Virus record (IMG/VR): IMGVR_UViG_3300028832_000130
Coordinates: 1-64,000 of that record
From: a virus
Taxonomy: Duplodnaviria > Caudoviricetes
DNA length: 64,000 nt
Strand: one strand, 5' to 3'
The notes beneath the pieces are model-generated. The model did no database searches. It had not been told where the DNA came from and saw only the letters and a program-made list of their open reading frames with translations. Below, one piece after another: positions 1-64,000 of this stretch (positions within the stretch are counted from its first letter, which is position 1; the number at the start of each line of letters is the position of its first letter). A program made the position numbers and the translations under genes.

Positions 1-41
1 AGTATTTTCATAATAGTTTTGTTTTAGGTTCTACGATACTG

Positions 42-49
42 CAAAGATA
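42..49 (-). promoter_or_regulatory. Bacteroidetes sigma-A -7 element for a gene that starts at position 11 and leaves the window leftwards
   Basis: The minus strand reads TATCTTTG (TAnnTTTG consensus), followed by the A-rich leader AACCTAAAACAAAACTATT and an ATG at 11. Confidence 0.55.
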
Positions 50-114
50 AGGAGATTATTTGAGAAAAACAAATGGATCCAAACGTTTTTTCGAAAAAAT
101 AAGAGGAAGAGCGT

Positions 115-411
115 TTATTGCTCCTCCTCCTGCTTAGAGAACACTATCTTTTTGCCGCAATGAGGGCAAGTGATGGTGTTTTGACGTTCTTCCGTCTTTA
201 CTGGCTCAAATAGTTCTACTACATCGCATCCGATTGCGTTTGCTATTCTTGTCAGCACATCTACTGACGGATTTGAGTCTACTCTCTTGCCTTTATACAT
301 TTTCCCATTTATTTGTTGGGACAAGGCAGTAGGAGTAATACCCATCTTGGCGGCTACTTGTCTCACCTCCAAGCCATGCTCTTTAATTGCTCGTTTGATG
401 TTTAGTGCCAT
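115..411 (-). CDS. XRE-family HTH regulator with C-terminal zinc ribbon
   Basis: HTH segment LEVRQVAAKMGITPTALSQQING...NPSVDVLTRIANAIGCDVVELF and a CPHCG motif. Start moved to M17 (411) because a -7 box (433-440) lies inside the longer ORF. Confidence 0.85.
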   Translation of the reverse strand: MALNIKRAIKEHGLEVRQVAAKMGITPTALSQQINGKMYKGKRVDSNPSVDVLTRIANAIGCDVVELFEPVKTEERQNTITCPHCGKKIVFSKQEEEQ

Positions 412-432
412 AATCAAAGTTATTACTCGGTG

Positions 433-544
433 CAAAATTACACAATTTTCTCTAATCAAAGCAATGAATTTGATTAAAAAATCTTAAAATTAAGCATTTT
501 CTTTGATTATTTCATTGCCAATCAAATTAATTGCTTTAAATTTG
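433..544. promoter_or_regulatory. Divergent promoter pair with three 22-bp operator-like sites
   Basis: TAATTTTG on the minus strand (433-440) and TAAATTTG on the plus strand (537-544). AATCAAA-N8-TTTGATT-like sites start at 454, 487 and 520. Confidence 0.65.
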
Positions 545-605
545 CAGCAGAAAAAGGTAACGGGTTGCGAGTATCCTAGAAAGCAACGACCCACATTAGA
601 GGTAG

Positions 606-616
606 GTTCTTTGACA
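606..616 (+). promoter_or_regulatory. boxA-like antitermination element
   Basis: GTTCTTTGACA about 60 nt downstream of the early promoter; an identical copy lies at 12934-12944. Confidence 0.5.
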
Positions 617-897
617 GACTGGCACAAAAATAGGAGAGGACAGAAAGAATGGCGAGCCAAACTGCCGAGACCCATTCTGAGGCTGTTGACACAAAGGCAG
701 GTGTAAATTACTCCCGTAAGTCTTTCGTATCGTGAGACACGTTAGATACTGCGCAATGCTGAGGAAACCACCTTAAAGATGCCTTTGTAGAGTGATATGT
801 TGTAATGCCCCATGTTTAGGCATGAGTGTTCAAAGGCACTATAAATATGCAGATGACAACTTTATTGTTTAACAATTTAATTATAGGAGATTTAATT

Positions 898-1188
898 ATG
901 TTATGTAGTAAGTTAATTATCGCCTTGTGCGATACGGACGAAGAAGTGAACAAGTTCGTACATTTCAATCAGAGAGAGTCAATAGTAAGGTATATGCAGG
1001 ATTTTTGCATGGGGTACAAGCATATTTGCGGTACACCAAGGCAAAATGCCAATTATCTTATGGTAGATGTGCAACTGGATGGTGCAGTTCCAGACTTGAT
1101 GTTTGAGCACCGTTCAAGAAATCATATAGACCATATATACGGCTACATCATGGAAGAGCCTGCAACGCTTACTGGAACTGTCAAGTAA
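898..1188 (+). CDS. Hypothetical early protein
   Basis: ORF track 826..1188; start moved to the ATG at 898, which follows an A/T-rich leader. Confidence 0.7.
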   Translation: MLCSKLIIALCDTDEEVNKFVHFNQRESIVRYMQDFCMGYKHICGTPRQNANYLMVDVQLDGAVPDLMFEHRSRNHIDHIYGYIMEEPATLTGTVK

Positions 1189-1238
1189 TTTAGACCGACT
1201 TTTATAAAAGATAATTAAAGAACCACCAACGTCGGGGC

Positions 1239-1314
1239 GTCCTGCTGATGGCTTGTGTCGTATTCAAGTGCATCTACCTTTCAAATAGGGGCAGGACAAC
1301 AATTTATTCACTAA
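1239..1314 (+). ncRNA. tRNA-like minihelix element 1
   Basis: GTCCTGC/GCAGGAC 7-bp stem, CCT-TTCAAAT-AGG T-loop-like hairpin, tail AACAATTTATTCACTAAA. Confidence 0.45.
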
Positions 1315-1320
1315 ATACAA

Positions 1321-1434
1321 ATGCTTATGGAAAGACTAACAAGTTTTGAAGTATTACTGGTTATTGCCAGTGTTATTTCTTTAGCGAGAGGGTTTATTTG
1401 GTTTATCAACGAAGTTTATTTGAAGAAGCTATGA
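1321..1434 (+). CDS. Small membrane protein (37 aa; below the ORF track cutoff)
   Basis: MLMERLTSFEVLLVIASVISLARGFIWFINEVYLKKL; its stop overlaps the next ATG (ATGA). Confidence 0.6.
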   Translation: MLMERLTSFEVLLVIASVISLARGFIWFINEVYLKKL

Positions 1435-1661
1435 GAATTTTCAAGATTAAGCGGCAGGGTATTGTATATAAGGTATACGAAGCCCTGCAAGACTTTAGCG
1501 GTCTTATTACTGGATGGAAGCTAGTTGGTAGTTCTTTCTATGAGTGGCATGCTGACAACTGGATAAAGTTACAAGGTAGACATTTTAACCCACAGACAGA
1601 CCGAGTAATGAAGACTTGGGATGGATACGGAAGATACATGAAGTCAAACTATAATTATTAA
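1431..1661 (+). CDS. Hypothetical early protein
   Basis: ORF track 1398..1661; ATGA-coupled start at 1431. Confidence 0.7.
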   Translation: MRIFKIKRQGIVYKVYEALQDFSGLITGWKLVGSSFYEWHADNWIKLQGRHFNPQTDRVMKTWDGYGRYMKSNYNY

Positions 1662-1665
1662 AGGT

Positions 1666-1926
1666 ATGAAACGTACAACTATTAAGAGCCTTACTTTAGA
1701 GGCCAACGAGATTGAGAGTGCAGATTACATGGATATTCTTATCCTTGATGTAGTTAACGGCAATTTCAGCCAGTTACACGAAAGACTGGGTAGTATGAGC
1801 AAGAAAGACCTACTAAAGGTCTTGAACGATGTTACATGGAACCTATACGGCAATGAGGGATATGCAAGTGAAGAACTGATGAAGATACACAAGTATGCCT
1901 ACAATGCTTTAAGCGACAAACTATAA
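1666..1926 (+). CDS. Hypothetical early protein
   Basis: ORF track; tightly packed in the operon. Confidence 0.7.
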   Translation: MKRTTIKSLTLEANEIESADYMDILILDVVNGNFSQLHERLGSMSKKDLLKVLNDVTWNLYGNEGYASEELMKIHKYAYNALSDKL

Positions 1927-1993
1927 AGGTAGACAAGTTAAAGGCTTGGTGCAGGGTTCAACTCCCTGCTACCTGCAATCATTTATTCACTAA
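1927..1993 (+). ncRNA. tRNA-like minihelix element 2
   Basis: AGGTA/TACCT stem, CAAG-TTAAAGG-CTTG hairpin, GCAGGG-TTCAACT-CCCTGC T-arm, tail ATTTATTCACTAA. Confidence 0.55.
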
Positions 1994-2005
1994 TACTTAT
2001 TTATT

Positions 2006-2206
2006 ATGACAAACAGAGAAATGTTAGAGAGTGCGTTGAAGAGAGTAAACACGCTCTTAGGTATCAACGGAAAGTTATACCACGATAATACTGGTTGGTT
2101 TATCATTGAGAAAGGTTTGGTATTAACACAATCTTCTTTGCCTGCAGGAGAGTTACTTGCTTACCTGCATGGAGTTGAAGCAGGGTTTAATTTTAGCAAG
2201 AAATGA
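2006..2206 (+). CDS. Hypothetical early protein
   Basis: ORF track. Confidence 0.7.
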   Translation: MTNREMLESALKRVNTLLGINGKLYHDNTGWFIIEKGLVLTQSSLPAGELLAYLHGVEAGFNFSKK

Positions 2207-2499
2207 ATATGAAGAGATTAATTCTTTCGGTAGTGCTAGCCTTAATGGTTGGCACTCCCATCTTTTCCCAAGATGTAAAGAGAGAGGGCAACACGTTTGT
2301 ACAAGTACAGAGTGATACGGTATCTTTGAAGAACGATACTAAGACCAAGTACACCTACAAGGCAAAGGACGGCAGGGAATATCCCATCTACCTTTCGAAG
2401 AACGGAAAAGCGTTCATTGTCCGAGTGAGTAAAAAGAGTGGCAAGGAGTACAGACAGTACTTGCCACAAGTGACAGAGCAATTAAACAACAAGTTATGA
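2203..2499 (+). CDS. Secreted/periplasmic small protein
   Basis: The N-terminus MNMKRLILSVVLALMVGTPIFSQ resembles a Sec signal peptide. Confidence 0.7.
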   Translation: MNMKRLILSVVLALMVGTPIFSQDVKREGNTFVQVQSDTVSLKNDTKTKYTYKAKDGREYPIYLSKNGKAFIVRVSKKSGKEYRQYLPQVTEQLNNKL

Positions 2500-2650
2500 G
2501 AGGTTTAAGACTTAACAAGAATTGGTTGTATCATCGTTGGCACGATTTAGCAGGTCAGCACTACAGAGCAAACAATGCTACAGAGTTTTTAATTTGTATC
2601 AGCAATGCTGCAAGAGTTTATAACACATATTTAAAGATAGGAGGTAAGCA

Positions 2651-2872
2651 ATGAAACCTTTGAATTTAGACTACCTTTTTAAGGTACAGAAGTACTGCGA
2701 TAAGATTTCGCAACAAAAGGAATTCGGTTATAACGAAGAATTAGCCGAGTGGGACGATACACCAATGGGACGCATCGGGGCGCAGTTAGGTTGTATAGTC
2801 GCTTCTATTGAGGAAATCTACGAGATATGGACAAACGAGACAGACAGAATAATGAATAACGTTCACATTTAG
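2651..2872 (+). CDS. Hypothetical early protein
   Basis: ORF track. Confidence 0.7.
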   Translation: MKPLNLDYLFKVQKYCDKISQQKEFGYNEELAEWDDTPMGRIGAQLGCIVASIEEIYEIWTNETDRIMNNVHI

Positions 2873-2940
2873 GGCAGATCCGTTAAAGGCGGTGCAGGAT
2901 AGTTCAAGCCTATCTTGCCCACAATATATGTTTCACTAAA
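2872..2940 (+). ncRNA. tRNA-like minihelix element 3
   Basis: GGGCA/TGCCC stem, CCG-TTAAAGG-CGG hairpin, GGATAG-TTCAAGC-CTATCT T-arm, tail TTTCACTAAA. Confidence 0.55.
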
Positions 2941-2951
2941 TTCTAACGATT

Positions 2952-3314
2952 ATGCAAAGAATGATTACAATTGAGGGATTGACATACGTTTGTAATGTTT
3001 CCCATGATGATGAAAACGAGTACTGGAGTGTTGCCAATGCTAAAGAGTTGGCAGAGTTCCTTGCAAACAATGGTTATAAGGTTGTTTCCACCTATTGCGA
3101 GGGTTGTCCGCAACAAGTTGTAACAAAGAAGAATATCCGTATCTTCAAGGGCGAGATGTACTTTCTTAACCAGTGTGAGGGAGATTTGATAGAATGGGTC
3201 GCTAACTCAATGGTTAACGATTTCACTAACTACTACGACAAAGTGCTATTCAATACTGAGGACGGCTTTGTCGCAGCGTACAGAGACGATATTAACAACA
3301 ACTGGAAATTCTAA
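2952..3314 (+). CDS. Hypothetical early protein
   Basis: ORF track. Confidence 0.75.
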   Translation: MQRMITIEGLTYVCNVSHDDENEYWSVANAKELAEFLANNGYKVVSTYCEGCPQQVVTKKNIRIFKGEMYFLNQCEGDLIEWVANSMVNDFTNYYDKVLFNTEDGFVAAYRDDINNNWKF

Positions 3315-3319
3315 CGACT

Positions 3320-3688
3320 ATGAGTACAGAGTTTTTTAACCGACTGCAAGAGGGCTTTGAAGAAGAACTTGCGGAAATCATCCAAGACGATTGCTTGGAC
3401 ATTGTTTGTGATGAAAAGGTAACGGCAAAGGACTTTGCGCATTATGTTGTCTACCTTTCCAAAGTATTGAGCGTTTCTTCCATTGTGGAGGACGAATACA
3501 AGGGAATGAAGATTAAGATACGGAACGTGTATAAAGGCTCTGTATCTGTTTCCTCTGACGATTGTACTGGAGTCAGCCGCACACTTTATTATCCTTTCCC
3601 ATACAGAAAGGACGAGGACGATTTGTTTGCAGCGTGGCTTACACTGGCACAGATGATTAACGAAGCGTGGTATCAATGTAACAACTAA
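3320..3688 (+). CDS. Hypothetical acidic early protein
   Basis: ORF track; TAACGACT-ATG leader. Confidence 0.75.
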   Translation: MSTEFFNRLQEGFEEELAEIIQDDCLDIVCDEKVTAKDFAHYVVYLSKVLSVSSIVEDEYKGMKIKIRNVYKGSVSVSSDDCTGVSRTLYYPFPYRKDEDDLFAAWLTLAQMINEAWYQCNN

Positions 3689-3693
3689 CGACT

Positions 3694-3885
3694 ATGGCAA
3701 AGAGATTTCAGTATCAACTATGTGGAAAAAGGCTCAACGGCAAGACAGAGGTACTTGCCGAGCCAGTCTCCATTACCTACGCATCATCATTCATCAAGAA
3801 CCAACGTAGGAAGTATGAGAAGTTAGGCTTCATGTATTTATTTGCATTACCATTACAACCACAATTAAATTCCAAACAGCTATGA
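3694..3885 (+). CDS. Hypothetical early protein
   Basis: ORF track; TAACGACT-ATG leader. Confidence 0.65.
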   Translation: MAKRFQYQLCGKRLNGKTEVLAEPVSITYASSFIKNQRRKYEKLGFMYLFALPLQPQLNSKQL

Positions 3886-4229
3886 AGATCGATTATAACC
3901 AGTACACACCGCTAGACGGGGCAGGAACTATTCTCAGTCCTGCATACAAATGGAGAGTTGACGAGCGTACAGAGTTGTGCCACCATATTTCGCAGGCAGG
4001 AAACCTTTTCTACTTGATGTCCTATGGTGGATACGTTATCCGCTCTATAGAGACAGAGAAGATTAAGCGTATAGAGATTGGCGATTTGGTTGTTACAATC
4101 AAGTATAACCATTTCGACAAATACCCATTTCAGGCATCCTACGACAAGGTAGACGGTACACATATCCAAAACCATGGCTGCAAGGAGTTTGGATGCATCC
4201 TAGACGAAATCAGACAATTAAGTAATTAA
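3882..4229 (+). CDS. Hypothetical early protein
   Basis: ORF track; ATGA overlap. Confidence 0.7.
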   Translation: MKIDYNQYTPLDGAGTILSPAYKWRVDERTELCHHISQAGNLFYLMSYGGYVIRSIETEKIKRIEIGDLVVTIKYNHFDKYPFQASYDKVDGTHIQNHGCKEFGCILDEIRQLSN

Positions 4230-4268
4230 CTAACAGTTGCGCACGACACGTATCTAGTGCATACTACT

Positions 4269-4769
4269 ATGAAACAAGAAGAAATGATGAAGCAGGAGTT
4301 GGAAAACAACTGCAAGAAGCACGGCAAAGAGTTATTAGGACTCCTACAAGCATACGACCTCGCAGTACTGGCTAACGATATGCAGGAAGAGCGTATCAAG
4401 GAGTGTTATAAAGAGGTATTGAAAGAGCATGCTTTCTACTCCATCCGTGATTGTTTGGATATTAAGAAAGGAGACCGTATAACAGACAACGAGGATGCGT
4501 TTTGTATGTCTGCGGATGATTTCAAGCTATACAACGAGACATACAGCACAGAGAAGCTGTGTGAGGCTGGCATAACAGACGAGAAAGGCTATTATATCAC
4601 AAATACCTTTTCCATTATGTGTAATGCCCGAAGAGATTTGGTAGAATATATTACGAATAATATCGTACCAAGTGGGATGCGTATGGATGTTTGGCGCAAT
4701 CGTGAGAGGTTGACCGTACAAGATAAATTGATAAAGATTACCAAGGATGCGTTTGGTATCGCTTCCTAA
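4269..4769 (+). CDS. Hypothetical early protein
   Basis: ORF track 4257..4769; ATG at 4269. Confidence 0.75.
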   Translation: MKQEEMMKQELENNCKKHGKELLGLLQAYDLAVLANDMQEERIKECYKEVLKEHAFYSIRDCLDIKKGDRITDNEDAFCMSADDFKLYNETYSTEKLCEAGITDEKGYYITNTFSIMCNARRDLVEYITNNIVPSGMRMDVWRNRERLTVQDKLIKITKDAFGIAS

Positions 4770-4770
4770 T

Positions 4771-4834
4771 TGCCCTGCATGGTGCTAGCCGAGGTTCGTT
4801 TCCTCGGCAGGGTACAAACAATTATTCACTTAAA
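4771..4834 (+). ncRNA. tRNA-like minihelix element 4
   Basis: TGCCCT/AGGGTA stem, GCCGAGG-TTCGTTT-CCTCGGC T-arm, tail CAAACAATTATTCACTTAAA. Confidence 0.55.
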
Positions 4835-4844
4835 AGTTAAGATT

Positions 4845-5018
4845 ATGACAACAGAAATCTACAAAAGTGTCACTATCCGAAAGTACGGAGAGTGTATCGG
4901 AGAGGGTATTTATCCCATCTGTTTTACGGATGATTTGGAGAATACTAAAGAGCGTAAAGCCATCCTGCATGATTGTTGGCAGGATGCACGAAAGTACATT
5001 GACAGAATTAAAGGTTAA
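4845..5018 (+). CDS. Hypothetical early protein
   Basis: In-frame ATG of track ORF 4770..5018, downstream of the RNA element. Confidence 0.6.
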   Translation: MTTEIYKSVTIRKYGECIGEGIYPICFTDDLENTKERKAILHDCWQDARKYIDRIKG

Positions 5019-5022
5019 GACT

Positions 5023-5292
5023 ATGACAACAAGAACTATTAATGGCATCCAGTATGAGGTTTACACCGATAAGGACTGGTGCAAGGACAGAAATTTGTCG
5101 GTTGAGGTAGGGCAACTGATTGAGCCATCCGTGTACTATCAGCTATTGAACGCACTACCACCGAAGCGTAATGATGACCTATTTCAATGTGGAGAGCCTT
5201 ACTCCCACGACTGGAATACTGGTTTGCCACTCTTTAAGACATTCGAAAGGATGGATGATAACTATTACAAGTACATTGGACTGATGCACTAA
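5023..5292 (+). CDS. Hypothetical early protein
   Basis: In-frame ATG (MTTRTING...) of track ORF 4867..5292. Confidence 0.7.
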   Translation: MTTRTINGIQYEVYTDKDWCKDRNLSVEVGQLIEPSVYYQLLNALPPKRNDDLFQCGEPYSHDWNTGLPLFKTFERMDDNYYKYIGLMH

Positions 5293-5305
5293 ACATTTCT
5301 AGGGT

Positions 5306-5458
5306 ATGAGTGTACAAGAGCAATTCTATCAGCGTTCATGCGCTTTCACAAAGAATTATGACGAAGTTTTGCCCTATTTGGGTAATCCTAACTATGAGGT
5401 AGGTAACACCTACCATGACAACGGACTATTCGACACATATTATATTAATGCAATTTGA
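5306..5458 (+). CDS. Hypothetical 50-aa protein
   Basis: MSVQEQFYQRSCAFTKNYDEVLPYLGNPNYEVGNTYHDNGLFDTYYINAI fills the gap between its neighbours. Confidence 0.5.
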   Translation: MSVQEQFYQRSCAFTKNYDEVLPYLGNPNYEVGNTYHDNGLFDTYYINAI

Positions 5459-5460
5459 TT

Positions 5461-5784
5461 ATGGATGCAAGTAAATTCCAGATTGTTGAGGACATGAGCG
5501 AGGTGCGCTCAGTTTTCAAAGAGATTTTTGAGGGAAAGACCCTAGGCACGGATGATGTGAAAATGGGAACTTTCTCCAGTAGTGTTTGTGCAGCTAAGAT
5601 TGAGGGCAATCAGATCACATTCTGTCTGCCTTTCAATGGTCCTATTACTTTGCTTTGTGAGATACTGAAGAAACACAAGTATAACAGAAGCAATACCATA
5701 TTTTGCAAGTGCGAGGTGAACGACGATAACACTATTGTCGTTGCTACTTACTACACCAAGGAATTCAAGATGTTTGACTTTTAA
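5461..5784 (+). CDS. Hypothetical early protein
   Basis: ORF track 5455..5784. Confidence 0.7.
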   Translation: MDASKFQIVEDMSEVRSVFKEIFEGKTLGTDDVKMGTFSSSVCAAKIEGNQITFCLPFNGPITLLCEILKKHKYNRSNTIFCKCEVNDDNTIVVATYYTKEFKMFDF

Positions 5785-5796
5785 CAACGATTTATT

Positions 5797-6156
5797 ATGG
5801 ATTTCAAAGATATTATCAAAGCCCATCTAGACAAGATGGCAGCGCAAGACCCTGCATTTGCAGAGCGTTACAAGGACGAGAAGAAGAGTTTGGATAAGTG
5901 CATCCAGTATATCACCTCGCAGGCCAAGAAACAAGCCAAGGGCGGTTGTGCAGCCATTGAGGATGCAGTTGTCTATGGTTGGGCGGTTCACTACTACCAA
6001 GAAGAGAATATCGAGGTGGAGAAAGCACCAAAAGCCAAGGTTGCTACTCCCAAGGCTGACAAGCCAAAGGATATTAAACCTATCAAGGCTCTTGTTAAGG
6101 ACAAGGATACTAATAAGTGTGTTCAGTTGGATATGTTTGCAGATTTTGGATTATGA
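5797..6156 (+). CDS. PcfK-like protein
   Basis: FKDIIKAHLDKMAAQDPAFAERY...KSLDKCIQYI...EDAVVYGWAVHYYQEENI pattern, directly upstream of a PcfJ-like gene. Confidence 0.75.
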   Translation: MDFKDIIKAHLDKMAAQDPAFAERYKDEKKSLDKCIQYITSQAKKQAKGGCAAIEDAVVYGWAVHYYQEENIEVEKAPKAKVATPKADKPKDIKPIKALVKDKDTNKCVQLDMFADFGL

Positions 6157-7367
6157 GGCCAAGGAATAAGTATGAAAAGAGGGTAGCGGAGATTAACGCT
6201 ACTCTCTTTGAGGATATTGCCGAGAGCAACGTCCAGTTAGTTAAGGAAGCCTGCAAGGGTTGGGATATGCGTAACTTCTGTTACTTCACGGTACACTCCA
6301 ATATGCGGGAGTTTATGGTTAAGAGGCTCTATCGTGTGTATAAGTTCACGGATAAGAACACCGACCATTTCTTTTTCGTTGAGATTATCCGAGAGTTTAA
6401 CGATGGTGAGAAGAAGCTATACTTTGCCAAGCACAGACAGATGGGTGGTTATTATGATTGCTTCACTTATTCGTCAGACATTGAACTGCGTGGGATTTAT
6501 ACCAACTACGCAGGCTATGACATCACGGATTTGTTCTCCCTTTCGATGGATTCTTACTCCGAGGATAACACCTGCGAGAGAATTAACTGCGTGAAGATTG
6601 CTCCAAAGGAACTGGCAAGGGTTATCAAGAATAATCCAGTAGCCGAGAACCTTTACAAGAATAATGATAGATTATTTGACTTCCTGCTTTGGGCACCACA
6701 CCCCAAGGAGGTATGCAGGGCTATTACACTGGCGAAGCGACATGGTTTCATCTTTGATAACGTTACTACTCCAGTATGGTTCGATATGGTACGTTCTATC
6801 ATCTATTGTGGCAAGGACTGGCACAACCCAGTATTTATAGCACCTGCCAATCTCATGTAAATGCACGATAAGTTTACCAACATGGAGTATCGCAAGCGTG
6901 AGCGTGACAGAGAGGAAAAGAGGCGCAGGAGAATAGAACTGGAGAATATCCGCCAAGAAGAAGCAATCAAGAGACAACTGGAGGAAACAAAATCTATCAA
7001 CGAGACTTATATCAAGCGTAGAAAGCGTTTCTATGACATGGTTCTGACTGACGGACTGATAGAATGTCGTGTTCTTCGTGATGTGAAAGCCTTTGAAGAA
7101 GAGGGTAGGACAATGGATCATTGCGTATTCCGCTGTAAGTACTACGAAAAACCATACTCGCTGATACTCTCGGCAAGGATAGGTGATGCAAGGGTAGAGA
7201 CTATTGAGGTTGATTTGAGCAAGTACACTATCAAGCAATGCTACGGAAAGCATGACCAGTTTACAATGTATCATCAGCGTATTATAGACCTCGTAAACTC
7301 TGAAATGAACACCATTAAGGCATACAACAGAAGACGTGTTAAGAAACAAACTAAGATAGCCGTATGA
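6153..7367 (+). pseudogene. PcfJ-like protein interrupted by an in-frame TAA at 6858-6860
   Basis: ORFs 6153..6860 and 6861..7367 are in the same frame (...CTC ATG TAA ATG CAC GAT...). The C-terminal half carries the PcfJ-like EEGRTMDHCV...LILSAR...VETIEV...QCYG pattern. Confidence 0.7.
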
Positions 7368-7426
7368 AGAGACTTATATATACAATCCTACTGATTATCC
7401 TATTCTTGATAGGACTATTTTGTTAA
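7364..7426 (+). CDS. 20-aa hydrophobic peptide
   Basis: MKRLIYTILLIILFLIGLFC; ATGA-coupled to the pcfJ-like stop. Confidence 0.5.
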   Translation: MKRLIYTILLIILFLIGLFC

Positions 7427-7465
7427 ACCATAAGAGCTGCGCTATCGGCATGACGGGCAATTATT

Positions 7466-7675
7466 ATGAAAAGAAAGAAGTTATCATTTGACATTCTCTT
7501 CCTAAAGACTGACGGAAGAACGATACTGGAGTGCAGACAGACCACGCACAATACAATGGACGAAGCCAAACACGAAGCAGAGTTATATAAGGCATGGGCA
7601 GAGTGCCATTACGGATGCAAGGTCGGGTACAATATTTCGGAGTATCAGACAATAAACAACATCAGATTACGTTAG
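7466..7675 (+). CDS. Hypothetical protein
   Basis: ORF track. Confidence 0.6.
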   Translation: MKRKKLSFDILFLKTDGRTILECRQTTHNTMDEAKHEAELYKAWAECHYGCKVGYNISEYQTINNIRLR

Positions 7676-7685
7676 ATATTTAACT

Positions 7686-7892
7686 ATGGAAGAAGAACAG
7701 AAAACGCCAAAGCCTAAAGGCGGTGCTCGACCAGGAGCAGGAAGAAAGCCAAAGGGTGGGGTAGGTACTGAGCATGTCGGTGTCCGCCTCAACAAAGAGT
7801 ATATACAAATAATAAAGGAGAACTACGACAATTTTTCGACCTTTGTCGATAAGGCTGTCAAGAACCAACTAATAAGGGAGGGACTTATCTAG
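7686..7892 (+). CDS. Small DNA-binding protein (GGARPGAGRK motif plus ribbon-helix-helix-like region)
   Basis: GGARPGAGRKPKGG followed by HVGVRLNKEYIQIIKE...FVDKAVKNQL. Confidence 0.65.
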   Translation: MEEEQKTPKPKGGARPGAGRKPKGGVGTEHVGVRLNKEYIQIIKENYDNFSTFVDKAVKNQLIREGLI

Positions 7893-7906
7893 TCTCTCCC
7901 TTTTTT
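7875..7906. terminator. Bidirectional intrinsic terminator between the early operon and the integrase
   Basis: AAGGGAGGGACT-TATCT-AGTCTCTCCCTTTTTT. Confidence 0.75.
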
Positions 7907-7912
7907 GTGTCC

Positions 7913-9088
7913 TTATCCGACCTTTGCACCTTTCATTGACAAGACCTTGGCGACCTTTCCGATATTTGCCATTGTCTCTACTATCTTCTTGTCCATGACC
8001 TTTGCATAGGTCTTTTCTGTCTCTCTGATTGTCGAGTGTCCTAGGATATGCTGAACAATATGCATGGGCACGTCGTCCTCATTGATTAGCAGTGTCGCAC
8101 CAGTATGTCGTGCCCAATGGGTCGTTACTGGCTTGTTTATCTTGGCATACTTGACCGCTGCTTTGAGATAAAGATTGTACTTTACGTTGCTAATCACTGG
8201 CAGCTTGTACTTGTACTTTTTCAGAATATCCATTGCCGGTTTCAGCAGGACTACCGTAAAAGGCTGATTGGTCTTTACTCTAGTCGACCTATACACAACC
8301 ATCCCATTCTCTTTGGTACATTTTTTGTAGTCAAAAGCCTCTAGGTCTGAATAACCCATGCATGTGTATGTTTGGAACACAAAGACATCTCTTACTCGTC
8401 CTAGACATTTGTCGTCTATTTGGCATTCCTCAAAGGCATGGAACTCTTCGGGTGTCAGGTGTCGTTGGATCCCGTCCTCTTCTCCTTTTCCTATCTTTAA
8501 TAATGTGTATGGGTTTTTGCTTATAAGGTTCTCATTGAAAGCCTGTGCGACAAATATCTTCAGTATCTTGTGATAGTTCCAACGGCTGCACTCCTTTAGC
8601 CCTCTGTCTTTAAGGCAATCATCCATTTTCTGAATGTTCCTCTCTGTGACATCGGCAAAGTAAACGATACCGTTCCACTCTTCCAGAAAGTCAAGCACGA
8701 CATCGTACCTCTTCTGCGTTCCTCTCCTTAAACATTTCGACCTCTGCGCAGCTTTCTCTTTCATATACTCTAAGAACGTTTGCTTTTGGCTAAGCCTATC
8801 CTTTAGAATATTCGGGATAGCATTTATGTCAACGGTGTCCTCTTCCATCATCTTTGTAATGATGACGTTGCATTTCTTTACTAGGCTCTGCAACTGGCGG
8901 TTAAGTTCCATCATGTCCTCTCTGCCGGTTACAGAACCGTTCTTCCACTCTTTTGGCAGGAGCTTCACACCAGTACTGATGTACTTTCTAACTCTTCCTG
9001 CACTAATTCTCAACTCGACCACTCCAGTCTTAGACTTTGTGGCTTGACCTTTACGGTCATAAATTAATGTTAAAATAGGTACTACCAT
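7913..9088 (-). CDS. int: Tyrosine integrase (Bacteroidetes type: arm-binding, SAM-like and catalytic domains)
   Basis: H-W-A-R (HxxR), LGH and catalytic Tyr (TYAK) are present, with an N-terminal three-strand arm-binding region. Confidence 0.92.
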   Translation of the reverse strand: MVVPILTLIYDRKGQATKSKTGVVELRISAGRVRKYISTGVKLLPKEWKNGSVTGREDMMELNRQLQSLVKKCNVIITKMMEEDTVDINAIPNILKDRLSQKQTFLEYMKEKAAQRSKCLRRGTQKRYDVVLDFLEEWNGIVYFADVTERNIQKMDDCLKDRGLKECSRWNYHKILKIFVAQAFNENLISKNPYTLLKIGKGEEDGIQRHLTPEEFHAFEECQIDDKCLGRVRDVFVFQTYTCMGYSDLEAFDYKKCTKENGMVVYRSTRVKTNQPFTVVLLKPAMDILKKYKYKLPVISNVKYNLYLKAAVKYAKINKPVTTHWARHTGATLLINEDDVPMHIVQHILGHSTIRETEKTYAKVMDKKIVETMANIGKVAKVLSMKGAKVG

Positions 9089-9124
9089 ACGTTTCTTTTT
9101 GTTAATTACAAATATTTTCTACAA

Positions 9125-9472
9125 TTGGTAACACCCTTGAAATATTTTGGTAACACATAGGTAACCCCGATTCTGCTAAAATCATATAAAGACTTAACAA
9201 GACTTCAAATGATATATAAAGCATACAAGTGCCCTATCCGACCTCAATTTGACGTGGATAATTCGCTGTAAGACAAGGTATTTTGCTGTATTCTGCTGAT
9301 TTTGCGACGGTTACTTCTCGGCTTAATCAAACCTCTTCGTCCTCTTCAATTCCATCGCTCTTGTGATCCGCTTGGGATTCAAACCTAAATGTACTTTTGC
9401 AATTGAATATCAGTCTGTTAGCGAACTTCCATGCAAGGGTTTAAACATAGCGTGGTAACATTTTAGTAACAC
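9125..9472. mobile_element. attP-like site: tRNA 3'-end core with arm-type repeats
   Basis: The minus strand of 9363-9385 reads GGTTTGAATCCCAAGCGGATCAC, the 3' T-stem and acceptor strand of a tRNA. T(T/A)GGTAACAC-like direct repeats at 9125, 9147, 9158, 9453 and 9464 flank the core. Confidence 0.75.
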
Positions 9473-9567
9473 CAACACTCCGAATAATCTTTACACATTC
9501 TTCTTTTCATCCTTTTTTGCTGTTTTAATTAAACTTAATGGCCGATTGCAGGCCGTGAATTATTGCC

Positions 9568-9685
9568 TATCTTTGCACCCGACAAGTCGAAGTTGTCATG
9601 GTGAAATGACTAGGCTCATACCCTATACGCGGTCCAACGCGCATCCCCGTCAGTACTTCGACTATCTGGCGGGGATTTTTATTTT
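9568..9685 (+). ncRNA. Candidate promoter-driven sRNA/attenuator A
   Basis: TATCTTTG -7 box; AGTCGAAGT (9585) pairs with ACTTCGACT (9655); ATCCCCGTCAG/CTGGCGGGGAT hairpin followed by a T-tract. Confidence 0.5.
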
Positions 9686-9689
9686 CACC

Positions 9690-9955
9690 ACACTACGAGT
9701 AAGAGACGCTATCCTCCACCCCGCAACTCGTAGCCGCCCAAGGGGGTAACGCAGATGGGCAATGGCAGGAATGATTCGGGATGCCATGCGAAGCGGAGCC
9801 AACTCCGAAATACCCGATAGCCGAAGCATTGTTGGATAGTGCCAGGCTGCTGGATTGACCGACCGACAATCGTCAGCAAAGTTTCCTCCGTATGGGCGAT
9901 TAGGTTCTCCCATATAAGGAGGAATCATGCAATCTCCCAAACCTCTTCTCGTAGC
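9690..9955. ncRNA. GC-rich multi-hairpin non-coding segment (candidate structured RNA)
   Basis: Stems CTACGAGT/ACTCGTAG, GCCCA/TGGGC, TGGCA/TGCCA, CGGAG/CTCCG and TTCCTCC-GTATGGG/CCCATAT-GGAGGAA; no credible ORF. Confidence 0.4.
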
Positions 9956-9960
9956 AAGAA

Positions 9961-10305
9961 TTATTTCAAAGAACGATTATAATATAATATTGGAATAGTT
10001 ATAAGCATGAATGAACCGTAGATAACTATATTGGTTAATTTTTCGCCTTCATCTTCCCTTAAAGCTTTGTCTTCTAATGAAAATTTGACCGCATATTCCA
10101 CAATCAAAATTAGATAAGTTATAAGTGGACTCCAATATACGAGTCTATTTTTGTATAAACCTTCCATTATGGGCATTACTAAGAATACTCCATACACCGC
10201 CAAAGCACTCGTTACATGACACCAAAAAGCAAGATAGGTCGTTACACATATAATTATTGTGATAGCAACCCATGCAGCGACCTTGCTTTCAAATAGCTTC
10301 TTCAT
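9961..10305 (-). CDS. Multi-pass membrane protein co-transcribed with the repressor (possible lysogenic conversion or superinfection exclusion)
   Basis: Several hydrophobic segments; AT-rich; overlaps the cI stop. Confidence 0.7.
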   Translation of the reverse strand: MKKLFESKVAAWVAITIIICVTTYLAFWCHVTSALAVYGVFLVMPIMEGLYKNRLVYWSPLITYLILIVEYAVKFSLEDKALREDEGEKLTNIVIYGSFMLITIPILYYNRSLK

Positions 10306-10985
10306 ACTCTAACCAGCCCTACAAACTTATAGAACCCGAAAATTATCTCCTTTGGAACAAGAAAGTCCGGGTATTCCTCGTGATTGTACGACACGCATCT
10401 GATATTTGCGCCCTCGTCATATATTTTTTTGAAGATCACTCCATCCTCTGTGTCCAGAACATAGTCCTTTCCCCACTCGACAACAAACTCGGCCTTCTTG
10501 ATGGCGATCTCGTCACCGCTCTCGTACTTCGGTTCCATACTATTGCCCTTGATGAACATCGTGTAGTCGTAGTCAGGGAAATTGCGGATAATGGGCATCT
10601 GTTCGCACTGCTCAAGCAACACACCCTGCGAGTACTGCGAAAGGCTTCCTGCGGCCGCTGAGATTGGCAATCGTGGCTTCGTTGGTAGGTTGGCCACATC
10701 TTCGGTCTCAACCTCTCTTCTCTGTGCACTCTTGAGGACTTTTAGTGTGTCCTCTTGCCTCGCCTCGTTAACCATATCTTTAAATGTACCTATCTCCCAC
10801 ACCCGAGCTATTCTCTCTGCCAGCTCGTCCGATGGAACCATCATACCAGTTTTTATTTTTGAGAGCGCACCCTGTGTTATACCAAGTTTACTAGCAACTT
10901 CCTCTTGCCTGGCATTTGGCTCTTTCTCTTTCAACAACTTGTTGAAATACTCAGCGAATTTAGGAAATCTCTTCATACGCTTCAA
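10302..10985 (-). CDS. cI: LexA/CI-like repressor (HTH plus S24 peptidase)
   Basis: HTH QEEVASKLGITQGALSKIKTG, Ala-Gly site SAAAGS, GNSMEP serine motif and FKKI lysine motif. Confidence 0.9.
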   Translation of the reverse strand: MKRMKRFPKFAEYFNKLLKEKEPNARQEEVASKLGITQGALSKIKTGMMVPSDELAERIARVWEIGTFKDMVNEARQEDTLKVLKSAQRREVETEDVANLPTKPRLPISAAAGSLSQYSQGVLLEQCEQMPIIRNFPDYDYTMFIKGNSMEPKYESGDEIAIKKAEFVVEWGKDYVLDTEDGVIFKKIYDEGANIRCVSYNHEEYPDFLVPKEIIFGFYKFVGLVRV

Positions 10986-11050
10986 AATTAAATTAATGTT
11001 TATAAAACCTTATATTCCTTAATATATTTGGTAATATTACTATTATTCGC

Positions 11051-11134
11051 TATCTTTGTCGTCGGTTAAACAAACAAAGAGTTGCAGGACTTGGTTTTAA
11101 CACCTTGTCATCATTGATTCACACCGCAAATATA
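11051..11134. promoter_or_regulatory. Face-to-face lytic and lysogenic promoters
   Basis: TATCTTTG on the plus strand (11051-11058) and TATATTTG on the minus strand (11127-11134) point towards each other. Confidence 0.6.
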
Positions 11135-11208
11135 GGAATAAATTCTGAGTTCTGCACTCTTATTTTGGAATATTTAGGATTTATTTAGAATTAAACAACA
11201 AAAAGAAA

Positions 11209-11436
11209 ATGAACGTTTCGACAGATGATATTAGAAACATACCGCCTGGGGCTCTTAGATTGTTCCCATGCGAGGACGGAAAGAAGATGCGCTCCGCTTG
11301 TTCTCTCGTCACCACCGTCAAGCGTACCGAAATGCCCGAAGGTGTTGTTGACTATGAAACGCAGAAGTTCTTCGACCTTAACATTGTGGCCATCCGTGCC
11401 ATGCGTGAGGGCGATACAAGGGTTCTTAATAAATAA
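11209..11436 (+). CDS. Small protein in the Cro position
   Basis: First gene of the rightward lytic operon; no recognisable motif. Confidence 0.7.
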   Translation: MNVSTDDIRNIPPGALRLFPCEDGKKMRSACSLVTTVKRTEMPEGVVDYETQKFFDLNIVAIRAMREGDTRVLNK

Positions 11437-11447
11437 TATAATAAGGT

Positions 11448-12206
11448 ATGAGCAGTATTCGAGTTTTTAATCATCCTCAGTTTGGGGATATTCGCACAAC
11501 AGGCACTCCCGATAATCCGGAGTTTTGCGCAATGGATTTATGTCGTGCACTAGGTTATGCAAACGGACGCGATGCAGTTGCTAAGCACGTTGAAGAAGAT
11601 GACGTCGCAAAACGCGACACCACCGATTCAATAGGTAGAACGCAACTTCTTACCTACGTCAACGAGTCTGGAATGTATGCGCTAGTTCTTGGTTCTAAGC
11701 TGGAATCGGCCAAGAAATTCAAGCGTTGGATCACCTCTGAGGTTCTTCCGTCTATCCGTAAGACTGGAACTTACTCTGTTGAGCAGTTAACCCGCAAACA
11801 ACTTGCCTTGATGGTTGTGCAAGCTGAGGAAGAGAAAGAACGTCTTGCTTTGGAGAACAAACAGCAGGCATACCAACTTGAAGAACAGCGTCCCAAGGTT
11901 GCCTTTGCTGATGCCGTCCTTTCCTCTCCCGACTCAATCCTTGTTGGTGAATTAGCTAAGATTCTTTGTCAGCGTGGCTATCAGACTGGCGAAATTCGTC
12001 TCTACGAACAACTCCGACACGAAGGTTACCTCTGCTCGTCAGGTTCTGACTATAACATGCCCATGCAGCGTTATCTCGAAATGGGACTCTTTGAGGTCAC
12101 CAAGGGTACGCGCTCTGGTAATGGTGGTATCATGCATACTACCCGTACTACCAAAGTCACACCCAAAGGCCAGCAGTACTTTATTAATAAGTTTATACAT
12201 AGCTAA
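11448..12206 (+). CDS. Phage antirepressor (BRO-N plus ANT/KilAC C-terminal domain)
   Basis: FNHPQFGDIR...FCAMDLCRALGY...YVNESGMYALV...FKRWITSEVLPSIRKTG; C-terminal PKVAFADAV...TKVTPKGQQYF. Confidence 0.9.
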   Translation: MSSIRVFNHPQFGDIRTTGTPDNPEFCAMDLCRALGYANGRDAVAKHVEEDDVAKRDTTDSIGRTQLLTYVNESGMYALVLGSKLESAKKFKRWITSEVLPSIRKTGTYSVEQLTRKQLALMVVQAEEEKERLALENKQQAYQLEEQRPKVAFADAVLSSPDSILVGELAKILCQRGYQTGEIRLYEQLRHEGYLCSSGSDYNMPMQRYLEMGLFEVTKGTRSGNGGIMHTTRTTKVTPKGQQYFINKFIHS

Positions 12207-12218
12207 CAATCTAAAGGT

Positions 12219-12341
12219 ATGAGCATTATGAAAGAGAATATTGACAGAGACGATTGGATTGCCTGCATCCTCGTAGGGATTGGTCTATTAGCAACTGCAA
12301 TCGGAAACTATATCTATCACGGAGGGCATATAGTATGGTAA
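12219..12341 (+). CDS. Small membrane protein (40 aa)
   Basis: MSIMKENIDRDDWIACILVGIGLLATAIGNYIYHGGHIVW. Confidence 0.55.
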   Translation: MSIMKENIDRDDWIACILVGIGLLATAIGNYIYHGGHIVW

Positions 12342-12526
12342 AGGACGATAAAGGCGATGTGTGGCTTACTCCAAAGGAAGCTGCCATCAAACTGAACCTA
12401 TCTGTAGGACGGATATATCAGATAAAAGACAATCTGACACACCGGAAGCAAGGTAACTCAAACCAAGGACGTGTTTTCTTCCTCGACAGAACTCTTTTCA
12501 GTGATTACATGAATAATAACCGATAA
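12335..12526 (+). CDS. Excisionase-like winged-HTH protein
   Basis: WLTPKEAAIKLNLSVGRIYQIK pattern; in-frame ATG of track ORF 12254..12526. Confidence 0.7.
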   Translation: MVKDDKGDVWLTPKEAAIKLNLSVGRIYQIKDNLTHRKQGNSNQGRVFFLDRTLFSDYMNNNR

Positions 12527-12674
12527 TAGTATTTGTTTAGCATTTTCATTTTATGGTTTTAGTTTTTTAATTTTTATCAAGGTATTTCACAACACCCAAG
12601 CGTGGGTACGTTCGTAAGACTTAGGTAATAATGTTGTAATACCTGCCATCCGTGAGGCTCGCAGGTTTTAAAAA

Positions 12675-12788
12675 GGGAATAGGAGCTGCACAAAGTAAAA
12701 TTATATATTTCATAAATCCTCTATTTATCTATGCAGTGGCCTCGCCTGTGAAGGTAAAAGAAAGGTTCGATTCCTTTCGTTCCCACGA
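12675..12788 (+). ncRNA. tRNA-like element with a large internal arm
   Basis: GGGAAT/GTTCCC acceptor-like stem and GAAAGG-TTCGATT-CCTTTC T-arm; an internal CTGCA/TGCAG stem encloses an AT-rich stretch; no canonical anticodon arm. Confidence 0.45.
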
Positions 12789-12933
12789 TATATAATCGTA
12801 ATTTGTCCTGCAGCGGTAAGCAGTATAAACCGTAGTTGAGGCCGGCTAATTTGTCGTTAGCAGATAACCAAGTATGAACAGCGATTCTTCGCTTCAAGCT
12901 GGGGTTCGGCACCCAGATTCACCTCGACGACTA

Positions 12934-12944
12934 GTTCTTTGACA
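12934..12944 (+). promoter_or_regulatory. boxA-like element, second copy
   Basis: GTTCTTTGACA, identical to 606-616. Confidence 0.5.
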
Positions 12945-13134
12945 ATTTGGTACTGACGAACATGGTAAAGGCCATGTATGGGAAACTGCCTAACAAGCAA
13001 ACTACAATAGTGTATAAGGCTTGGAGCAATTAGTCAGTAGTACCTACATTCGTATGCGGTAATGTAGCCATAGCGCGTAGGTCAAGTCGCGTTGAGAAAT
13101 ACAGAGACCAGCATAGTAATTAAACCTTTAAAAT

Positions 13135-13380
13135 ATGATAGTACTCCCAACCAAGAGACGTCTGGAACGTCGTCGTGATGCGCTACATGAAAAGCTGGAT
13201 TCTATTCTCCAGTGTGCCTCCGTTCATCAAGTGGAGGAAATCATGCGCCGTATACACGGTATCAATCTAAGGCTAAGAACTTATTTCATCAGAGAAAATG
13301 AACGAGAACACAAAGAACTCTTTGAAGACCAAGACACCATTGAAACGGAAAACCCCTTTACGGTCGAAGTCCTCACTTAA
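13135..13380 (+). CDS. Hypothetical coiled-coil protein
   Basis: ORF track. Confidence 0.65.
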   Translation: MIVLPTKRRLERRRDALHEKLDSILQCASVHQVEEIMRRIHGINLRLRTYFIRENEREHKELFEDQDTIETENPFTVEVLT

Positions 13381-13846
13381 AGCAAAGGCTAAAGAAAAGA
13401 ACAAGTTTGAAATATCAGAGATAAAGACTCCTGGCAGAAAAGCCAGTCGTGCTACTCTTATGAGAAAGGCTGACGAGGCTTTCTCCTTATTTATCCGTAC
13501 ACGCGATAGCCAGAAATACCAGGGGAAAGCTTTTGACTGTATATCATGCGGAAGACCTGGCATGGCTATCGACCAAGCAGACTGCGGGCATTACGTTAAC
13601 CGTCAGCACATGTCTCTACGCTTCTCTGAACTGAACTGTCATGCGCAATGCCGCCACTGTAATAGGTTTATGGAGGGCAACATCCAAGACTATCGTAAAG
13701 GACTGATAAAGAAGATTGGCGAGTCGAAAGTACTGATGCTTGAAGCCGCCAAGAATATCACAAATAAGATTTCAAACTTTGAGTTGGAACAGATTTCCAA
13801 ACACTACAAGGCAGAAACCAAGAAGTTTAATTATCAAATAAAATAA
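13298..13846 (+). CDS. ninG: NinG/Rap-like Holliday junction endonuclease
   Basis: FSLFIRTRD...CISCG...DCGHY...LRFSELNCHAQCRHCNRF..GN. Confidence 0.85.
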   Translation: MNENTKNSLKTKTPLKRKTPLRSKSSLKAKAKEKNKFEISEIKTPGRKASRATLMRKADEAFSLFIRTRDSQKYQGKAFDCISCGRPGMAIDQADCGHYVNRQHMSLRFSELNCHAQCRHCNRFMEGNIQDYRKGLIKKIGESKVLMLEAAKNITNKISNFELEQISKHYKAETKKFNYQIK

Positions 13847-13849
13847 GGT

Positions 13850-13993
13850 ATGAGTATCAGTGAGAAGGAAGTCTACGAAGATTTCCAACGATTTATTCGG
13901 CATGAGGCTATGCGTGCCAATATCTCCCAGATAGAAGTATTGACGATTATAGACAATATGACAACAAAGGAACTTTTACAATTTAAACTTTAA
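13850..13993 (+). CDS. Hypothetical 47-aa protein
   Basis: MSISEKEVYEDFQRFIRHEAMRANISQIEVLTIIDNMTTKELLQFKL fills the gap. Confidence 0.55.
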   Translation: MSISEKEVYEDFQRFIRHEAMRANISQIEVLTIIDNMTTKELLQFKL

Positions 13994-14004
13994 TATCAAT
14001 TTAT

Positions 14005-14256
14005 ATGTTTGGTATCAAGATTATCACAGCAAAACGATACAGGCATCTTGTCGGTATCGAGCAGAACTTTGAGCAGGAAAAGCAGAAATTGCTTAACCAG
14101 CTGGATCGCATCGAGAAAGACCTCGACTCTCTCCGTAAACAGCTTAGCGAAAAGATGATGGAAAACAACAAACTCTACAATCAAGTACGGGAGCTTGTAT
14201 CTATCAAGCATTCCTTTCGCAAAAGCACAACAAAGTCAAGAAAGAAAGAACCCTAA
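14005..14256 (+). CDS. Hypothetical coiled-coil protein
   Basis: ORF track. Confidence 0.65.
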   Translation: MFGIKIITAKRYRHLVGIEQNFEQEKQKLLNQLDRIEKDLDSLRKQLSEKMMENNKLYNQVRELVSIKHSFRKSTTKSRKKEP

Positions 14257-14269
14257 AACTACAAGAGGT

Positions 14270-15541
14270 ATGACGCCTATTGAAATTGCTTATTTCAAAC
14301 ACTTCATGTATGATAAGGGACTGGAGAAAAGCTTCCTGTTCTATTATCGCAGAAACCCCATCAAAGGCTCGCCAAAGGGCGATAAGTATGCTAATCCCGA
14401 ATCTATCGAGCAGTTCTTCTTGCGTACTACGGTACAGGACGTTATCATGAAGGCTTTTACCTTCTATCCATCTGGCACCGCTGTTAAAGAGAACTCCACC
14501 TTTGACTATTGGAAGAATATTGATGATCAATGGCAGGACTATATGCACTCTATGGCATCTAATTTCTCAAACGATTCTTGGCCATTACTCCGCAAAACTT
14601 TTGCTATCCTACGCCAGAATTGGGATATTCCTGGTTATTGGCGAAAGGAAAATTTCGAGAGTACCGAGGAAGTTTATAAGCGTATGCATATTGACCTTCC
14701 TTTACCCGAAATACTATGGGAACACGGATATGTTCAACGCCAACGAGCAGATGCAGAATTGGTAAAATTCGACATTTCAGAGGCAAAGGATGGTGATGTT
14801 ATCGTTCGCATAAAAAGAGCAGAAAGCGGCTTTATACGTCGTTGGATTATCCTATTTCGTGAGTTAGTCTCTTGTGAGGTGGAGGGCGCTCAGGTGCAAC
14901 GGCTTATGGCTTATGCTTATTACAATTGTAGTAGTGGAAAAATGAAAATTGGCGGTGAAACACGTTCAAAGATTGTTGATCCGGAAGCCAAAAATGTTGC
15001 TTTCCGATTAGCTTTTGAAGGAGAACGCAAAACCCTGATGGATAAACTGGAAGAATCTGGCTTGAAATGGGACGATAGCGAAAAGGCACTTGTTCCATTA
15101 GTTGAAGAAAAAGAGCAACCGACTCTTATTGACTTTGCAGAAAAAGAAGAAGACCCGCTCTCAGACTTTGATTTCTTTGATGACATTCTTCCTGGCAACT
15201 ACAGGCTTAAATCAAATGAAATTTCTATCAATTTCAACAAGGGTTATAAGATTACATTCAATCAGATAGATTCGAAGATTATCCGAGACTCTGGATTGAA
15301 ATTTGTACGCCTTGCAAAAAGTAAGGATGGAGATATATGCCTTATCATCAATCGACAGAAAGGCGCAACCCTCACAAATCTATCTGGAAGAGCAGGCAAC
15401 ATGAATGCAACCATTAATTCTGTTGACATATGCGGAAAGCTCCGCACACTCTTTAATTTAAAGTCTGACTATTCGATTCTCAGAGTCGCAAAGTTACAGA
15501 CAACAAAAGAATTCATTATTTATAAAGTAACAAAACAATGA
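14270..15541 (+). CDS. Multi-domain hypothetical protein containing an AKDGD...GxxWD module
   Basis: In-frame ATG of track ORF 14195..15541. Confidence 0.8.
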   Translation: MTPIEIAYFKHFMYDKGLEKSFLFYYRRNPIKGSPKGDKYANPESIEQFFLRTTVQDVIMKAFTFYPSGTAVKENSTFDYWKNIDDQWQDYMHSMASNFSNDSWPLLRKTFAILRQNWDIPGYWRKENFESTEEVYKRMHIDLPLPEILWEHGYVQRQRADAELVKFDISEAKDGDVIVRIKRAESGFIRRWIILFRELVSCEVEGAQVQRLMAYAYYNCSSGKMKIGGETRSKIVDPEAKNVAFRLAFEGERKTLMDKLEESGLKWDDSEKALVPLVEEKEQPTLIDFAEKEEDPLSDFDFFDDILPGNYRLKSNEISINFNKGYKITFNQIDSKIIRDSGLKFVRLAKSKDGDICLIINRQKGATLTNLSGRAGNMNATINSVDICGKLRTLFNLKSDYSILRVAKLQTTKEFIIYKVTKQ

Positions 15542-17562
15542 ACATTCGTATTATTCGTCTTGCAATGACGAACTTTAAATGCTTCCGCGAGAAAGAACTG
15601 AATCTCGACAATGACATTGTGACCATCTGTGGACGCAACGGTGCTGGAAAAACCACCATTGCAGATGCTATCCTATTCTGCCTCTTTGGTAAAAATACAG
15701 AAGGACAATCTGACCTGGAACTCTTCAAGACCCGTGAGAATGGTCAGACCATCCACAATCTAGATTGTTCAGTAGAATTGTGCCTATCTATTCTTCGTAA
15801 GACTGATGGCGGTTCCAATTTAAGTGCCGTAAATCTCAAACGCTCAATCAAAGAGGTATGGGTTAAGAAGCGTGGCTCTGAGGAATCAGTTTTTAAGAAC
15901 AATACAGTAGAGTATTTTGTTAATGGTGAGTCTTATACCAAGGCTGACTATGAGAAGTATATCTCAACACTCGTTGATGAACGTGTGTTTCGTGCAATCA
16001 CCAACCCTACATACTTCCCATCTTTAAAATGGCAGGACCAGCGTAATTTTCTTACGGCAATGGTAGGCCCTGTCGAACCGGAATGCTTTGCAGATACAGA
16101 CGAACTTAAAGAACTTGTAGACTACTTCGACCTACACGACGAAGATACAGAGTCGTACATGAAGCATCTCAAATATCAAATCAAGCAGATAAAGGATAAA
16201 CTTGAAAAGATACCTGTACGTTTGGAAGAACAGAATAAAGCTCTTCCAGAACAGCTTGATTGGGATGCGCTCAATATGGGACTCAATAAGGCTCAGTCAG
16301 AACTCAAAGAGGTAGACGAAAAGATTGCCGCTATCCTGCAGGGTGAAGGCGCAGACATTAAGCGCAATGGGTTGGCAGAACAAATCAAGAAACTTGAAGC
16401 CAATCGTAGTGTTATCTACGAAGACGCTGTGCTGCAGAATCTCAACGACTACAAGGACAAACAGAAGAAAGTATCTGATGCTACCCTGAAGTTCAATGAA
16501 GCCCTGAACAATCAGAAACTTATGCAGCAGACAATCGAGGCTGACCAGCGACTGATTGAGCGTTGTAAAGAGACTATTGCAGAGTGCGACAAGATTAGGG
16601 AAGACCTGATTGCCAAGTGGCCACGCGAGAAGTTTACCTACGATCCTGTTTCGACACCGTTCTGTCCTACATGCGGACAGCATCTTCCGGAAGAACAATT
16701 CCAGGCAAAGATTGAGCAGATGCGGACAGACTTTAACATAACCCTTGAAGCTGCCAAGAAATCCATCAATGCGCAAGGTCAGAAGAACAACGAGACAAAG
16801 GCCAAGGCAGAGGAAGAGCTGAAATCATACAAAGAAAAACTGGTGGCTGATACGGAGCAACTTGAAATCATCAAGACAGGTATCAATACCATCTTCGCTG
16901 ATAAAGCAGACATCGAGAAGATTGTTGTCAAGACTGTCGACGAGCTTCTTGCAGAAAGTACAGAGTTTAACGAACTGTCAGCACAGATTGACCAGCTCAA
17001 AGAGCAGCAGTCTTCAATCACTTGCTCTGAGGATAATAACAACATGATTATTGACCTTAAAGCTAATCGTGCTATCATCTACCAAAACTTCTGTACACTC
17101 CAACAGCAACTTGCAACTCGTCAGCAGTACGACCGTATTCTTGCTCTCATTGATGGCATCAAGGAGGAAGAGAAAGAATTGATTAGGCAGCTTTCAGAAC
17201 TGGAGCGTAAGGAAGATGTTGCCCGTCAGTATCAGTTCCGCCAGAACCAGTTACTTGAAGAGCGCATCAACCAACACTTCAAACTCGTTCAATGGAAACT
17301 CTTCAGGACCATTAACAATGGTGGCGATTCCTTTGAAGAACCATTCTGTGAGTGCTATGTGGATGGGGTAGGGTATCACTCCGGACTTAACCAGGCAGCG
17401 CGTCTCAATGCCGGACTCGACATCTGCGAAGCCCTTTGTAAGTTCTACAACGTCTCTGCGCCCATTGTCATTGACAACGCAGAAAGCAACCTCAACATCT
17501 ATCAGACCACAGGCCAGCAGATCAGATTACAAGTATTCGATACAGATTTACAAATAGTATGA
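15538..17562 (+). CDS. Rad50/SbcC-like AAA ATPase with coiled coil and zinc hook
   Basis: Walker A GRNGAGKTT, CPTCG hook and Walker B IVIDNAES. Confidence 0.88.
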   Translation: MNIRIIRLAMTNFKCFREKELNLDNDIVTICGRNGAGKTTIADAILFCLFGKNTEGQSDLELFKTRENGQTIHNLDCSVELCLSILRKTDGGSNLSAVNLKRSIKEVWVKKRGSEESVFKNNTVEYFVNGESYTKADYEKYISTLVDERVFRAITNPTYFPSLKWQDQRNFLTAMVGPVEPECFADTDELKELVDYFDLHDEDTESYMKHLKYQIKQIKDKLEKIPVRLEEQNKALPEQLDWDALNMGLNKAQSELKEVDEKIAAILQGEGADIKRNGLAEQIKKLEANRSVIYEDAVLQNLNDYKDKQKKVSDATLKFNEALNNQKLMQQTIEADQRLIERCKETIAECDKIREDLIAKWPREKFTYDPVSTPFCPTCGQHLPEEQFQAKIEQMRTDFNITLEAAKKSINAQGQKNNETKAKAEEELKSYKEKLVADTEQLEIIKTGINTIFADKADIEKIVVKTVDELLAESTEFNELSAQIDQLKEQQSSITCSEDNNNMIIDLKANRAIIYQNFCTLQQQLATRQQYDRILALIDGIKEEEKELIRQLSELERKEDVARQYQFRQNQLLEERINQHFKLVQWKLFRTINNGGDSFEEPFCECYVDGVGYHSGLNQAARLNAGLDICEALCKFYNVSAPIVIDNAESNLNIYQTTGQQIRLQVFDTDLQIV

Positions 17563-17840
17563 AAAATCAATTTCTAAAAGACATTGATAAGTGGGGATAT
17601 GTTTTAAATCAAGCAGATATTGGTGACAGGATATCAATAAACGGCGTTTGGGTTATTGTTGAAGAAGATAAAGATGGTGGTTATTGTAATGAGTGCGCAT
17701 TTAACGACAAAAAAGATGCTTGCCTTTTATCTGATGCAAATTGTGTAACCCCTTGCTCAATATTCAACAACAAACTTGGTAAAAGTTTAATTTTCAAATG
17801 GCTAAGTCCAATAAACAATTTTATAAAAGAAAACAAATAA
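17559..17840 (+). CDS. Hypothetical Cys-containing protein
   Basis: ORF track; CNECAF...C...C. Confidence 0.6.
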   Translation: MKNQFLKDIDKWGYVLNQADIGDRISINGVWVIVEEDKDGGYCNECAFNDKKDACLLSDANCVTPCSIFNNKLGKSLIFKWLSPINNFIKENK

Positions 17841-17842
17841 TT

Positions 17843-18736
17843 ATGGAACAGAACAAAACAACAGCAGTAACACAAGTTACTAAAAAGCAGGAAGTAATCC
17901 TCGCTTTCAACAAGGTTGTCAATGGTGGCTACATTCAGAATCAGCTCTCAAATATCATGGGCAAGAACGCAGGTTCTTTCACATCATCCATGATTGAACT
18001 CTTCTCCCAGGACTCTAACCTGCAGGAGTGCGACCCAAAGGCAGTAGTCATGGAGGCTATGAAGGCAGCAGCACTTCACCTGCCCCTCTCCAAATCGCTT
18101 GGCCGTGCCTACGTCCTCCCGTTCAAGAACAAGGGTGTAGCCACCCCGACATTCGTAATCGGGTGGAAAGGACTGATTGACCTTGCAGTACGTACAGGCC
18201 AGTATGAGACTATCAATGCTGTCTGCATCTATAAAGGCGAAATGACCGGGCAGGACAAACTCTCTGGCTTCATCAGCCTTGACGGTATGCGTGAGTCTAA
18301 CGAGGTGGTAGGCTACCTTGGCTATTTCAAGCTGACTACTGGCTTCAAGAAAATGGTCTTCATGACCGTCGAACAGATGGCACACTACGGCAAAACCTAT
18401 GCCCCAACATTGAAGTTCAGCAAGGTAACAGAAGATGAACTTATCAAGAAGGCGCAAGAGCAGTCGGAACATGGCCCGCAGGCAGGTGCTATAGGTTGGT
18501 TCGGTGATTTCAATGCTATGGCGCTGAAGACAGTAGTCCGTAAGGTACTCTCTTGGGGCCCGATGTCTATTGAGTTGCAAAACGCTATTGCCAACGATGA
18601 AGACATTCAAGACGCAGAGGCCATCCGTGACGAAGAGAATTCCGAACCTCGTACAGTTATTAATGCAGAAGCGGTCATTCATCCGGTAGAAGAACAGGAA
18701 CAAACACAGGAACCAGAAGATAAGCCCAATTTCTGA
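17843..18736 (+). CDS. recT: RecT-family single-strand annealing protein
   Basis: LQECDPKAV...AAALHLPL...GRAYVLPF...IGWKGLIDLAVRTGQY...MALKTVVRKVL. Confidence 0.9.
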   Translation: MEQNKTTAVTQVTKKQEVILAFNKVVNGGYIQNQLSNIMGKNAGSFTSSMIELFSQDSNLQECDPKAVVMEAMKAAALHLPLSKSLGRAYVLPFKNKGVATPTFVIGWKGLIDLAVRTGQYETINAVCIYKGEMTGQDKLSGFISLDGMRESNEVVGYLGYFKLTTGFKKMVFMTVEQMAHYGKTYAPTLKFSKVTEDELIKKAQEQSEHGPQAGAIGWFGDFNAMALKTVVRKVLSWGPMSIELQNAIANDEDIQDAEAIRDEENSEPRTVINAEAVIHPVEEQEQTQEPEDKPNF

Positions 18737-18747
18737 TGTAATGTAAT

Positions 18748-18818
18748 CTCACGTGCTGGGGTGGTGTTGGTTTACGTGAGGCCATCGCTGACGAGCGATA
18801 AAGGCACCATCCTTTTTT
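18748..18818 (+). terminator. Terminator/pseudoknot-capable structure after recT
   Basis: CTCACGT/ACGTGAG stem crosses a GGGTGGTG/CACCATCC stem; inner ATCGC/GCGAT hairpin; T6 tract. Confidence 0.5.
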
Positions 18819-18819
18819 A

Positions 18820-19179
18820 ATGACATGGGACACGAAGATGAAACAGAACAAGGAAATCAAGGTAGGTGATAGGATATGGCTTAACTGCCCATGTCTTAAC
18901 CAAGACTCTTACTATACTGTTAAGAGTGTTAAGAAAGAAAAGACGTGTGTGTCGGTTGTAGTTACTTATAAAGATTATAAAGGTAAGGAACGCGAGATAA
19001 ATATGTATGGACATTCGTCTAGCTGCATCTTATCTGGATATGACAGAGGGTATAGAAACTATGAAATATCTTATACCTGTGAGTATGAAATTATAAAAAG
19101 TCAAACCGTTAAATACGACAGCAATCAGAAGTACATTGATGCAGGGCGTGCTCTGTTGAATGTAGCGAAATATTTTTAA
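18820..19179 (+). CDS. Hypothetical protein
   Basis: ORF track. Confidence 0.65.
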   Translation: MTWDTKMKQNKEIKVGDRIWLNCPCLNQDSYYTVKSVKKEKTCVSVVVTYKDYKGKEREINMYGHSSSCILSGYDRGYRNYEISYTCEYEIIKSQTVKYDSNQKYIDAGRALLNVAKYF

Positions 19180-19186
19180 TAGAATC

Positions 19187-19348
19187 ATGGCAAGCAAATA
19201 CGTAGAGCTGAAATGCGGACGATGCCTAAACCGTCGTGCATTTCTTTCAAGCAAACAGGGCAAGTTCTGTACTGAAATGCAAAAGTCAGACGAAGAAACC
19301 TGCCCTAAGTTCAAACTAGATAAAAATAGCACTGGTTATGAAGCTTAA
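19187..19348 (+). CDS. Small Cys-rich (zinc-finger-like) protein, 53 aa
   Basis: MASKYVELKCGRCLNRRAFLSSKQGKFCTEMQKSDEETCPKFKL... Confidence 0.55.
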   Translation: MASKYVELKCGRCLNRRAFLSSKQGKFCTEMQKSDEETCPKFKLDKNSTGYEA

Positions 19349-20066
19349 TGTTGTTAATTCCAATTCCTCCGGCAACTCATACGCTCTTGATACTGGCGAA
19401 GAGATATTGCTGATAGAAGCAGGGTGCAAGATGGCAGATGTAAAGAAAGCCATTGATTACCGTCTAGCAGATGTTGTTGGCTGTATAGTCACCCATTGTC
19501 ACGGAGACCATGCCAAGTATGCCACCGAATACGCTAAGTTTGGTGTGCAGGTATACGGCCCAGAAGATATAGCAAAAAAGAAGGACTTTCCATTTGGCAA
19601 GTTCACGTCACTTACTGAGTCCATCACTAAGAAGATAGGCACATTTTCTGTTACTCCATTTGTCAATCATCATGACGTACCCATCTTTGGCTACCTCATT
19701 TATCACAAAGACCTAGGAGTAATGTTGTTCTCCACTGATAGCTATAAGATTGACATGGCTCTGACTGGTATCAACCACTTCCTTATCGAAGCCAACTACT
19801 CCGACGATATCATCAAGGAGAATTTCAAAAACGGAAAACTTGACAAACATCAGATTGACCGTATCATGCTTTCGCATATGTCACTTGACTACTGCATCAA
19901 GTATCTCCGTGATTGCAGTGCCGACAGAACAGCAAAGACTATCACGCTTTGCCACTTGTCAGAACGTAACTCAGACCCGAAAATCTTTCATGATGCAGTT
20001 GCTGGTGCCTTTGCAGTACCTACATTCATAGCACAAAAAGGATTAGTTGTTGAACTAAACAAATAG
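19338..20066 (+). CDS. MBL-fold metallo-hydrolase (exonuclease partner of RecT)
   Basis: THCHGDHA (HxHxDH), FSTD, IEANYS and LCHLS motifs. Confidence 0.9.
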   Translation: MKLNVVNSNSSGNSYALDTGEEILLIEAGCKMADVKKAIDYRLADVVGCIVTHCHGDHAKYATEYAKFGVQVYGPEDIAKKKDFPFGKFTSLTESITKKIGTFSVTPFVNHHDVPIFGYLIYHKDLGVMLFSTDSYKIDMALTGINHFLIEANYSDDIIKENFKNGKLDKHQIDRIMLSHMSLDYCIKYLRDCSADRTAKTITLCHLSERNSDPKIFHDAVAGAFAVPTFIAQKGLVVELNK

Positions 20067-20069
20067 CTT

Positions 20070-20507
20070 ATGGCACGTTTCAGACCAAATGACCCTCGCG
20101 AATACCTTGTTTGTTTGGAGCTTATTAACAGAGCAAGAGAGTACAATAAGGAGGTGGAACTAAAATACTATCATCCAAAACGTTCCAACAAACAGAACGC
20201 TTACTTATATTTCTGCTTGCAATGGTTCGCTCACGAATACAACTGCACAGTAGTTGAGGCAAAAGAGGTGTTCTTAAAACGTATTGCGGCACCACACATC
20301 TTTGAACGTGAGTTGCAGGTTGGAAACGATACGATAAAATACTATCGCTCTACTTCTGACCTCGATACCGTAGAAATGATGTCTGCCATTGAAAACTTCC
20401 GCTCATACGCAGACATGAATGGTCACCCAATACCAGATGCTAACGATGATGAGTCAATAAGATATTGTGAACGTGAAATAGAAAAAACGCAAAGCTATGG
20501 AACGTGA
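20070..20507 (+). CDS. ninB: NinB-like recombination protein
   Basis: KRSNKQNAYL...RSTSDLDTVEMMSAIENF pattern. Confidence 0.6.
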   Translation: MARFRPNDPREYLVCLELINRAREYNKEVELKYYHPKRSNKQNAYLYFCLQWFAHEYNCTVVEAKEVFLKRIAAPHIFERELQVGNDTIKYYRSTSDLDTVEMMSAIENFRSYADMNGHPIPDANDDESIRYCEREIEKTQSYGT

Positions 20508-20664
20508 GGATATTGAACGTCTTAAATCACAGATGGCTCCAGTACTTGAAGCAGGTCGTAGAAGTTTTGGCAAAGAAGCGTATGATAATCATATCAAAGA
20601 CATATTACGATACTTTGATTATGATGTAAACGACCCAATCGTTAAAGAAATATTTGACATATAA
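20497..20664 (+). CDS. Hypothetical 55-aa protein
   Basis: MEREDIERLKSQMAPVLEAGRRSFGKEAYDNHIKDILRYFDYDVNDPIVKEIFDI. Confidence 0.5.
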   Translation: MEREDIERLKSQMAPVLEAGRRSFGKEAYDNHIKDILRYFDYDVNDPIVKEIFDI

Positions 20665-20677
20665 ATAAGTTATAACA

Positions 20678-21058
20678 ATGGAACTAACAGGAAAATGTAT
20701 AGCAGTACTCCCAATGCGTTCTGGAGTATCGCAGAAAAACGGCAACCCTTGGGCTTCACAAGAATACGTTATCGAAGTGCCAGGACAGTACCCAAAGCGA
20801 ATGGTCTTTAACGTCTTTGGTGAAGACCGCATCAAACAGTTTAATATTCAGTTGGGCTACACCTACAAGGTGGAGTTTGATATTGATGCCAACGAGTATC
20901 AGGGCAAGTGGTATAACAAAATCAATGCCTGGAACGTCACCTGTGCCGACATCGTTCAGCCCGCACCCGCTCAGCCAGTTGCTGCACCACAGCAATCTGT
21001 CTCACCCTTCCCACCAGAGCAACCAGCACCAAGCGATAACGACGATCTTCCATTCTAA
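20678..21058 (+). CDS. DUF3127-family OB-fold ssDNA-binding-like protein
   Basis: MELTGKCIAVLP..SG...W..QEYVIE..GQYPK...FDIDANEYQGKWY; acidic tail DDLPF. Confidence 0.85.
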   Translation: MELTGKCIAVLPMRSGVSQKNGNPWASQEYVIEVPGQYPKRMVFNVFGEDRIKQFNIQLGYTYKVEFDIDANEYQGKWYNKINAWNVTCADIVQPAPAQPVAAPQQSVSPFPPEQPAPSDNDDLPF

Positions 21059-21070
21059 ATATAAAAGACT

Positions 21071-21325
21071 ATGGATAAAGAAGATTTTAAAATAGTAAAT
21101 AATGCGGCCGGTAACCTAGACATTATAAGTAGGGCTATTTCTACACTACAAAATTCTAATGAGCTATACTTTATCACAGATTACAGCATCATGAATCGCT
21201 TCGACACTAGAGACGCAATAAAAATTCCACAATGCTTAATCGACGAATTTAAGGATAGGCTCATTGCTTACTATGCGGAAAGATATAATGTTATTGTTGA
21301 GGACTTAAAGAAAGTGACGTTATGA
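21071..21325 (+). CDS. Hypothetical protein
   Basis: ORF track. Confidence 0.65.
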   Translation: MDKEDFKIVNNAAGNLDIISRAISTLQNSNELYFITDYSIMNRFDTRDAIKIPQCLIDEFKDRLIAYYAERYNVIVEDLKKVTL

Positions 21326-21942
21326 ATCAAGAGCAAATAAACCAAGCCTTTGAAGGCAGATGGCGAATCAAGGGCAAGTATATTGAGGATGGTATAATCC
21401 TCTTCAATAGTAAGGAAGGTGTTGCAGAAGCCATCAAAGGCCTCTGCCGTGACTTTTTCACTGCCGGTATTATGATTGGCGACAAAAGCTGCATTTCCAA
21501 TCCGCTAGACACCATCGTAATTGTAGACACCGACAAGTTAGTAAATGTCTTATCAGATGCAGAAGCCCTAAAGATGCAGCATGACATACTGAACAACCAC
21601 GATACCCACAACAATCAGAAGACTTCCTTTGATATGTGGTGGGATATGTACGACCTCAAATGTAATCGAGGCGGATGCGAAAAGAAGTGGAACAAAATGA
21701 CTGCAGCAGAGAAGTATGCTTGTGTAGCCGCCACTCCTGCATATGTAGCATCCACTCCAGAGAAACAATATCGTAAGCGTCCTCTTACTTTCTTAAATCA
21801 AAAAGCTTGGCAAGATGAAATCATTATCCGAAACAATCCCGACAGTCAACGGCAGCAACGCCTTACAGCCTCAGCAGAACTTGTCGCCCGATATGCAGCA
21901 GAAGGCAATAGTCCTCAAAGCGAAGTACCCGAAGCTGACTGA
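21322..21942 (+). CDS. Replication-initiator-like protein (C-terminal FxxWWxxY...PxTFLNQxxW domain)
   Basis: FDMWWDMYDLK...KKWNKM...RKRPLTFLNQKAWQDEI. Confidence 0.6.
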   Translation: MNQEQINQAFEGRWRIKGKYIEDGIILFNSKEGVAEAIKGLCRDFFTAGIMIGDKSCISNPLDTIVIVDTDKLVNVLSDAEALKMQHDILNNHDTHNNQKTSFDMWWDMYDLKCNRGGCEKKWNKMTAAEKYACVAATPAYVASTPEKQYRKRPLTFLNQKAWQDEIIIRNNPDSQRQQRLTASAELVARYAAEGNSPQSEVPEAD

Positions 21943-22483
21943 CCTCTGTGTGGCTTACCATCCAGATAAGGCTACACAGTTCTCGCACTATCCTACCCGC
22001 TGCATCACTGGCGAGTCACCTACGCTGATAGATGTCAATCTGACATACTACAATACGTCTTCTATCGTATGGCTCATAGCCCAGCTTACCAGCCTACAGG
22101 AACAGCTCAACGTTCCAAACAAAATGACCGTCTATCAGATTGATGCCTGCGCACAAATCATTACTGAACGGTACGGCTATCTCAAACTCTCTGAAATCAT
22201 GCTGTTCTTTGCTCGTCTCAAAGGTGGACTATATAACGTTGACTGGCATGGGTATATCACACCGGACAAGTTGGTTACTGCGCTCCGCGAACACTTCATA
22301 CCCTATCGTAACGACCTACTCCACAAGATAGAGAAAGACCGCAAGGAAAGAGAGCAAAAGAAGCAAAGAAACGCTCACGATGTTATGACCCATCAAGAAT
22401 GGATAGAAATAAAGATTATCACTGCCATGTACAACTCTGACTACATGGTAACACAAAACGACTTTGAATTGCTAGCATTATGA
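21815..22483 (+). CDS. Helicase-loader/replication accessory-like protein
   Basis: Position after the initiator-like gene; YLKLSEIMLFFARLKGGLY pattern. Function is inferred. Confidence 0.55.
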   Translation: MKSLSETIPTVNGSNALQPQQNLSPDMQQKAIVLKAKYPKLTDLCVAYHPDKATQFSHYPTRCITGESPTLIDVNLTYYNTSSIVWLIAQLTSLQEQLNVPNKMTVYQIDACAQIITERYGYLKLSEIMLFFARLKGGLYNVDWHGYITPDKLVTALREHFIPYRNDLLHKIEKDRKEREQKKQRNAHDVMTHQEWIEIKIITAMYNSDYMVTQNDFELLAL

Positions 22484-22671
22484 CCGAAGAACAGTTTACC
22501 ACACAAAGCGCCAAGCTCGTCAACGAGTTCTGGTTTTTAAAATCAAAACGCCTATTCCTTTCTGCCAAGGCTCGCATCCGCAAGATCGCTGACCTCGACT
22601 ATCAGCACAAAGGCATAGACCGCGAAGTTACAAAACAGAAGTTCAACTACGACAAAATTAAGACAGAGTAG
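22480..22671 (+). CDS. Hypothetical protein
   Basis: ORF track. Confidence 0.65.
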   Translation: MTEEQFTTQSAKLVNEFWFLKSKRLFLSAKARIRKIADLDYQHKGIDREVTKQKFNYDKIKTE

Positions 22672-22673
22672 CT

Positions 22674-22887
22674 ATGCAAAAACCATTATTACTAGACATT
22701 ATTCTTCCTAACGACAAGTTTCTTTGTCAGTTGGCTTATCGAGGTAGGCCAAAGATGATGATAAAAAAGTGATAGAGGCAAGATGCCTGTCTATGATGCA
22801 GAGGACTTGAAAGATTTTGTTCTAAAGAAGCGTCCTACGCTAAAACATGTTGATTTCAGAATCGAACTAACAGACAGAAGACTATGA
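22674..22887 (+). pseudogene. Small gene frameshifted at an A6 run
   Basis: Removing one A from 22763-22768 gives one continuous ORF (MQKPLLLDIILPNDKFLCQLAY...DLKDFVLKKRPTLKHVDFRIEL...) whose stop is ATGA-coupled to 22884. Confidence 0.55.
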
Positions 22888-23120
22888 AAAAAATTATCCT
22901 ATTAGCACTTACAGCCTTGATGATGGTGGGGTGCAATTATACACCAACAGACCACACTACAAGCGATGGAAAACAAGTTGTGCTTATTGATTCATGTGAG
23001 TATATAAAATATTCAAATGGAACTGGAGCACACTATTCTCACAAAGGCAACTGTCGTTTCTGCAAAGAACGCAGACAAAAGGAACAGGAAGAGTTGGTAA
23101 TTAAGTTAAAGAAGAAATAA
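22884..23120 (+). CDS. Lipoprotein
   Basis: MKKIILLALTALMMVG-C lipobox. Confidence 0.75.
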   Translation: MKKIILLALTALMMVGCNYTPTDHTTSDGKQVVLIDSCEYIKYSNGTGAHYSHKGNCRFCKERRQKEQEELVIKLKKK

Positions 23121-23122
23121 CT

Positions 23123-23365
23123 ATGGCTACAAAAGAAGAAATATTAAGTACATTTGATAGCGAAGAAGGTGCTTGGTGGGCTTACAAAGATGGCATACAA
23201 ACAGGTTATAACGAAGCATTTAATTCTTTAAGGAATCAGGCAGCAATAGCAGCTATGCAAGGAGTAATGAACTTTTTCGGCTCTATTGACTACAACAAGG
23301 AGACTATTGCTAAGTTGGCTGTTGAGCAGGCGGATGCGTTAATTGAAGCACTTAAAAAGAAATAA
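23123..23365 (+). CDS. Hypothetical protein
   Basis: ORF track; AAIAAMQG...AVEQADALIEALKK helical motif. Confidence 0.7.
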   Translation: MATKEEILSTFDSEEGAWWAYKDGIQTGYNEAFNSLRNQAAIAAMQGVMNFFGSIDYNKETIAKLAVEQADALIEALKKK

Positions 23366-23367
23366 CT

Positions 23368-23754
23368 ATGGCAATAATAAGTGAAGACTATTGTGATTTT
23401 GAAACAGCAAAATTATTGAAGGAAAAAGGTTTTAACCAAAACTGTGCTACTTATTATCTTGATGGGCAGGTTTGGCGTCATTATCATGGTGAAGTAATCC
23501 CTAAAGGTAAGCAAATATATGCTGCCCCTACTCAATCTACGGCAATGAAGTGGTTGAGAGAAGTGCATGGATTACATATATCACTTGAACCATGTTATGA
23601 CTATGACTCAATGCATGTTATTTTTCTTGCTTTTATACAGAATGTAGCAGATGTGCATGAGTTTATGGATGGTAGAAAGAATGTAGCCTCTCATCCTAAT
23701 ACTGAAAAATGTTGTGAGTTAGCAATAAAGTATTGTCTTGAAAATTTAATTTGA
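23368..23754 (+). CDS. Hypothetical phage protein
   Basis: EDYCDFETAKLLKEKGF...APTQSTAMKWLRE pattern. Confidence 0.75.
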   Translation: MAIISEDYCDFETAKLLKEKGFNQNCATYYLDGQVWRHYHGEVIPKGKQIYAAPTQSTAMKWLREVHGLHISLEPCYDYDSMHVIFLAFIQNVADVHEFMDGRKNVASHPNTEKCCELAIKYCLENLI

Positions 23755-23760
23755 ATAACT

Positions 23761-24162
23761 ATGGCAACAATTAAATCATACACAGACATCTCTCAGAGCA
23801 AGACTTTGAGTAAGATACTGCCACTTGAAAGTGCGGATATGTACTATGACATTACCGCATCAGATATTGACGGAGAAAAAGCCGTCGCAGAAGTATTGCA
23901 TAGAAAACTTACAAAAAATGACTGTGAGGTGGTCGACCCATGCTGGTCGCTTGCAAGTTTGCTTGAACAGCTACCCTATGAGTTGTGTGATGATGACGGT
24001 AATTCTGTCTACTTAGAAATTAATAAAGAAGACGATTTATACCAACTTGTATATACAGACCCTTACGGTGATTTTAAAAGTATAGAAACCGATAGGTATG
24101 AGCATTTTGTTGATGCTTGCTACGAACTTATACTAAAGTTACATGAACTTAAACTTTTGTGA
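23761..24162 (+). CDS. Hypothetical phage protein
   Basis: ORF track. Confidence 0.75.
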   Translation: MATIKSYTDISQSKTLSKILPLESADMYYDITASDIDGEKAVAEVLHRKLTKNDCEVVDPCWSLASLLEQLPYELCDDDGNSVYLEINKEDDLYQLVYTDPYGDFKSIETDRYEHFVDACYELILKLHELKLL

Positions 24163-24279
24163 TTATAGACTACGATGAAAGATATTATTCGTAAACTTGG
24201 TGAGTACATAAATAACCACACCTGTAAACCTTTAGAGAATATATACTATTTCTTATGTTGGATTTATTATAGATAATTT

Positions 24280-25284
24280 ATGGACTACGAAAAAGAATAC
24301 AAGGATGCTCTTAAAAGAGCAAAAGAATTTATGAGTGTAAGAGGTGTATCGCCTTATGAAGATGCCCTTGAATGTGCTAAAGAGCTATCTGAAACTATCT
24401 TCCCTCAGCTTGCTGAAAGCGAGGACGAGAAAGTAAGGAAAGCTCTCATTGAAATGGTGCATGACACTACTGGTGATAGTCTTTGGATAGATTATAATGT
24501 TCACAAAGAAGATGCTCTTGCTTGGCTTGAAAAGCAAGGTGAGCAGAATAATGACAAAATAGTAGAAAAAGCAAAAACTGAGAAACAAAGAGTTTTGCTT
24601 ACAGAAACAGACGGTAGTGCTAATATAGATTGGGATTGTCGTAGTCTTGATGATGTAAAAACTTTGCTGAAATGTGGATTAGAGTTCATTCGCACTATCG
24701 AAATCAACAAACAGATACTAGCCGACAACAGATTTGGTGGGTGCTCTATTCGTGTCCCCACAAGGTATGACAAAGGCATAAAGCAAGTTAAGCAGATACC
24801 TGCTGATAAGGTTGAACCAAAGTTTAAGGAAGGAAATTGGTATCAATGTACTAAAGACTTCTTTGGTAAAGGTGTTACTTTTGACAAGAATACTGCATAT
24901 TATTGCGCAAAAGAAGGGTGTTTACAAAATGAATATGGATGTCACATAGCAATCGTTAAAGATTTGTATGATAATTTCAAATTGTGGACTATCCAAGATG
25001 CAAAGGATGGCGATGTGCTTGCTACGGAAGGGTTTGTGTTTATATTTAAAGAAATCAGAGAGGACAAAGGTGTTGGTTATTTCTGTGCAAATGAAAACGC
25101 GCTGCATGAAGGTGATGATAACACATTTCATATTGCTAACCCAAACTCTCTTATGGGTAGTATTAATAATGATTTCACACATTATACACCAGCAACCAAA
25201 GAACAGCGTGATACTCTTGAAAAGGCTATAACTAATGCTGGTTACAGATGGGATAAAGAAAAACTTAAATTGGAAAAAGTATGA
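24280..25284 (+). CDS. Mosaic repeat-module protein (ESEDE..., AKDGDV...GYRWD)
   Basis: ORF track; shares modules with 14270..15541 and 26066..26749. Confidence 0.8.
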   Translation: MDYEKEYKDALKRAKEFMSVRGVSPYEDALECAKELSETIFPQLAESEDEKVRKALIEMVHDTTGDSLWIDYNVHKEDALAWLEKQGEQNNDKIVEKAKTEKQRVLLTETDGSANIDWDCRSLDDVKTLLKCGLEFIRTIEINKQILADNRFGGCSIRVPTRYDKGIKQVKQIPADKVEPKFKEGNWYQCTKDFFGKGVTFDKNTAYYCAKEGCLQNEYGCHIAIVKDLYDNFKLWTIQDAKDGDVLATEGFVFIFKEIREDKGVGYFCANENALHEGDDNTFHIANPNSLMGSINNDFTHYTPATKEQRDTLEKAITNAGYRWDKEKLKLEKV

Positions 25285-26084
25285 AAGAAGTATTTTTGCC
25301 ACAAACAGATATAGGCAGGTGGATGGATATAGCCGACTTTCCGAATGAAATATGGAAAGATGTTATTGGTTTTGAAGATGCTTTTCAAGTAAGTAATCTT
25401 GGCAGAATCAAGCGTAAGGCTTTTAACTTCAATATTTTCAATGGCGTAAACTCGTTTAGAAAGGCTCACATAGTAAAACCGCAATTAAGGGTTGGTGGTT
25501 ATTATCATGTATCATTATCATATAAAGGTAAAGTATATACGAAACTTGTTCACAGGCTTGTAGCAATAGCATTTATACCTAATCCTTACAACCTGCCACA
25601 AGTTAATCATAAAGATGAAAATCCGTCAAATAATTGTATAGATAATTTGGAGTGGTGCAACCAAAAGTATAATAGTAACTATGGCACAAATGGGCAACGC
25701 ATTTCTTCCAAACTAACAAATGGCATAAGAAGTAAGGTCGTAGAGCAGTATGGTAGAAAAGGAAATTTTATAAAAGAGTTTCCGTCTGTTGCAGAAGTGT
25801 CAAGGCTCTTAGGATTTCTAACAAGCAGTATTGCACGGTGCTGCAACGGTAGCAAAAAGTATTCTATAATTGGTGGGTATCAGTGGAAATATAAAGATAG
25901 TAACAAGCAAATATTAAATTTGCCAACAATAAACAAATATTCACAAGACGGTACTTTAATATGTTCATACAATAGTGTAACTGAAGCATCAGAAGATACA
26001 GGTGTACATCATTCAAGTATTTGTCAATGTTTTACAGGAAAGAAAAAATCAGCAGGAGGATTTATATGGAAGAAAGAATTATAA
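25281..26084 (+). CDS. NUMOD4-HNH homing endonuclease with NUMOD1 repeats
   Basis: EIWKDVIGFEDAFQVSNLGRIK; VHRLVAIAF...VNHKDENPSNNCIDNLEWC; two C-terminal QY/KY...GxxWK repeats. Confidence 0.9.
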   Translation: MKEVFLPQTDIGRWMDIADFPNEIWKDVIGFEDAFQVSNLGRIKRKAFNFNIFNGVNSFRKAHIVKPQLRVGGYYHVSLSYKGKVYTKLVHRLVAIAFIPNPYNLPQVNHKDENPSNNCIDNLEWCNQKYNSNYGTNGQRISSKLTNGIRSKVVEQYGRKGNFIKEFPSVAEVSRLLGFLTSSIARCCNGSKKYSIIGGYQWKYKDSNKQILNLPTINKYSQDGTLICSYNSVTEASEDTGVHHSSICQCFTGKKKSAGGFIWKKEL

Positions 26085-26749
26085 AAGAAATTAACGTTTT
26101 ACTTACTCAGCTATTCTCAAAGATGAAAGAATCGGGATATGAGTGGGATGCAGAAAAGAAAGAGTTGAAGAAGATTGAGCAGAAGCCTGTACCTAAGTTT
26201 AAGGTTGGTGACACTATCCGTTTGAAAAAATCCAATGCCGAATACATTATAGAAAGTATTTCTGACAGTCGTTATTATGGTAAAGGTTTTTCTATTCCTA
26301 TCGTCGGCGGTAACAGAGATTACGAACTTGTAGAGCAGAAGCCTGCTTGGAGTGAAGAGGATAGAGAAATGAGAATGAAAGTTCTCAAATATCTATCTAC
26401 CCGTTGCAGTGTTAATGAATATGAGGAAGCCGAAAACTGGCTCAAATCTCTCAAAGAAAGAGTGCAGCCACTACCAAAGCAAGAGTGGAGTGAAGAGGAT
26501 GAAAGAAAAATGAATTGGATTATAGCCATATTACAAAACAGCACAATGCGTGATGCAAACATGAGAGACGCAAACGAAGGTGCTGAGAACTGGCTCAAAT
26601 CCCTCAGACCTCAGAACACTTGGAAGCCGAGTGACCGAGAACTTGGTGCAATACTTACGGCGATAGGTGATGAAAGACAAAAAAGCAGTGATGTGGCAAA
26701 AGACCTGCTAAATATTTATCAACAATTAAAGAAACTAAGTGAGGAATAG
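26066..26749 (+). CDS. Repeat protein (WSEED...ENWLKSL)
   Basis: In-frame ATG of track ORF 26021..26749; two WSEED/NWLKSL repeats. Confidence 0.75.
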   Translation: MEERIIKEINVLLTQLFSKMKESGYEWDAEKKELKKIEQKPVPKFKVGDTIRLKKSNAEYIIESISDSRYYGKGFSIPIVGGNRDYELVEQKPAWSEEDREMRMKVLKYLSTRCSVNEYEEAENWLKSLKERVQPLPKQEWSEEDERKMNWIIAILQNSTMRDANMRDANEGAENWLKSLRPQNTWKPSDRELGAILTAIGDERQKSSDVAKDLLNIYQQLKKLSEE

Positions 26750-26752
26750 GTT

Positions 26753-27001
26753 ATGAACATTTTTAGAATATCAAGTCAACATCGTATAAACATGAAATAT
26801 TGGACTTTTTGCGGTGACGATTATGGTTATGGTCTTTTAAAGGAAAGAAAGCCAAGGGAAGTAGCGATAAGTATTATTGCTCAAGTCTTTAATGGACAAG
26901 ATATAGATAATTTTCAATTTGCCTACAAACCACATTATTATAGAGGACAAAACAACTTGCAAGACAGAATTGAAGTGTATTGTAGAAAAATAAAGTTATG
27001 A
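26753..27001 (+). CDS. Hypothetical protein
   Basis: ORF track. Confidence 0.6.
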   Translation: MNIFRISSQHRINMKYWTFCGDDYGYGLLKERKPREVAISIIAQVFNGQDIDNFQFAYKPHYYRGQNNLQDRIEVYCRKIKL

Positions 27002-27450
27002 AAGCAAACGAAGCGCCAGAGAAGATTTATCTCTTTGAAAATTCTATAAATAATATACTTAGCTATAGGGGAGTATCATTATCTAAAAGGAGTGACGAGA
27101 ATGATATTGAATATATCCGCACTAATGCCTTTATCGAAAAGGCACTGAAATGGTACTGTCTTGACTGCGAGTGCAACGATAATTGCAACGCTCTACATAA
27201 TTGCTTTTTCAAGAGTGAGTTTAAGCGTTATTTAGAGGGCGCAGAAAATGCGCTCCCACCAAAATTCAAGAATGCATTAAATCCTGATGGCAGCACCTCA
27301 GATAACTACAGATACAGACACTTTATTGGTGTAATGAAAGACAAGTTTATCGAGAAGGCTTGTGCTTGGATAAAGTATAACAATAATAATGGTGGTTGCC
27401 TTTTTGACGGTTGGGAAGATGATTTCAAAAACTATATGAAAGGAGAGTAA
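26998..27450 (+). CDS. Hypothetical protein with a duplicated FIEKA..W motif
   Basis: ORF track. Confidence 0.7.
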   Translation: MKANEAPEKIYLFENSINNILSYRGVSLSKRSDENDIEYIRTNAFIEKALKWYCLDCECNDNCNALHNCFFKSEFKRYLEGAENALPPKFKNALNPDGSTSDNYRYRHFIGVMKDKFIEKACAWIKYNNNNGGCLFDGWEDDFKNYMKGE

Positions 27451-27453
27451 GGT

Positions 27454-27696
27454 ATGAAAGTAGGACGTGATTATGCGTGGTGGGTAAATTACTCGTTTAC
27501 TTACGAATGGCTTGAAGAAGAGAGTGGCGAATGGGTTTCAGACAGAGATTTTGAAGCAGAGCGTTTTTACTGCAACAAAAGGAATATAAAGAAAGAAGCA
27601 GAGAAAAAAGCGGTTCAATCAATGAATGGCTTAAAATATCGCAATCTCGAAGTGACTATCAACGATTGTTATAAAACTACAACAGAAGAAATTTAA
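27454..27696 (+). CDS. Hypothetical protein
   Basis: ORF track. Confidence 0.65.
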   Translation: MKVGRDYAWWVNYSFTYEWLEEESGEWVSDRDFEAERFYCNKRNIKKEAEKKAVQSMNGLKYRNLEVTINDCYKTTTEEI

Positions 27697-27699
27697 GTT

Positions 27700-28032
27700 A
27701 TGGTACAGTTAATAGACAAAGACGCTTTAGTAGCGGAGATAGAGAGGCTGAAAGCGGATGCCTTACAAAAGAAAAGTCAATGCAAAAGAAGCGGTTTAGA
27801 AAGGATGGTGCACAAAATAAGTGCTTACAATAAAATGCTTGCATTCATTTCCACCCTTGAAGTGAAAGAGGTGGACTTAGACTTCCAAAGGTTTGCAAAA
27901 GAAATGGATGCAATTTTCGCATTGCCATCTTCGGAAACAAAGAATACAGAAGAAGAACCGCTAAATTGGGAATATTCTATTGCTAAACATTTTTATTCAC
28001 TTGGATTAGCACAGAAAGGAGAAAAGGTATGA
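27700..28032 (+). CDS. Hypothetical protein
   Basis: ORF track; LIDKDALVAEIER N-terminus. Confidence 0.7.
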   Translation: MVQLIDKDALVAEIERLKADALQKKSQCKRSGLERMVHKISAYNKMLAFISTLEVKEVDLDFQRFAKEMDAIFALPSSETKNTEEEPLNWEYSIAKHFYSLGLAQKGEKV

Positions 28033-28727
28033 CAGACAAAGAACACAGAACTTACTATGTCTATAAGCACACGTTGCCTGATGGAAGATGCTATATTGGT
28101 GCTACTTATCGTGGTATTGATAGGTGGGGCAAAAACGGTAATGGCTATAGATTAGACAAAGTGTTTTATCCATTAATTAAACAATTTGGATGGAATAACA
28201 TAATACATGAAATTCTATATTCAAATCTTACCCAAAAAGAAGCAAGAGAAAAAGAAAAAGCTCTTATAATAGAGGCACAAGAAAAAGGGATAGCTATAAA
28301 TAAACAAAGAGGTGGTTATGATATTCTTAATAAAGAACTTCTTGTACAGATTGCTGGATTACGTAAATTTGGCTTGTCTTTTAGAGAGATTGGAGAACTT
28401 TATCAAATAGAAACATCCACCGCCTCTTTTGCTCTGTATAATAAAACTTATTTAAAGTATTATAGTGAAGAAGAGTTCTTTGATAAAGTAACATCGTTTG
28501 TTGAACAAAACCGAGGTAAGTATCATCGAGAAGATGGGAAGACTTTTAATACCAACGGAGTGCCGTCAAGAATAATTATTCAGAAAAACAAATCAGGTAT
28601 TATTGTTGGAGAGTATGAGTCTATTACTGCGGCTGCACAAGCAAATGGAGTCTTACATACATCTATAGTAAATAATTTAAAAGGTCGTTCTAAATATTGT
28701 GGAGGGTATAAGTATGAGTACAAGTAA
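28029..28727 (+). CDS. GIY-YIG homing endonuclease with NUMOD1-like C-terminus
   Basis: YYVYKHTLPDGRCYIG...RW...HEILYSNLTQKEAREKEKALI. Confidence 0.85.
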   Translation: MTDKEHRTYYVYKHTLPDGRCYIGATYRGIDRWGKNGNGYRLDKVFYPLIKQFGWNNIIHEILYSNLTQKEAREKEKALIIEAQEKGIAINKQRGGYDILNKELLVQIAGLRKFGLSFREIGELYQIETSTASFALYNKTYLKYYSEEEFFDKVTSFVEQNRGKYHREDGKTFNTNGVPSRIIIQKNKSGIIVGEYESITAAAQANGVLHTSIVNNLKGRSKYCGGYKYEYK

Positions 28728-29352
28728 AGTTGAAAAAATCAGAGCCGAGATTAAAAGGAGATACAAGGAATGTAAAGGTGCGACTCCAGCAACGGAGTAT
28801 CAAGAGCTACTAGCCTTCATCGACTCTATGCAAGAAGAGCCTATAAGCGAAAAGAAGTGCATATTCACCAAGGATAGCTATACTGATGAAGATAGGAAGG
28901 TTATTTGCAAGGACTGTAAAGAGAAGTGTGAGTACAGCAAGAAAGAAGAGCCTGTAAGCGAGGATTTGCCACACATACGCCATAGAGATACACTTGATGA
29001 GTTCGCTTATCAGTGTGCCTATGATTTGTCTAATGATTGGGCGAAAGAAACCCCTACATGGAATGATGTAGAAATGGCATGTAAGTTGGGTGCTAACTGG
29101 CAGAAAGAACATCTTTGGAAACCTGCCGATGGTGATGACCTGCCAGAGTATGACAGAGAGGTTATAGCACTACTTGACAATGGTAAGGTGGTGTTTGCGC
29201 ATAGACCAGACCCTAAAGGATGGGATGCAAAGAGTATCATCACCGAGAAAGTTGAACACTATACACCAGAGACCTATGATAAAGGCGGTTGGAATATTCC
29301 AGATGTTAAATATTGGCTCGATGTTGAGCTTCCAAAAGAAATAGAACTATGA
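28714..29352 (+). CDS. Hypothetical protein with a C-terminal WKPA...LPEYDREVI module
   Basis: In-frame ATG of track ORF 28699..29352. Confidence 0.75.
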   Translation: MSTSKVEKIRAEIKRRYKECKGATPATEYQELLAFIDSMQEEPISEKKCIFTKDSYTDEDRKVICKDCKEKCEYSKKEEPVSEDLPHIRHRDTLDEFAYQCAYDLSNDWAKETPTWNDVEMACKLGANWQKEHLWKPADGDDLPEYDREVIALLDNGKVVFAHRPDPKGWDAKSIITEKVEHYTPETYDKGGWNIPDVKYWLDVELPKEIEL

Positions 29353-29633
29353 AAGCAAATGAACTGACTGGAAAGATTCTGTTGTCTAACGGCTTTAATG
29401 TTACTGAGAATGATGTATATGAGTGTTTCTTACAAGCGGTAGAACCTCTTGATACTGGTGATACGGAAGTCTATTACAGACGACTATACATGTACTACAA
29501 CTATCTGGAATGGCGATGGTCTGTGTGGTATCTTGGTGGGGAGGGTAAGCGTCATTTAGGCTACTGTCAGACTGTGGAACAACTGAATAAACTTCTTGAG
29601 AAGAACAATATTGATAAACAAATAGAACTATGA
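29349..29633 (+). CDS. Hypothetical protein
   Basis: ORF track. Confidence 0.65.
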   Translation: MKANELTGKILLSNGFNVTENDVYECFLQAVEPLDTGDTEVYYRRLYMYYNYLEWRWSVWYLGGEGKRHLGYCQTVEQLNKLLEKNNIDKQIEL

Positions 29634-29911
29634 GTAAGGCGGAAGAATTTATAAAAGCAAAAACAAGGATTGGTAGCAATACAACTAAAGGGTGGCGTAG
29701 AAATGGTGTATCTATCCCTTTGTATAGTTTACCTTGGCTCACTCCCGACGAAGCAAGAAAGGCTGTGGAGATTGCGAGGGAAGATGTTATCGAAAAAGTC
29801 TGTGAGTTTCTTGAAAATGACCTTTGTTGCTACATAAAGGCACAGGATTTCGCTATAGAACATCAGAGATTAGAAAACGACTTAAAGCAAGCAATGAAAG
29901 ATGAAACGTAG
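29630..29911 (+). CDS. Hypothetical protein
   Basis: ORF track. Confidence 0.65.
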   Translation: MSKAEEFIKAKTRIGSNTTKGWRRNGVSIPLYSLPWLTPDEARKAVEIAREDVIEKVCEFLENDLCCYIKAQDFAIEHQRLENDLKQAMKDET

Positions 29912-30233
29912 AATCTATAAAAAATGGCTTAAAAATCCTCTCAACAAAAGGTTGATATGGAAGTTTTGCAAGCCGTTCCCAAAGATACCGCCTGTCGCTT
30001 TCGTCGAAAAGCACGACCCTGCATGGGTCTTTGAGCAGCTTTCAAAACATACTGATATGCTGATGCAGCGGGAAATGGATAGGCTATGTATTCCTAAAGA
30101 ACTACTACGACCTATCAATATAGGTGCAAGCGGCAATATAATAGCATTTTATGGAGCACCGCTGATAGAGAATCCAAATAGAGTATATATGATAAACATT
30201 ACTGATGATAAAGAACCAAATAAAGATGAGTAA
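29901..30233 (+). CDS. Hypothetical protein
   Basis: ORF track. Confidence 0.6.
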   Translation: MKRRIYKKWLKNPLNKRLIWKFCKPFPKIPPVAFVEKHDPAWVFEQLSKHTDMLMQREMDRLCIPKELLRPINIGASGNIIAFYGAPLIENPNRVYMINITDDKEPNKDE

Positions 30234-30513
30234 GGCAGAAGATAGAGCATTAGAAAAATATCCCAAAGAAACAAGGGATATTGGCGGAATTGTCATTGAT
30301 ATTGGGCATCCGCAATATATGCGTGACTTATATATCGAAGGCTACCACCAAGCAGAGAAAGACCTTGAACTAACTTGGAATGATATTGCCGACATATTAG
30401 ATGTCACAGATGTTATTGCTAATGACGATTCTATGGAGGAACGCTTAAAAACTATGTCGGAAGAAGAGTTTTACAAGGAAGTGTTGAATAGGTTTAAAAA
30501 GGGGAAGGGTTAA
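30226..30513 (+). CDS. Hypothetical protein
   Basis: In-frame ATG (MSKAE) of track ORF 30205..30513. Confidence 0.65.
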   Translation: MSKAEDRALEKYPKETRDIGGIVIDIGHPQYMRDLYIEGYHQAEKDLELTWNDIADILDVTDVIANDDSMEERLKTMSEEEFYKEVLNRFKKGKG

Positions 30514-30530
30514 CGCTCTTCCCCTTTTTT
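30496..30530. terminator. Bidirectional intrinsic terminator
   Basis: AAAAAGGGGAAGGG-TTAACG-CTCTTCCCCTTTTTT between convergent operons. Confidence 0.8.
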
Positions 30531-30971
30531 GTTATGGCACCTTGGACAAACAACTAATGCTACAGCAGGAAACATACATCTTGATATCTCTCCTTGAAGA
30601 TAAGCTGCTTCCTCGCTTTTTGGAGATACGCCATAGTAACTACTAATATGCTCAACAGCGTGTTTGATCTCGTGCATGATGGTATCAAACATTTCGTCTG
30701 CAGATGTAGTCTCGCTGGCGAATAATAAGGTGAATTGCCCTTCTGGAGAGGTAAACGCATAGCCGTTATTCTTCCTCGAAAGCACCATGCAGGCATGCCG
30801 TGCTTCATCATCAGGACAACCGCTTGCCATCAGCGCATGATACACGTCACCAAGATTCTTCTCCTTGATGTCGAAGTTGGCCATTATCCACCAATCCCTA
30901 TCACCTATCCAAAATCCCGTCTGTATCATAGCATTCTCTCCCACATGATAGGTATTTCCTTCACGTCGCAC
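30510..30971 (-). CDS. HExxH-motif protein (metallopeptidase-like), cassette gene 7
   Basis: TIMHEIKHAVEHI...EEAAYLQG. Confidence 0.65.
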   Translation of the reverse strand: MRREGNTYHVGENAMIQTGFWIGDRDWWIMANFDIKEKNLGDVYHALMASGCPDDEARHACMVLSRKNNGYAFTSPEGQFTLLFASETTSADEMFDTIMHEIKHAVEHISSYYGVSPKSEEAAYLQGEISRCMFPAVALVVCPRCHNKKGEER

Positions 30972-31333
30972 TTTGCCCTAAAGCAAGCAAACACCATTTC
31001 TGGCTCTCCGTCAGGATCGCATAGTGTGTCTTTTACGTACAATGCTACATGAGCCTTGTCTGCCAACGAACTACCCAAGTAATCGGCCTTAGCCATGTTT
31101 GCCAAGTACCAGGCATCGTAGATACACTTTTCGCCTATCTTATTGCGGAAAGGCGCAATCATAGCCTCTACCTCTTCTATGGTGTATGGCGTGATACCTT
31201 TTGGCTTGCCTGTTTCTTCATCCTTGCGCTCCATCATGGATATAGCCCACTCTGCCATCTTCTTTGAGAAATGGCCTTTGTAGTGCTCCATATACTGAGC
31301 CTCTTCCTCTGTAATGATATATCTTACTTCCAT
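30926..31333 (-). CDS. Helical hypothetical protein, cassette gene 6
   Basis: ORF track; HYKGHFSKKMAEWAISMM...YLANMAKADY. Confidence 0.8.
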   Translation of the reverse strand: MEVRYIITEEEAQYMEHYKGHFSKKMAEWAISMMERKDEETGKPKGITPYTIEEVEAMIAPFRNKIGEKCIYDAWYLANMAKADYLGSSLADKAHVALYVKDTLCDPDGEPEMVFACFRAKCDVKEIPIMWERML

Positions 31334-31392
31334 ACTACTGTTCCCTTTAATTTTTTAAAGGGCAGATATGTTACTACCTGCCCTCTCTTTGA

Positions 31393-31653
31393 TTATCGTC
31401 CATAGCGGGAATGAGAAGAACCCATCCGCATACCGAACTCACTACCTTGCGACTGTTCCTGAGCATCTTCAAAGCCGTGCTTGTAACCCTCGCAGTAACC
31501 TTCCTCGTACTCGTCTTTCTTATAGTTACCACGATACTCACCTGCACCGGGACTGCCACCCATTCTGCGGAAACCGTGCTGCATCATCTTCTCGCGCATC
31601 TTGTCACGCATTTCGTCGCTACCGCTTTTGCTGTCTACAATAATATAACTCAT
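31393..31653 (-). CDS. Low-complexity G/E/Y/M/R-rich protein, cassette gene 5
   Basis: YEEGYCEGYKHGFEDA; likely disordered. Confidence 0.75.
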   Translation of the reverse strand: MSYIIVDSKSGSDEMRDKMREKMMQHGFRRMGGSPGAGEYRGNYKKDEYEEGYCEGYKHGFEDAQEQSQGSEFGMRMGSSHSRYGR

Positions 31654-31684
31654 AGCTTTGTTCCTTTCTTTTCTTTAAATGGAT

Positions 31685-32197
31685 TTATGGAGTCTTGGGG
31701 GCAATCTTCTGCACCAATGCGTAGATGTCGGATAGCATCTTCTCCTGCTTGTCGGCACGCTCCTGCAAGTCCAGGATAGTCCTTGCCTGCTGCTTATTCT
31801 CAGCGTATTGAGGATTCAGGGCTTCCATCATCTTCTCACTCTCGCTGATCACCGACTTGTGGTACGGTATCTGCTCCAGAGCCTTTTTCGAGGTCTGCAG
31901 CATGGCATCTACGGCCTGCAGCATAGCCTCTCGGCTTCCGCTGAATGTAACGTTACCTCTTTGCGCTATCTCTACGTTGATTGGAATCTCGCTAAAGGTT
32001 TCATCCTTGCCGTTGATGGTAGCTATCACGTCGATAACTTGCTGTACCTGCATACCTTGCATGATGTTCGGAGTCTGCGTAGGGAACTTGGCCCTCGCCT
32101 GACTCTTCTGTTTCACTACACCGACTTCTAGTATCGGCTTCTCTCCTTGCCGGAGAATATAGAACGGACTGCCGTTCCCAAGACTATTAAAATCCAT
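31685..32197 (-). CDS. Beta domain plus coiled-coil protein, cassette gene 4
   Basis: ORF track. Confidence 0.8.
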   Translation of the reverse strand: MDFNSLGNGSPFYILRQGEKPILEVGVVKQKSQARAKFPTQTPNIMQGMQVQQVIDVIATINGKDETFSEIPINVEIAQRGNVTFSGSREAMLQAVDAMLQTSKKALEQIPYHKSVISESEKMMEALNPQYAENKQQARTILDLQERADKQEKMLSDIYALVQKIAPKTP

Positions 32198-32221
32198 AAT
32201 TGTTTACTTTTAATTGATTAT

Positions 32222-32569
32222 TTACGCTGTTGCTTCCACTGCCTTTGATGTCAACTGCAAAATACCGTTGAATCTATCGTTGAATACCGTGATAACACCT
32301 GTACCGCCAATCAGATTGGCTACTGTTACGGGTGTTCCGTCAAGCAGAGTGAGGTTCCTTGTTGTGCCGTTCAGCGTCAGCGTCACGGGCAGTGTGCCAG
32401 TGGTTCCTGCGGGGATGGCAGTCGCAAGGCGAATCGTCAGATAGCCTACGGGCTGAATCCTGCGGAAACCAAGGGCAAGGTCTACACTCTCTGTTCCAAC
32501 GGTAACATTTGTGACACTCAGGTACGGAATACCGCCTGCGTTGGTCGTAATATTCATGTTGTTTACCAT
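32222..32569 (-). CDS. Beta-rich T/V/G protein, cassette gene 3
   Basis: ORF track. Confidence 0.8.
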   Translation of the reverse strand: MVNNMNITTNAGGIPYLSVTNVTVGTESVDLALGFRRIQPVGYLTIRLATAIPAGTTGTLPVTLTLNGTTRNLTLLDGTPVTVANLIGGTGVITVFNDRFNGILQLTSKAVEATA

Positions 32570-32589
32570 ATCCTTATCCTCCTACAACA

Positions 32590-33489
32590 TTAAAATACGA
32601 TACCATTGCCAAAGCCGTTACCATAGTAGCTGCCTGCATACGGAGTGTTGTTTACTGCCGTAAGATTAGGCCACTGCACGGGTACGGTGTTAGGCTGCTT
32701 GTCAGCAATCTCGGTCACCTTAGCTGCAAGTGGAGCAATTAGTGAGTTCACGTAGCCAGTGATCTGTGCTGTCTGCTGTGCGTTGTCAATCTGTCCGCGA
32801 AGCTGAGTGATGGTGTCGGCCTGTGAGTCAATCTTTGCCTGCATCTCACGCTCCTTCAAGGCACAGAACTGGTCGTTCATGGCTACGGTCTGAGCATTGA
32901 TAGCATTCAGCAAGTTGTTGGCGTTGCGGTCTGCCTGACTGCCAAGCTGGTTGGTCTGGTTCAGAGTAGCAATCTGAGCCTGATAACCCTGCTCTGTTAC
33001 GAGCAACTTGTTTTCGCAGCAACACTGCTGGAATCTAGCTGCAAGGTCACAGTTGCCTGCCTGGATAGAGTTGATAACCTGGAGTGTGCTCATGCCCTGC
33101 TGTGCAGCAAGTGTAGCAAGCGAGCTCTGAACATTCTGAACTGCTGAATTTACAGTAGCATAGTCCTGACCAAGCATGGTTGCAAGGTTCTGGATAGCAC
33201 TGCGGCTTGCCTCGCCGTTAGCGTTGATAGCGTTCATTATCAACTCACGGCCTGAATCGTTGTTCAACTGGTTGCTGATAAAGCCTGCACCTGCGCCATT
33301 ACCGAAACCGCCGCCAAAGCCGCCGTTGTTCCATCCGAAGATGGAAGCGATGATAGCCAGTCCGAACAGGTCAACGATACCGTTCATGCCGTTGCCGAAG
33401 CCGAAGCCTCCGTTACCCATGCCGCCAATGGGGATGGTGAATTGTGGCGTATTGCCCGAATTTTCGGGAATCTGATAAATATCTGCCAT
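32590..33489 (-). CDS. G/N-rich N-terminus, hydrophobic helix and Q/N-rich coiled coil with a CCC motif, cassette gene 2
   Basis: GGFGFGNG repeats, LFGLAIIASIFGW, FQQCCCENK. Confidence 0.85.
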   Translation of the reverse strand: MADIYQIPENSGNTPQFTIPIGGMGNGGFGFGNGMNGIVDLFGLAIIASIFGWNNGGFGGGFGNGAGAGFISNQLNNDSGRELIMNAINANGEASRSAIQNLATMLGQDYATVNSAVQNVQSSLATLAAQQGMSTLQVINSIQAGNCDLAARFQQCCCENKLLVTEQGYQAQIATLNQTNQLGSQADRNANNLLNAINAQTVAMNDQFCALKEREMQAKIDSQADTITQLRGQIDNAQQTAQITGYVNSLIAPLAAKVTEIADKQPNTVPVQWPNLTAVNNTPYAGSYYGNGFGNGIVF

Positions 33490-33630
33490 AGTTTTGTTTC
33501 TTTTTTTGATTTTGTAAAATTGTTAAAAGCTCTCGTTGTGTCGTTGCGCATTGACATCACAAAAATAATCATTGTTCTGCATGTCGCTATGCTATAGCGG
33601 CCACATACAGCATTCACTTTTAGAAGCCAT

Positions 33631-33858
33631 TTAACAATCTTTGCCAAGCCTTCTTATTGCTCTTTCAATAGAGGCTTTGCTTGTGTGATATTCTTCGGCC
33701 AACATCTGTATCACTGCCCTGTATTTGATACCGCTTTTTCGCATATTCAAATACTCGTGATACATCTTCACAAACTTGTAATCATCCCGCTTGACGTCGT
33801 TTTCTGACATCAGTTTTAACAATTCACCACCGATTTTCAGCAATTCTACGACTTTCAT
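33631..33858 (-). CDS. Small C-terminal HTH regulator (Mor-like), cassette gene 1
   Basis: IQMLAEEYHTSKASIERAIRRL. Confidence 0.7.
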   Translation of the reverse strand: MKVVELLKIGGELLKLMSENDVKRDDYKFVKMYHEYLNMRKSGIKYRAVIQMLAEEYHTSKASIERAIRRLGKDC

Positions 33859-33893
33859 ACGTGCAAAAATTTTGTTACATCAAATATTTTTAT

Positions 33894-34038
33894 TAACTTT
33901 GCACCCAGAACCACCGACATAAACATATAAGTCTACTCGTAGCAGTAAGGGTATCATCCCCCGACGTGCCGCGAGTAGGCTTAGTTTGTAGAAAGTTGGT
34001 GGTTCTTCTTTTTATGAAAGTCGGGGGATTTTTTATTT
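33894..34038 (+). ncRNA. Candidate promoter-driven sRNA B
   Basis: TAACTTTG -7 box; AGAACCACCGAC/GTTGGTGGTTCT and AAGTCTACTCGT/GCGAGTAGGCTT stems; ATCCCCCGAC pairs with GTCGGGGGAT, followed by a T-tract. Confidence 0.55.
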
Positions 34039-34049
34039 CCCCCGTCTCT

Positions 34050-34367
34050 TTATGTTTGCCCTACGGCATAACCTTTCGTATTAGCAAACTGTATCATTGT
34101 TGGCTCTTCTGTCAGGTATATCCTTACGTACCTGTACTTTGTCGAGCCATATATCCTTATTCTGAATTCTGGGCCTGCCCAAGGGGTAACACGAGCCTTT
34201 GGCCAAGGGCCTTCTGCGCTTTCCGCTTTTCTGATAACCATCCTGCCTTTGTCAGGAAGGGTAACTTCGAGATATGTATCACCTGTTAGGCACCATATTT
34301 CAGATACCCAAGCGTTTTCTTCCTCGCTCCAAGCTCCGTTGATGGTTGTTATCTCTCCGTTTCTCAT
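34050..34367 (-). CDS. Hypothetical virion-associated beta protein
   Basis: ORF track; end of the capsid operon. Confidence 0.7.
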   Translation of the reverse strand: MRNGEITTINGAWSEEENAWVSEIWCLTGDTYLEVTLPDKGRMVIRKAESAEGPWPKARVTPWAGPEFRIRIYGSTKYRYVRIYLTEEPTMIQFANTKGYAVGQT

Positions 34368-35113
34368 TGCTTAACTGTTACTTTAAGGTTCTGCATGGCT
34401 ATCTCTAGCATCTTTTCGCTTCTTGCATCGCCGTATGCTGATAGCAGAAGAAAAGCGAGATAATAGATAAACGATGTCTTGACTCTTGGGGGCAGGGGAT
34501 AGTGCCTTTCCGTTACTGCAGGTTCGCCACTTGTAACGTCAAAGGCATGCTCTTCTGGGTCAACGTTGGCAACGTAAGTATATTCTGCTGACGTGCCGGT
34601 GGGCCACACTTCTATTTCACGTGTAGCCTTTTCAATCAGAACAGCCTGCGGACGGTCTGCTGTAGCGGTAGCACCATTTACATCATAAAGCTGCAAGTAC
34701 TCGTCAGAGTCCTCTGCCAACAACACCTTAACGGCTCTGTGCCAACCAGTTACCCTTACTCTTGCTAATTTTACGAAATCAGCAGGCATAGTTAGCTTTC
34801 CGGCATTTGTTCCTGTTATCTCGGTAGGAACAAGTGTACCAGATTGTGGCATATCGACGAGTATTCCTGTGTTAACGAGTACTGTATGCCCTTCTTCTTC
34901 CGTTGTCTCATCAGAACCTCCCAAAAGGTCTGTTGGGGCATACAGACTAATCCATCTTATGGCATCGCCTATCTTGGACTTGATGATGTTGTTCATCAAA
35001 CCTTCGTCGTCTGCCCCAAAGTCATACGCAGATACATCGGCGATACCAGCTACATTCAAAGCTTCTTCGTCGATGCACCAGCGTACAGCCTTTATGATGT
35101 CGTTAATTGTCAT
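34364..35113 (-). CDS. Putative head-closure/adaptor protein
   Basis: Position in the capsid operon; helical N- and C-termini around a beta core. Confidence 0.6.
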   Translation of the reverse strand: MTINDIIKAVRWCIDEEALNVAGIADVSAYDFGADDEGLMNNIIKSKIGDAIRWISLYAPTDLLGGSDETTEEEGHTVLVNTGILVDMPQSGTLVPTEITGTNAGKLTMPADFVKLARVRVTGWHRAVKVLLAEDSDEYLQLYDVNGATATADRPQAVLIEKATREIEVWPTGTSAEYTYVANVDPEEHAFDVTSGEPAVTERHYPLPPRVKTSFIYYLAFLLLSAYGDARSEKMLEIAMQNLKVTVKQ

Positions 35114-35400
35114 TACTCAGTCTTTTTCGTGTAACGGCTATCACCCCACTGCTCAATATCACCACCTTCACCAATACCGGCAGTGATAGCGGCACTAATT
35201 GCACTTGTGATAGCACCCTCTGTACCAAGGGCGGCAGTAATACGTGCATCAATAACTGAGGCAAGCTTTGTATTACCATCGTCTACCTGACTCAAAAGGT
35301 TCAATACTTCCTTTACTGACTCAATCTTGTCGTTTTCTACGACTGTATTCAGCAGGGCGTCATTGGCCTGCTCGTGTTTCTTGTCTGAAAACTTTCCCAT
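35113..35400 (-). CDS. Hypothetical virion protein
   Basis: ORF track. Confidence 0.7.
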   Translation of the reverse strand: MGKFSDKKHEQANDALLNTVVENDKIESVKEVLNLLSQVDDGNTKLASVIDARITAALGTEGAITSAISAAITAGIGEGGDIEQWGDSRYTKKTE

Positions 35401-35408
35401 AATCGTAA

Positions 35409-35828
35409 TTATTTGTCGTTGTTCTTCTCTTTCAGATTGGGGAACTCAACACCCTTCTGAATAGCAATCTTAACAGCCTGCTTGCCACTCTTTACCACGA
35501 TTCCCCAAGTGTTGAAAACATACTCGATGGCCTGTTCTGGAGAAGTAACCTCTTCAACCTGTTTATTCCGAGGTGCCTTGTTTGCTTTTTCCGTGGGATT
35601 ATCCTCAATAGTACGCTCCAATACGATAACGCCCCTCTTGAAAAGGTCGCTATCTTCCAGCAAGTCCTGATAGAACTCGTTGCGAAGCATGCAGCGGGCT
35701 GGCATATTTGGCATAAACTGATTACCATCCTTAAAGGTGTACGTCACCTGCATCTTACCGTCATTTGCGGAAAGATTGAAGATGGCGCTGTTCTTCTTCT
35801 GATTAAGTTTGTATATCTTTGTTGCCAT
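35409..35828 (-). CDS. Hypothetical protein downstream of the MCP
   Basis: ORF track. Confidence 0.75.
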   Translation of the reverse strand: MATKIYKLNQKKNSAIFNLSANDGKMQVTYTFKDGNQFMPNMPARCMLRNEFYQDLLEDSDLFKRGVIVLERTIEDNPTEKANKAPRNKQVEEVTSPEQAIEYVFNTWGIVVKSGKQAVKIAIQKGVEFPNLKEKNNDK

Positions 35829-35842
35829 AATAATAATGGATT

Positions 35843-35881
35843 AAAAAAGAAGATAGACCGTACCCTGTTGCACGGTCTATC
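35843..35881 (-). terminator. Intrinsic terminator/hairpin after the MCP
   Basis: GATAGACCGT-N10-ACGGTCTATC, with an A-run on the plus strand (U-tract on the minus strand). Confidence 0.65.
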
Positions 35882-35894
35882 GCGTTTTTTTTGT

Positions 35895-37622
35895 TTAGAC
35901 TGCACTGGTGTAGCCGGTGTACTCAACCCAAGCATTGGTAGAGTACTGCCATACTGTACCTGCCTTGTAGGTTACGTCGGGATCGTCGCCAGAGCCTTCG
36001 ATGGTGTAGTCCTGTGTCAGAGCAACAATTGTTCCGTCAGCAGGATTGCTTGGAAGCTTGGCAGCAGAAACAACTGCGGTACGTGAAGCGGTGTCAGGCA
36101 GAGAGAAGATGATGTCGCTAGGACCTACGATGATGGAGTTGTAGCCGCGCAATGCGATACAGTCTGCCTCGTAGTGAATCTCGCGTTTTGCATCACGGAT
36201 CTCGCCAGCGCCCTTAGACATGTCGTTGGTGAACTCCTTCTCGCCAATCTTCACATAGCGGGTAGCACCCTCCAGGTCAAGAACTACGCAAACCTCGTCC
36301 ATACCGATAGCGTCGAGACCCTGGTCCCAAGTGAAGTCGGTTGTGCCGAAGGTAGTCTTGAGGCGCTTGAAGTCGATATCCAGCTCCTTAACGTCCTCCA
36401 TCTTGATAATGCGCTTGTTGTCGCCCATGTCGAGGTTCAACAACCACTGCATGAAGGTAGAACCGCAGAAAGCGTAAGAGTGAGAACTCTGTGAGAAGGT
36501 GGTGTGCTGCAGCTTAGAGATGGCAATCAAATCGCCAACGGTGATATGGCCACGGTCAATGCTGAACGAGTTGGTTACCTGCCACAGAATACCCTTAGAA
36601 CCGTAGGCATCCTCAACAGACTGGTCGCCGTTGATTACCTGAATACGGGTCTTGGCACCCATCCAATAGGTACGTTCTGCACGGAGGTTGTAGTTGCGGA
36701 TGGCATTAGCCTTAACGTCGGCAACATGCCAAGGCATCTTCTTCTTAACCTTCTCGAAGTCGTTAGTCCAAACGATGTTCAACAGCTTCTTCTGAACGCT
36801 GAACTCTTCGTAACGAGGCTGATAGTTCTCAGGAGTAATCAGCAACTGGCTCTCGCCTGCGATAGAAGAACCTGCGCAGAGATAAGCGTTTGCAGGAAGA
36901 CCCTTGTTTGAGCTTACTCCGTTACCGGCAAACTCACGAACCTCGTAGGTGTCACCAGCAGTAGCACCGTTCTTCAATTTACCGTTGATAGGAACAACGA
37001 GCACATAGCTAGAAGTCACGTCAACGACAAACAGCTCCAGGCAACCCTCTACGGTAGTACCATCCTCTGCGTAACCGTCAATGAACGGACAGAAAACAGT
37101 AGTGCCCTTGTAGAAAGCTTTCAGCGAACCGTTGAAGTTTGATGTGGTCAGCTTCAAGCTACCATCTTCCTCCTGTGTGATTGCAGAAGTGGTACGGCCA
37201 TCCAAGGTGTCACCACCGATACGGGCGTGCTTTACCGTCCAGTTCTGAAGGTTGACTTTGCGTGCGACACGACGCGCAATGGAGAGAAGCGGAGTACGCC
37301 ACGGCTGAAACTGGGTAATCCCCTGATCCCACTCGTCGTCGATGTTGTCTTCTTTACGCTGCTGGGTAGAACTCAGCTGAGAACCGTTCAAGGTCTCACC
37401 GGCAGCACCATCGCCAGGAATGTGCAGGTCGTTATTGGCTGGGTTGGCAGGCTCGTTGGCAGCAGCTTCGGCGGCTGTTGCGGGCAGAGCGCCCTCGTCA
37501 CCAATTGGGGCATCATTAACTACGGTAGCGTCTGCCATAGCACCGCCACCACTAACTACGGCAAGGACAAACAGCACAAAGCTGAGGACTCGCCAAATGT
37601 TCACGTTCTTAATTTTCTTCAT
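35895..37622 (-). CDS. Major capsid protein (HK97-like, DUF5309/SU10-like) with an N-terminal signal/TM segment
   Basis: Lies after the scaffold-like gene and divergent from the portal; PWRTPLLSIA and YNLRAERTYWMG resemble HK97-fold MCP elements; followed by a terminator. Confidence 0.75.
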   Translation of the reverse strand: MKKIKNVNIWRVLSFVLFVLAVVSGGGAMADATVVNDAPIGDEGALPATAAEAAANEPANPANNDLHIPGDGAAGETLNGSQLSSTQQRKEDNIDDEWDQGITQFQPWRTPLLSIARRVARKVNLQNWTVKHARIGGDTLDGRTTSAITQEEDGSLKLTTSNFNGSLKAFYKGTTVFCPFIDGYAEDGTTVEGCLELFVVDVTSSYVLVVPINGKLKNGATAGDTYEVREFAGNGVSSNKGLPANAYLCAGSSIAGESQLLITPENYQPRYEEFSVQKKLLNIVWTNDFEKVKKKMPWHVADVKANAIRNYNLRAERTYWMGAKTRIQVINGDQSVEDAYGSKGILWQVTNSFSIDRGHITVGDLIAISKLQHTTFSQSSHSYAFCGSTFMQWLLNLDMGDNKRIIKMEDVKELDIDFKRLKTTFGTTDFTWDQGLDAIGMDEVCVVLDLEGATRYVKIGEKEFTNDMSKGAGEIRDAKREIHYEADCIALRGYNSIIVGPSDIIFSLPDTASRTAVVSAAKLPSNPADGTIVALTQDYTIEGSGDDPDVTYKAGTVWQYSTNAWVEYTGYTSAV

Positions 37623-37650
37623 CTTGTTAGGATTTTTATATGGTTTCGAA

Positions 37651-38448
37651 TCAATATCCGTATTTCTTCATTTCGTCGAAGTCCATAGACATGCTCTTTT
37701 TCTTGGGCTTCGGTGTAACGGCCTGGCCTTGTCCCTGACTGAATGAGGGCGGAACCTGTCTCTCGTCAAAGGTCTTTACCTTGTTGGCATGTTTCTCGTT
37801 ACGGGCTCGCATAGCTGCTTCCTCACGGGCATTGGCAATGTCCTGCTCATAGTTCATGGCATGCATGATAGCAGTCCATACGTCCTTGCTGACTTCACCA
37901 CGCCAAGCGGGCAACCACACCTCATCCCAGAAGTATTCAAACATGCGGTTCTTCTGCTCATCACTAAGACCAAACTCTTTCTGAACGGCATCCAACTGCT
38001 CTACACTACGGGCAATGGCTTCATCCTTGGCGGCTTCGGCAGCTTCGCCGGCAGCCTGCCCCTTTTCCCACTCTGAGAAAGCGTCGGTGACCTTCTGCAA
38101 TACATCTGGGTCATCAAGTGCGGCTTTGATATCAATGCCGTTCTTGGCCATCCATACCAACGGGTTCTCTTCCTCATCCTGCAACATGGCACCAATCCAA
38201 CGGTGCTTGTTAAGGATGTTTGTCAACTGCTTACCGCTGTTTCTGAGATTTCTCAGCTCCTCACGGTCTCTGCCCATACGCTCATAGCGGGCTTCCTTGT
38301 CCTCAAAATCTACGTCAGGGTTATCTTCCTTCCACATCGAGGCGTACTTGTCTCGGTTGGGACGTACAGGAACCTCTTGTACCTGCTCGGCCTCCACTGC
38401 TGGCTGGCCGTTCACGTCTACTTCCGTTTTCTTCTTGATTTCTGCCAT
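37651..38448 (-). CDS. Putative scaffolding protein
   Basis: Acidic and helical, immediately upstream of the MCP; start at 38448 given the -7 box at 38472-38479. Confidence 0.65.
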   Translation of the reverse strand: MAEIKKKTEVDVNGQPAVEAEQVQEVPVRPNRDKYASMWKEDNPDVDFEDKEARYERMGRDREELRNLRNSGKQLTNILNKHRWIGAMLQDEEENPLVWMAKNGIDIKAALDDPDVLQKVTDAFSEWEKGQAAGEAAEAAKDEAIARSVEQLDAVQKEFGLSDEQKNRMFEYFWDEVWLPAWRGEVSKDVWTAIMHAMNYEQDIANAREEAAMRARNEKHANKVKTFDERQVPPSFSQGQGQAVTPKPKKKSMSMDFDEMKKYGY

Positions 38449-38471
38449 AAAATTTCGAAATTTTTTCACGG

Positions 38472-38571
38472 CAAATATATAAGATGTATCAAAAGTCTTT
38501 TCCGATTCCGAAATTGCGCCCCTAGCTTATATCGGACACGGAATAAAAAGAGTGGTTTTCGCATATTTTTG
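38472..38571. promoter_or_regulatory. Divergent late promoters with the TCGGAnnCGGAA-N20-TAnnTTTG architecture
   Basis: Motifs at 38500-38511 (minus) and 38532-38543 (plus); -7 boxes at 38472-38479 and 38564-38571. Confidence 0.7.
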
Positions 38572-38593
38572 CGGCATAAAATACAGAAAACGA

Positions 38594-40579
38594 ATGGCTA
38601 AGATAAGAGCTTTATCATCAGTAATGCCTGTAGGGTCTGTGAACGACTCTGTACGCAACCGCAAGCGTAACAGTAGCGTAAGCAACATCCCTTTTCATCG
38701 TCGCCGTAGACAAGACTTAGACCTTATAGCAAGATGCAATCAGGCTTGGAACAACCTAGAAGACGTCCGACTGGTGCGTGATCGTATTCGTCGCTACACC
38801 TACGAAGACCAGTGGGGTGATGTTATTGAGTATCGTCACGGAACGATTACTGAACGCAAATACATTCAGTCGAAGGGTAACGTTCCTTTGCAGAACAACA
38901 TCATGATTTCCATTCTCAACTCTGTAGTGGGCTTGTATGCTAAGCAGAGTGGGGAGCCTAACTGCTTTGCCGTCAAGCATGATGGGCAATGGTTATCCGA
39001 TATGATGACTGCCACCATGCAAACGTCGTGGCAGAAAACATACATGCACGACGCTCTCAAAACGGCTTTTGAGGACTTTATCATTGGCGGTGTAGCTGTC
39101 TCACGCGAGACTTACGAAGAGCGAAACGGACGCTACGACACTTGGACGGACTTCATCAATCCGAACTATGCTTTCTGGATAGGTGGCACAGATGTCCGCA
39201 TGACTGACTTGCAGATGGTCGGTGTGCTGCATGATGTTGCTCCTGGTCAGTTATACCGTAAGTTCTGCAATAGCCAGTATGGTTGGACGGTAGACGAAAT
39301 CAACAAGATATTCGAAATTGACAGCACAGACAACCATCGCTACTTCCGTTCTACAGGGTTACAACAGAACGAGCGCGACCGTCTAGAACAAATCAGCTTT
39401 GATACACCATCGGACAACTCAAAGTGCCGACTTATCGAGGTTTGGACGAAAGAGACCAAGACTCGTTACCAGTGTTACGACCCGCTGGCAGAGAATGGTG
39501 ACGAGGTGGAATACCGTATTGAGCTGAATGACAAATGGCGCATTGACCGGGAGAACCAGCTTCGCATACAGCAGTATTTGCAGGTTGGTATTCCAGAAGA
39601 TGAATGGGCACTGATAGAAACTGAGAAGATAGAGGATGAATACTGGTACTACACCTTTATGGCTCCTGATGGTACGGTTATCGCCGAGGGCGAAAATCCC
39701 TACGAGACGAAAGACCATCCGTTTACCATCCGTCTCTATCCTTACGTCAACTCCGAGGTGCACCCGTTCATGGGCAACATCATCGACCAGCAGCGCTACA
39801 TCAACCGTCTTATCATCATGCACGACATGGCGGCACGCTCAGCAGCTAAGGGTCTGACTATTTTCCCAATAGAGAACATCCCCGATGGCTATACCAAGCA
39901 GGATATAGCAGACGAAATGACTGAGTACGACGGTATTCTGTTCTTTGAGACCAACCGCATGAATCCGAACCTACGCCCGGAGATTATTTCTTCTGGTGCC
40001 GTACAGCTTGGTACACAGGATCTCTTGCAAATGCAGCTTAACCTTTCCCGTGAGATTACCAATGTATCGGGAGCACTACAAGGCAAGACGCCTTCTGCTG
40101 GTACTTCGGCTGCTCGTTACGCACAAGAGACACAGAACGCTACCACATCGCTTGAATCACTCATGCAGGGCTTCACTTCGTTTACCGAGCAGATTGCCCG
40201 CAAGAAGTGTATGTTCATCAAGCAGTTCTATCGCAATGGTCGTATGGTCTACAACTCCATGCGTCAGCTTATCGACTACGACAACCTCTCTTGTCGTGAT
40301 GTGGACTTTGAAATCAGCATCAAGGAAGCAGCAGCAACAGCAGCCTATCAGACCTATGTCAACGATCAGGCCATGCAACTTCTCCAGCTTGGTATCATCG
40401 ACGGAGAAACATACCTCAACATCTGTAACCTGCCATTCAAGGACGATGCTCTTGCAGCAATTGAACAGCGCAAGGCTCAACAGCTTGCCATGCAGCAACA
40501 GATGGAACAGCAGCTTGCCGCCAATCCTGCTAACCAGCAACAGGTCGCTAACGCACAACAAATGCTGCAGGCAGCATAA
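38594..40579 (+). CDS. Portal protein (P22/N4-like)
   Basis: About 660 aa; helical N-terminus, LQNNIMISILNSVVG, IIDQQRYINRL, SGALQG and a Q-rich barrel-like tail. Confidence 0.8.
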   Translation: MAKIRALSSVMPVGSVNDSVRNRKRNSSVSNIPFHRRRRQDLDLIARCNQAWNNLEDVRLVRDRIRRYTYEDQWGDVIEYRHGTITERKYIQSKGNVPLQNNIMISILNSVVGLYAKQSGEPNCFAVKHDGQWLSDMMTATMQTSWQKTYMHDALKTAFEDFIIGGVAVSRETYEERNGRYDTWTDFINPNYAFWIGGTDVRMTDLQMVGVLHDVAPGQLYRKFCNSQYGWTVDEINKIFEIDSTDNHRYFRSTGLQQNERDRLEQISFDTPSDNSKCRLIEVWTKETKTRYQCYDPLAENGDEVEYRIELNDKWRIDRENQLRIQQYLQVGIPEDEWALIETEKIEDEYWYYTFMAPDGTVIAEGENPYETKDHPFTIRLYPYVNSEVHPFMGNIIDQQRYINRLIIMHDMAARSAAKGLTIFPIENIPDGYTKQDIADEMTEYDGILFFETNRMNPNLRPEIISSGAVQLGTQDLLQMQLNLSREITNVSGALQGKTPSAGTSAARYAQETQNATTSLESLMQGFTSFTEQIARKKCMFIKQFYRNGRMVYNSMRQLIDYDNLSCRDVDFEISIKEAAATAAYQTYVNDQAMQLLQLGIIDGETYLNICNLPFKDDALAAIEQRKAQQLAMQQQMEQQLAANPANQQQVANAQQMLQAA

Positions 40580-40596
40580 CCGTAAATTCCAACAGC

Positions 40597-41301
40597 ATGA
40601 CTATCACAATAGCAACAGTTATATCGGCAATTAAGCGCCATCTCTCCATAATCGGAAAGCGGCTCTACACCAAAGACGGAAAGAATATGTTTTCGGACAT
40701 CACCCTTTCCTCAGCAGAAGATACGCCCATCCTTACGCAGTACATCAACGCTTCGGTGCAGAATGTTGAGGCGATGTTGAAGCAGTTTATCACAGCTTCT
40801 TCCTATTCTGCATCGGCCATTAACGTAACGATTACTAATACTCGTGGCGACAGCGATTTCCAAAACCGCGTGGCCGACTTGATAGACTCTTATGTCAGGC
40901 TTAACTCCATTGGGGAATATCTCTCTATGGTACACCCTGACCTTGCCAAGAAGTATCAGGACGATGCTTTGCAGCGTATGGAGGCACTTGTGGAGTATGT
41001 GGTCTACAAGAAACCACCCACAGCACCTACTTATCAATATCCTTCCGAACTGACAGTTTCGGAAAATGCCGTAGATATAGGGGTCGGGGAGGAATATGAC
41101 GTGAAGTATAGCATTTCCGAGGGTGCTATTGATGATATTGAAATAGCTGTTGAAGATGCTACGCTCATTGATGCTATGCGTACTGTGGCTGGGTTTGTCA
41201 TTAAAGGCAAGCTGTTAGGGCACACTCCTGTTAAGTTGTTCTCTCGCCACAACAAAGAGGTTTCAGCAACCATTCAAGTTTACGTTACAGACCAATCTTA
41301 G
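40597..41301 (+). CDS. Adaptor-like virion protein with a C-terminal Ig-like domain
   Basis: Paralogous to 41307..42059 (PTYQYPSELTV...IGVGEEYDVKYSISEGAIDDI). Confidence 0.7.
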   Translation: MTITIATVISAIKRHLSIIGKRLYTKDGKNMFSDITLSSAEDTPILTQYINASVQNVEAMLKQFITASSYSASAINVTITNTRGDSDFQNRVADLIDSYVRLNSIGEYLSMVHPDLAKKYQDDALQRMEALVEYVVYKKPPTAPTYQYPSELTVSENAVDIGVGEEYDVKYSISEGAIDDIEIAVEDATLIDAMRTVAGFVIKGKLLGHTPVKLFSRHNKEVSATIQVYVTDQS

Positions 41302-41306
41302 AAACT

Positions 41307-42059
41307 ATGGATAATACAATACTATTAACGCTCTACAAGCCACAGATTCTTGAATCGGTCAAGAACGAGACATATAAGAGTGGCCGCTTTGAAAAGGCAG
41401 CAGACGCCAAGGCTATATCTACAGCTTATGAGATACAGGCAGGAAATGAAGAATACCAAGAGCGTCTTTTAGAGCGCTCTTTCAGTACAAGTCTGGAAGA
41501 GTTGAAAACGAACCTTTCCGATTACCTGCAGGATAGCGGAGGCTCTACTGGTGACAACATCTATTCCTCGAAGAGTGAAAGCAATGTCATAATCTCTCTC
41601 GTTGTCGGCAACAGATTTAACAAAAGCTATACGGATTCTCTGGCAAAGCTTTGTGCCAAATATGTTGAGGAAGTAATGCTTGTGGATTGGTGGCGACCCA
41701 TCAACGAGAAGAAATCATCCCTTTACGCTCAATTCGTAGAACGTGACCTTACCGCTATAAAACGATGCTTCAACAAAACTGCTCCCGTAGCACCTTCCTA
41801 CAAATATCCCACTACGCTCAATGTCGTTGGCTCCGTAATAGCTATAGGTGTTGGCGAAGAGCGTACCGTCACTTACTCAATATCGGATGGCGCTATCGAC
41901 GATATTAACATTCGTGTTCAAGATCCTAATGTGTGTGGTGTCGGTTCTTCAAATGAGGGCGCTACAGTCATTGGAAAGAACTTCGGAGAAACTTACATTC
42001 AGCTCTATTCTCGTCACAACGAGGAACTGTCTAAGACCATTCAGGTTCGCGTAGTTTAG
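41307..42059 (+). CDS. Adaptor-like virion protein with a C-terminal Ig-like domain
   Basis: PSYKYPTTLNV...IGVGEERTVTYSISDGAIDDI. Confidence 0.7.
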   Translation: MDNTILLTLYKPQILESVKNETYKSGRFEKAADAKAISTAYEIQAGNEEYQERLLERSFSTSLEELKTNLSDYLQDSGGSTGDNIYSSKSESNVIISLVVGNRFNKSYTDSLAKLCAKYVEEVMLVDWWRPINEKKSSLYAQFVERDLTAIKRCFNKTAPVAPSYKYPTTLNVVGSVIAIGVGEERTVTYSISDGAIDDINIRVQDPNVCGVGSSNEGATVIGKNFGETYIQLYSRHNEELSKTIQVRVV

Positions 42060-42082
42060 TTCCTATAATATAAATAAGGTGT

Positions 42083-42727
42083 ATGGATATACTTCACAAC
42101 AAAGAACAAGGAGGCTACAGACCCGTTCCGTTGAAAGGGATGCGCCCACCTCTTCCAGATGATAACTGGCCTTATCACAATCACCCGTCAACACCACACG
42201 ACCCTCAGTATGGCATCAAAGACCCCAAGTCAGAACGCCATATCTTCATCAGTCGTGATGCCGTCATGTTTGCGGTAGACACGCAGATACAGATGATAGC
42301 AGAGTCACGTCGAAAAGACGATGGCCGTGATGATGACCGTCTTACCAATGCCACTACCAAGTATCAGCAGATGTTCTATAGTTGGTTCGATACGCATGTG
42401 GGAAAGGCAAAGAATAAGATGCAGGCATTTGTGTTGGAAAAGTCAAAGGCTACCAACATGAACACCATAAAAGATAAGGAAGAGATAGACATCGAACTGT
42501 TAATGCCAGAATGGTGGGACGATACCATCTTTGACCAGCTTACCTCAGCGGTTAACGATTATGTCGTTAATGCCATCCTGCAGGAGTACTTCACCGTCAC
42601 GCTGACATCTAAAGACCCCGTGACAGTCGATAAGGCAACGCTCGCCATCGATGCTCTTAACGACATTTGCAAGCTGGCAAATGCCAACAAGCCTGGAACA
42701 ATCCGTAAACACCTTAGCCCATTTTGA
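42083..42727 (+). CDS. Helical adaptor-like virion protein
   Basis: Same helical layout (…LTSAVNDYVVNAILQEYF…) as the two upstream genes. Confidence 0.6.
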   Translation: MDILHNKEQGGYRPVPLKGMRPPLPDDNWPYHNHPSTPHDPQYGIKDPKSERHIFISRDAVMFAVDTQIQMIAESRRKDDGRDDDRLTNATTKYQQMFYSWFDTHVGKAKNKMQAFVLEKSKATNMNTIKDKEEIDIELLMPEWWDDTIFDQLTSAVNDYVVNAILQEYFTVTLTSKDPVTVDKATLAIDALNDICKLANANKPGTIRKHLSPF

Positions 42728-42748
42728 TTGCATGGTCTGTGATAAGAT

Positions 42749-43264
42749 ATGAATATTAGGTACGTTAAGATATTAGTGTTTTTTATGTTGGTGGGGTCGT
42801 ATTTCTTTTTACCGAAGTACGGCTTCACTTCTTTTGACGGTTCTTTTTCTGGATACGACATAGCAAACCACTTCCTATATCCATTCTCGCATGCCAACAT
42901 CTGGCACCTCTTGGCAAACATGCTGTGTCTTTTCATGATTCGTTGCAAGATGCACCTCATAGCAACCTATCTGATTGCCGTGCTGTGCTCATTCCTGCCA
43001 TCATTCTCTATATACGACTGCGTTATGCAATGTGGTTTTGCTGCTTTGTCTGAACCTACATATGGCTTTAGTGGCATCCTCTTCGCTATGGTCGGTATCT
43101 CTTGGGGTAAGATACATCGTCTTAGGGACATGGTTGCCCGAAACAAGTGGTTCCTTATCATTCCCGCTTTCCTACCTCACGTCAACTTCCTCATTCATAT
43201 ATACTGCCTCTTTGCAGGCTACCTATACGGAACATTATGCGCCAAGAAATCCGAGAACTCGTAA
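42749..43264 (+). CDS. Rhomboid-family intramembrane serine protease
   Basis: H48-x4-H53-x3-N57 (SHANIWHLLAN), catalytic G106-F-S108-G109, and catalytic H150 in HIYCLFAG; multiple TM segments. Confidence 0.82.
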   Translation: MNIRYVKILVFFMLVGSYFFLPKYGFTSFDGSFSGYDIANHFLYPFSHANIWHLLANMLCLFMIRCKMHLIATYLIAVLCSFLPSFSIYDCVMQCGFAALSEPTYGFSGILFAMVGISWGKIHRLRDMVARNKWFLIIPAFLPHVNFLIHIYCLFAGYLYGTLCAKKSENS

Positions 43265-45390
43265 ACGAGAACCACAACCGCCGCCAGCTTATCTACGGCC
43301 CATATGACCAACTCACGGGTATAGGCTGCTACGGTTTTGCAGAAGGTCTTCGCAAGCGCGTAGTCATTCCAGACTGCATGATACCAGAAATGTTTGTCAT
43401 GAAGGAAACCTTAGAGACTGGTATCTTCCATGAGGTGTTGCGCTTCGGCACTATTCGCAGGTTTATTGAAGAGGGCTGTCACAGAGACTATGATGCTGAC
43501 TACCATCAGGACGTAGAAGAGGCATTGTTCCAAGCTCGTTGTGCTGACGATCCGGAGTTTGCATTTATCATTACTGACAAGATTGTGGATAAGGTGTCTG
43601 GCAAGATGATACCTTTCACCCTTCGCTATGCCCAGCGAGTACTCTTGAAGGTGTTTGAAGAGCGCAGACGTGCTGGTAAGGCTATCCTTGTTGTATTGTT
43701 GAAGGCTCGTCAGTGGGGTGGTTCTACGCTTACACAGATGTATATGAAGTGGATGCAGGGCTATCGCCACCCGAATGGATGGAACGCCGCTATCGTCACG
43801 CAGGCAGACTCTACCTCTAAGAAGATTAAGGCTATGTACCGCAAATCTTTGGAGGTTCAGCCCGGATGGACGATTGGTATGCCTGGTGCCAAACTGGAAA
43901 TGACACGCTACGAGAACTCTGACTCTGACTTTCAGATATCCGATGGAAAATTCCTTGTCCGTTCTTCCATTCTCTCTATTGCATCGTTCAACTCCTTTGA
44001 GAAGTGTCGTGGTGACAACTACAAGCTGGCACACTTCTCTGAGGTGGCATCGTGGAAGAAGACTCCCGAACACGACCCTGACGAGGTGCGCGCCAATATC
44101 CAAGGTGGTTTCTTAAATCTGCCCGACGAGATGGCGGTCTATGAGTCTACGGGTAAGGGTAACTCTGGCTTCTTCTACGACTTGTGTCAGGACGCTATGG
44201 CCGAAAACTCCACCTCTGCCTACTCCTTTGTGTTCATTCCTTTCTTCCTCATTGAGCAGGACATGAAACCCATGTGGCACAATGGCTTTACAGAGAAGGA
44301 GGAAGAAGAGTTTGCAGAATGGCTGTGGGCTAACCGCAACAAGGACAGTGAGGTGCCTGGATTCCGTGAGTCGGGCAAGTTTTTCTGGAAGATATGGAAG
44401 ATGGGCGCTTGCTTTGAGGCTATCAACTGGTATCGCTATAAGCGTAACGAGCACAAGACGCATGGTTATATGGCTTCTGAGGCTCCCATCGACCCCGTTG
44501 AGGCTTTCCGTAATTCTGGTAACGCAGTCTTTGACCCATACTCCATCGACGACCTCAAAGACGACTGTCAGGCACCAAAGAAGCCGATGTACTATGCCGA
44601 TGTGGTACTTAAACCCTTCGAGAAACGTTCTCGTGCTGTCTATCTGGATGCAAAGGTTGTTGTTCGCGAGGACAACCAAGGCGAGTTAAAGGTTTGGTCT
44701 GCCCCCAACAACCACATCTTCAAGGTCAAGAACCGCTACCTTGTCTCAGTCGATATTGGTGGTGCTTCCGACAAGGCTGACTATACGGTAATGACTGTCA
44801 TTGACCAGATGGGATTGTGTAAGGAGGTCAAAGGCCGTCCCCGTGTGGTAGCCCGTTGGCGAGGCCATGTCCGTCACGATATTCTTGCATGGAAAGCTGC
44901 TGCCTTGGCTCACTACTACGACGATGCTCTGCTGATTATCGAGAGTAACACGGCAGACCGAGAGAAAGATACCAATACCGAGGGCGACCACTTCGGAACC
45001 ATCATCAACGAGATTTCTAAGTTCTACCCCAATCTCTATCAGCGCAACAAGACTCCCGAAAGCGTGCAAGAGGGTATCGAACCCATCTACGGTTTCCAGA
45101 CCAACGTCAAGACCAAGCAGTGGATAATAGACAACCTTATTGCTTGCGTTGACGATAAGCTGTGGGAAGAACCAGACGAGCAGATGTATATGGAGTTGGG
45201 ATGGTATGAGCGCGACCCCGATACAGGCAAGATGGGCAACCAGCCAGGCTCTAACCGTCACGACGACGTGCTCATGTCTACTGCCATTGGTCTCTATGTA
45301 GCCTACAACAACGACATCTACCGTCCTTCATGGCGCACAGAAGCACCCAAGGAGAAGAAACAACGCATTCACACAGAAGCAGAAATATAA
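43237..45390 (+). CDS. terL: Terminase large subunit
   Basis: Walker A LKARQWGGST, Walker B AHFSEVASW, coupling motif YESTGKG, nuclease SVDIGG and C-terminal HDDVLMS. Start at MRQEIREL. Confidence 0.92.
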   Translation: MRQEIRELVNENHNRRQLIYGPYDQLTGIGCYGFAEGLRKRVVIPDCMIPEMFVMKETLETGIFHEVLRFGTIRRFIEEGCHRDYDADYHQDVEEALFQARCADDPEFAFIITDKIVDKVSGKMIPFTLRYAQRVLLKVFEERRRAGKAILVVLLKARQWGGSTLTQMYMKWMQGYRHPNGWNAAIVTQADSTSKKIKAMYRKSLEVQPGWTIGMPGAKLEMTRYENSDSDFQISDGKFLVRSSILSIASFNSFEKCRGDNYKLAHFSEVASWKKTPEHDPDEVRANIQGGFLNLPDEMAVYESTGKGNSGFFYDLCQDAMAENSTSAYSFVFIPFFLIEQDMKPMWHNGFTEKEEEEFAEWLWANRNKDSEVPGFRESGKFFWKIWKMGACFEAINWYRYKRNEHKTHGYMASEAPIDPVEAFRNSGNAVFDPYSIDDLKDDCQAPKKPMYYADVVLKPFEKRSRAVYLDAKVVVREDNQGELKVWSAPNNHIFKVKNRYLVSVDIGGASDKADYTVMTVIDQMGLCKEVKGRPRVVARWRGHVRHDILAWKAAALAHYYDDALLIIESNTADREKDTNTEGDHFGTIINEISKFYPNLYQRNKTPESVQEGIEPIYGFQTNVKTKQWIIDNLIACVDDKLWEEPDEQMYMELGWYERDPDTGKMGNQPGSNRHDDVLMSTAIGLYVAYNNDIYRPSWRTEAPKEKKQRIHTEAEI

Positions 45391-45404
45391 AAAAGACAAT
45401 AGCT

Positions 45405-48065
45405 ATGAACGAAAAGCAGCAACAACTAACATTCGACAAAGGAATAACCAATGTTCCCTCCGATGCTCTGTGCTCTGACAACACTTTGCAGGAATGTGTC
45501 GGCATGGTGTATGACAATGGAGAGCACAGGCCGATACAGAAGCCGTCAGTAAAGGCGACGGATTGCGAAGGTGTTGTCATGTTCATTCACAACCCCAACA
45601 GCAGCACAGAGAACTATATCTATGTTGAGGCCGACAACGATCTGGCATGGGGACAGAGGAACACAGATGGGAAAATCGAATTAATGGGGACCCTGGAGTC
45701 TGGCATCAACAAGGACGAGACACAGATAACTGCTATCGGCAAGACGCTCATCGTCAACAAACCGTCAGGACTGACCTATTACAGCTGGAAGGGAGAAGGC
45801 TACAGCCAGCTTGCTTCTGCCATTCCTGACATTGATATTGACTTTCGACTGATTATACCCGACGGGGGAGGACTCCATACCGAAGAAACGGGGGATGTAT
45901 CCGAATTCTTTAACGGGCCATATAGAGATGTTGTCGTCCAGCAAGAAGCCTGGAATGATACTGTTATAGGAACGTACCATGAATGCAAGAATTACATTGC
46001 CAAGGAGAAGAAAGGTTTTGTAGGCCCGTTTTTTATAAGAGCTGCCGTTAAGATGTACGATGGTTCCTATGTGAAACTGACGCCACCTATCCTTATTGTT
46101 CCGTCAGTGCAGGATAATCACTCTGGGTATTTCTATAATGGTGATGGACATTTTAAGATGACAATGTTCTATAGGGCATTGCAGTATAAGATAAACACGG
46201 ACTATTCAGACTATAGAGACTTGGTGACAAGTGTCGTAGTGTTTGTCAGTGACCAGGTAGAGACACACAACACGACTCAGTCTGAATACGGGTCACCGTA
46301 TTCTATGACGCGAGTCACTGAAGCCAACAACGTAGAACATGTATGTATCAGAAAAGCCGATAACGGAGGATATAGCGCTCGTTACAGTGATATTGTACAA
46401 TGTGGTGATAATTCTCAAGAAAGCAGTCAAGATTGGATATATAGAGCATGGGGATTCCGCGTCTTGAACAGAAGATCGGAAAACGACATCAACAAGGACC
46501 TGCAAGAGATAAGCATCTTCTATAAGCTTTTCGAAACTGAAGATATTTTCACTAATCTTACAATTTGGAATGATGCCAGCTCTGATATCAGAGACGGTGT
46601 CATGGGGAATATCAGGACACAAGAGCAACTACCAGACGAGTACTATGGTCACACAGAACGCTCTGGCTCTTATGCCTATGTGTATAACTCACGCCTCAAT
46701 CTGGCAAACGTTCAGCGTACCTTCTTTAAAGGGTTTAGAAAGTTGATGCCTTACGATTGGTATCTTAACAATACAGATACAAATGCTATTACAAAATACT
46801 ACGAAATATATGTTGACATAGAAACAGATGGAGGCGACATAACAGTAAAAGACTCATTTACCAGTTCAGAACGCTTCGGTTTATGGTTCTACTATCCAGA
46901 CCCAAGAGCAAAGCGAGTAAGGATATTCCAAAGAGCAATAGATGGTGGCCCTCTTATGCTTTTCCTGGACGAAAACCTAAAGGAGCATACTGGTCTAAAT
47001 GGCGCATACTACTTTGATGGTTTGCCGTTTGAGAGCGAATTTAATAAACTTCTTGAATTAGCAGATATTCCAACAGAAAGCACAGAACTTACGGAGACGC
47101 TGAACAATACCATTATCACTTCAGAGGTTAACAACCCGTATATCTTCAATGCCAGCGGCTATAACCAGGCAGGTGACGGAACGATATTCGCTGTAATAGC
47201 CAATACGAAAGCACTCTCACAGGGACAGTTCGGCCAGTACCCGCTGATGATATTCACAGATAAGGGTATATGGGCTATGGAGCTGAACAATACAGGACTC
47301 TTCGTATCTTCGACACCAGCATCCAGGGAGGTGTGCAACAATGCTGCTTCCATCGTGCAGACGGACGGTGCCATCTTCTTCTCGTCAGAGAAAGGACTGA
47401 TGGTTATGGTCGGCTCTGATGTGAAGTGTGTCTCTGAGCAGATGGGTGGCGACTTCAAAGACTTCCTCAAGCATGCAAAGATAGCCTACGACTACCGAGA
47501 CAGCTTGTTATGGATCATGGGTCCTGCTGACAGCTATGCATATATCTATGCCATCAAGAACGGCACCTTCCACAAGACTGACCTGCTGACAGTGGCAGGC
47601 CCGTTAGAGGATGATGTCCCTGTAAATGTTGTCAACAAATATCCCGACATGCTGATACAGGTAGACGATACGATATACTCTCTTCTGGAAAAGCCCTTGG
47701 AACATGACGATGACAACACATACCACGGCACGATTGTTACCCGCCCCATCAAGCTGGAGAATGGTCTTGCATTAAAGAGCATTATGCAGATAAGACACGT
47801 TTTGCAGTTCTCTCCATACACGGTGACAGAGACCCACGAAGAGGAAGAGGTGGAGGTAACACAACGTGGAACTATGACACTCCGCATATTTGCCTCAAAC
47901 AACCTCGACCCAGACCCAGACACATGGGTAGAACTTCACTCTCTGCGTGGCACCCCGTGGAAGTATTATAAGTTCCGCTACGACTTCGCAGACATGAAGG
48001 CTACGGATAGGTTTGCTGGCACAATGCTTATCACACAGGAAAGAAGAAGTAATAAGTTGCGATAA
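45405..48065 (+). CDS. Tail nozzle/stabilisation-like beta-propeller protein (podovirus type)
   Basis: About 886 aa, beta-rich, N-terminal FDKGITNVPSD; follows TerL; no tail tube or tape measure gene in the window. Confidence 0.6.
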   Translation: MNEKQQQLTFDKGITNVPSDALCSDNTLQECVGMVYDNGEHRPIQKPSVKATDCEGVVMFIHNPNSSTENYIYVEADNDLAWGQRNTDGKIELMGTLESGINKDETQITAIGKTLIVNKPSGLTYYSWKGEGYSQLASAIPDIDIDFRLIIPDGGGLHTEETGDVSEFFNGPYRDVVVQQEAWNDTVIGTYHECKNYIAKEKKGFVGPFFIRAAVKMYDGSYVKLTPPILIVPSVQDNHSGYFYNGDGHFKMTMFYRALQYKINTDYSDYRDLVTSVVVFVSDQVETHNTTQSEYGSPYSMTRVTEANNVEHVCIRKADNGGYSARYSDIVQCGDNSQESSQDWIYRAWGFRVLNRRSENDINKDLQEISIFYKLFETEDIFTNLTIWNDASSDIRDGVMGNIRTQEQLPDEYYGHTERSGSYAYVYNSRLNLANVQRTFFKGFRKLMPYDWYLNNTDTNAITKYYEIYVDIETDGGDITVKDSFTSSERFGLWFYYPDPRAKRVRIFQRAIDGGPLMLFLDENLKEHTGLNGAYYFDGLPFESEFNKLLELADIPTESTELTETLNNTIITSEVNNPYIFNASGYNQAGDGTIFAVIANTKALSQGQFGQYPLMIFTDKGIWAMELNNTGLFVSSTPASREVCNNAASIVQTDGAIFFSSEKGLMVMVGSDVKCVSEQMGGDFKDFLKHAKIAYDYRDSLLWIMGPADSYAYIYAIKNGTFHKTDLLTVAGPLEDDVPVNVVNKYPDMLIQVDDTIYSLLEKPLEHDDDNTYHGTIVTRPIKLENGLALKSIMQIRHVLQFSPYTVTETHEEEEVEVTQRGTMTLRIFASNNLDPDPDTWVELHSLRGTPWKYYKFRYDFADMKATDRFAGTMLITQERRSNKLR

Positions 48066-48171
48066 ATGTTAATTGTTATTAGTGTATTCATAGTTTGATA
48101 GTTTTAGGTTAGTAGTATTCTTTTTTGAAAATGGAAACGACCCGTCCGTGATGGATAGGTCGTTTCACTCT

Positions 48172-48525
48172 TTAGTCATCTTCTGACCGCTTTAATGGTA
48201 AAGGTTCCTGTACTATTTCTTCGTAGGGCACATAAGTGCCGTTATCGGGTAGCGAGACCCTGGAGCGCACCAACGCCTGCAGATCGTCGCGGTCTTTCTG
48301 TCTGTTGATGTTGATATTGATGTTCGTGTTCTTCTCAATACCCAACTTCACGGCCTCCATATACAGCTTCACCCACTGAACGGGAGCACCTTCTTTTATC
48401 AGCTTCATCGTCTCTTCAAACTGCTGGAAGTTGTTCTCCGTCCAGTTGGCCATCATGCCCTGCACAGTATCGGCAAGCTTGACTACTGCACCCCTGTTCC
48501 TTCTGACATCTTTTCCAACATCCAT
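48172..48525 (-). CDS. Hypothetical helical protein (possible small terminase)
   Basis: ORF track; function inferred from size and helicity only. Confidence 0.6.
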   Translation of the reverse strand: MDVGKDVRRNRGAVVKLADTVQGMMANWTENNFQQFEETMKLIKEGAPVQWVKLYMEAVKLGIEKNTNINININRQKDRDDLQALVRSRVSLPDNGTYVPYEEIVQEPLPLKRSEDD

Positions 48526-49031
48526 TTCATTTTCTCCTTTCTCTCTTTTCTTTCTTTAGTCCGCTTGCGGTTATTCTCACGGGTGTTAACGTATGAGGGT
48601 AGTTTTTCGTCTCTTACCTTGCCGTCTTCATCAAATACACCGTTACGGATAAAACCTCTTATAATACTTGCTCTTACGGGGCTGATAAAGAACTTTGGAG
48701 CTGGTTGCATAACGGCAAACTTCATGATGTAACTAAGGCTCTTGCCTATAAATTCCCGCTTTTCAGATAACTCTTGCACCACCTTGAATAGCGAGTAGTA
48801 CATTTCGCGACGTAGTGGCATCATCAAATCTATCCTTCTAAAGTTCCCCCTTATCATCGCAGCAATATTCTGGCTGGCTTGCCTTGGTGTGACATAGTAA
48901 CGTGGCGCAGGTTCGTTGACCATGCGCTCGTAAGCCTGATGCTGCGACCAGCACTCGCCACATACGCGCTTATAAGCAGCGATGAGGTCTTGATGCATCT
49001 GTTTCGATATGTCATAGTTTACTTTGCTCAT
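48483..49031 (-). CDS. Basic hypothetical protein (possible DNA-binding/late regulator)
   Basis: In-frame ATG of track ORF 48483..49100, directly downstream of a TAAATTTG box (49037-49044); internal duplication PAPRYYVTP / PAPKFFISP. Confidence 0.7.
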   Translation of the reverse strand: MSKVNYDISKQMHQDLIAAYKRVCGECWSQHQAYERMVNEPAPRYYVTPRQASQNIAAMIRGNFRRIDLMMPLRREMYYSLFKVVQELSEKREFIGKSLSYIMKFAVMQPAPKFFISPVRASIIRGFIRNGVFDEDGKVRDEKLPSYVNTRENNRKRTKERKERKEKMKWMLEKMSEGTGVQ

Positions 49032-49150
49032 GCCTGCAAATTTACGGAAAATCTTCCGTTTATGAAGATTTTTCGCTTCCATGCTATTAATGATTGCCAA
49101 TGATTATCAAAGATTATAATCCGTTTCCGACTTTCTTTCATTGTGTAGTT

Positions 49151-49190
49151 TCGGAATCGGAATAAACAATGTGGCGAAATCATATATTTG
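49151..49190 (+). promoter_or_regulatory. Late promoter, third copy of TCGGAATCGGAA-N20-TATATTTG
   Basis: Motif at 49151-49162 and -7 box at 49183-49190. Confidence 0.7.
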
Positions 49191-49212
49191 CGTGCAATAA
49201 AACGTTTTATTT

Positions 49213-49911
49213 ATGCCTACATTTAAAGAAGATTTACACTTGGGCCATAAGGTTCCTTTGGTTGAAACCGACGATATTAGCGATAAGGCGATAACGTCAA
49301 AAAAGATGGCCGACAATAGCGTGATATGGGACAAGCTAGGTAATGACGTAAAGACTCGCATTAACGCTATGTCTTCTGTCAACTTAAGCATTTCTCCTAA
49401 TGTCATTATGAAAGATTTGCAGAGCGAGGTGTATGTTGAGGCCCTAGCATACTATGACAATGACGAAATCCGCATCAAACGCAACGGTATAGACATTGCC
49501 GTGGGTAGCGAAAAGACCCTTGCTATTACAGATACTATCACGCCAACAGGAACGGAAGACATAGTATATACTGCAGAGTTTATTAAGGGCGACGATGTAA
49601 AGGCCGTTGACAAGACATTGCCAGTGGCACAGCCTATATACTACGGTGCGGGCCAAACCATCGAAGATGCCACAAACGTAGCTCCTCCCAGAACGTCAGT
49701 AAATGGCGAATACCACATAGCCGTTACTGCAGACGGAAGCTATCTATTCTTTATCGTGCCTAACAGCATGACTATTAATCGCGTTACAATGAACTCTTTT
49801 GAAGTTGGCTTTGATGAACCTACAACGGAAATCATTCACGGGTATCCATATAAGGTCTACAAGAGCAGTGACGCATACAATCAATTTGACGAAATCCTAA
49901 TAGTATCATAA
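49213..49911 (+). CDS. Virion fibre/collar-like beta protein
   Basis: The C-terminal domain is paralogous to 49915..50616. Confidence 0.75.
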   Translation: MPTFKEDLHLGHKVPLVETDDISDKAITSKKMADNSVIWDKLGNDVKTRINAMSSVNLSISPNVIMKDLQSEVYVEALAYYDNDEIRIKRNGIDIAVGSEKTLAITDTITPTGTEDIVYTAEFIKGDDVKAVDKTLPVAQPIYYGAGQTIEDATNVAPPRTSVNGEYHIAVTADGSYLFFIVPNSMTINRVTMNSFEVGFDEPTTEIIHGYPYKVYKSSDAYNQFDEILIVS

Positions 49912-49914
49912 GAT

Positions 49915-50616
49915 ATGACAGAAAAAGTATCGCATATCCCCACAAGAATAAAGAACGCTAAGGTTGGCGGTCATGTATGTGGAGCCACCGATATAGATGC
50001 TGGAGGTGGGAAAAACCAGTCAGAGGTTAACGGCGACCTTCAAGACCAGATCAACGAGATTGTAGGTAGTAGTGCCACTGTCAATCTTGCAGCATCTCCC
50101 TCGTTGATACTTGTAGGCAATGAGCCTGTTGAAATATCACTGTCTGCTACAGCCAGCAAGAGTGCTTTAAGTATTGTCATCGGGAAGGGAACGCAAATCA
50201 TTGCCAGTGGCAGTGGTACCAGCCTAAGTGGTACAGATACCATCACTCCTACTGAAGCAGGTGATATTCAGTATGGTTCCCAGTTTATCATAGCTGGGGT
50301 TACTAAAACAAAAAGTTGTATTGTGACAGCAGTATATCCTATCAGAACTGGCTCAGGTGCAGCGTATGTAGATGGTACTCCGCTGACTACTCCAAAGACC
50401 AGTCCTGCTGGCACCTACAATATCACCGTTGCCAATGATGGCGACTATGTGTACTTCAACGTGCCAGCAACCATGACCATTCACGGTGCTACCATGAGTG
50501 GCTTCACATTCCCTCTTGAAGAGCCTCAGAGTGTTACTATAGGTGGTGTTGCTTATAAGTCTTATAGATCAAGCAACACTTATGATGCAGGAACATTAAC
50601 AATAGTAATTTCTTAA
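49915..50616 (+). CDS. Virion fibre/collar-like beta protein
   Basis: Shares its N-terminal anchor with 50629 and its C-terminal domain with 49213. Confidence 0.75.
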   Translation: MTEKVSHIPTRIKNAKVGGHVCGATDIDAGGGKNQSEVNGDLQDQINEIVGSSATVNLAASPSLILVGNEPVEISLSATASKSALSIVIGKGTQIIASGSGTSLSGTDTITPTEAGDIQYGSQFIIAGVTKTKSCIVTAVYPIRTGSGAAYVDGTPLTTPKTSPAGTYNITVANDGDYVYFNVPATMTIHGATMSGFTFPLEEPQSVTIGGVAYKSYRSSNTYDAGTLTIVIS

Positions 50617-50628
50617 ATTAACAGAGAT

Positions 50629-53427
50629 ATGGAAAAAACAATTAAAATTGGTGGAGAGCTTGAATCAGTTGCTACTGGTGGTATTGTAGCAGCAGCATCC
50701 GCTATCAAGGATAAGGCAAAAGGCAAGTTCCAGGGTGAGATTAATGCTGAAGTAGATGCTTCTTTGGAAGATAGATACACTAAAGAGGAAACCTACAGCA
50801 AGCAAGAGCTTAACAGTCTGATCACGACTCCAAGTACCAACTATGAAGCCGTTGAGGCTACAGAGGAAACAACTGATGTTACTGACGTGCTTCCTGCCAC
50901 TGGTGAGGCTGACACTATCTACCGCGTGGGCTCTTGGGATGGTAGTCAGTACGACGCCACCAGCTACAGCGAATATGCCTGGAAAGGTAATGCTTACGTT
51001 CATCTGTCTACTAAGCCGCAGATAGGCGAGGTATTTGATATTTCTGCCTATCGTGCTACTGGTGGTACACTGGCAAAGTATGCTGACCTTGCAGCAGCTC
51101 TTGACGGTGGCAACAATGTTCCTTCTGGTCTTCGTAAGGGTGGTATGTCAGTCAAGTTTGTACAGAGTTCTGACAATAAGTATGTGCAGTATATGCTGGT
51201 CGCTAATCAGTGGAGTAACAATATCAGTGATTGGCAAAAAATTAATGATGTTGTGTCCTGCTACAAAGAAGTAAATTTCCACAGCAACCAATCAATGTAT
51301 AATTGGTTCAAAACTAATATTATTGGCATATACTTTAGCCCAGACAGGTCAAAGACGTTAGTTGATGGCGTAGAATATATATGCTCATACATCGGTATCA
51401 ATAATAGTTATGGGAATAATGCTTTGGGAATTAATTTGAAGTGTGTAGATACCGAAAATACAGAAGTGTTCCATGTAGCATTCTATTTACCAAATAGTAA
51501 CAACCTACAGCCACATTCTACATATCAATTGCTTCCGTATGGTGCTGGGCATCCAGAACAGTATGGCGATGTTTATATTAGAACGGCAGATAATTTTACA
51601 TGGACAACTGATTCTGCTTTAATCTCACATCCGTTTGATTTCGTCAACTTTGGTATAGGGAAAGATGTCATTCCTTTCATCAATTCAGCGATAACTCCAA
51701 TCTATACCCAAATAGAAGAAAATAGTCAAGCTATTAGCCAAGTGATAGAGAATAATCCTAAAACGTATGTGATAGTTAATATTCCATCAGGTTTTACAAG
51801 AGAGATAATTAAACTTATACAAGAGATATATGTAGAAACAGACCTTGACTTGGAGGGCTATAAGCTAATAGTGAAATATATAGCTTTGAACAGCAGCAGT
51901 TTAGGAGGTAATAATTTCTATGCAATACAACTTGCTGCTCTTAACCCAACAACAGGAACGACTATGTATGAGAGTAGTTTTATAGGGCGTGGTAGCAGTT
52001 GGAAAGCAGGCGTGTTATATCAGCTGTACAATTATGGTGCATCTGGTGTGCTAAACAATAGGGCACGTGTGTATATAAGAACTTCTTTAAATTTTTCTTG
52101 GCCTTCAGAAACTTATTTTGGTGGTGGCACTAATTATCCGCTTGAATTGACAGCAAACGGTTATGGGAAAAATGTTATTCCATATATTATGCTATCTCAG
52201 CAGCAGACATATAGAATAATAGATGCAACTGATATAGACTTGAATATTCTGAATTTAATAAAAGACTTTTTCATCGTTGGAGATCTAAGTATTCCAGATG
52301 ATAAAAAAGTTGTCATAACTTACATTGGATTTAATTCTAATAATTTAGGTGGAGAGGGAAAATTCGGAGTTCAAGTAGCATTGCTTGATATGTACGCCCA
52401 ATATTCTGAACAGACAAATATTGAGTGGGATGCTTCTACGTACAATTCAGATACACTATACAAAGGAACTATTACATCTGGTGGTAATAGTATCTTTGGC
52501 AATTGTTCTTTCTTTATTAGGACTGCTTCGAACTTCTCTTGGACTTCAAGTGTCGTTTTGAAAAATAATAATCCGACATTAGAGTTACTACCTGCATGTT
52601 ATGGTGAAAATATAATGCCATTCATTATTTCTTCGGAAAATAGAACTCCTGTATTAACTGTTGGAAAGAGTTCTGATTTCGATTTCCAATCTGTTACCGA
52701 AGCAGTTGCTGCTGCAAATGACGGTGATACCATAATTGTATATCCAGGTATTTATAGTAATGAAGTAATAGTTGCAAAGAATAAGACTGTGTATATTATT
52801 GGTATCGACAGAGACTCTTGTATTATAAAGAATAATTACGGTGAGTATTATAGACCTCCTATGGAAATGGCAAGTGGCTTACTTCGAAACTTGACTATAA
52901 TTCAAGAGAAAGATACATTAGACCAATATGGACTCGGTGCTTACGCTGTTCATCTTGATTTCAATTATATGAAAGATAAGACTATTAGAATAGAAAATTG
53001 CACACTTCAATCTAATTCTCCTTTGGCAGGAGCAATAGGAGTCGGATTGAGAGGTGGCTGCACACTTACCTTAAAGGGATGTCATTTAATTTCTGGCACA
53101 AGTAATAGGGCAATTGTAGTGCATGACAATAATAATAGTGAAGAGTATGATGGTTTACAGTGTTTCCATGCAGAAGATACTATATTTGAAACTGTATCAA
53201 GTGAACAAGTTGCAGTTCACATTCAAGGACAGGGTAATCCAAATAGAACATTTGAGGATAGCCAGTTCTATATAAGGTTTAATACATGCACTATTTATGG
53301 TACATTACTGTTCAACAACTACTATAATGATGCTGTTGTGACAGCAGATGATTTTGAGGGTGTACAGAACCTGCGCTTAGATAAACTGTCATATGGAAAT
53401 AACAAGTCAGAACTTAATGCTTTGTAA
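50629..53427 (+). CDS. Tail spike/receptor-binding protein with three internal repeats and a C-terminal pectin-lyase-like beta-helix
   Basis: LTVGKSSDFDFQSVTEAVAAANDGDTIIVYPGIY beta-helix start; repeats YIRTADNFTW / YIRTSLNFSW / FIRTASNFSW. Confidence 0.78.
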   Translation: MEKTIKIGGELESVATGGIVAAASAIKDKAKGKFQGEINAEVDASLEDRYTKEETYSKQELNSLITTPSTNYEAVEATEETTDVTDVLPATGEADTIYRVGSWDGSQYDATSYSEYAWKGNAYVHLSTKPQIGEVFDISAYRATGGTLAKYADLAAALDGGNNVPSGLRKGGMSVKFVQSSDNKYVQYMLVANQWSNNISDWQKINDVVSCYKEVNFHSNQSMYNWFKTNIIGIYFSPDRSKTLVDGVEYICSYIGINNSYGNNALGINLKCVDTENTEVFHVAFYLPNSNNLQPHSTYQLLPYGAGHPEQYGDVYIRTADNFTWTTDSALISHPFDFVNFGIGKDVIPFINSAITPIYTQIEENSQAISQVIENNPKTYVIVNIPSGFTREIIKLIQEIYVETDLDLEGYKLIVKYIALNSSSLGGNNFYAIQLAALNPTTGTTMYESSFIGRGSSWKAGVLYQLYNYGASGVLNNRARVYIRTSLNFSWPSETYFGGGTNYPLELTANGYGKNVIPYIMLSQQQTYRIIDATDIDLNILNLIKDFFIVGDLSIPDDKKVVITYIGFNSNNLGGEGKFGVQVALLDMYAQYSEQTNIEWDASTYNSDTLYKGTITSGGNSIFGNCSFFIRTASNFSWTSSVVLKNNNPTLELLPACYGENIMPFIISSENRTPVLTVGKSSDFDFQSVTEAVAAANDGDTIIVYPGIYSNEVIVAKNKTVYIIGIDRDSCIIKNNYGEYYRPPMEMASGLLRNLTIIQEKDTLDQYGLGAYAVHLDFNYMKDKTIRIENCTLQSNSPLAGAIGVGLRGGCTLTLKGCHLISGTSNRAIVVHDNNNSEEYDGLQCFHAEDTIFETVSSEQVAVHIQGQGNPNRTFEDSQFYIRFNTCTIYGTLLFNNYYNDAVVTADDFEGVQNLRLDKLSYGNNKSELNAL

Positions 53428-53472
53428 CTAACATAGTTATTGTAATAAGTAGGTACAAAAAAAGAAACAGGT

Positions 53473-53577
53473 ATGAACAAAGTAATAATATTCTTTCTCC
53501 TTGCTGTTGGCATAGCCATAGCAGGATGGATGGCATACCCGAAGTTCAAGGAACTATTTGAGATTCTGATAGGTTAA
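53473..53577 (+). CDS. 34-aa hydrophobic peptide
   Basis: MNKVIIFFLLAVGIAIAGWMAYPKFKELFEILIG, with an A-rich leader. Confidence 0.55.
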   Translation: MNKVIIFFLLAVGIAIAGWMAYPKFKELFEILIG

Positions 53578-53612
53578 ATCATATATATAGTTTTAGGTTT
53601 TTAGTTATCGGT

Positions 53613-53650
53613 AGAGCCGGCTTGCAGAGATTGCAAACTGGCTCTTTTTA
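53613..53650. terminator. Hairpin terminator between convergent units
   Basis: AGAGCCGG...CTGGCTCT followed by TTTT. Confidence 0.6.
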
Positions 53651-53713
53651 TAGCAATTATCCCGCCAAGTAGCAACACCTGACGGGACAATTTCAAGAGA
53701 TTCGTAAAATGGA

Positions 53714-56700
53714 TTATTCGATGTCTTGCGTCTTGTCAAGCTCTTCTACGACCATCTGTAGTGTACTGTTGTAGAGTGCTCTTGCGTTCTTTCGCTTTCT
53801 GCCTTCTGCTTGGTTGGCTGCGGTATTCAGTTGCTTCAACGTCTTTTCTGCCTCTCTTACCATTTCCATGCGTACAAAGTCCTTGCCCTTTGCTTCTTCC
53901 ATGTACTTCATGAGGTGTTCAGGATTGCTGCCCATATCGGCTTCGTACCCCTTTATATTGTGATACTTCTCGTTTGCCTCTTCGCGATACTTACGATACT
54001 TAGCCTTGATACGGTACAGGTCTGTGCGCTCGTCGCCCTGCTGCCAGAAGGCGCGGAAGAACTCTATCTTTCGCATGTTAAAGTCAGCCTCATCATCGGT
54101 GAACGCCCATTTATAGGCATCTCCTACGGCAGAGCCAGTGTTCATAAAGAACTTGCCTGGGCCACCAGTATATTGCTCTAACAGATATTGCATGCTGCTT
54201 GGGTTTATCTGTGCCCATCCGCGCTTCACATCGTCACCTCCACTTATATCGTTAAGCCACTTTGACAATGAAATATAAGCGGAGTTGGTGTTGCCAAGAG
54301 TCATCTGGTATTCTGGTGTCCATTCGTCACCTGGGTAGCGGTCTTCCCTAAAGATAGGTTTGCCCGTCCAGCCCAAGTTCTCGCCTACAGCCACCAATGG
54401 AGCTACTGGTGAGCAAATTCTTCCTGCGAATTCTGCTACAGGATTGAACTCGTTGGTAATCTTCGTCTCAAAGTCAACGGGTGAGAATACGTTTAGGAAT
54501 CCTATAACTTCGTCATACAACGTCTTGTCAATGGGTTTTAGCTTCGGGAATAATGTGATACCTGCTATCATGTCACCCATAGAGTAGAACGCTGCCAGCT
54601 CCTGACCCATTGGGATAACAAGGAAGTCGTTCTTTCCACAACCAGGAATCCATCCAGTATAGATACACAAGTTCTTTCTGCGCACCCACTCTGGCAGGTT
54701 TGCATACGGATCGTCGTCGCCATCGCCTCCAGCAAGAGCATAGAGTGCTGCATTGAGTACAGGCATCAGCATGCCCATAGCGAAAGGTGGTGCTGCATAT
54801 CGCGTGAGAAGTCTCCCTGCGTACTTATAGTTGATAGAGCCATCTGGATTCTTCAAGCCTCGGAAGATGTTACAGATAGCCTGCACGGTGGCATTAAAGA
54901 ACATCTTATTTGCCATCAGTATCTGCGAAGCCTCTCCAGCAATCTTGGCTGCTCTAGTAACACTCTTTTTGTCGCTCTTGAAGCTTGCCGTCTTTCTGCC
55001 TGCCCCCTTCTTGTTAAAGTTTACAGTTACTTCCTTAGCGTCGTAAGCAGAGCGGGCCTTGGTGCGGCCTGCATAGTGACGGGATGCGCGGTAGGTAGCA
55101 AAGCGAGCATTGTTCTCAATGGCCTCATTCATTGCCTCTACAGCACCAAGTGTCTTATCGAAGAAACTATTTGTCAACTTCTTTACCTTGCCAGGAGTGC
55201 TTAGCATGCCTTCCATCTCCTTCTGCAGTTCTGCCACCTTCTTCATGTGAACAAACCCTGTTATACCACCATTGTCCATGAAGTCTTTGAAGTCGCGCTC
55301 CATTTCTTTGCTCTCGTCAAGGGTGCCAGCACGATACTTCTTGAACAATGAAATCATGTGTGGCAACTGCTGTCTGTAGTATTTCTGGGCTTCTGACTCA
55401 TAGTCCATGCCTTCACGTGCCGCGAGAATGGCACCGAAGTGAGTCCAGTCACGGAGCATATTTCTTCCGAGGAACGTAATGTTGTATGATGTGCTAACGG
55501 TCTGCTGGAACTGTTTGAGGCTGGCAACCATCTTGTTTACTGTTCCCTTTCCTGACTCATAGCGTAGCTCTCCATTGATAGCTTGCGCCATGCGTGGGTT
55601 GCCCATTACTATCATGGTCTTGCGCTGTCCGTTAATTATCACTTCGACGATGTGCTCTCTCATGCGCTTCTTATCAACCTTGTAGTCGAATTTAGCCTTG
55701 CTATTCAGTCGCTTTGCCTCGCCTCTGGCTTCCAGTTCTGCCATGCGGGTATTAAAGTCGCTGACAGCCTGCTCAACCTCCTGCGGGGTCATGTCTGAAT
55801 CAATGCGTGGGAAATCAACTATAAAGTCTCCCGTTGTCGGGTCAAGCACAGCCCATGTGTCTTGTATCTTTACAAGGTCGTTTTCGTGTGCCTGACACAG
55901 GCGGTAGAAGTGTTGCTTCACCACATTCTGATTACCGTCAGAGATAGCTTTATAGGTCATGGCGAACAAGGTTGAAAGCGGATAGTTGGCTTTGCTCTTA
56001 CGACCCTTGGCATTTCTCAACAGACCTCCCACACTGTTTTTATTGTTGGATTCTGTCATATACTGCCAGTGGTCTTGTGCTGCCTCTCCCTCATTGAATC
56101 CTCGCATAGGAACGTAGAAGTGGAACATGTTCTTTATGCGGTCGTGAACCGACTCAGACAACATGCCGCAGTCTCTGTACTTATCCAATCCAAGGTTTGA
56201 ACACAAGTTTATCTGCTCCCAGAGCCTGTTACGCAACTCATCGCCCATCTTCTCTTCCTGTTTTTGCAGTTTGCTGAGAATGTCGGCCTCGCTATAGTTA
56301 CCTTTCTCGTCACCATACATATCTGTAAAGCCTGAGTAGTCATGCTTCTCTGCATTATAGCGCTTGTTGATGTTGGACTTGATGAAGTCATCCATTTCCT
56401 CTATATACTGAGCAAATGAAATCTCTCCATCCTTCAACTTCTGATAGTTCTCGTTATTCATTGCAGCAAAGTCCTTCTCCATCTCGTCGAGAAGTTCTTT
56501 TTCATCATCTTCCAATTCTTTGCTGCGCTGAGCCTTTAGCCAATCTCTTACATAGAGCACTCGGTTGCGCTCAAAGCCATGCTTGGTGAAAAGATAGCGG
56601 TCAACATCACCCGTCTGCCATCCCATCTTTTCGCATAGCTGTAATACGGTTCCTTCAAGTGGTCTACGGTAGATATTGGTAAACTGCTCCTGCTCTGTGA

Positions 56701-59700
56701 ATGTCTTGCCATAAGAAAGGTTCATGGCCTGATAAGCGTTCTGAGAGTCGGGTATTTCCTCATCGTGGGCAATAGCCTCCTGACCCTTCTTGAATGTTAT
56801 CATGTCGTCCTGACCAGCTTCCGTAACTACGGTTTCTGCACGGTCAATACGCTCATGATATACTTCCTTTGCAGAGTATTCGCCCATTTCACGAACACCC
56901 TCTACCTTTTCTTTGCGCTCTTTCTTCCAGCGTTTTGCTGAAAGCTCAATGGCTTTGAGTGGGTCTACTACTTCTTGTAGTTCGGGTTCCTCTTCAGAGC
57001 GTACGACGTTATCTCCCCGTTCTCGTCCCTGTTGATTACTTCTACGAACCTGGGTTGCTGGTGCCTGTCGATTTTCGCCAAGTCGTCCAAGCTGATTGTT
57101 CCTTTCTTCTTTTCTTCCATTTTGTATATAATTGGTTAGTTCTCCTGCAAAGTTACGGATTTCTTGTCTATTATCCAAGAACTCGTTCATAAATTTTTCA
57201 GTACCGATATTTGCTACCACCACATTACCGATAAGGAAAGAGCAAGCTTCTTCCAGTCTTTCTTCCTTTTCGTATGCATTTCTGATGTGCATATAGATGT
57301 CTGGGCGATTGGCTTTCAGCCAGTCATAGCAGGCTTGCCCGTATCTGTTACGAGCATCTGCCGGCATGCGCTGCCAATAGCCATGTACTTGTTCGTGCCA
57401 CCACGCTTCTTCTGCTTCTCTGATGTCACGAAGTTTCTCCCCAAACACTACAACAACATCACCCTTGGGGAAATATCCGGATGCGGTATCAGGCTCGTTG
57501 TAAAGTTCCTCAATCTCGTTATAGACATCATCACCTACCTGTCCCTTCAAAGCCTCCAAGTCAGCGCGGCTGTTAACGACATAAGTAGGCACGCCACCAT
57601 TAACTCCAAAACGACTTGAAATACTGTCTACGAAGTCTTTTATATCGTCTAATAGAGAAATCTGACGCTCCTGTCTCCAACTATCTGCTGCCTGTTCAAT
57701 GGCTTCCAACGGATTGTTGGTAGTAATCATGCGCTTGGGAGATTCCTCTTCCTTATGCTCTTCGGCAACTGTTACGCCTAGCTCGTCGAGACGTTTCATG
57801 ACGGCATCGAGATTGCTGCGCTTGAACTCGGCCTTCATCTTACTGCTGCCTTCAAACTGACCGTCCATCAGAGAAAGGAGGGTTTCGTCGTTGTAGTACT
57901 TAGCTCCCTTCTTAGCAGACTTAGGCACAGTCAACTCCAAGGTGTCATAGCTGTGGGTGTTCCAGTTCCAATCATTGGTAACACGGATTGACACGTCACC
58001 ATCTGCACTCTCTACCTTGTCGCGGTTGTACTTCAATTCGTCCTTCTTGGCAGAGATTGGCGTCTTACTGGTAAGTCCCTTCGGTTCGAAGTTGTCTGGC
58101 ATCAAGATACCCTGACGCACTTCGCCTGTATCGGTAGTAAACGAAATCAGCTTACCGCCTACACCCTGCTCACGGGTAGATACAAGAGCTTTCAGCAGAT
58201 TACCGGTAATGATATAACCATCCTTGCGGGCTGCAGTAGATGTCAGCTTATCCCAATTATCCGTGTTCTGTTCCAACACTTTCAGCGTATTGGCAATATT
58301 CTGTCCGAACCAACCGCCTCTCGCCTGTGCGGTAAGAGAATTGATGGTGGGGAATATCTGTTCCTTCTCGCCCTTCTGCTGCTTTACCTTGCCATTGATA
58401 GGGATAGTAATCTTACGACGGCCATCAAGCGTAGCAAACGATATGGTGCTGGCATTGGGTGACATGTTATCACTAATCTTAATGTCAATCAGCTTACCAA
58501 ATCCAGGCTCAAAGGTCATACTTCCGAGGTCGTAGATGTTGCTAGGCAAAGCATAGACACCATCCGTAGTGAAGGTTTCAAGAGCATCGACAAACACCTG
58601 TTTCTGTGCTTCGATAGCGGCAAGTGCATCGTCAAGCTTCTTAATCTCTTCCTTGTACATGTTCTCATACTGTATCTGACCGTTGCGTTCTATCTCTTCG
58701 TCGGTCATTTCGTTCTTCTCCTGAGCTTTCTTGGCACCCTTAACATAACGTTCCTGTTCGGCTGCTGCCTTCTTCTTTGCTCTCTCGGTAATGGTCTCTG
58801 TGGTTTCGGCTTTCTTCTTCTCCGCCCACTCGTCAACCTTAGCAAGCGTTTCTTGCTTGTATTCATCCCATGTCTTACCACCAAGAAGACGCTCCTGCGA
58901 AGCTTTCACCTCACTGGCTTTCATCGGCTTGCGTAGAACATCCATGTTGACTTTCTCTACGTAGGTATTGTCAGCAAATGGGTTGTTACTATCCGGATCA
59001 ATACCTTGCTCCCAAACTTGCTTGCTCAAAGTCTTGGCTTTCAACGGCATTTCGGTAATCTCCAAGTCGTTTTCGCCCATTTCGTTCAGTCGGTCTATCT
59101 CAGTCTGATAGAGGTCGCTGATTTCTTTAAGCATCTTCTCCTGGTCTGCAACCTTCAAGAGCGCCATGCGACCAAGTACTTTGCTTGCGGTTTTTCCTGC
59201 TTCACCTTCCTTTGATGCAGAAGCAACCAACTCTTCTGACGGCTTTATCTGCCAGTCATCTCCCCATTTCAAAGGATTTAGCAGCTTTTCTGCAAGGTCT
59301 ACGTGTTCTGCGAGATACTGAGTAACGATGTCGTCACCATACTTATTAATGATGTCTTGTACCTGCATTTCGTTGAACTTCGACTTCTGAGAAGATGTAG
59401 TGTTGGCATCCAAAGAGCGAAGCTTTGCTTTCAACATCATCAATAGGCGTTGCTCTGATGGGATAGTAGAAACAATATAGGTATATCTACTATGTTGCTT
59501 CTGTCCTGTTCGATCTGTGCGGCCACGCATCTGCACTTCGTCGTTAATGTCACTCTGTGGCTGAACGACAATCATGTGACGCTGGTCTGTGTTTAGGAAC
59601 TTAATGCCTGCATGAAGGTCAATGCCCGTGCCTGCGCTCTTGTTCATGATAACAGCGTCTACAATGCCACTGTTGAAGTCGGAAGCGTTCTTCTTGTTGT

Positions 59701-62700
59701 CGGTGTCAGTGCGGTTGACGCGCTTAACAGTACCGTCTTCGTTATATATAAACTCCTTTTTTCGTCCTGTGAGTTCGGCTATGCTGTAGCCTGCCTTGCG
59801 TATATAATTCTTAATCACATCAATCGGCGACAGACTCAGACCTGTAGACGAGTTAGCTATAGCTTCCTCGATTTCATGATATCTACGCTGACCTTCTTCA
59901 GAAAGCCTACTTACAGGTATAGAGGTATAAGTGTCATTGTTGTTGGCATCTGTTTTCTTGATTTTCAGAGTGCTTTCCAAACCCTCGTGCAAACTCGTGG
60001 AAAGGTCAGGCATTGTCATGTCTTCGTCGGAATTCGCCGTTGCTCTGTCTGCTGCACCTTCGTTTGTGTTTTCTACACAGATAACGGGCTTCTCTCCGTT
60101 CTTTAGACACTCTACTGCGAACTTAGCACCTTCTTCTGCCTTTAAAGAGAGCAACACTTTTTTGACAATCTGATGGGTCTGGCTGGCAAATGGAGTGTTG
60201 TTAATACCCATATCTCGTGTACCAGGAGTGTGGTTTACTTCTCCCTGATCTTCTGCAGCATCATCGTTCATCTTGTCAATGATGGGGTCAACATAGGTAC
60301 GCTGAAACTGAATGATGTCATTAAAGAGGCCAATAATCTTGTCGTATTGTTCGTAATGCTTCTTTATGACATCTTCATCCTCAATGCCCTTCCAGTCTAC
60401 CGTTACACCAGTCATGTTGCGCTCACGACGTATCATCTGACCTGCTTCTGTCAGAGCCTTAGACATTATCTCTTGGAACGTAGCACCACCACGTTTAACG
60501 GCATCTATCAACTCGCTAACGGCAACACCTGCCTTACTGATTGCTGTGCGCAGCGAATAAAGAGGCATGTTGTCAGGACGCTTAGCAAATGTAGCACTTA
60601 TATATGTGATGCCTCCTGCTTTAGTAGAAACATATTGCAAGTAGTTTCCTCTTGCACTTTCTCCACCAGCCAAATGGCTTTCGTCCATTAAGACAATACT
60701 ATTTCCTGCAAGATTCTCAATTGCATCACGCTTTGCTTGTCCGTTGACATCTGCTTTTGTGGCGGTCTTGTTCTTTCCGTAACTTCGAGCTTTCTTATTG
60801 CCGTTCTCATACTCCATAGTACCGTTTCCTACTTGACTATAGGTGGTAATCATGAAGTCGTACTCAGGCGGCAATTTGCCATTCTTGTTTATATATTCAA
60901 GAACTCGCTTCTGCTCTTTGTCGCTTGGCAGGTCAAAAAGTACTTCGTCTTTGCCGTCTTTTCTTTCTGTAATACGGGCCTTTATCTTGTCAGAGGCAAG
61001 GATAAACGGACGCAAACCATCGCTGTGGATATCCTTTATATCACGGTAAACGCTGGAGAAAAGCTCTGGCTTTGCTGTGAAATATACAGGGGCCTTGCCA
61101 TTCTTGACAGCCCAACGGATTAATGCTGCACCCTGTCTGCCTTTACCTATACCGGTTTGGTCGCCGATGATAAAGGCATCCCCCTTCTTCATTTGGTGGA
61201 TAGCAAGTGCTACAGAATCAATCTGCTCTGCTGCTAGTGCTTGATACAGCTCTTCCTTGCTACTATAACCTAGTTCTTCAACAAGGAACTTATCTACGTC
61301 CCCTATAGCTTCAAGCGCTTTCTTTACAACGTCAGCCTGCTCTGCTGGCATCTGAGATTGTAAGTCAAACGGATTTGTACTTTGTTTGCGATAAGGAACT
61401 TTTTCTGCTCCCAATTCGCGCTTTTGCTCGGGTTGTTTTACTGATAGTCCGGCTCCGCTATCCACAGCGTCTCCAGGAAGTCGCTGAGAGTTGCTTCCTC
61501 CGACAGCCACTTCTCCTGTTCCGTTTTCGCTGGATACAGTTTGGCTCCCTCTTGATTGCTCAGATTGATTCCCGCGTCCGTGAAGAAGTACAGGTCGTGT
61601 GCCCATTCCTCCATTTGTTTCTGGCTGGGCATTTCCTCCCCCTCCTTCGGCTTTGGCGCTTGCATCGCTCCGCTGTACATCGACGACAGGCTCAGTTGAT
61701 AGTTGATGTTCTCCTGAGCTTCTTCCGTCCCGCACATTTCGTACTCCCTTTTCATTAGAAGAACTAACATGTCCATTATCAGATAGTCCTCCATTCTGTC
61801 CGCTTTCTGCGGTGTGAACACTAGAGGATGTATCTCCGTCGTGTTCCTTGTTACGTAATATGTCATCGTTTACTCGTTTAAATAATTCATCGTATGTCTT
61901 AACCTGCTCGGCACGTGCCTTGTCACGTACAGGAGCATATACTGTCGGGTCGTACTTAGGCTTGCGTCCGTTAATGAGAATCATTCTGACGGGATAGCCA
62001 GTGCCCTGCTTAGTGTAAAGCGCCTTACCGTCCATGTTGATAACGTCGACTACGTTGTAGGCTTGGTACAGATAATTTAGGAATTGTCTGTCTTTTCCCT
62101 GTACGGCACCATTGCGCTTATACTCTGTGTTACCGCCAATGATGATAGCTGCACGGCCATCGTCCTTCATTGCATCGAGGGCATTGAGTGCCATTTGCTG
62201 TTCAAGTGACGAAATCTCATATACTCCCCATTCCTTTGGTAATACGCTGCCGAATGGTGGATTAGTGACGATAACATCGTACTTCTTCTTGCCAAACGAC
62301 TTTGTACCGTCTTGACTGGTAACCTCACCAAATCCCTGCTTCTGTAAGTTGGAGAGTCGCATTTCATCAATGTCGTTGACGTGCATTATCTCCTTTGGCA
62401 GATTGATAGTCAGCATACCGTTGCCGGCTGATGGTTCCAAACCACTCTTAGCCTTTTTCTGCGGGTCTACGAACTTGCCCATCAAGAACGCCATCGGTGC
62501 AGGAGTAGAGTACTGCTGCTTGTTGATGCGGTCATTGTCTCTTGCGCTTAACGTAGGCTGCCATTCATAGAGGTGCTTGATATGTTCAAACTTCTGTTCA
62601 TCATTCAAAGCTTCTGTATTGGCAATGTCTCTTGCGACGTTGACAATCTCTGCCTCTACCAACTCCTGCAGGTCAGTCATGCTCATATCATCAAGACCGT

Positions 62701-64000
62701 ATTCCTTGGCTCTCGCCTTTACTCCCTGCATAGTCTTTAAGGAAATGTTACCGTGCATCACTGCATCAAACAATGCCTCGTTGACAAACTTGCTAAAAGC
62801 AGCAATCTTATCCTGTCTGTCTGCAAACTCCGCTGAGTCGCCTTCCAGTTCTTCGGCTGGTTTTGCAGCTTCTTGCTGCAAAGATACATCATTTTCTGCT
62901 TCGTTGTTCTCCGTTTTGTTAACGTTAACAGCTTGGTCTTCTGCCTTACCATTCTTTAACTTTTCAGCATGTTCACGGAGGCGCATACGCTCACCATCAA
63001 CGGTGTATTTCTGCTCCCATACTTCACTGATAAAGTCGTTGATAAGGCTATCATCCCAACCAAGAACATCTTTCAGCTTACGGCCAATGGCATCTGCCAT
63101 CTGCTTACTCCATGCTTGGAAGTCATGAATACCACTCTTGATATAGGCATAACCCACCTTTGATGATACTCTCAACAAGTCGCCAAGGAAAGCACGCTGG
63201 GCTTCGTTGGTACCAGTCATCATATCAAATAGGTTCGTCTGTGCCTTGTCGTTGCCTTCAAGACCCTTGCGCATGAACTTACCAAGTACGCTATTGCCCT
63301 TGGCATTATTCAAGAAGTCGTCGAACTCCTTCAAGGCTGCATCAATATCTGCCTGGTCTTGGGCTTTGCGTTCCTGCTCGGCTTTAAACTCAGTGGCAGC
63401 TTGATTGATAGCTTCCATCGGGTCGGAAGTCTCTTTGCGCAGCTGTTCTCCTACTTCGGCATTATGAAGCTGTGCCTCTACTTGCTCCATGATTGGGCCA
63501 AGATTGTTGGCAGGATTCTCCAAAATACCTCTTAACTCAGCAAGGTTCTTTCCTTCGATACGGAAGCGCCCGTCACCAATAGGAATACGACCAGAGACAT
63601 CATCACGGGTTATCCATGCTCTGCCGGAATCCTTGTCGTAGTGGAATTCATATTGCCACTGGGGACCAGTTGACTTCTGCTCTTCCTTTGGCTGTTGCGC
63701 TCTATTATATATACTATTGTAATAGAACTGCGAGATAGCGCTGTTATCTTCGCCCTTCAAGAAGTCTATAGCGTTCAACTTCTCGTCCTCGGTAGCCTCG
63801 GTATCAGCCATGATCTGCTCTTCGGTAAGAGGATGAAGTGTTAAATATTCCTCTCGGCTCAAAGATTTTGGCTGATTTTCTTGACTCGTATCAGAATTTT
63901 CTGTATCTTTGCCCTCAGAAACATTGTCACCTTGCGTAGGAAGGAGGTCCGGCACAGCTTCTTGCTGTTCAGCTAAGCGCCATTCAGAGCTGTTGGGTGA
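53714..64000 (-). CDS. Giant DarB-like polyvalent (ejected) protein: N6-adenine MTase, strawberry-notch SF2 helicase, HExxH domain and LPD38-like C-terminus; 5'-partial
   Basis: LEPSAGNG and TNPPFG (MTase); GDQTGIGKGRQ, MDESH and QMRGRTDRTGQ (helicase); HEQVH. The frame stays open to position 64000. Confidence 0.88.
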   Translation of the reverse strand, partial: SPNSSEWRLAEQQEAVPDLLPTQGDNVSEGKDTENSDTSQENQPKSLSREEYLTLHPLTEEQIMADTEATEDEKLNAIDFLKGEDNSAISQFYYNSIYNRAQQPKEEQKSTGPQWQYEFHYDKDSGRAWITRDDVSGRIPIGDGRFRIEGKNLAELRGILENPANNLGPIMEQVEAQLHNAEVGEQLRKETSDPMEAINQAATEFKAEQERKAQDQADIDAALKEFDDFLNNAKGNSVLGKFMRKGLEGNDKAQTNLFDMMTGTNEAQRAFLGDLLRVSSKVGYAYIKSGIHDFQAWSKQMADAIGRKLKDVLGWDDSLINDFISEVWEQKYTVDGERMRLREHAEKLKNGKAEDQAVNVNKTENNEAENDVSLQQEAAKPAEELEGDSAEFADRQDKIAAFSKFVNEALFDAVMHGNISLKTMQGVKARAKEYGLDDMSMTDLQELVEAEIVNVARDIANTEALNDEQKFEHIKHLYEWQPTLSARDNDRINKQQYSTPAPMAFLMGKFVDPQKKAKSGLEPSAGNGMLTINLPKEIMHVNDIDEMRLSNLQKQGFGEVTSQDGTKSFGKKKYDVIVTNPPFGSVLPKEWGVYEISSLEQQMALNALDAMKDDGRAAIIIGGNTEYKRNGAVQGKDRQFLNYLYQAYNVVDVINMDGKALYTKQGTGYPVRMILINGRKPKYDPTVYAPVRDKARAEQVKTYDELFKRVNDDILRNKEHDGDTSSSVHTAESGQNGGLSDNGHVSSSNEKGVRNVRDGRSSGEHQLSTEPVVDVQRSDASAKAEGGGGNAQPETNGGMGTRPVLLHGRGNQSEQSRGSQTVSSENGTGEVAVGGSNSQRLPGDAVDSGAGLSVKQPEQKRELGAEKVPYRKQSTNPFDLQSQMPAEQADVVKKALEAIGDVDKFLVEELGYSSKEELYQALAAEQIDSVALAIHQMKKGDAFIIGDQTGIGKGRQGAALIRWAVKNGKAPVYFTAKPELFSSVYRDIKDIHSDGLRPFILASDKIKARITERKDGKDEVLFDLPSDKEQKRVLEYINKNGKLPPEYDFMITTYSQVGNGTMEYENGNKKARSYGKNKTATKADVNGQAKRDAIENLAGNSIVLMDESHLAGGESARGNYLQYVSTKAGGITYISATFAKRPDNMPLYSLRTAISKAGVAVSELIDAVKRGGATFQEIMSKALTEAGQMIRRERNMTGVTVDWKGIEDEDVIKKHYEQYDKIIGLFNDIIQFQRTYVDPIIDKMNDDAAEDQGEVNHTPGTRDMGINNTPFASQTHQIVKKVLLSLKAEEGAKFAVECLKNGEKPVICVENTNEGAADRATANSDEDMTMPDLSTSLHEGLESTLKIKKTDANNNDTYTSIPVSRLSEEGQRRYHEIEEAIANSSTGLSLSPIDVIKNYIRKAGYSIAELTGRKKEFIYNEDGTVKRVNRTDTDNKKNASDFNSGIVDAVIMNKSAGTGIDLHAGIKFLNTDQRHMIVVQPQSDINDEVQMRGRTDRTGQKQHSRYTYIVSTIPSEQRLLMMLKAKLRSLDANTTSSQKSKFNEMQVQDIINKYGDDIVTQYLAEHVDLAEKLLNPLKWGDDWQIKPSEELVASASKEGEAGKTASKVLGRMALLKVADQEKMLKEISDLYQTEIDRLNEMGENDLEITEMPLKAKTLSKQVWEQGIDPDSNNPFADNTYVEKVNMDVLRKPMKASEVKASQERLLGGKTWDEYKQETLAKVDEWAEKKKAETTETITERAKKKAAAEQERYVKGAKKAQEKNEMTDEEIERNGQIQYENMYKEEIKKLDDALAAIEAQKQVFVDALETFTTDGVYALPSNIYDLGSMTFEPGFGKLIDIKISDNMSPNASTISFATLDGRRKITIPINGKVKQQKGEKEQIFPTINSLTAQARGGWFGQNIANTLKVLEQNTDNWDKLTSTAARKDGYIITGNLLKALVSTREQGVGGKLISFTTDTGEVRQGILMPDNFEPKGLTSKTPISAKKDELKYNRDKVESADGDVSIRVTNDWNWNTHSYDTLELTVPKSAKKGAKYYNDETLLSLMDGQFEGSSKMKAEFKRSNLDAVMKRLDELGVTVAEEHKEEESPKRMITTNNPLEAIEQAADSWRQERQISLLDDIKDFVDSISSRFGVNGGVPTYVVNSRADLEALKGQVGDDVYNEIEELYNEPDTASGYFPKGDVVVVFGEKLRDIREAEEAWWHEQVHGYWQRMPADARNRYGQACYDWLKANRPDIYMHIRNAYEKEERLEEACSFLIGNVVVANIGTEKFMNEFLDNRQEIRNFAGELTNYIQNGRKEERNNQLGRLGENRQAPATQVRRSNQQGRERGDNVVRSEEEPELQEVVDPLKAIELSAKRWKKERKEKVEGVREMGEYSAKEVYHERIDRAETVVTEAGQDDMITFKKGQEAIAHDEEIPDSQNAYQAMNLSYGKTFTEQEQFTNIYRRPLEGTVLQLCEKMGWQTGDVDRYLFTKHGFERNRVLYVRDWLKAQRSKELEDDEKELLDEMEKDFAAMNNENYQKLKDGEISFAQYIEEMDDFIKSNINKRYNAEKHDYSGFTDMYGDEKGNYSEADILSKLQKQEEKMGDELRNRLWEQINLCSNLGLDKYRDCGMLSESVHDRIKNMFHFYVPMRGFNEGEAAQDHWQYMTESNNKNSVGGLLRNAKGRKSKANYPLSTLFAMTYKAISDGNQNVVKQHFYRLCQAHENDLVKIQDTWAVLDPTTGDFIVDFPRIDSDMTPQEVEQAVSDFNTRMAELEARGEAKRLNSKAKFDYKVDKKRMREHIVEVIINGQRKTMIVMGNPRMAQAINGELRYESGKGTVNKMVASLKQFQQTVSTSYNITFLGRNMLRDWTHFGAILAAREGMDYESEAQKYYRQQLPHMISLFKKYRAGTLDESKEMERDFKDFMDNGGITGFVHMKKVAELQKEMEGMLSTPGKVKKLTNSFFDKTLGAVEAMNEAIENNARFATYRASRHYAGRTKARSAYDAKEVTVNFNKKGAGRKTASFKSDKKSVTRAAKIAGEASQILMANKMFFNATVQAICNIFRGLKNPDGSINYKYAGRLLTRYAAPPFAMGMLMPVLNAALYALAGGDGDDDPYANLPEWVRRKNLCIYTGWIPGCGKNDFLVIPMGQELAAFYSMGDMIAGITLFPKLKPIDKTLYDEVIGFLNVFSPVDFETKITNEFNPVAEFAGRICSPVAPLVAVGENLGWTGKPIFREDRYPGDEWTPEYQMTLGNTNSAYISLSKWLNDISGGDDVKRGWAQINPSSMQYLLEQYTGGPGKFFMNTGSAVGDAYKWAFTDDEADFNMRKIEFFRAFWQQGDERTDLYRIKAKYRKYREEANEKYHNIKGYEADMGSNPEHLMKYMEEAKGKDFVRMEMVREAEKTLKQLNTAANQAEGRKRKNARALYNSTLQMVVEELDKTQDIE
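56968..57120 (-). CDS. Nested +1-frame ORF (50 aa) inside the giant gene
   Basis: MEEKKKGTISLDDLAKIDRHQQPRFVEVINRDENGEITSYALKRNPNYKK, after the leader ACTAACCAATTATATACAAA. Confidence 0.45.
   Translation of the reverse strand: MEEKKKGTISLDDLAKIDRHQQPRFVEVINRDENGEITSYALKRNPNYKK
61438..61866 (-). CDS. Nested +1-frame ORF (142 aa) inside the giant gene
   Basis: ATG after TTATTTAAACGAGTAAACG; protein-like acidic/helical composition; the host frame is low-complexity here. Confidence 0.55.
   Translation of the reverse strand: MTYYVTRNTTEIHPLVFTPQKADRMEDYLIMDMLVLLMKREYEMCGTEEAQENINYQLSLSSMYSGAMQAPKPKEGEEMPSQKQMEEWAHDLYFFTDAGINLSNQEGAKLYPAKTEQEKWLSEEATLSDFLETLWIAEPDYQ

Follow-up and report, generated by a model that had tools for sequence, protein, structure and literature searches.

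By the usual account, tailed phages build their capsids from soluble subunits in the cytoplasm, and where maturation is proteolytic the cutting is done by a soluble protease within the procapsid. The locus described here lies in a 64,000-nucleotide window of a tailed-phage genome (positions 1 to 64,000 of IMGVR_UViG_3300028832_000130) and raises the question of why a major capsid protein (MCP) should begin with what looks like a signal peptide or transmembrane segment. The distribution of this leader and of a phage-encoded rhomboid protease points to what may be an undescribed membrane-linked step in tailed-phage capsid building. Our literature searches turned up no relevant account of a phage MCP with a signal peptide or transmembrane segment, nor of a phage rhomboid with a link to capsids.

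The capsid protein and its head module

The MCP gene (Table 1) has exactly the N-terminus that a sequence-only reading of the window had written out, codons 1-30 corresponding to positions 37533-37622. That reading had taken the protein for an HK97-fold capsid subunit, and structure prediction agrees: residues ~110-575 are confidently folded in the AF2 model (overall pLDDT 71.6), and a Foldseek search with this model returned 280 PDB matches at E<=0.001, the matches listed being encapsulins and the capsids of phages and GTAs. The best structural match is phage VP1 (9in6, E 3e-16); phicrAss001, P1, T4, SU10, HK97 and N4 were also matched. A phmmer search of the MCP sequence against PDB sequences gave 0 matches and P0001 itself has no Pfam match, while precomputed annotation places PF17236 (SU10_MCP) in homologs at ~50% and ~25% identity. 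A tblastn search with the MCP against 50,697 cultured-phage records returned no match and thus no cultured relative. The source is a gut Bacteroidales phage, and a relative of it is present as a prophage in the cultured isolate Leyella stercorea An906.

The acidic linker that the sequence-only reading had described after the leader is also found, residues 31-95 being acidic, of low confidence in the AF2 model and disordered-looking. An alignment shows that they hold the conserved short motifs IGDEG, DPANP, PGDG and GTQ.SS.Q. Leaderless relatives have the same linker, which indicates that it belongs to the MCP and not to the leader module.

The MCP gene sits in a head module beside portal and scaffold-position genes, in an order that relatives keep, and the portal gene is divergent from the other two. 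The scaffold-position protein is strongly charged (44 K+R and 53 D+E by sequence composition), and we infer from position and composition only that it is the scaffold. The 747-aa open reading frame at 43147-45390, called 'terL' in a first-reader note, has no Pfam, PHROG, NCBIfam or PDB match. The genome of this phage, which is 100% complete, yielded no protease of the S78, ClpP or S49 families, and 23 complete relatives yielded none of the S78 or ClpP type; S77 stands outside this negative, the PF03420 search having had no positive control.

Table 1. Features of the capsid locus, in order of position in the window.
Feature	Position	Strand	Basis
Major capsid protein (MCP) gene, P0001, 575 aa, HK97 fold	35895..37622	-	ORF and translation, AF2, Foldseek
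Acidic disordered N-terminal linker, residues 31-95	37338..37532	-	Alignment; AF2 pLDDT <50; dN/dS 0.12
Leader distal part, residues 25-30 (GGGAMA), predicted cleavage region	37533..37550	-	dN/dS; family motifs
Leader hydrophobic core, residues 12-24 (VLSFVLFVLAVVS)	37551..37589	-	Kyte-Doolittle; dN/dS
Leader n-region, residues 1-11 (MKKIKNVNIWR), net positive	37590..37622	-	Translation; dN/dS; charge
A-rich intergenic leader, 28 nt, before M1	37623..37650	-	Bacteroidota-type start context without Shine-Dalgarno sequence
Scaffold-position gene, 272 aa, phrog_22323, without hydrophobic leader	37651..38469	-	Position and composition
P22-like portal	38552..40579	+	phrog_156 E 9e-50; PF16510 E 2e-20
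Predicted rhomboid-family intramembrane serine protease, P0271, 171 aa	42749..43264	+	PF01694, AF2, invariant residues

Architecture and translation of the leader

The leader has a Sec-type layout when scored with our own scripts, that is, a positive n-region, a hydrophobic h-region, a polar c-region and small residues at -3/-1. Its hydrophobic core reaches a Kyte-Doolittle 11-mer value of 3.16, the uncharged span V12-A30 is 19 residues long (family median 20 over 86 leaders), and residues 6-23 are helical in the AF2 model. The distal GGGAMA, with S24 just before the glycines, combines a helix-breaking stretch with a small-x-small site. As the sequence-only reading would predict, homologs share this hydrophobic leader: a basic n-region followed by a hydrophobic core is present in 85 of 104 full-length 50%-cluster representatives, down to ~24% identity, a pattern far beyond chance. 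All 86 leaders carry more positive charge in the N-flank than in the C-flank (median +3 vs -4), and in each of them the first charged residue past the span is D or E and a -3/-1-rule site is present; the N-flank has a net charge above zero in 98% of them, and 82 of the 86 carry G or P within the distal span, distant clades having G-A-D-S or similar in place of GG.

The position of the start codon decides whether this segment is made at all. The rival possibility is that translation truly begins at the internal M29 and that the 28 upstream codons are a mis-annotated 5' region. M29 is indeed widely conserved, leaderless relatives start at the aligned 'MA', and gene callers sometimes choose the internal Met (P0160, P0117, P0030). 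However, the window and 78 related loci all have an open frame that begins with an ATG and basic residues at M1, often with a stop directly before it, and indels in the upstream part are in-frame. The region immediately upstream of M1 is A-rich (AAAAATCCTAACAAG) and that upstream of M29 GC-rich (GGTGGCGGTGCT), just as the sequence-only reading had noted, and an AT/A-rich stretch precedes M1 in all related loci. The upstream codons are under purifying selection, with dN/dS of 0.67 in the n-region (where charge is kept), 0.20 in the h-region and 0.17 in the c-region, as compared with 0.07 in the capsid core. Moreover, the M29 codon is ATG in 68 of 79 loci but CTC or CTT in the other 11, which have no other in-frame Met nearby, so an internal start is not general, and the glycine codons that precede it are GGT/GGC and not GGAGG-like. 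An M29-only start is thus contradicted by the present data and we give it hardly any credence, and the earlier judgement that the long form is translated is upheld; the MCP leader is translated, conserved and under purifying selection. The other suggestion of that reading, that two isoforms are made, is disfavoured by the CTC/CTT codons.

The GGN-GGN codons before M29 were also considered as a Shine-Dalgarno-like site and rejected: they are mostly GGT/GGC, GGAGG occurs in one subgroup only, and 11 of 79 loci lack a start codon there.

A rhomboid gene that accompanies the leader

The head module also contains a gene, P0271, whose product matches PF01694 with 38.1 bits (cutoff 22.6, E 2e-9). It has the GxSG catalytic Ser (S108), the His dyad partner H150 and the oxyanion HxxxN (H53, N57), and eight residues (H48, H53, N57, G106, S108, G116, H150 and G157) are invariant in 23 phage rhomboid homologs. 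Its AF2 model has a pLDDT of 89.9 and its top 23 PDB matches are all GlpG (TM-scores 0.51-0.60, probability 1.00). Model and sequence features together make P0271 an intact rhomboid with a six-helix GlpG fold and a predicted protease. The phage rhomboids are minimal, at 152-181 aa, and the loop charges of P0271 predict an N-in/C-in orientation, which would place the active site near the periplasmic face. The sole NCBIfam match of P0271 is the rhombosortase model TIGR03902, at 18.8 bits vs a cutoff of 84. A complex prediction of P0271 with MCP residues 1-50 scored 0.02 vs a mark of 0.32 and, having no controls, is evidence neither way.

A rhomboid gene is present in 30 of 30 whole genomes with a leader-bearing MCP and in 0 of 22 with a leaderless one. 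The positive set comprises close relatives, whose 14 near-complete genomes all gave a rhomboid match (13 over the Pfam cutoff), and more distant clades, with one in 16 of 16 records, 2 of them rescued by a phage-specific profile; in the 22 leaderless genomes neither the Pfam model nor the phage profile (E<=1) picked up a rhomboid. In distant clades the gene lies ~1.2-2 kb upstream of the MCP gene and divergent from it, and in the most distant leader-bearing clade (~25% MCP identity) it adjoins the MCP. No rhomboid was found in the syntenic region of the leaderless P0143 or of the degenerate-leader group P0037/38/39/45, and for the close leaderless relatives (Logan and ENA contigs) the absence covers the flanks to +-10 kb or the fetched part of the contig. 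P0160, earlier called leaderless, has a full leader after extension of its ORF and a partial rhomboid at the contig edge. A first local phmmer/HMM search had found the rhomboid in 10 of 81 sequences, an artefact of 10-kb flanks and divergence that was corrected by the whole-record searches. On the MCP tree the leader state changes three times independently and the rhomboid state changes in 3/3 of these cases; three co-changes are too few for significance (sign-test p = 0.25, n=3 changes, 2/3 on partial contigs). The leader and the rhomboid are best explained as a putative two-gene module that is lost together.

Proposed release of the capsid precursor and its alternatives

It is proposed that the MCP is a membrane-tethered precursor from which the phage rhomboid takes the leader off, a reading that the comparative sequence evidence makes, in our judgement, a little better than an even bet. 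The wider statement, that throughout a large group of Bacteroidales tailed phages the capsid subunits are integral-membrane precursors freed by a virus rhomboid cutting in or next to the span, we would place slightly on the doubtful side of even. Translation from M1 gives the MCP an N-terminal leader of 30 residues, which would behave as a membrane-inserting segment, cytoplasmic at its basic end, uncharged over a span of ~19 residues and closing in Gly and small residues, and through which the new MCP would be held at the membrane. By prediction, the rhomboid active site falls within the outer leaflet of the cytoplasmic membrane, where it would be level with the S-GGG-A-M-A of an N-in leader, and the enzyme may cut in or just past GGG-AMA; the freed leaderless MCP would begin near the start of naturally leaderless relatives ('MA...'), and the capsid domain would by some route end up in the cytoplasm. 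Leaderless relatives build capsids with neither leader nor rhomboid, suggesting that the module is an extra layer outside the core machinery of assembly; its role may perhaps be the sequestration or timing of assembly-competent subunits.

The sequence-only reading had likewise suggested a tethered precursor released by proteolysis. This suggestion gains strong comparative support from the strict co-occurrence of the leader with the rhomboid, a gene absent from that reading; the topology counts against it. The difficulty that had been foreseen, that the positive-inside rule would put the capsid domain outside the cytoplasm, holds and is sharpened by the prediction of N-in for all 86 leaders, since this orientation would leave the capsid domain in the periplasm, on the wrong side, where DNA packaging is impossible. 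It also bears on the enzyme. The canonical rhomboid substrate has a single span oriented N-out/C-in (Strisovsky 2009, PMC2941825), and substrates of this type (I/III) argue against rhomboid release of leaders that are predicted by charge to be N-in. Helix-destabilising residues, another feature of rhomboid substrates, are present (S-GGG-A here and distal G/P in the 82 leaders noted above). The substrate motif calls for a hydrophobic P4, a small P1 and a hydrophobic P2' (Strisovsky 2009, PMC2941825); the small P1 candidates are S24, G25-27, A28 and A30, none of which has, by inspection, a clear hydrophobic P4 and P2'. Besides, the A-M-A site fits host signal peptidase I equally well, and the compared clades differ in other genes too, so the rhomboid could have another substrate.

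These points lead to other explanations of the leader. It may be an ordinary Sec signal peptide, cut at A-M-A by host signal peptidase I, in which case the rhomboid would not release the MCP but would either rid the membrane of the very large load of leftover leaders, in the manner of a signal-peptide peptidase, or aid processing; the n/h/c architecture with its universal -3/-1 site and the predicted N-in orientation are those of a signal peptide, and the rhomboid co-occurrence is accounted for equally well. Escherichia coli degrades N-in signal peptides with the intramembrane protease RseP and with SppA. However, the median uncharged span of 20 residues exceeds the typical signal-peptide h-region, the distal motif is far more conserved than ordinary signal peptides need, and the explanation offers no reason for a capsid protein to enter the Sec pathway; we regard it as unlikely, albeit with an appreciable chance. 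If instead the helix is never inserted in the membrane, it could be an internal assembly propeptide buried in the procapsid, similar to a delta-domain and either removed or retained, and the link to the rhomboid would be indirect. The N-termini of the HK97 and T4 MCPs face the procapsid interior and are removed on maturation, as is common among HK97-fold MCPs, and the AF2 helix at residues 6-23 would suit such a role. Yet the charge asymmetry and the transmembrane-like span are universal among the leaders, the only co-varying protease is membrane-embedded, the soluble prohead proteases searched for are missing here (S78/ClpP/S49) and in the 23 relatives (S78/ClpP), and a separate scaffold-position gene is present; we hold the propeptide explanation to be very improbable.

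The topology could also be taken at face value. The N-in prediction for every leader and the acidic C-flanks, which favour translocation, are read most simply if the long form is partly or wholly exported, with the rhomboid or signal peptidase shedding MCP into the periplasm or outer-membrane vesicles, where it would have a second, non-structural role, e.g. as a decoy or exclusion factor, while capsids are built from a cytoplasmic fraction. Ectodomain shedding is a classical rhomboid activity (PMC2941825), and the ATG kept at M29 in most loci is in keeping with this explanation, as is the 'MA' start of leaderless relatives. Against this, the loci with CTC/CTT at M29 and no nearby in-frame Met argue that there is no general short isoform, the annotated ORFs showed no MCP-like gene besides this one, and exported HK97-fold proteins are not known to have any function. 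Export therefore seems improbable to us.

Several known systems resemble the proposed release of a tethered MCP by the phage rhomboid in part. The M13 pVIII procoat is the major coat protein of a filamentous phage, whose leader is cut by host leader peptidase; it has a cleavable membrane-targeting N-terminal leader followed by an acidic region, as is proposed for the MCP, but with its 50 residues the M13 coat is itself a membrane protein, assembled at and through the membrane, whereas here the passenger is a 545-residue HK97-fold domain of a tailed phage and DNA is packaged in the cytoplasm. Head-maturation propeptides are found in HK97 (delta domain and gp4) and T4 (gp23 and gp21), and the 80alpha capsid and scaffold leaders are reportedly cut by the host protease Prp. 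In these phages an N-terminal extension of the MCP is removed by a dedicated head-module or recruited protease, as would be the case here; their propeptides and proteases, however, are soluble and act inside the procapsid, while the protease here is predicted to be intramembrane. In Flaviviridae, signal peptidase and signal peptide peptidase release the capsid or core protein from its membrane anchor, which parallels the proposed freeing of a membrane-anchored precursor by intramembrane proteolysis. There, however, the anchor follows the capsid domain at its C-terminal end and the domain thus stays in the cytosol; the protease is of the aspartyl type and comes from the host, and neither the fold nor the virus realm is related.

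Among rhomboid-family systems, GlpG and AarA (MEROPS S54; PMC2941825) match the phage rhomboid in fold and catalytic residues. AarA cuts a short N-terminal extension off TatA, and the phage enzyme would likewise activate its substrate by removing a short N-terminal piece; a span with helix-destabilising small residues is common to GlpG/AarA substrates and the MCP leader. Those substrates, however, are N-out and have their cleavage site at the span's N-terminal end, while the MCP leader is predicted N-in with its small residues C-terminal, and the phage rhomboid is virus-encoded and minimal. In the GlyGly-CTERM/rhombosortase system, a dedicated protease of the rhomboid family has as its partner a tripartite signal that combines a Gly/Ser-rich motif with a hydrophobic span and a basic cluster (Gadwal et al. 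2018, PMC6219818). That pairing, like that of the MCP leader and rhomboid, was first recognised by gene co-occurrence (Haft & Varghese 2011, PMC3237569), and the predicted geometry is shared, with the basic end cytoplasmic and the Gly-rich end periplasmic. The MCP signal differs from the C-terminal one of that system in being N-terminal and mirror-imaged, with reversed chain polarity, and its passenger is a capsid protein needed in the cytoplasm. The MCP leader and the rhomboid are not members of the GlyGly-CTERM/rhombosortase family, as the TIGR03902 score far below cutoff indicates.

For annotation, these MCPs are sometimes cut back to the internal Met by gene callers, and a filter for signal peptides may mistake them for non-structural proteins and drop them. 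Since a relative is a prophage in the cultured L. stercorea An906, the hypothesis of rhomboid release is directly testable. If it is true, rhomboid biology would gain a rare clear candidate physiological substrate, found by co-evolution, and in the MCP a viral rhomboid would for the first time have a natural substrate assigned to it, one with a reversed (N-in) polarity; an abundant group of gut and rumen Bacteroidales tailed phages would have a membrane-coupled checkpoint or step in the assembly of their capsids.

Capsid gene, genome and host

The virus genome is a single 74.8-kb contig, 100% complete by CheckV, and the window covers its first 64 kb. The major capsid protein (MCP) itself has no Pfam match, and its sole PHROG match is weak and of unknown function; relatives with identities of about 50% and about 25% are annotated as PF17236 (SU10 major capsid protein). 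An AlphaFold2 model based on 30 homologs has high confidence starting at about residue 110, with residues 24-93 disordered, and Foldseek matched it to HK97-fold capsids, led by phage VP1 (E 3e-16) and followed by phicrAss001, P1, T4, SU10, HK97 and N4, which upholds the identification of this ORF as an HK97-fold MCP in the sequence-only reading. Upstream of the MCP gene lies a charged, leaderless gene in the scaffold position, and the P22-like portal gene is divergent to it.

Prophages in genomes of Prevotella, Leyella, Segatella and Tannerellaceae carry relatives of the MCP, which makes the hosts diderm Bacteroidales. The tyrosine integrase, which carries Bacteroidota-type Arm-DNA-bind_5 and SAM_5 domains, indicates a temperate lifestyle, in agreement with the prophage relatives in Prevotellaceae. 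One relative (locus L363) comes from a MAG labelled Bacilli, probably a binning error, and all others are in Bacteroidales; its upstream frame, as read, is not leader-like and may be out of register. The giant ORF contains methyltransferase, Strawberry-notch-type helicase and LPD38 domains and is a 'polyvalent protein', a kind found on phages and conjugative elements; its versions in relatives range from 3,230 to 5,779 aa and adjoin the portal-side genes.

Features of the viral genome (window positions unless marked otherwise)
Feature	Position	Strand	Remark
Small ORF, signal-peptide or lipoprotein-type N-terminus	2203-2499	+	
Tyrosine integrase	7913-9088	-	
Small ORF, signal-peptide or lipoprotein-type N-terminus	22884-23120	+	
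MCP ORF	35895..37622	-	575-aa translation
Leader	37533-37622	-	exactly codons 1-30 of MCP
Rhomboid	42749-43264	+	Pfam Rhomboid, 38.1 bits (cutoff 22.6)
747-aa ORF, terL candidate	43147-45390	+	
Giant ORF	53714-63955	-	>3,400 aa, running past window end
Four-span 162-aa protein and 138-aa lipoprotein-like ORF (LLSSC)	genome 71109-72018	-	outside window, near genome end

The MCP leader

Translation of the MCP ORF bears out the N-terminal architecture described earlier: a basic n-region (MKKIKNVNIWR), a hydrophobic core (VLSFVLFVLAVVS), GGG and A-M-A, then an acidic stretch. The contrasting start contexts can both be read in the DNA, with A-rich sequence before M1, which sits 28 nt beyond the preceding gene's stop, and GC-rich Gly codons before the internal M29. 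A Shine-Dalgarno-like site before M29 was considered and rejected, as these glycine codons do not resemble one. The frame is open from the ATG at the leader start in the window and 78 related loci, often with a stop directly before the ATG. Pooled Nei-Gojobori estimates over 1,020 sequence pairs gave dN/dS values of 0.67 for the n-region, 0.20 for the h-region, 0.17 for the c-region, 0.12 for the linker and 0.07 for the capsid core; the low h- and c-region values indicate purifying selection on the hydrophobic and distal leader parts as protein. Together, the open frame in 79 loci and these ratios support the proposed translation of the long form from M1. Met is common at position 29, and the codon there is CTC or CTT in 11 of the 79 loci; an internal start therefore cannot be the general rule, and the suggestion of two isoforms made in this way fails as such a rule.

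With few exceptions, the 120 closest homologs show the same architecture, including a [ST]-G-G ... [M/L]-A motif. When the 50%-identity cluster representatives were searched exhaustively, 104 full-length relatives emerged, and 85 of these combine a basic n-region with a hydrophobic core, down to about 24% identity, so that the leader is conserved across homologs as had been asked of it. Public gene calls cut some MCPs at an internal Met (P0160, P0117, P0030, P0163), giving them a leaderless look, and 'leaderless' counts from protein databases are thus overestimated. P0160 was accordingly rejected as leaderless: extension of its ORF uncovers a complete leader, and the contig edge holds part of a rhomboid gene.

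Rule-based tests written for this analysis were applied to 86 leaders, those of the 85 leader-bearing representatives and of the window MCP. The median length of the uncharged span is 20 residues, and its distal part contains G or P in 82 of 86; 98% of the N-flanks carry a net positive charge, the 30 residues past the span carry a net negative charge in 100%, and D or E is in every case the first charged residue there. These charge flanks, span and distal residues predict a segment with N-in, C-out orientation, which would be a signal peptide or else a type II signal anchor. The earlier argument that the positive-inside rule would place the capsid domain outside the cytoplasm agrees with the charge pattern, the N-flank being more positive than the C-flank in 86/86.

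Among other ORFs of the window and genome with signal-peptide- or lipoprotein-type N-termini, no GG...MA-type leader was found. One of the two small ORFs has a lipobox-like MVGC, and the pair near the genome end may be a lysis cassette.

The rhomboid protease and its co-occurrence with the leader

An alignment of 23 phage homologs of the rhomboid shows no variation at catalytic Ser108 and His150, in the H53/N57 oxyanion motif or at three glycines; its AlphaFold2 model has a pLDDT of 89.9, and the top 23 PDB matches are all GlpG. Loop charges in the 23 sequences are as the positive-inside rule would have them in a six-helix protein with N-in/C-in topology, so the active site is predicted near the periplasmic face, the depth expected for the S-GGG-A-M-A of an N-in leader. 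The end of the gene is overlapped by the 747-aa ORF, which is without Pfam, PHROG, NCBIfam or PDB sequence match.

Whole-record searches gave a rhomboid match in 14/14 near-complete genomes of close leader-bearing relatives, 13 of them above the Pfam cutoff. For distant leader-bearing clades, 14 of 16 records have a Pfam rhomboid at E<=0.01, and the remaining two, complete genomes, are positive with a phage-specific profile (E 7e-34 and 4e-21), bringing the leader-bearing records with a rhomboid by Pfam or phage profile to 30/30. The gene is divergently transcribed in the distant clades, only about 1.2-2 kb upstream of MCP, and in the most distant of the leader-bearing clades, with MCPs at about 25% identity, the portal gene and the scaffold/MCP genes flank a Pfam-annotated rhomboid. 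Genomes sampled from a large clade whose MCPs truly lack the leader have none (0/22, 18 of them at least 90% complete) by Pfam or by the phage profile at E<=1; in this clade an in-frame stop precedes the first ATG by 1-17 codons in 80/80 loci, and most proteins start with 'MAE'.

The homologue P0143, which falls inside the leader-bearing clades, is truly leaderless; its 10.8-kb contig contains no rhomboid, and the syntenic slot holds a soluble 134-aa gene. P0037/38/39/45, the nearest relatives of the window MCP outside its own subgroup, have a leader reduced to a short, non-hydrophobic vestige (MRKRFF...), and the DNA fetched around their MCP, up to 10 kb each side, showed no rhomboid. On an IQ-TREE tree of 60 MCPs with the first 100 residues removed, the leader state changes three times and the rhomboid state changes with it in 3/3, although a sign test on three pairs cannot become significant (p 0.25) and two of the contrasts rest on partial contigs. 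The contig of the leaderless relative P0038 carries, downstream of the head and neck genes, a diversity-generating retroelement cassette (L158:17878-20748) with an Lcl_C-type target protein, bAvd and a reverse transcriptase.

Proposed processing and relation to known systems

The best-supported reading of these sequence comparisons is that the leader would insert into the cytoplasmic membrane and be linked in function to the phage rhomboid, the most likely agent of its removal. The sequence-only reading had proposed a membrane-tethered precursor released by proteolysis; strict rhomboid co-occurrence (30/30 versus 0/22) speaks for this, whereas the predicted N-in polarity does not match canonical rhomboid substrates, whose orientation is N-out and whose cut lies at the span's N-terminal end (Strisovsky 2009, PMC2941825). 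A more serious objection is that an N-in leader predicts a translocated capsid domain, incompatible with cytoplasmic DNA packaging. Purely by inference, the two could be reconciled if leader and early linker inserted as the usual hairpin loop while the remaining protein stayed cytoplasmic, and the linker slid back after cleavage at the outer face. In an alternative reading, host signal peptidase I, for whose -3/-1 rule a fitting site exists in 86/86 leaders, may cut the leader, with the rhomboid clearing leader remnants; another possibility is that some MCP is really exported, for a second role.

The closest formal analogue of the leader-rhomboid pair is the GlyGly-CTERM/rhombosortase pairing, in which a dedicated rhomboid recognises a Gly/Ser-rich motif, hydrophobic span and basic cluster (PMC3237569, PMC6219818). 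The phage leader mirrors this signal at the N-terminus, and its predicted membrane geometry is the same. Against rhombosortase, the phage rhomboid scores 18.8 bits, far below the cutoff of 84, and is thus not a member. AarA trimming of TatA, the M13 procoat leader, soluble propeptide removal in HK97, T4 and 80alpha, and the membrane-anchored capsid proteins of Flaviviridae are partial analogues, each differing in a defining respect. In full-text searches we found no paper on a signal- or TM-type leader of a tailed-phage MCP, nor one tying a phage rhomboid to capsid genes.

S78, ClpP and S49 proteases were not found in the window genome, and none of 23 complete relatives, leader-bearing and leaderless, has an S78 or ClpP match; as a conventional prohead protease was not found, assembly resembles the scaffold-dependent, protease-free P22 type. 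Leaderless relatives start with an 'MA' that aligns with the leader end, which fits a mature N-terminus near this point in both kinds of phage, and leader and rhomboid form a self-contained add-on.

What the first reader, a model, noticed from the sequence alone, without database searches (positions are those of the whole stretch)
42749..43264. Phage-encoded rhomboid protease in the head-assembly operon: candidate membrane-coupled capsid maturation system
Seen: a 171-aa multi-TM protein with the rhomboid signatures H-x4-H-x3-N, G-F-S-G (S108) and H150-x6-G. It lies between the portal/adaptor genes and terL and overlaps the terL start by 28 nt. No HK97/ClpP/S49-type prohead protease is recognisable in the window. 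Established: rhomboids (GlpG, AarA) use a Ser-His dyad to cut TM substrates at small residues beside helix-destabilising Gly/Pro motifs. Inference: the MCP leader (TM followed by SGGGAMA) is a plausible substrate, so this phage may use an intramembrane protease as its capsid maturation protease. This would be an unusual morphogenesis route and is the best candidate here for an undescribed system. An alternative substrate is the TM helix of the 299-aa cassette protein (LFGLAIIASIFGW, flanked by Gly-rich tracts).
Basis: partly seen in the sequence, partly recalled or inferred. Interest (0 to 1): 0.9.

Follow-up and report, generated by a model that had tools for sequence, protein, structure and literature searches.

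The report
Phage rhomboid protease, leader-bearing capsid protein
A large family of gut Bacteroidales phages carries an apparently working membrane-embedded (rhomboid) protease among its head-building genes, and it occurs only in phages whose coat protein starts with a secretion-signal-like leader, which points to an untested, membrane-linked step in making a phage capsid.

Summary
ORF 42749-43264 (+) is a minimal six-helix rhomboid. It passes Pfam's cut-off, its catalytic Ser108/His150 and the H-x4-H-x3-N motif are invariant in 29 relatives, and its model matches GlpG at Z 10.2. It overlaps terL by 28 nt. No S78, S77, ClpP or S49 protease is found in the 74.8-kb genome.

- **For a link to the capsid leader:** every MCP of the family that I could pair with a rhomboid carries a basic / hydrophobic / G..[ML]A leader. 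I saw no rhomboid with a leaderless MCP. A nested leaderless clade lacks the rhomboid, and its MCP starts exactly at the leader's M-A. Its other neighbours vary, but it nearly always lies in or beside the head and packaging genes.
- **Against a strict dependence:** two lineages keep a leader without a rhomboid. There are few independent evolutionary events. The missing prohead protease is normal for scaffold-using P22/SU10-like podophages. Canonical rhomboid geometry does not fit an N-in signal peptide well.

Cleavage of the leader is my best guess (about 0.4), and it is not shown. I found no publication on this. The same scan noted the pair earlier on other genomes. The cultured phages BS-TP4 and BKO1-TP3 make it testable.

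The parts
42749..43264 (+). Minimal six-TM rhomboid-family serine protease, 171 aa
   Evidence: Pfam PF01694 at 38.1 bits against a 22.6-bit cut-off. More than 150 metagenomic relatives of 140-204 aa. Model against GlpG at Z 10.2. The positive-inside rule read from the sequence gives N-in/C-in, like GlpG.
42890..42919 (+). TM2 motif H48-x4-H53-x3-N57 (HANIWHLLAN)
   Evidence: H48, N50, H53 and N57 are invariant in A1. A profile alignment to GlpG places it on HFSLMHILFN.
43064..43075 (+). TM4 G106-F-S108-G109, predicted catalytic serine
   Evidence: G106, S108 and G109 are invariant in A1. The motif aligns to GlpG G-L-S201-G.
43196..43219 (+). TM6 H150 (predicted catalytic histidine) to G157
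   Evidence: H150 and G157 are invariant and G161 nearly invariant in A1.
43237..43264 (+). 28-nt overlap of the rhomboid 3' end with the terL start
   Evidence: Read from the sequence. The terL N-terminus is conserved from residue 11 onwards in A4.
43237..45390 (+). Large terminase subunit, 717 aa
   Evidence: The A4 profile hits T4 gp17 at 5.6e-8 and other TerL nuclease domains. The Walker-A-like KARQWGGST motif is invariant.
35895..37622 (-). Major capsid protein, 575 aa, SU10/HK97-type
   Evidence: The A3 profile hits PDB 9in6 'major capsid of VP1' at 2e-8. Orthologues carry Pfam SU10_MCP.
37533..37622 (-). MCP leader, residues 1-30: basic n-region, 12-residue hydrophobic core, SGGGAMA; candidate rhomboid substrate
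   Evidence: Present in all 107 MCPs of the first loci, 67 distinct leaders, and in 116 of 137 representatives at 50% identity. It is the only such motif in six frames of the genome. Leaderless kin start at its M-A.
37651..38469 (-). Scaffolding-like protein directly upstream of the MCP gene (272 aa from GTG 38469; 265 aa from ATG 38448)
   Evidence: phrog_22323. It sits next to the MCP gene in all lineages, including the leaderless ones. The charged, helical composition is read from the sequence.
38552..40579 (+). Portal protein, first gene of the operon that ends in the rhomboid and terL
   Evidence: phrog_156 at E 8.8e-50. Orthologues carry P22_portal.
32590..33489 (-).
   Evidence: Homologues in 17 of 25 rhomboid-bearing genomes. 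The same architecture persists in the rhomboid-less genome G034.

Best explanation
The gene encodes an active, stripped-down rhomboid intramembrane serine protease. It has six helices, no cytoplasmic domain and a short L1 loop. It is a vertically inherited gene of the head and packaging module in a large family of 60-75-kb Bacteroidales podophages. It is co-transcribed and probably translationally coupled with terL (inferred from the overlap).

Its most likely substrate is the phage's own major capsid protein. That protein is made with a conserved signal-peptide-like leader: net charge about +3, 12-14 hydrophobic residues, then G-x(2-6)-[ML]-A.

Proposed course of events (all inferred):
1. The leader takes the new coat protein to the inner membrane.
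2. The chain is cut at or near [ML]A.
3. The leaderless coat protein assembles around the separate scaffolding protein, as in P22- or SU10-like phages.

The rhomboid would either make this cut or clear the leader stubs left in the membrane.

**Shown here:** the family, fold and invariant catalytic residues; the gene context; the phyletic pattern.
**Not shown:** membrane insertion of the leader, any cleavage, and which protease acts.
For: **Intact enzyme under selection.** Pfam match above the cut-off. H48, N50, H53, N57, G106, S108, G109, H150 and G157 are invariant. GlpG-like model at Z 10.2. The Ser and His are kept even in a sister clade that matches the A1 profile only weakly (E 1e-5 to 1e-14).

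**Core late gene rather than a moron.**
- It overlaps terL in the window and lies directly upstream of terL in L003, L004 and the cultured phages BS-TP4 and BKO1-TP3, which are only 28% identical.
- In the GAD..FAMA group, 18 of 18 loci that hold terL have it directly upstream of terL.
- In L394 and L395 it lies 1.4 kb from the scaffold and MCP genes while terL is 10 kb away.
- Identity to the window's rhomboid tracks terL identity across loci (Spearman 0.67, n=63, points not independent).

**Phyletic pattern.**
- All 27 MCPs with a readable N-terminus in the rhomboid-anchored loci have the leader.
- 21 of 21 near-complete leader-MCP genomes have exactly one rhomboid.
- The sister clade has both: 28 of 28 loci.
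- The leaderless clade B is nested in the leader-bearing MCP tree. It has no rhomboid in 24 genomes by the tool, in 4 complete genomes by full-sensitivity hmmsearch, or within 10 kb in about 50 loci.
- I saw no rhomboid paired with a leaderless MCP.

**Position of the cut.** The clade-B MCP begins at the leader's M-A: P0162 M30-A31-E32 aligns to P0180 M1-A2-E3. A singleton contig (L397) repeats this, starting MAVD, and also has no rhomboid upstream of terL.

**Other points.** The leader motif occurs once in the genome. No leader has Q after the predicted site, whereas this phage's secreted protein at 2203-2499 does (IFS|QD); the Q-rule is as described in PMC10367356. No S78, S77, ClpP or S49 protease is present.
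Against: **Leader without rhomboid.** G056 has terminal repeats and is 100% complete. It keeps a hydrophobic leader ending LAMA but has no rhomboid by two HMMs run with --max and no other six-TM protein. The G059/L331-L339 lineage also has a leader, and the slot between its terS-like gene and terL is empty. So the leader can work, or be cut, without the rhomboid.

**Few independent events.** There is one clear joint loss plus one singleton contig, so shared descent explains much of the co-occurrence.

**Topology.** By the positive-inside rule the enzyme sits like GlpG, with the active site towards the periplasm. From my own knowledge, rhomboids as a rule cut N-out helices near their outer end. 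The leader's charges predict N-in, with G..[ML]A at the outer end. That is the orientation and site of host signal peptidase I (small residues at -1 and -3), and full export would place the capsid body in the periplasm.

**The missing prohead protease carries no weight.** Scaffold-using phages with a P22-type portal do not need one, and the leaderless, rhomboid-less relatives manage with the same scaffold.
Confidence: 0.4

Rival explanations
1. The rhomboid is an active late protease, but its substrate is another membrane protein. It could be a phage virion or ejection protein with an N-out helix flanked by glycines, such as the 299-aa protein, or a host inner-membrane protein. On this reading the MCP leader is cut by host signal peptidase I, or is never cut.
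For: - The 299-aa protein has an uncharged or acidic N-terminus, a Gly-rich run, a hydrophobic helix and another Gly-rich run. From my own knowledge, this is the orientation rhomboids usually accept.
- Homologues occur in 17 of 25 rhomboid-bearing genomes.
- Leader-bearing phages without a rhomboid exist.
- The leader has an A-x-A-type site suited to signal peptidase I.
Against: - The 299-aa family keeps the same Gly-rich/TM/CCC architecture in G034, which has no rhomboid. BLAST did not detect it in BS-TP4, BKO1-TP3 or six other rhomboid-bearing genomes.
- The only feature seen to disappear along with the rhomboid is the MCP leader.
- A host-directed role would not explain why the gene stays inside the head module in every lineage.
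Confidence: 0.3
2. The rhomboid belongs to lysis control. It would process a holin, antiholin or spanin to time lysis.
For: Rhomboids cut single-pass membrane proteins. The phage encodes a four-TM holin-like protein and a lipoprotein with a C-terminal anchor that resembles a unimolecular spanin.
Against: - The lysis cassette (spanin-like 71602-72018, holin-like 71109-71597, lysozyme-like endolysin 70623-71102 of the full record) lies about 27 kb away on the other strand, outside the window.
- In no lineage examined does the rhomboid sit beside an endolysin. It sits with terL, the portal, the scaffold and the MCP.
- Rhomboid-less relatives still carry three-TM holin-like genes.
Confidence: 0.07
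3. The protein acts without proteolysis. It would be a membrane anchor or organiser for the portal, terminase or procapsid, comparable in role to T4 gp40, which helps the portal start head assembly at the membrane.
For: It overlaps terL and sits where terS-side genes usually lie. From my own knowledge, inactive rhomboid-like proteins (iRhoms, derlins) act as membrane organisers.
Against: The catalytic Ser and His, the TM2 H/N residues and the GxSG context are invariant over the whole family, including the clade that matches the A1 profile only at E 1e-5 to 1e-14. That is not the pattern of a pseudoprotease.
Confidence: 0.08
4. It is an accessory lysogenic-conversion or superinfection-exclusion gene that alters the host envelope and only happens to lie in the late region.
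For: Relatives are temperate: there is an integrase in L003, and BS-TP4 and BKO1-TP3 were isolated as temperate phages (PMC12694917). Rhomboid genes have been listed as morons in Stenotrophomonas phages (PMC5834331, abstract only).
Against: The gene overlaps terL inside a late operon and has no obvious space for a promoter of its own. It is present once in 21 of 21 near-complete genomes and diverges in step with terL. Morons are usually patchy and sit at module borders.
Confidence: 0.05

Closest known systems
E. coli / H. influenzae GlpG (rhomboid protease, MEROPS S54, Pfam PF01694)
   Same: Six-helix core. Ser in G-x-S-G on TM4 and His on TM6. H-x4-H-x3-N on TM2. Small-residue packing motif on TM6. 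The predicted topology is the same. The model aligns to GlpG residues 91-272 at Z 10.2.
   Different: Only 171 aa. There is no N-terminal cytoplasmic domain. L1 is cut down to about 25 residues with no W-R pair; the family-specific invariant residues P22/G25/F26 and Y44 stand there instead. About 15% identity. It is phage-encoded inside a head and packaging operon. The substrate is unknown.
Providencia stuartii AarA acting on TatA
   Same: From my own knowledge, this is a bacterial rhomboid that removes a short N-terminal extension from a small membrane-anchored protein and so activates it. It is the nearest precedent for a rhomboid trimming the N-terminus of a protein whose bulk stays in the cytoplasm.
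   Different: TatA is N-out and keeps its helix after the cut. The phage leader has a basic N-terminus that predicts N-in, and its conserved motif lies C-terminal to the hydrophobic core. The MCP must end up soluble. AarA has seven helices.
Rhombosortase with GlyGly-CTERM sorting signals (TIGR03902)
   Same: A minimal-size rhomboid dedicated to one conserved sorting signal made of glycines, a hydrophobic helix and basic residues. The MCP leader has the same three elements in mirror order, with the glycines again expected at the outer face.
   Different: The HMM score is 18.8 bits against a cut-off of 84, so it is not a member. The signal is N-terminal rather than C-terminal and has the opposite chain direction.
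Prohead maturation proteases (HK97 gp4 S78, T4 gp21 S77, ClpP- and S49-type)
   Same: The hypothesised role is the same: removing an N-terminal part of the coat protein before or during head maturation.
   Different: There is no homology, and none of these families is present. Those enzymes are soluble and work inside the procapsid. A rhomboid could act only on coat protein that is at the membrane and not yet assembled.
Predicted signal peptides on MCPs of Porphyromonas gingivalis 'Nixviridae' phages (PMC10367356)
   Same: This is a published note that some Bacteroidota phage MCPs are predicted to start with signal peptides.
   Different: Those authors assume removal by the phages' own prohead proteases. 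No rhomboid is mentioned, and the word does not occur in the paper.
P22 / SU10-type podophage head assembly
   Same: P22-type portal, SU10-type MCP and adaptor, a separate scaffolding protein and no prohead protease.
   Different: From my own knowledge, those model phages have neither a hydrophobic coat-protein leader nor a membrane protease in the head module.

Membership tests
Rhomboid family (Pfam PF01694 / MEROPS S54) | Match to the family HMM above the curated cut-off | tested here: met
   38.1 bits against 22.6, E 2.2e-9, residues 42-165 on profile positions 8-141 of 143.
Rhomboid family (Pfam PF01694 / MEROPS S54) | Six-transmembrane-helix core fold | tested here: met
   The AF2 model has helices at 3-20, 35-63, 70-81, 108-122, 133-141 and 144-170. 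VIA-align gives Z 8.2-10.2 for 26 rhomboid protease entries over model residues 1-168; the best unrelated chain scores Z 4.0. The Foldseek E-values alone were weak.
Rhomboid family (Pfam PF01694 / MEROPS S54) | Catalytic Ser in a G-x-S-x motif on TM4 and catalytic His on TM6 | tested here: met
   G106-F-S108-G109 and H150 are invariant in 29 sequences. They are kept in the sister-clade rhomboids (GASA or GFSS, and H).
Rhomboid family (Pfam PF01694 / MEROPS S54) | TM2 H-x4-H-x3-N (GlpG H145/H150/N154) | tested here: met
   H48, H53 and N57 are invariant and align to the GlpG motif.
Rhomboid family (Pfam PF01694 / MEROPS S54) | W-R motif in the L1 loop (typical of most active rhomboids, not universal) | tested here: not met
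   L1 is LPKYGFTSFDGSFSGYDIANHFLYPFS, with no W-R pair. P22, G25, F26 and Y44 are invariant instead.
Rhomboid family (Pfam PF01694 / MEROPS S54) | Intramembrane proteolytic activity | not testable with these tools
   This needs an enzyme assay.
Rhombosortase (TIGR03902) | Match to the equivalog HMM above the cut-off | tested here: not met
   18.8 bits against 84.
Rhombosortase (TIGR03902) | GlyGly-CTERM substrates encoded in the same genome | not tested
   I ran no dedicated search. The only C-terminal anchor I noticed is the spanin-like protein, which has no GlyGly.
Canonical prohead proteases (S78, S77, ClpP-type, S49) | Match to any of the four Pfam models anywhere in the genome | tested here: not met
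   No match at E<=1 in the 74,779-bp record, while the control genomes matched.
Sec-type (signal peptidase I) signal peptide, for the MCP leader | Basic n-region, 7-15-residue hydrophobic core, small residues at -1 and -3 | tested here: met
   Median net charge +3. P1 is A or S and P3 is mostly A, V, L or G in 84 of 116 representatives. This is my own rule-based reading; no signal-peptide predictor was available.
Sec-type (signal peptidase I) signal peptide, for the MCP leader | Bacteroidota Q-rule (Gln at +1 of signal peptidase I substrates) | tested here: not met
   P1' is A, V, G, E, D, M, T or F among the commonest, with Q not among them and none in the 67 leaders listed. The phage's secreted protein at 2203-2499 does have Q. 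The rule is as cited in PMC10367356. It is a tendency, not a requirement.

The most novel reading that the evidence does not exclude
These phages build their heads by a membrane-coupled route. The coat protein is delivered to the inner membrane by a Sec-type leader. It is held there, away from premature assembly and perhaps from host sensors of capsid protein. A phage-encoded rhomboid then sets it free. This would be the first tailed-phage capsid pathway that depends on intramembrane proteolysis, and the first natural substrate assigned to a viral rhomboid.
Probability: 0.25. Interest if true: 0.9.

Novelty: new variant of a known kind. Interest (0 to 1): 0.72.

Why it matters
Tailed-phage capsids are taken to assemble from soluble coat protein in the cytoplasm. 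When they are matured by cleavage, the protease is a soluble enzyme inside the procapsid.

Here a widespread group of human-gut phages (BS-TP4 was found in 31% of 930 viromes, PMC12694917) pairs two unexpected features. One is a coat protein with a conserved export-type leader. The other is a conserved, apparently active intramembrane protease in the head module. The protease is never seen without the leader.

If the two are enzyme and substrate, this would add a new kind of capsid maturation step. It would also give a bacterial-type rhomboid a defined natural substrate, and few of those are known. Even if they are not, a leader-bearing HK97-type coat protein needs explaining.

Two cultured temperate Bacteroides phages carry both features, so the question can be put to experiment directly.

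Tried and rejected
**Jobs that gave no usable result**
- Co-folding the rhomboid (A1) with MCP residues 1-60 (A3) returned 'no answer'. I use it neither for nor against binding.
- phmmer of the single terL sequence against PDB found nothing. A profile of 13 orthologues did.
- Pfam found nothing for the window's own MCP, terL, scaffold or neighbouring genes at E<=0.01. Identities rest on profiles, PHROGs and orthologues.
- P0197 and P0148 had no relatives in viral contigs, and P0148 none in metagenome contigs.
- Megablast of 10 kb of the window against the phage collection found nothing.

**Results that needed a second method**
- The Foldseek E-values for the model were not significant. The VIA-align second look settled the fold.
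- The first-look filter of the genome search missed true rhomboids in G046 and G057. My own hmmsearch --max found them. I therefore re-scanned five complete genomes myself before calling them rhomboid-less.

**Apparent exceptions that fell away**
- A ClpP-type protease in G061 looked at first like support for 'leader without rhomboid has a prohead protease'. It belongs to a second, unrelated head module on the same provirus record.
- 'Leaderless' representatives P0142, P0268, P0247 and P0213 turned out to be start-codon miscalls, or to have hydrophobic leaders further upstream.

**Readings rejected**
- Lysis role: the lysis cassette is 27 kb away.
- Replacement of terS: related phages have a small terS-like gene upstream of the rhomboid.

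**Literature**
Five full-text searches found no paper describing a rhomboid in Bacteroides phages or linking a rhomboid to a capsid protein.
Full report
**1. The observation**

The ORF at 42749-43264 (+) encodes 171 residues. It matches Pfam Rhomboid above the curated cut-off, at 38.1 against 22.6 bits.

A search of 5.8 billion proteins found 156 relatives at E<=0.001. Those listed are 140-204 residues long, nearly all carry the same Pfam domain, and several lie on contigs of 70-75 kb. In an alignment of 29 of them (54-81% identical), H48, N50, H53, N57, G106, S108, G109, H150 and G157 never vary. These are the rhomboid TM2 H-x4-H-x3-N motif, the TM4 G-x-S-G motif with the catalytic serine, and the TM6 histidine with its glycine.

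An AlphaFold2 model (pLDDT 73) aligns over its whole length with the GlpG core. Twenty-six rhomboid protease entries score Z 8.2-10.2, iRhom2 scores 6.2, and the best unrelated chain 4.0. Foldseek's own E-values were weak.

Counting charges in the loops gives N-terminus +2, L2 +2, L4 about +4 and C-terminus +1, against L1 -1, L3 -2 and L5 0. That is GlpG's orientation, with the active site opening towards the periplasm. This is read from the sequence and is an inference.

The L1 loop is reduced to about 25 residues and has no W-R pair. There is no cytoplasmic domain. The protein is a minimal but, by every sequence criterion, intact rhomboid.

**2. Surroundings**

The window is the first 64 kb of a 74,779-bp virus record that CheckV rates complete.

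Upstream on the same strand lie the portal (phrog_156) and three small genes. Two of these are paralogues (phrog_19255). Downstream, overlapping by 28 nt, is a 717-residue protein. A profile of its orthologues hits T4 gp17 and other large terminases.

On the other strand, diverging from the portal, lie a scaffolding-like protein and then a 575-residue protein. The family profile of the latter hits a solved podophage capsid protein, and its orthologues carry Pfam SU10_MCP. An SU10-type adaptor follows.

The lysis genes lie about 27 kb away, beyond the window: a spanin-like lipoprotein with a C-terminal anchor, a four-helix holin-like protein and a lysozyme-like endolysin.

Pfam models for the four usual prohead protease families find nothing in the whole record. 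A phage with a P22-type portal and a separate scaffolding protein is not expected to have a prohead protease.

**3. The capsid leader**

The MCP begins MKKIKNVNIWRVLSFVLFVLAVVSGGGAMA, followed by about 65 acidic, Pro/Ala-rich residues before the conserved body. The leader is not an artefact of start choice, for these reasons:
- All 107 MCPs in the first 148 loci have it, in 67 distinct versions. This holds down to 22% body identity in the cultured phages BS-TP4 and BKO1-TP3.
- A leaderless-body profile was searched against 1.8 billion representatives and found 722 family members. Of the 137 full-length ones among the best 150, 116 have the hydrophobic N-terminus.
- Its form is constant: median net charge +3, 12-14 hydrophobic residues, and a glycine within the next few positions in 77 of 84. 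Then comes [ML] followed by A or S, which was the anchor I used to define those 84. A sub-family has AM[TC]A-D instead.
- Gln does not follow the site, although a genuinely secreted protein of this phage has it (IFS|QD). Gln at +1 is the known habit of Bacteroidota signal peptidase I substrates (PMC10367356).
- The motif occurs nowhere else in six frames of the genome.

**4. Does the rhomboid travel with the leader?**

The lineages I could score are tabulated below.

| Lineage | MCP leader | Rhomboid |
|---|---|---|
| 64 viral contigs found with the rhomboid | present in all 27 MCPs with a readable N-terminus | present |
| 80 contigs found with the MCP; 21 near-complete ones with no rhomboid within 10 kb | present | exactly one elsewhere in 21 of 21 |
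| GAD..FAMA group | present | directly upstream of terL in 18 of 18 loci that hold terL |
| FGVxDAxAM[TC]AD group (L394, L395) | present | 1.4 kb from scaffold/MCP, terL 10 kb away |
| P0162-like clade (sister of clade B) | present | weakly matching (E 1e-5 to 1e-14) but catalytically intact, 1.3 kb from the MCP gene, in 28 of 28 loci |
| Clade B | absent | absent |
| G056 (terminal repeats, 100% complete) | present, ends LAMA | absent |
| G059 / L331-L339 | present, hydrophobic | not found; slot upstream of terL empty |
| L397 (singleton, 10.8 kb) | absent | not found; slot filled by a terS-like gene |

*The rhomboid's position.* Its position within the genome varies between lineages, and in one lineage it lies 3-5 kb from terL. 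It nearly always lies in or beside the head and packaging genes; in L003 an integrase and a RadC-like gene lie upstream.

*Clade B.* A clade of relatives has homologous terL (about 35% identity), portal and scaffold, but MCPs that start MAE.. or MDGE.. with a stop codon a few codons upstream. On a tree of MCP bodies this clade is nested among leader-bearing branches, with local support of 100 for the enclosing clade. It has no rhomboid in 24 genomes by the tool. It has none in four complete genomes scanned with two HMMs at full sensitivity, and none within 10 kb in about 50 loci. I re-scanned the genomes myself because the tool's first-look filter had missed two true rhomboids.

*Where clade B's MCP starts.* BLASTP aligns residue 1 of the clade-B MCP (M-A-E) with M30-A31-E32 of its leader-bearing kin, the end of the ..GGGVL-M-A motif. 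The natural deletion therefore makes almost exactly the protein that cutting after [ML]A would make. This is good indirect evidence that the leader is removed there in the other phages. It says nothing about which enzyme does it.

*A possible second joint loss.* One 10.8-kb contig (L397) sits inside the GAD..FAMA group. Its MCP starts MAVD, where its kin have ..FAMA-VD. A 134-residue terS-like gene sits where its kin have the rhomboid. It has no close relatives, so I count it as tentative.

**5. Exceptions**

G056 keeps a hydrophobic leader ending ..LAMA but has no rhomboid, no other six-helix protein, and a terS-like gene directly upstream of terL.

A second lineage (G059, 76% complete, and L331-L339) has a hydrophobic N-terminal segment on the MCP. 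The slot between its terS-like gene and terL is empty.

The pattern is therefore nested: the rhomboid implies the leader, but the leader does not imply the rhomboid. That is what one expects if the enzyme needs the leader while something else, most simply host signal peptidase I, can deal with the leader too. It also fits plain co-inheritance with a few losses. The number of independent events is small: one firm joint loss, one tentative joint loss, and one or two losses of the rhomboid alone.

**6. The alternative substrate**

The 299-residue protein has a Gly-rich run, a hydrophobic helix, another Gly-rich run, a coiled coil and a CCC motif. Its acidic, uncharged N-terminus would allow the N-out orientation that rhomboids usually cut.

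Homologues are detectable in 17 of 25 rhomboid-bearing genomes. The same architecture is also present in a rhomboid-less clade-B genome. It tracks the rhomboid less well than the MCP leader does. It is not excluded.

**7. How it most likely works**

I commit to the following at about 0.4. The enzyme is active and is made late together with terL. It acts on the MCP leader at the inner membrane, either making the cut near [ML]A or clearing the leader stubs. The freed coat protein then assembles on the scaffold as in P22- or SU10-like phages.

The weak point is geometry. The leader's charges predict N-in with the motif at the outer face. That suits the position of a periplasm-facing active site but not the usual chain direction. 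It would also require that the capsid body is not exported. One possibility is that only the acidic linker enters the translocon and slides back after the cut. That is speculation. The co-folding job gave no verdict.

The rivals are another substrate with host signal peptidase I doing the leader (0.3), a non-catalytic membrane organiser (0.08), lysis control (0.07) and a conversion gene (0.05).

**8. Comparison with what is known, and novelty**

The protein is a member of the rhomboid family. The HMM, the fold and all catalytic motifs are met; the L1 W-R motif is not. It is not a rhombosortase (18.8 bits against 84).

The nearest functional precedent is AarA trimming the N-terminus of TatA. 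The nearest formal resemblance is the rhombosortase with its GlyGly-CTERM signal, of which the leader is a mirror image.

One paper notes predicted signal peptides on MCPs of Porphyromonas phages and assigns their removal to prohead proteases. The paper that describes BS-TP4 and BKO1-TP3 does not mention the rhomboid, although the GenBank record of BS-TP4 labels the gene. Five full-text searches found nothing that links a phage rhomboid to a capsid protein.

The same scan had already noted this pair on other genomes. One earlier follow-up said the two features 'were lost together once'. I re-derived that here and add the exceptions in section 5.

I rate it a new variant of a known kind, with interest 0.72. 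If the membrane-coupled maturation reading is right (about 0.25), it would be a new kind of capsid pathway.

Noticed in passing
window 53714-64000 (-), continuing to 69250 in the full record: A single 5178-residue ORF. Its counterparts in related contigs carry AAA_34, Helicase_C_4, LPD3, ART-PolyVal and LPD38 domains, and one is annotated 'DarB-like antirestriction' in BKO1-TP3. This is a polyvalent protein, presumably injected with the DNA.
   Followed up: no
full record G000 70623-72018 (-), outside the window: Lysis cassette in three parts: a 138-aa lipoprotein with a C-terminal anchor (like a unimolecular spanin), a 162-aa four-helix holin-like protein and a 159-aa lysozyme-like endolysin.
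   Followed up: partly
window 40597-42727 (+): Three consecutive genes of 234, 250 and 214 aa lie between the portal and the rhomboid. The 250-aa and 214-aa products both hit phrog_19255; the 234-aa product hits phrog_35482. The first two end in a similar Ig-like segment (..DIGVGEE..V.YSIS.GAIDDI..). They may be duplicated head-decoration or neck proteins.
   Followed up: no
window 2203-2499 (+): A 98-aa early protein with a classic signal peptide and Gln at +1 (..TPIFS|QD). It follows the Bacteroidota Q-rule, unlike the MCP leader.
   Followed up: partly
L001 11510-11944; L369 3462-3905; G056 34106-34486; L397 3445-3849: A small gene of 124-148 aa lies directly upstream of the rhomboid, or of terL where the rhomboid is missing. 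It shares a ..SRLP.PRF[YW]I[ST]P.. motif and is a candidate small terminase or HTH protein. I could not identify a counterpart in the window.
   Followed up: partly
G034 2787-3752 (-) and window 32590-33489 (-): The 299-aa Gly-rich/TM/coiled-coil protein family keeps an invariant-looking CCC motif across very distant phages.
   Followed up: partly
G061 (record behind L351) 17500-24200: This 'provirus' record holds a second, unrelated head module: a portal, terL, a ClpP-scaffold fusion protease and a 401-aa MCP. It lies beside the fragment with the SU10-type MCP. The cause is two adjacent prophages or a chimeric assembly.
   Followed up: partly
G046 and G057 (records behind L231 and L240): the genome search reported no rhomboid, with 0 candidates at the first look. 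A full hmmsearch with the same alignment found one at E 4e-13 and 1e-12. Negative answers from that tool need a second method.
   Followed up: yes
L003 1538-2692: A tyrosine integrase and a RadC-like gene lie a few kb upstream of the rhomboid-terL pair in one relative. With the temperate isolates BS-TP4 and BKO1-TP3, this suggests the family is at least partly temperate.
   Followed up: no
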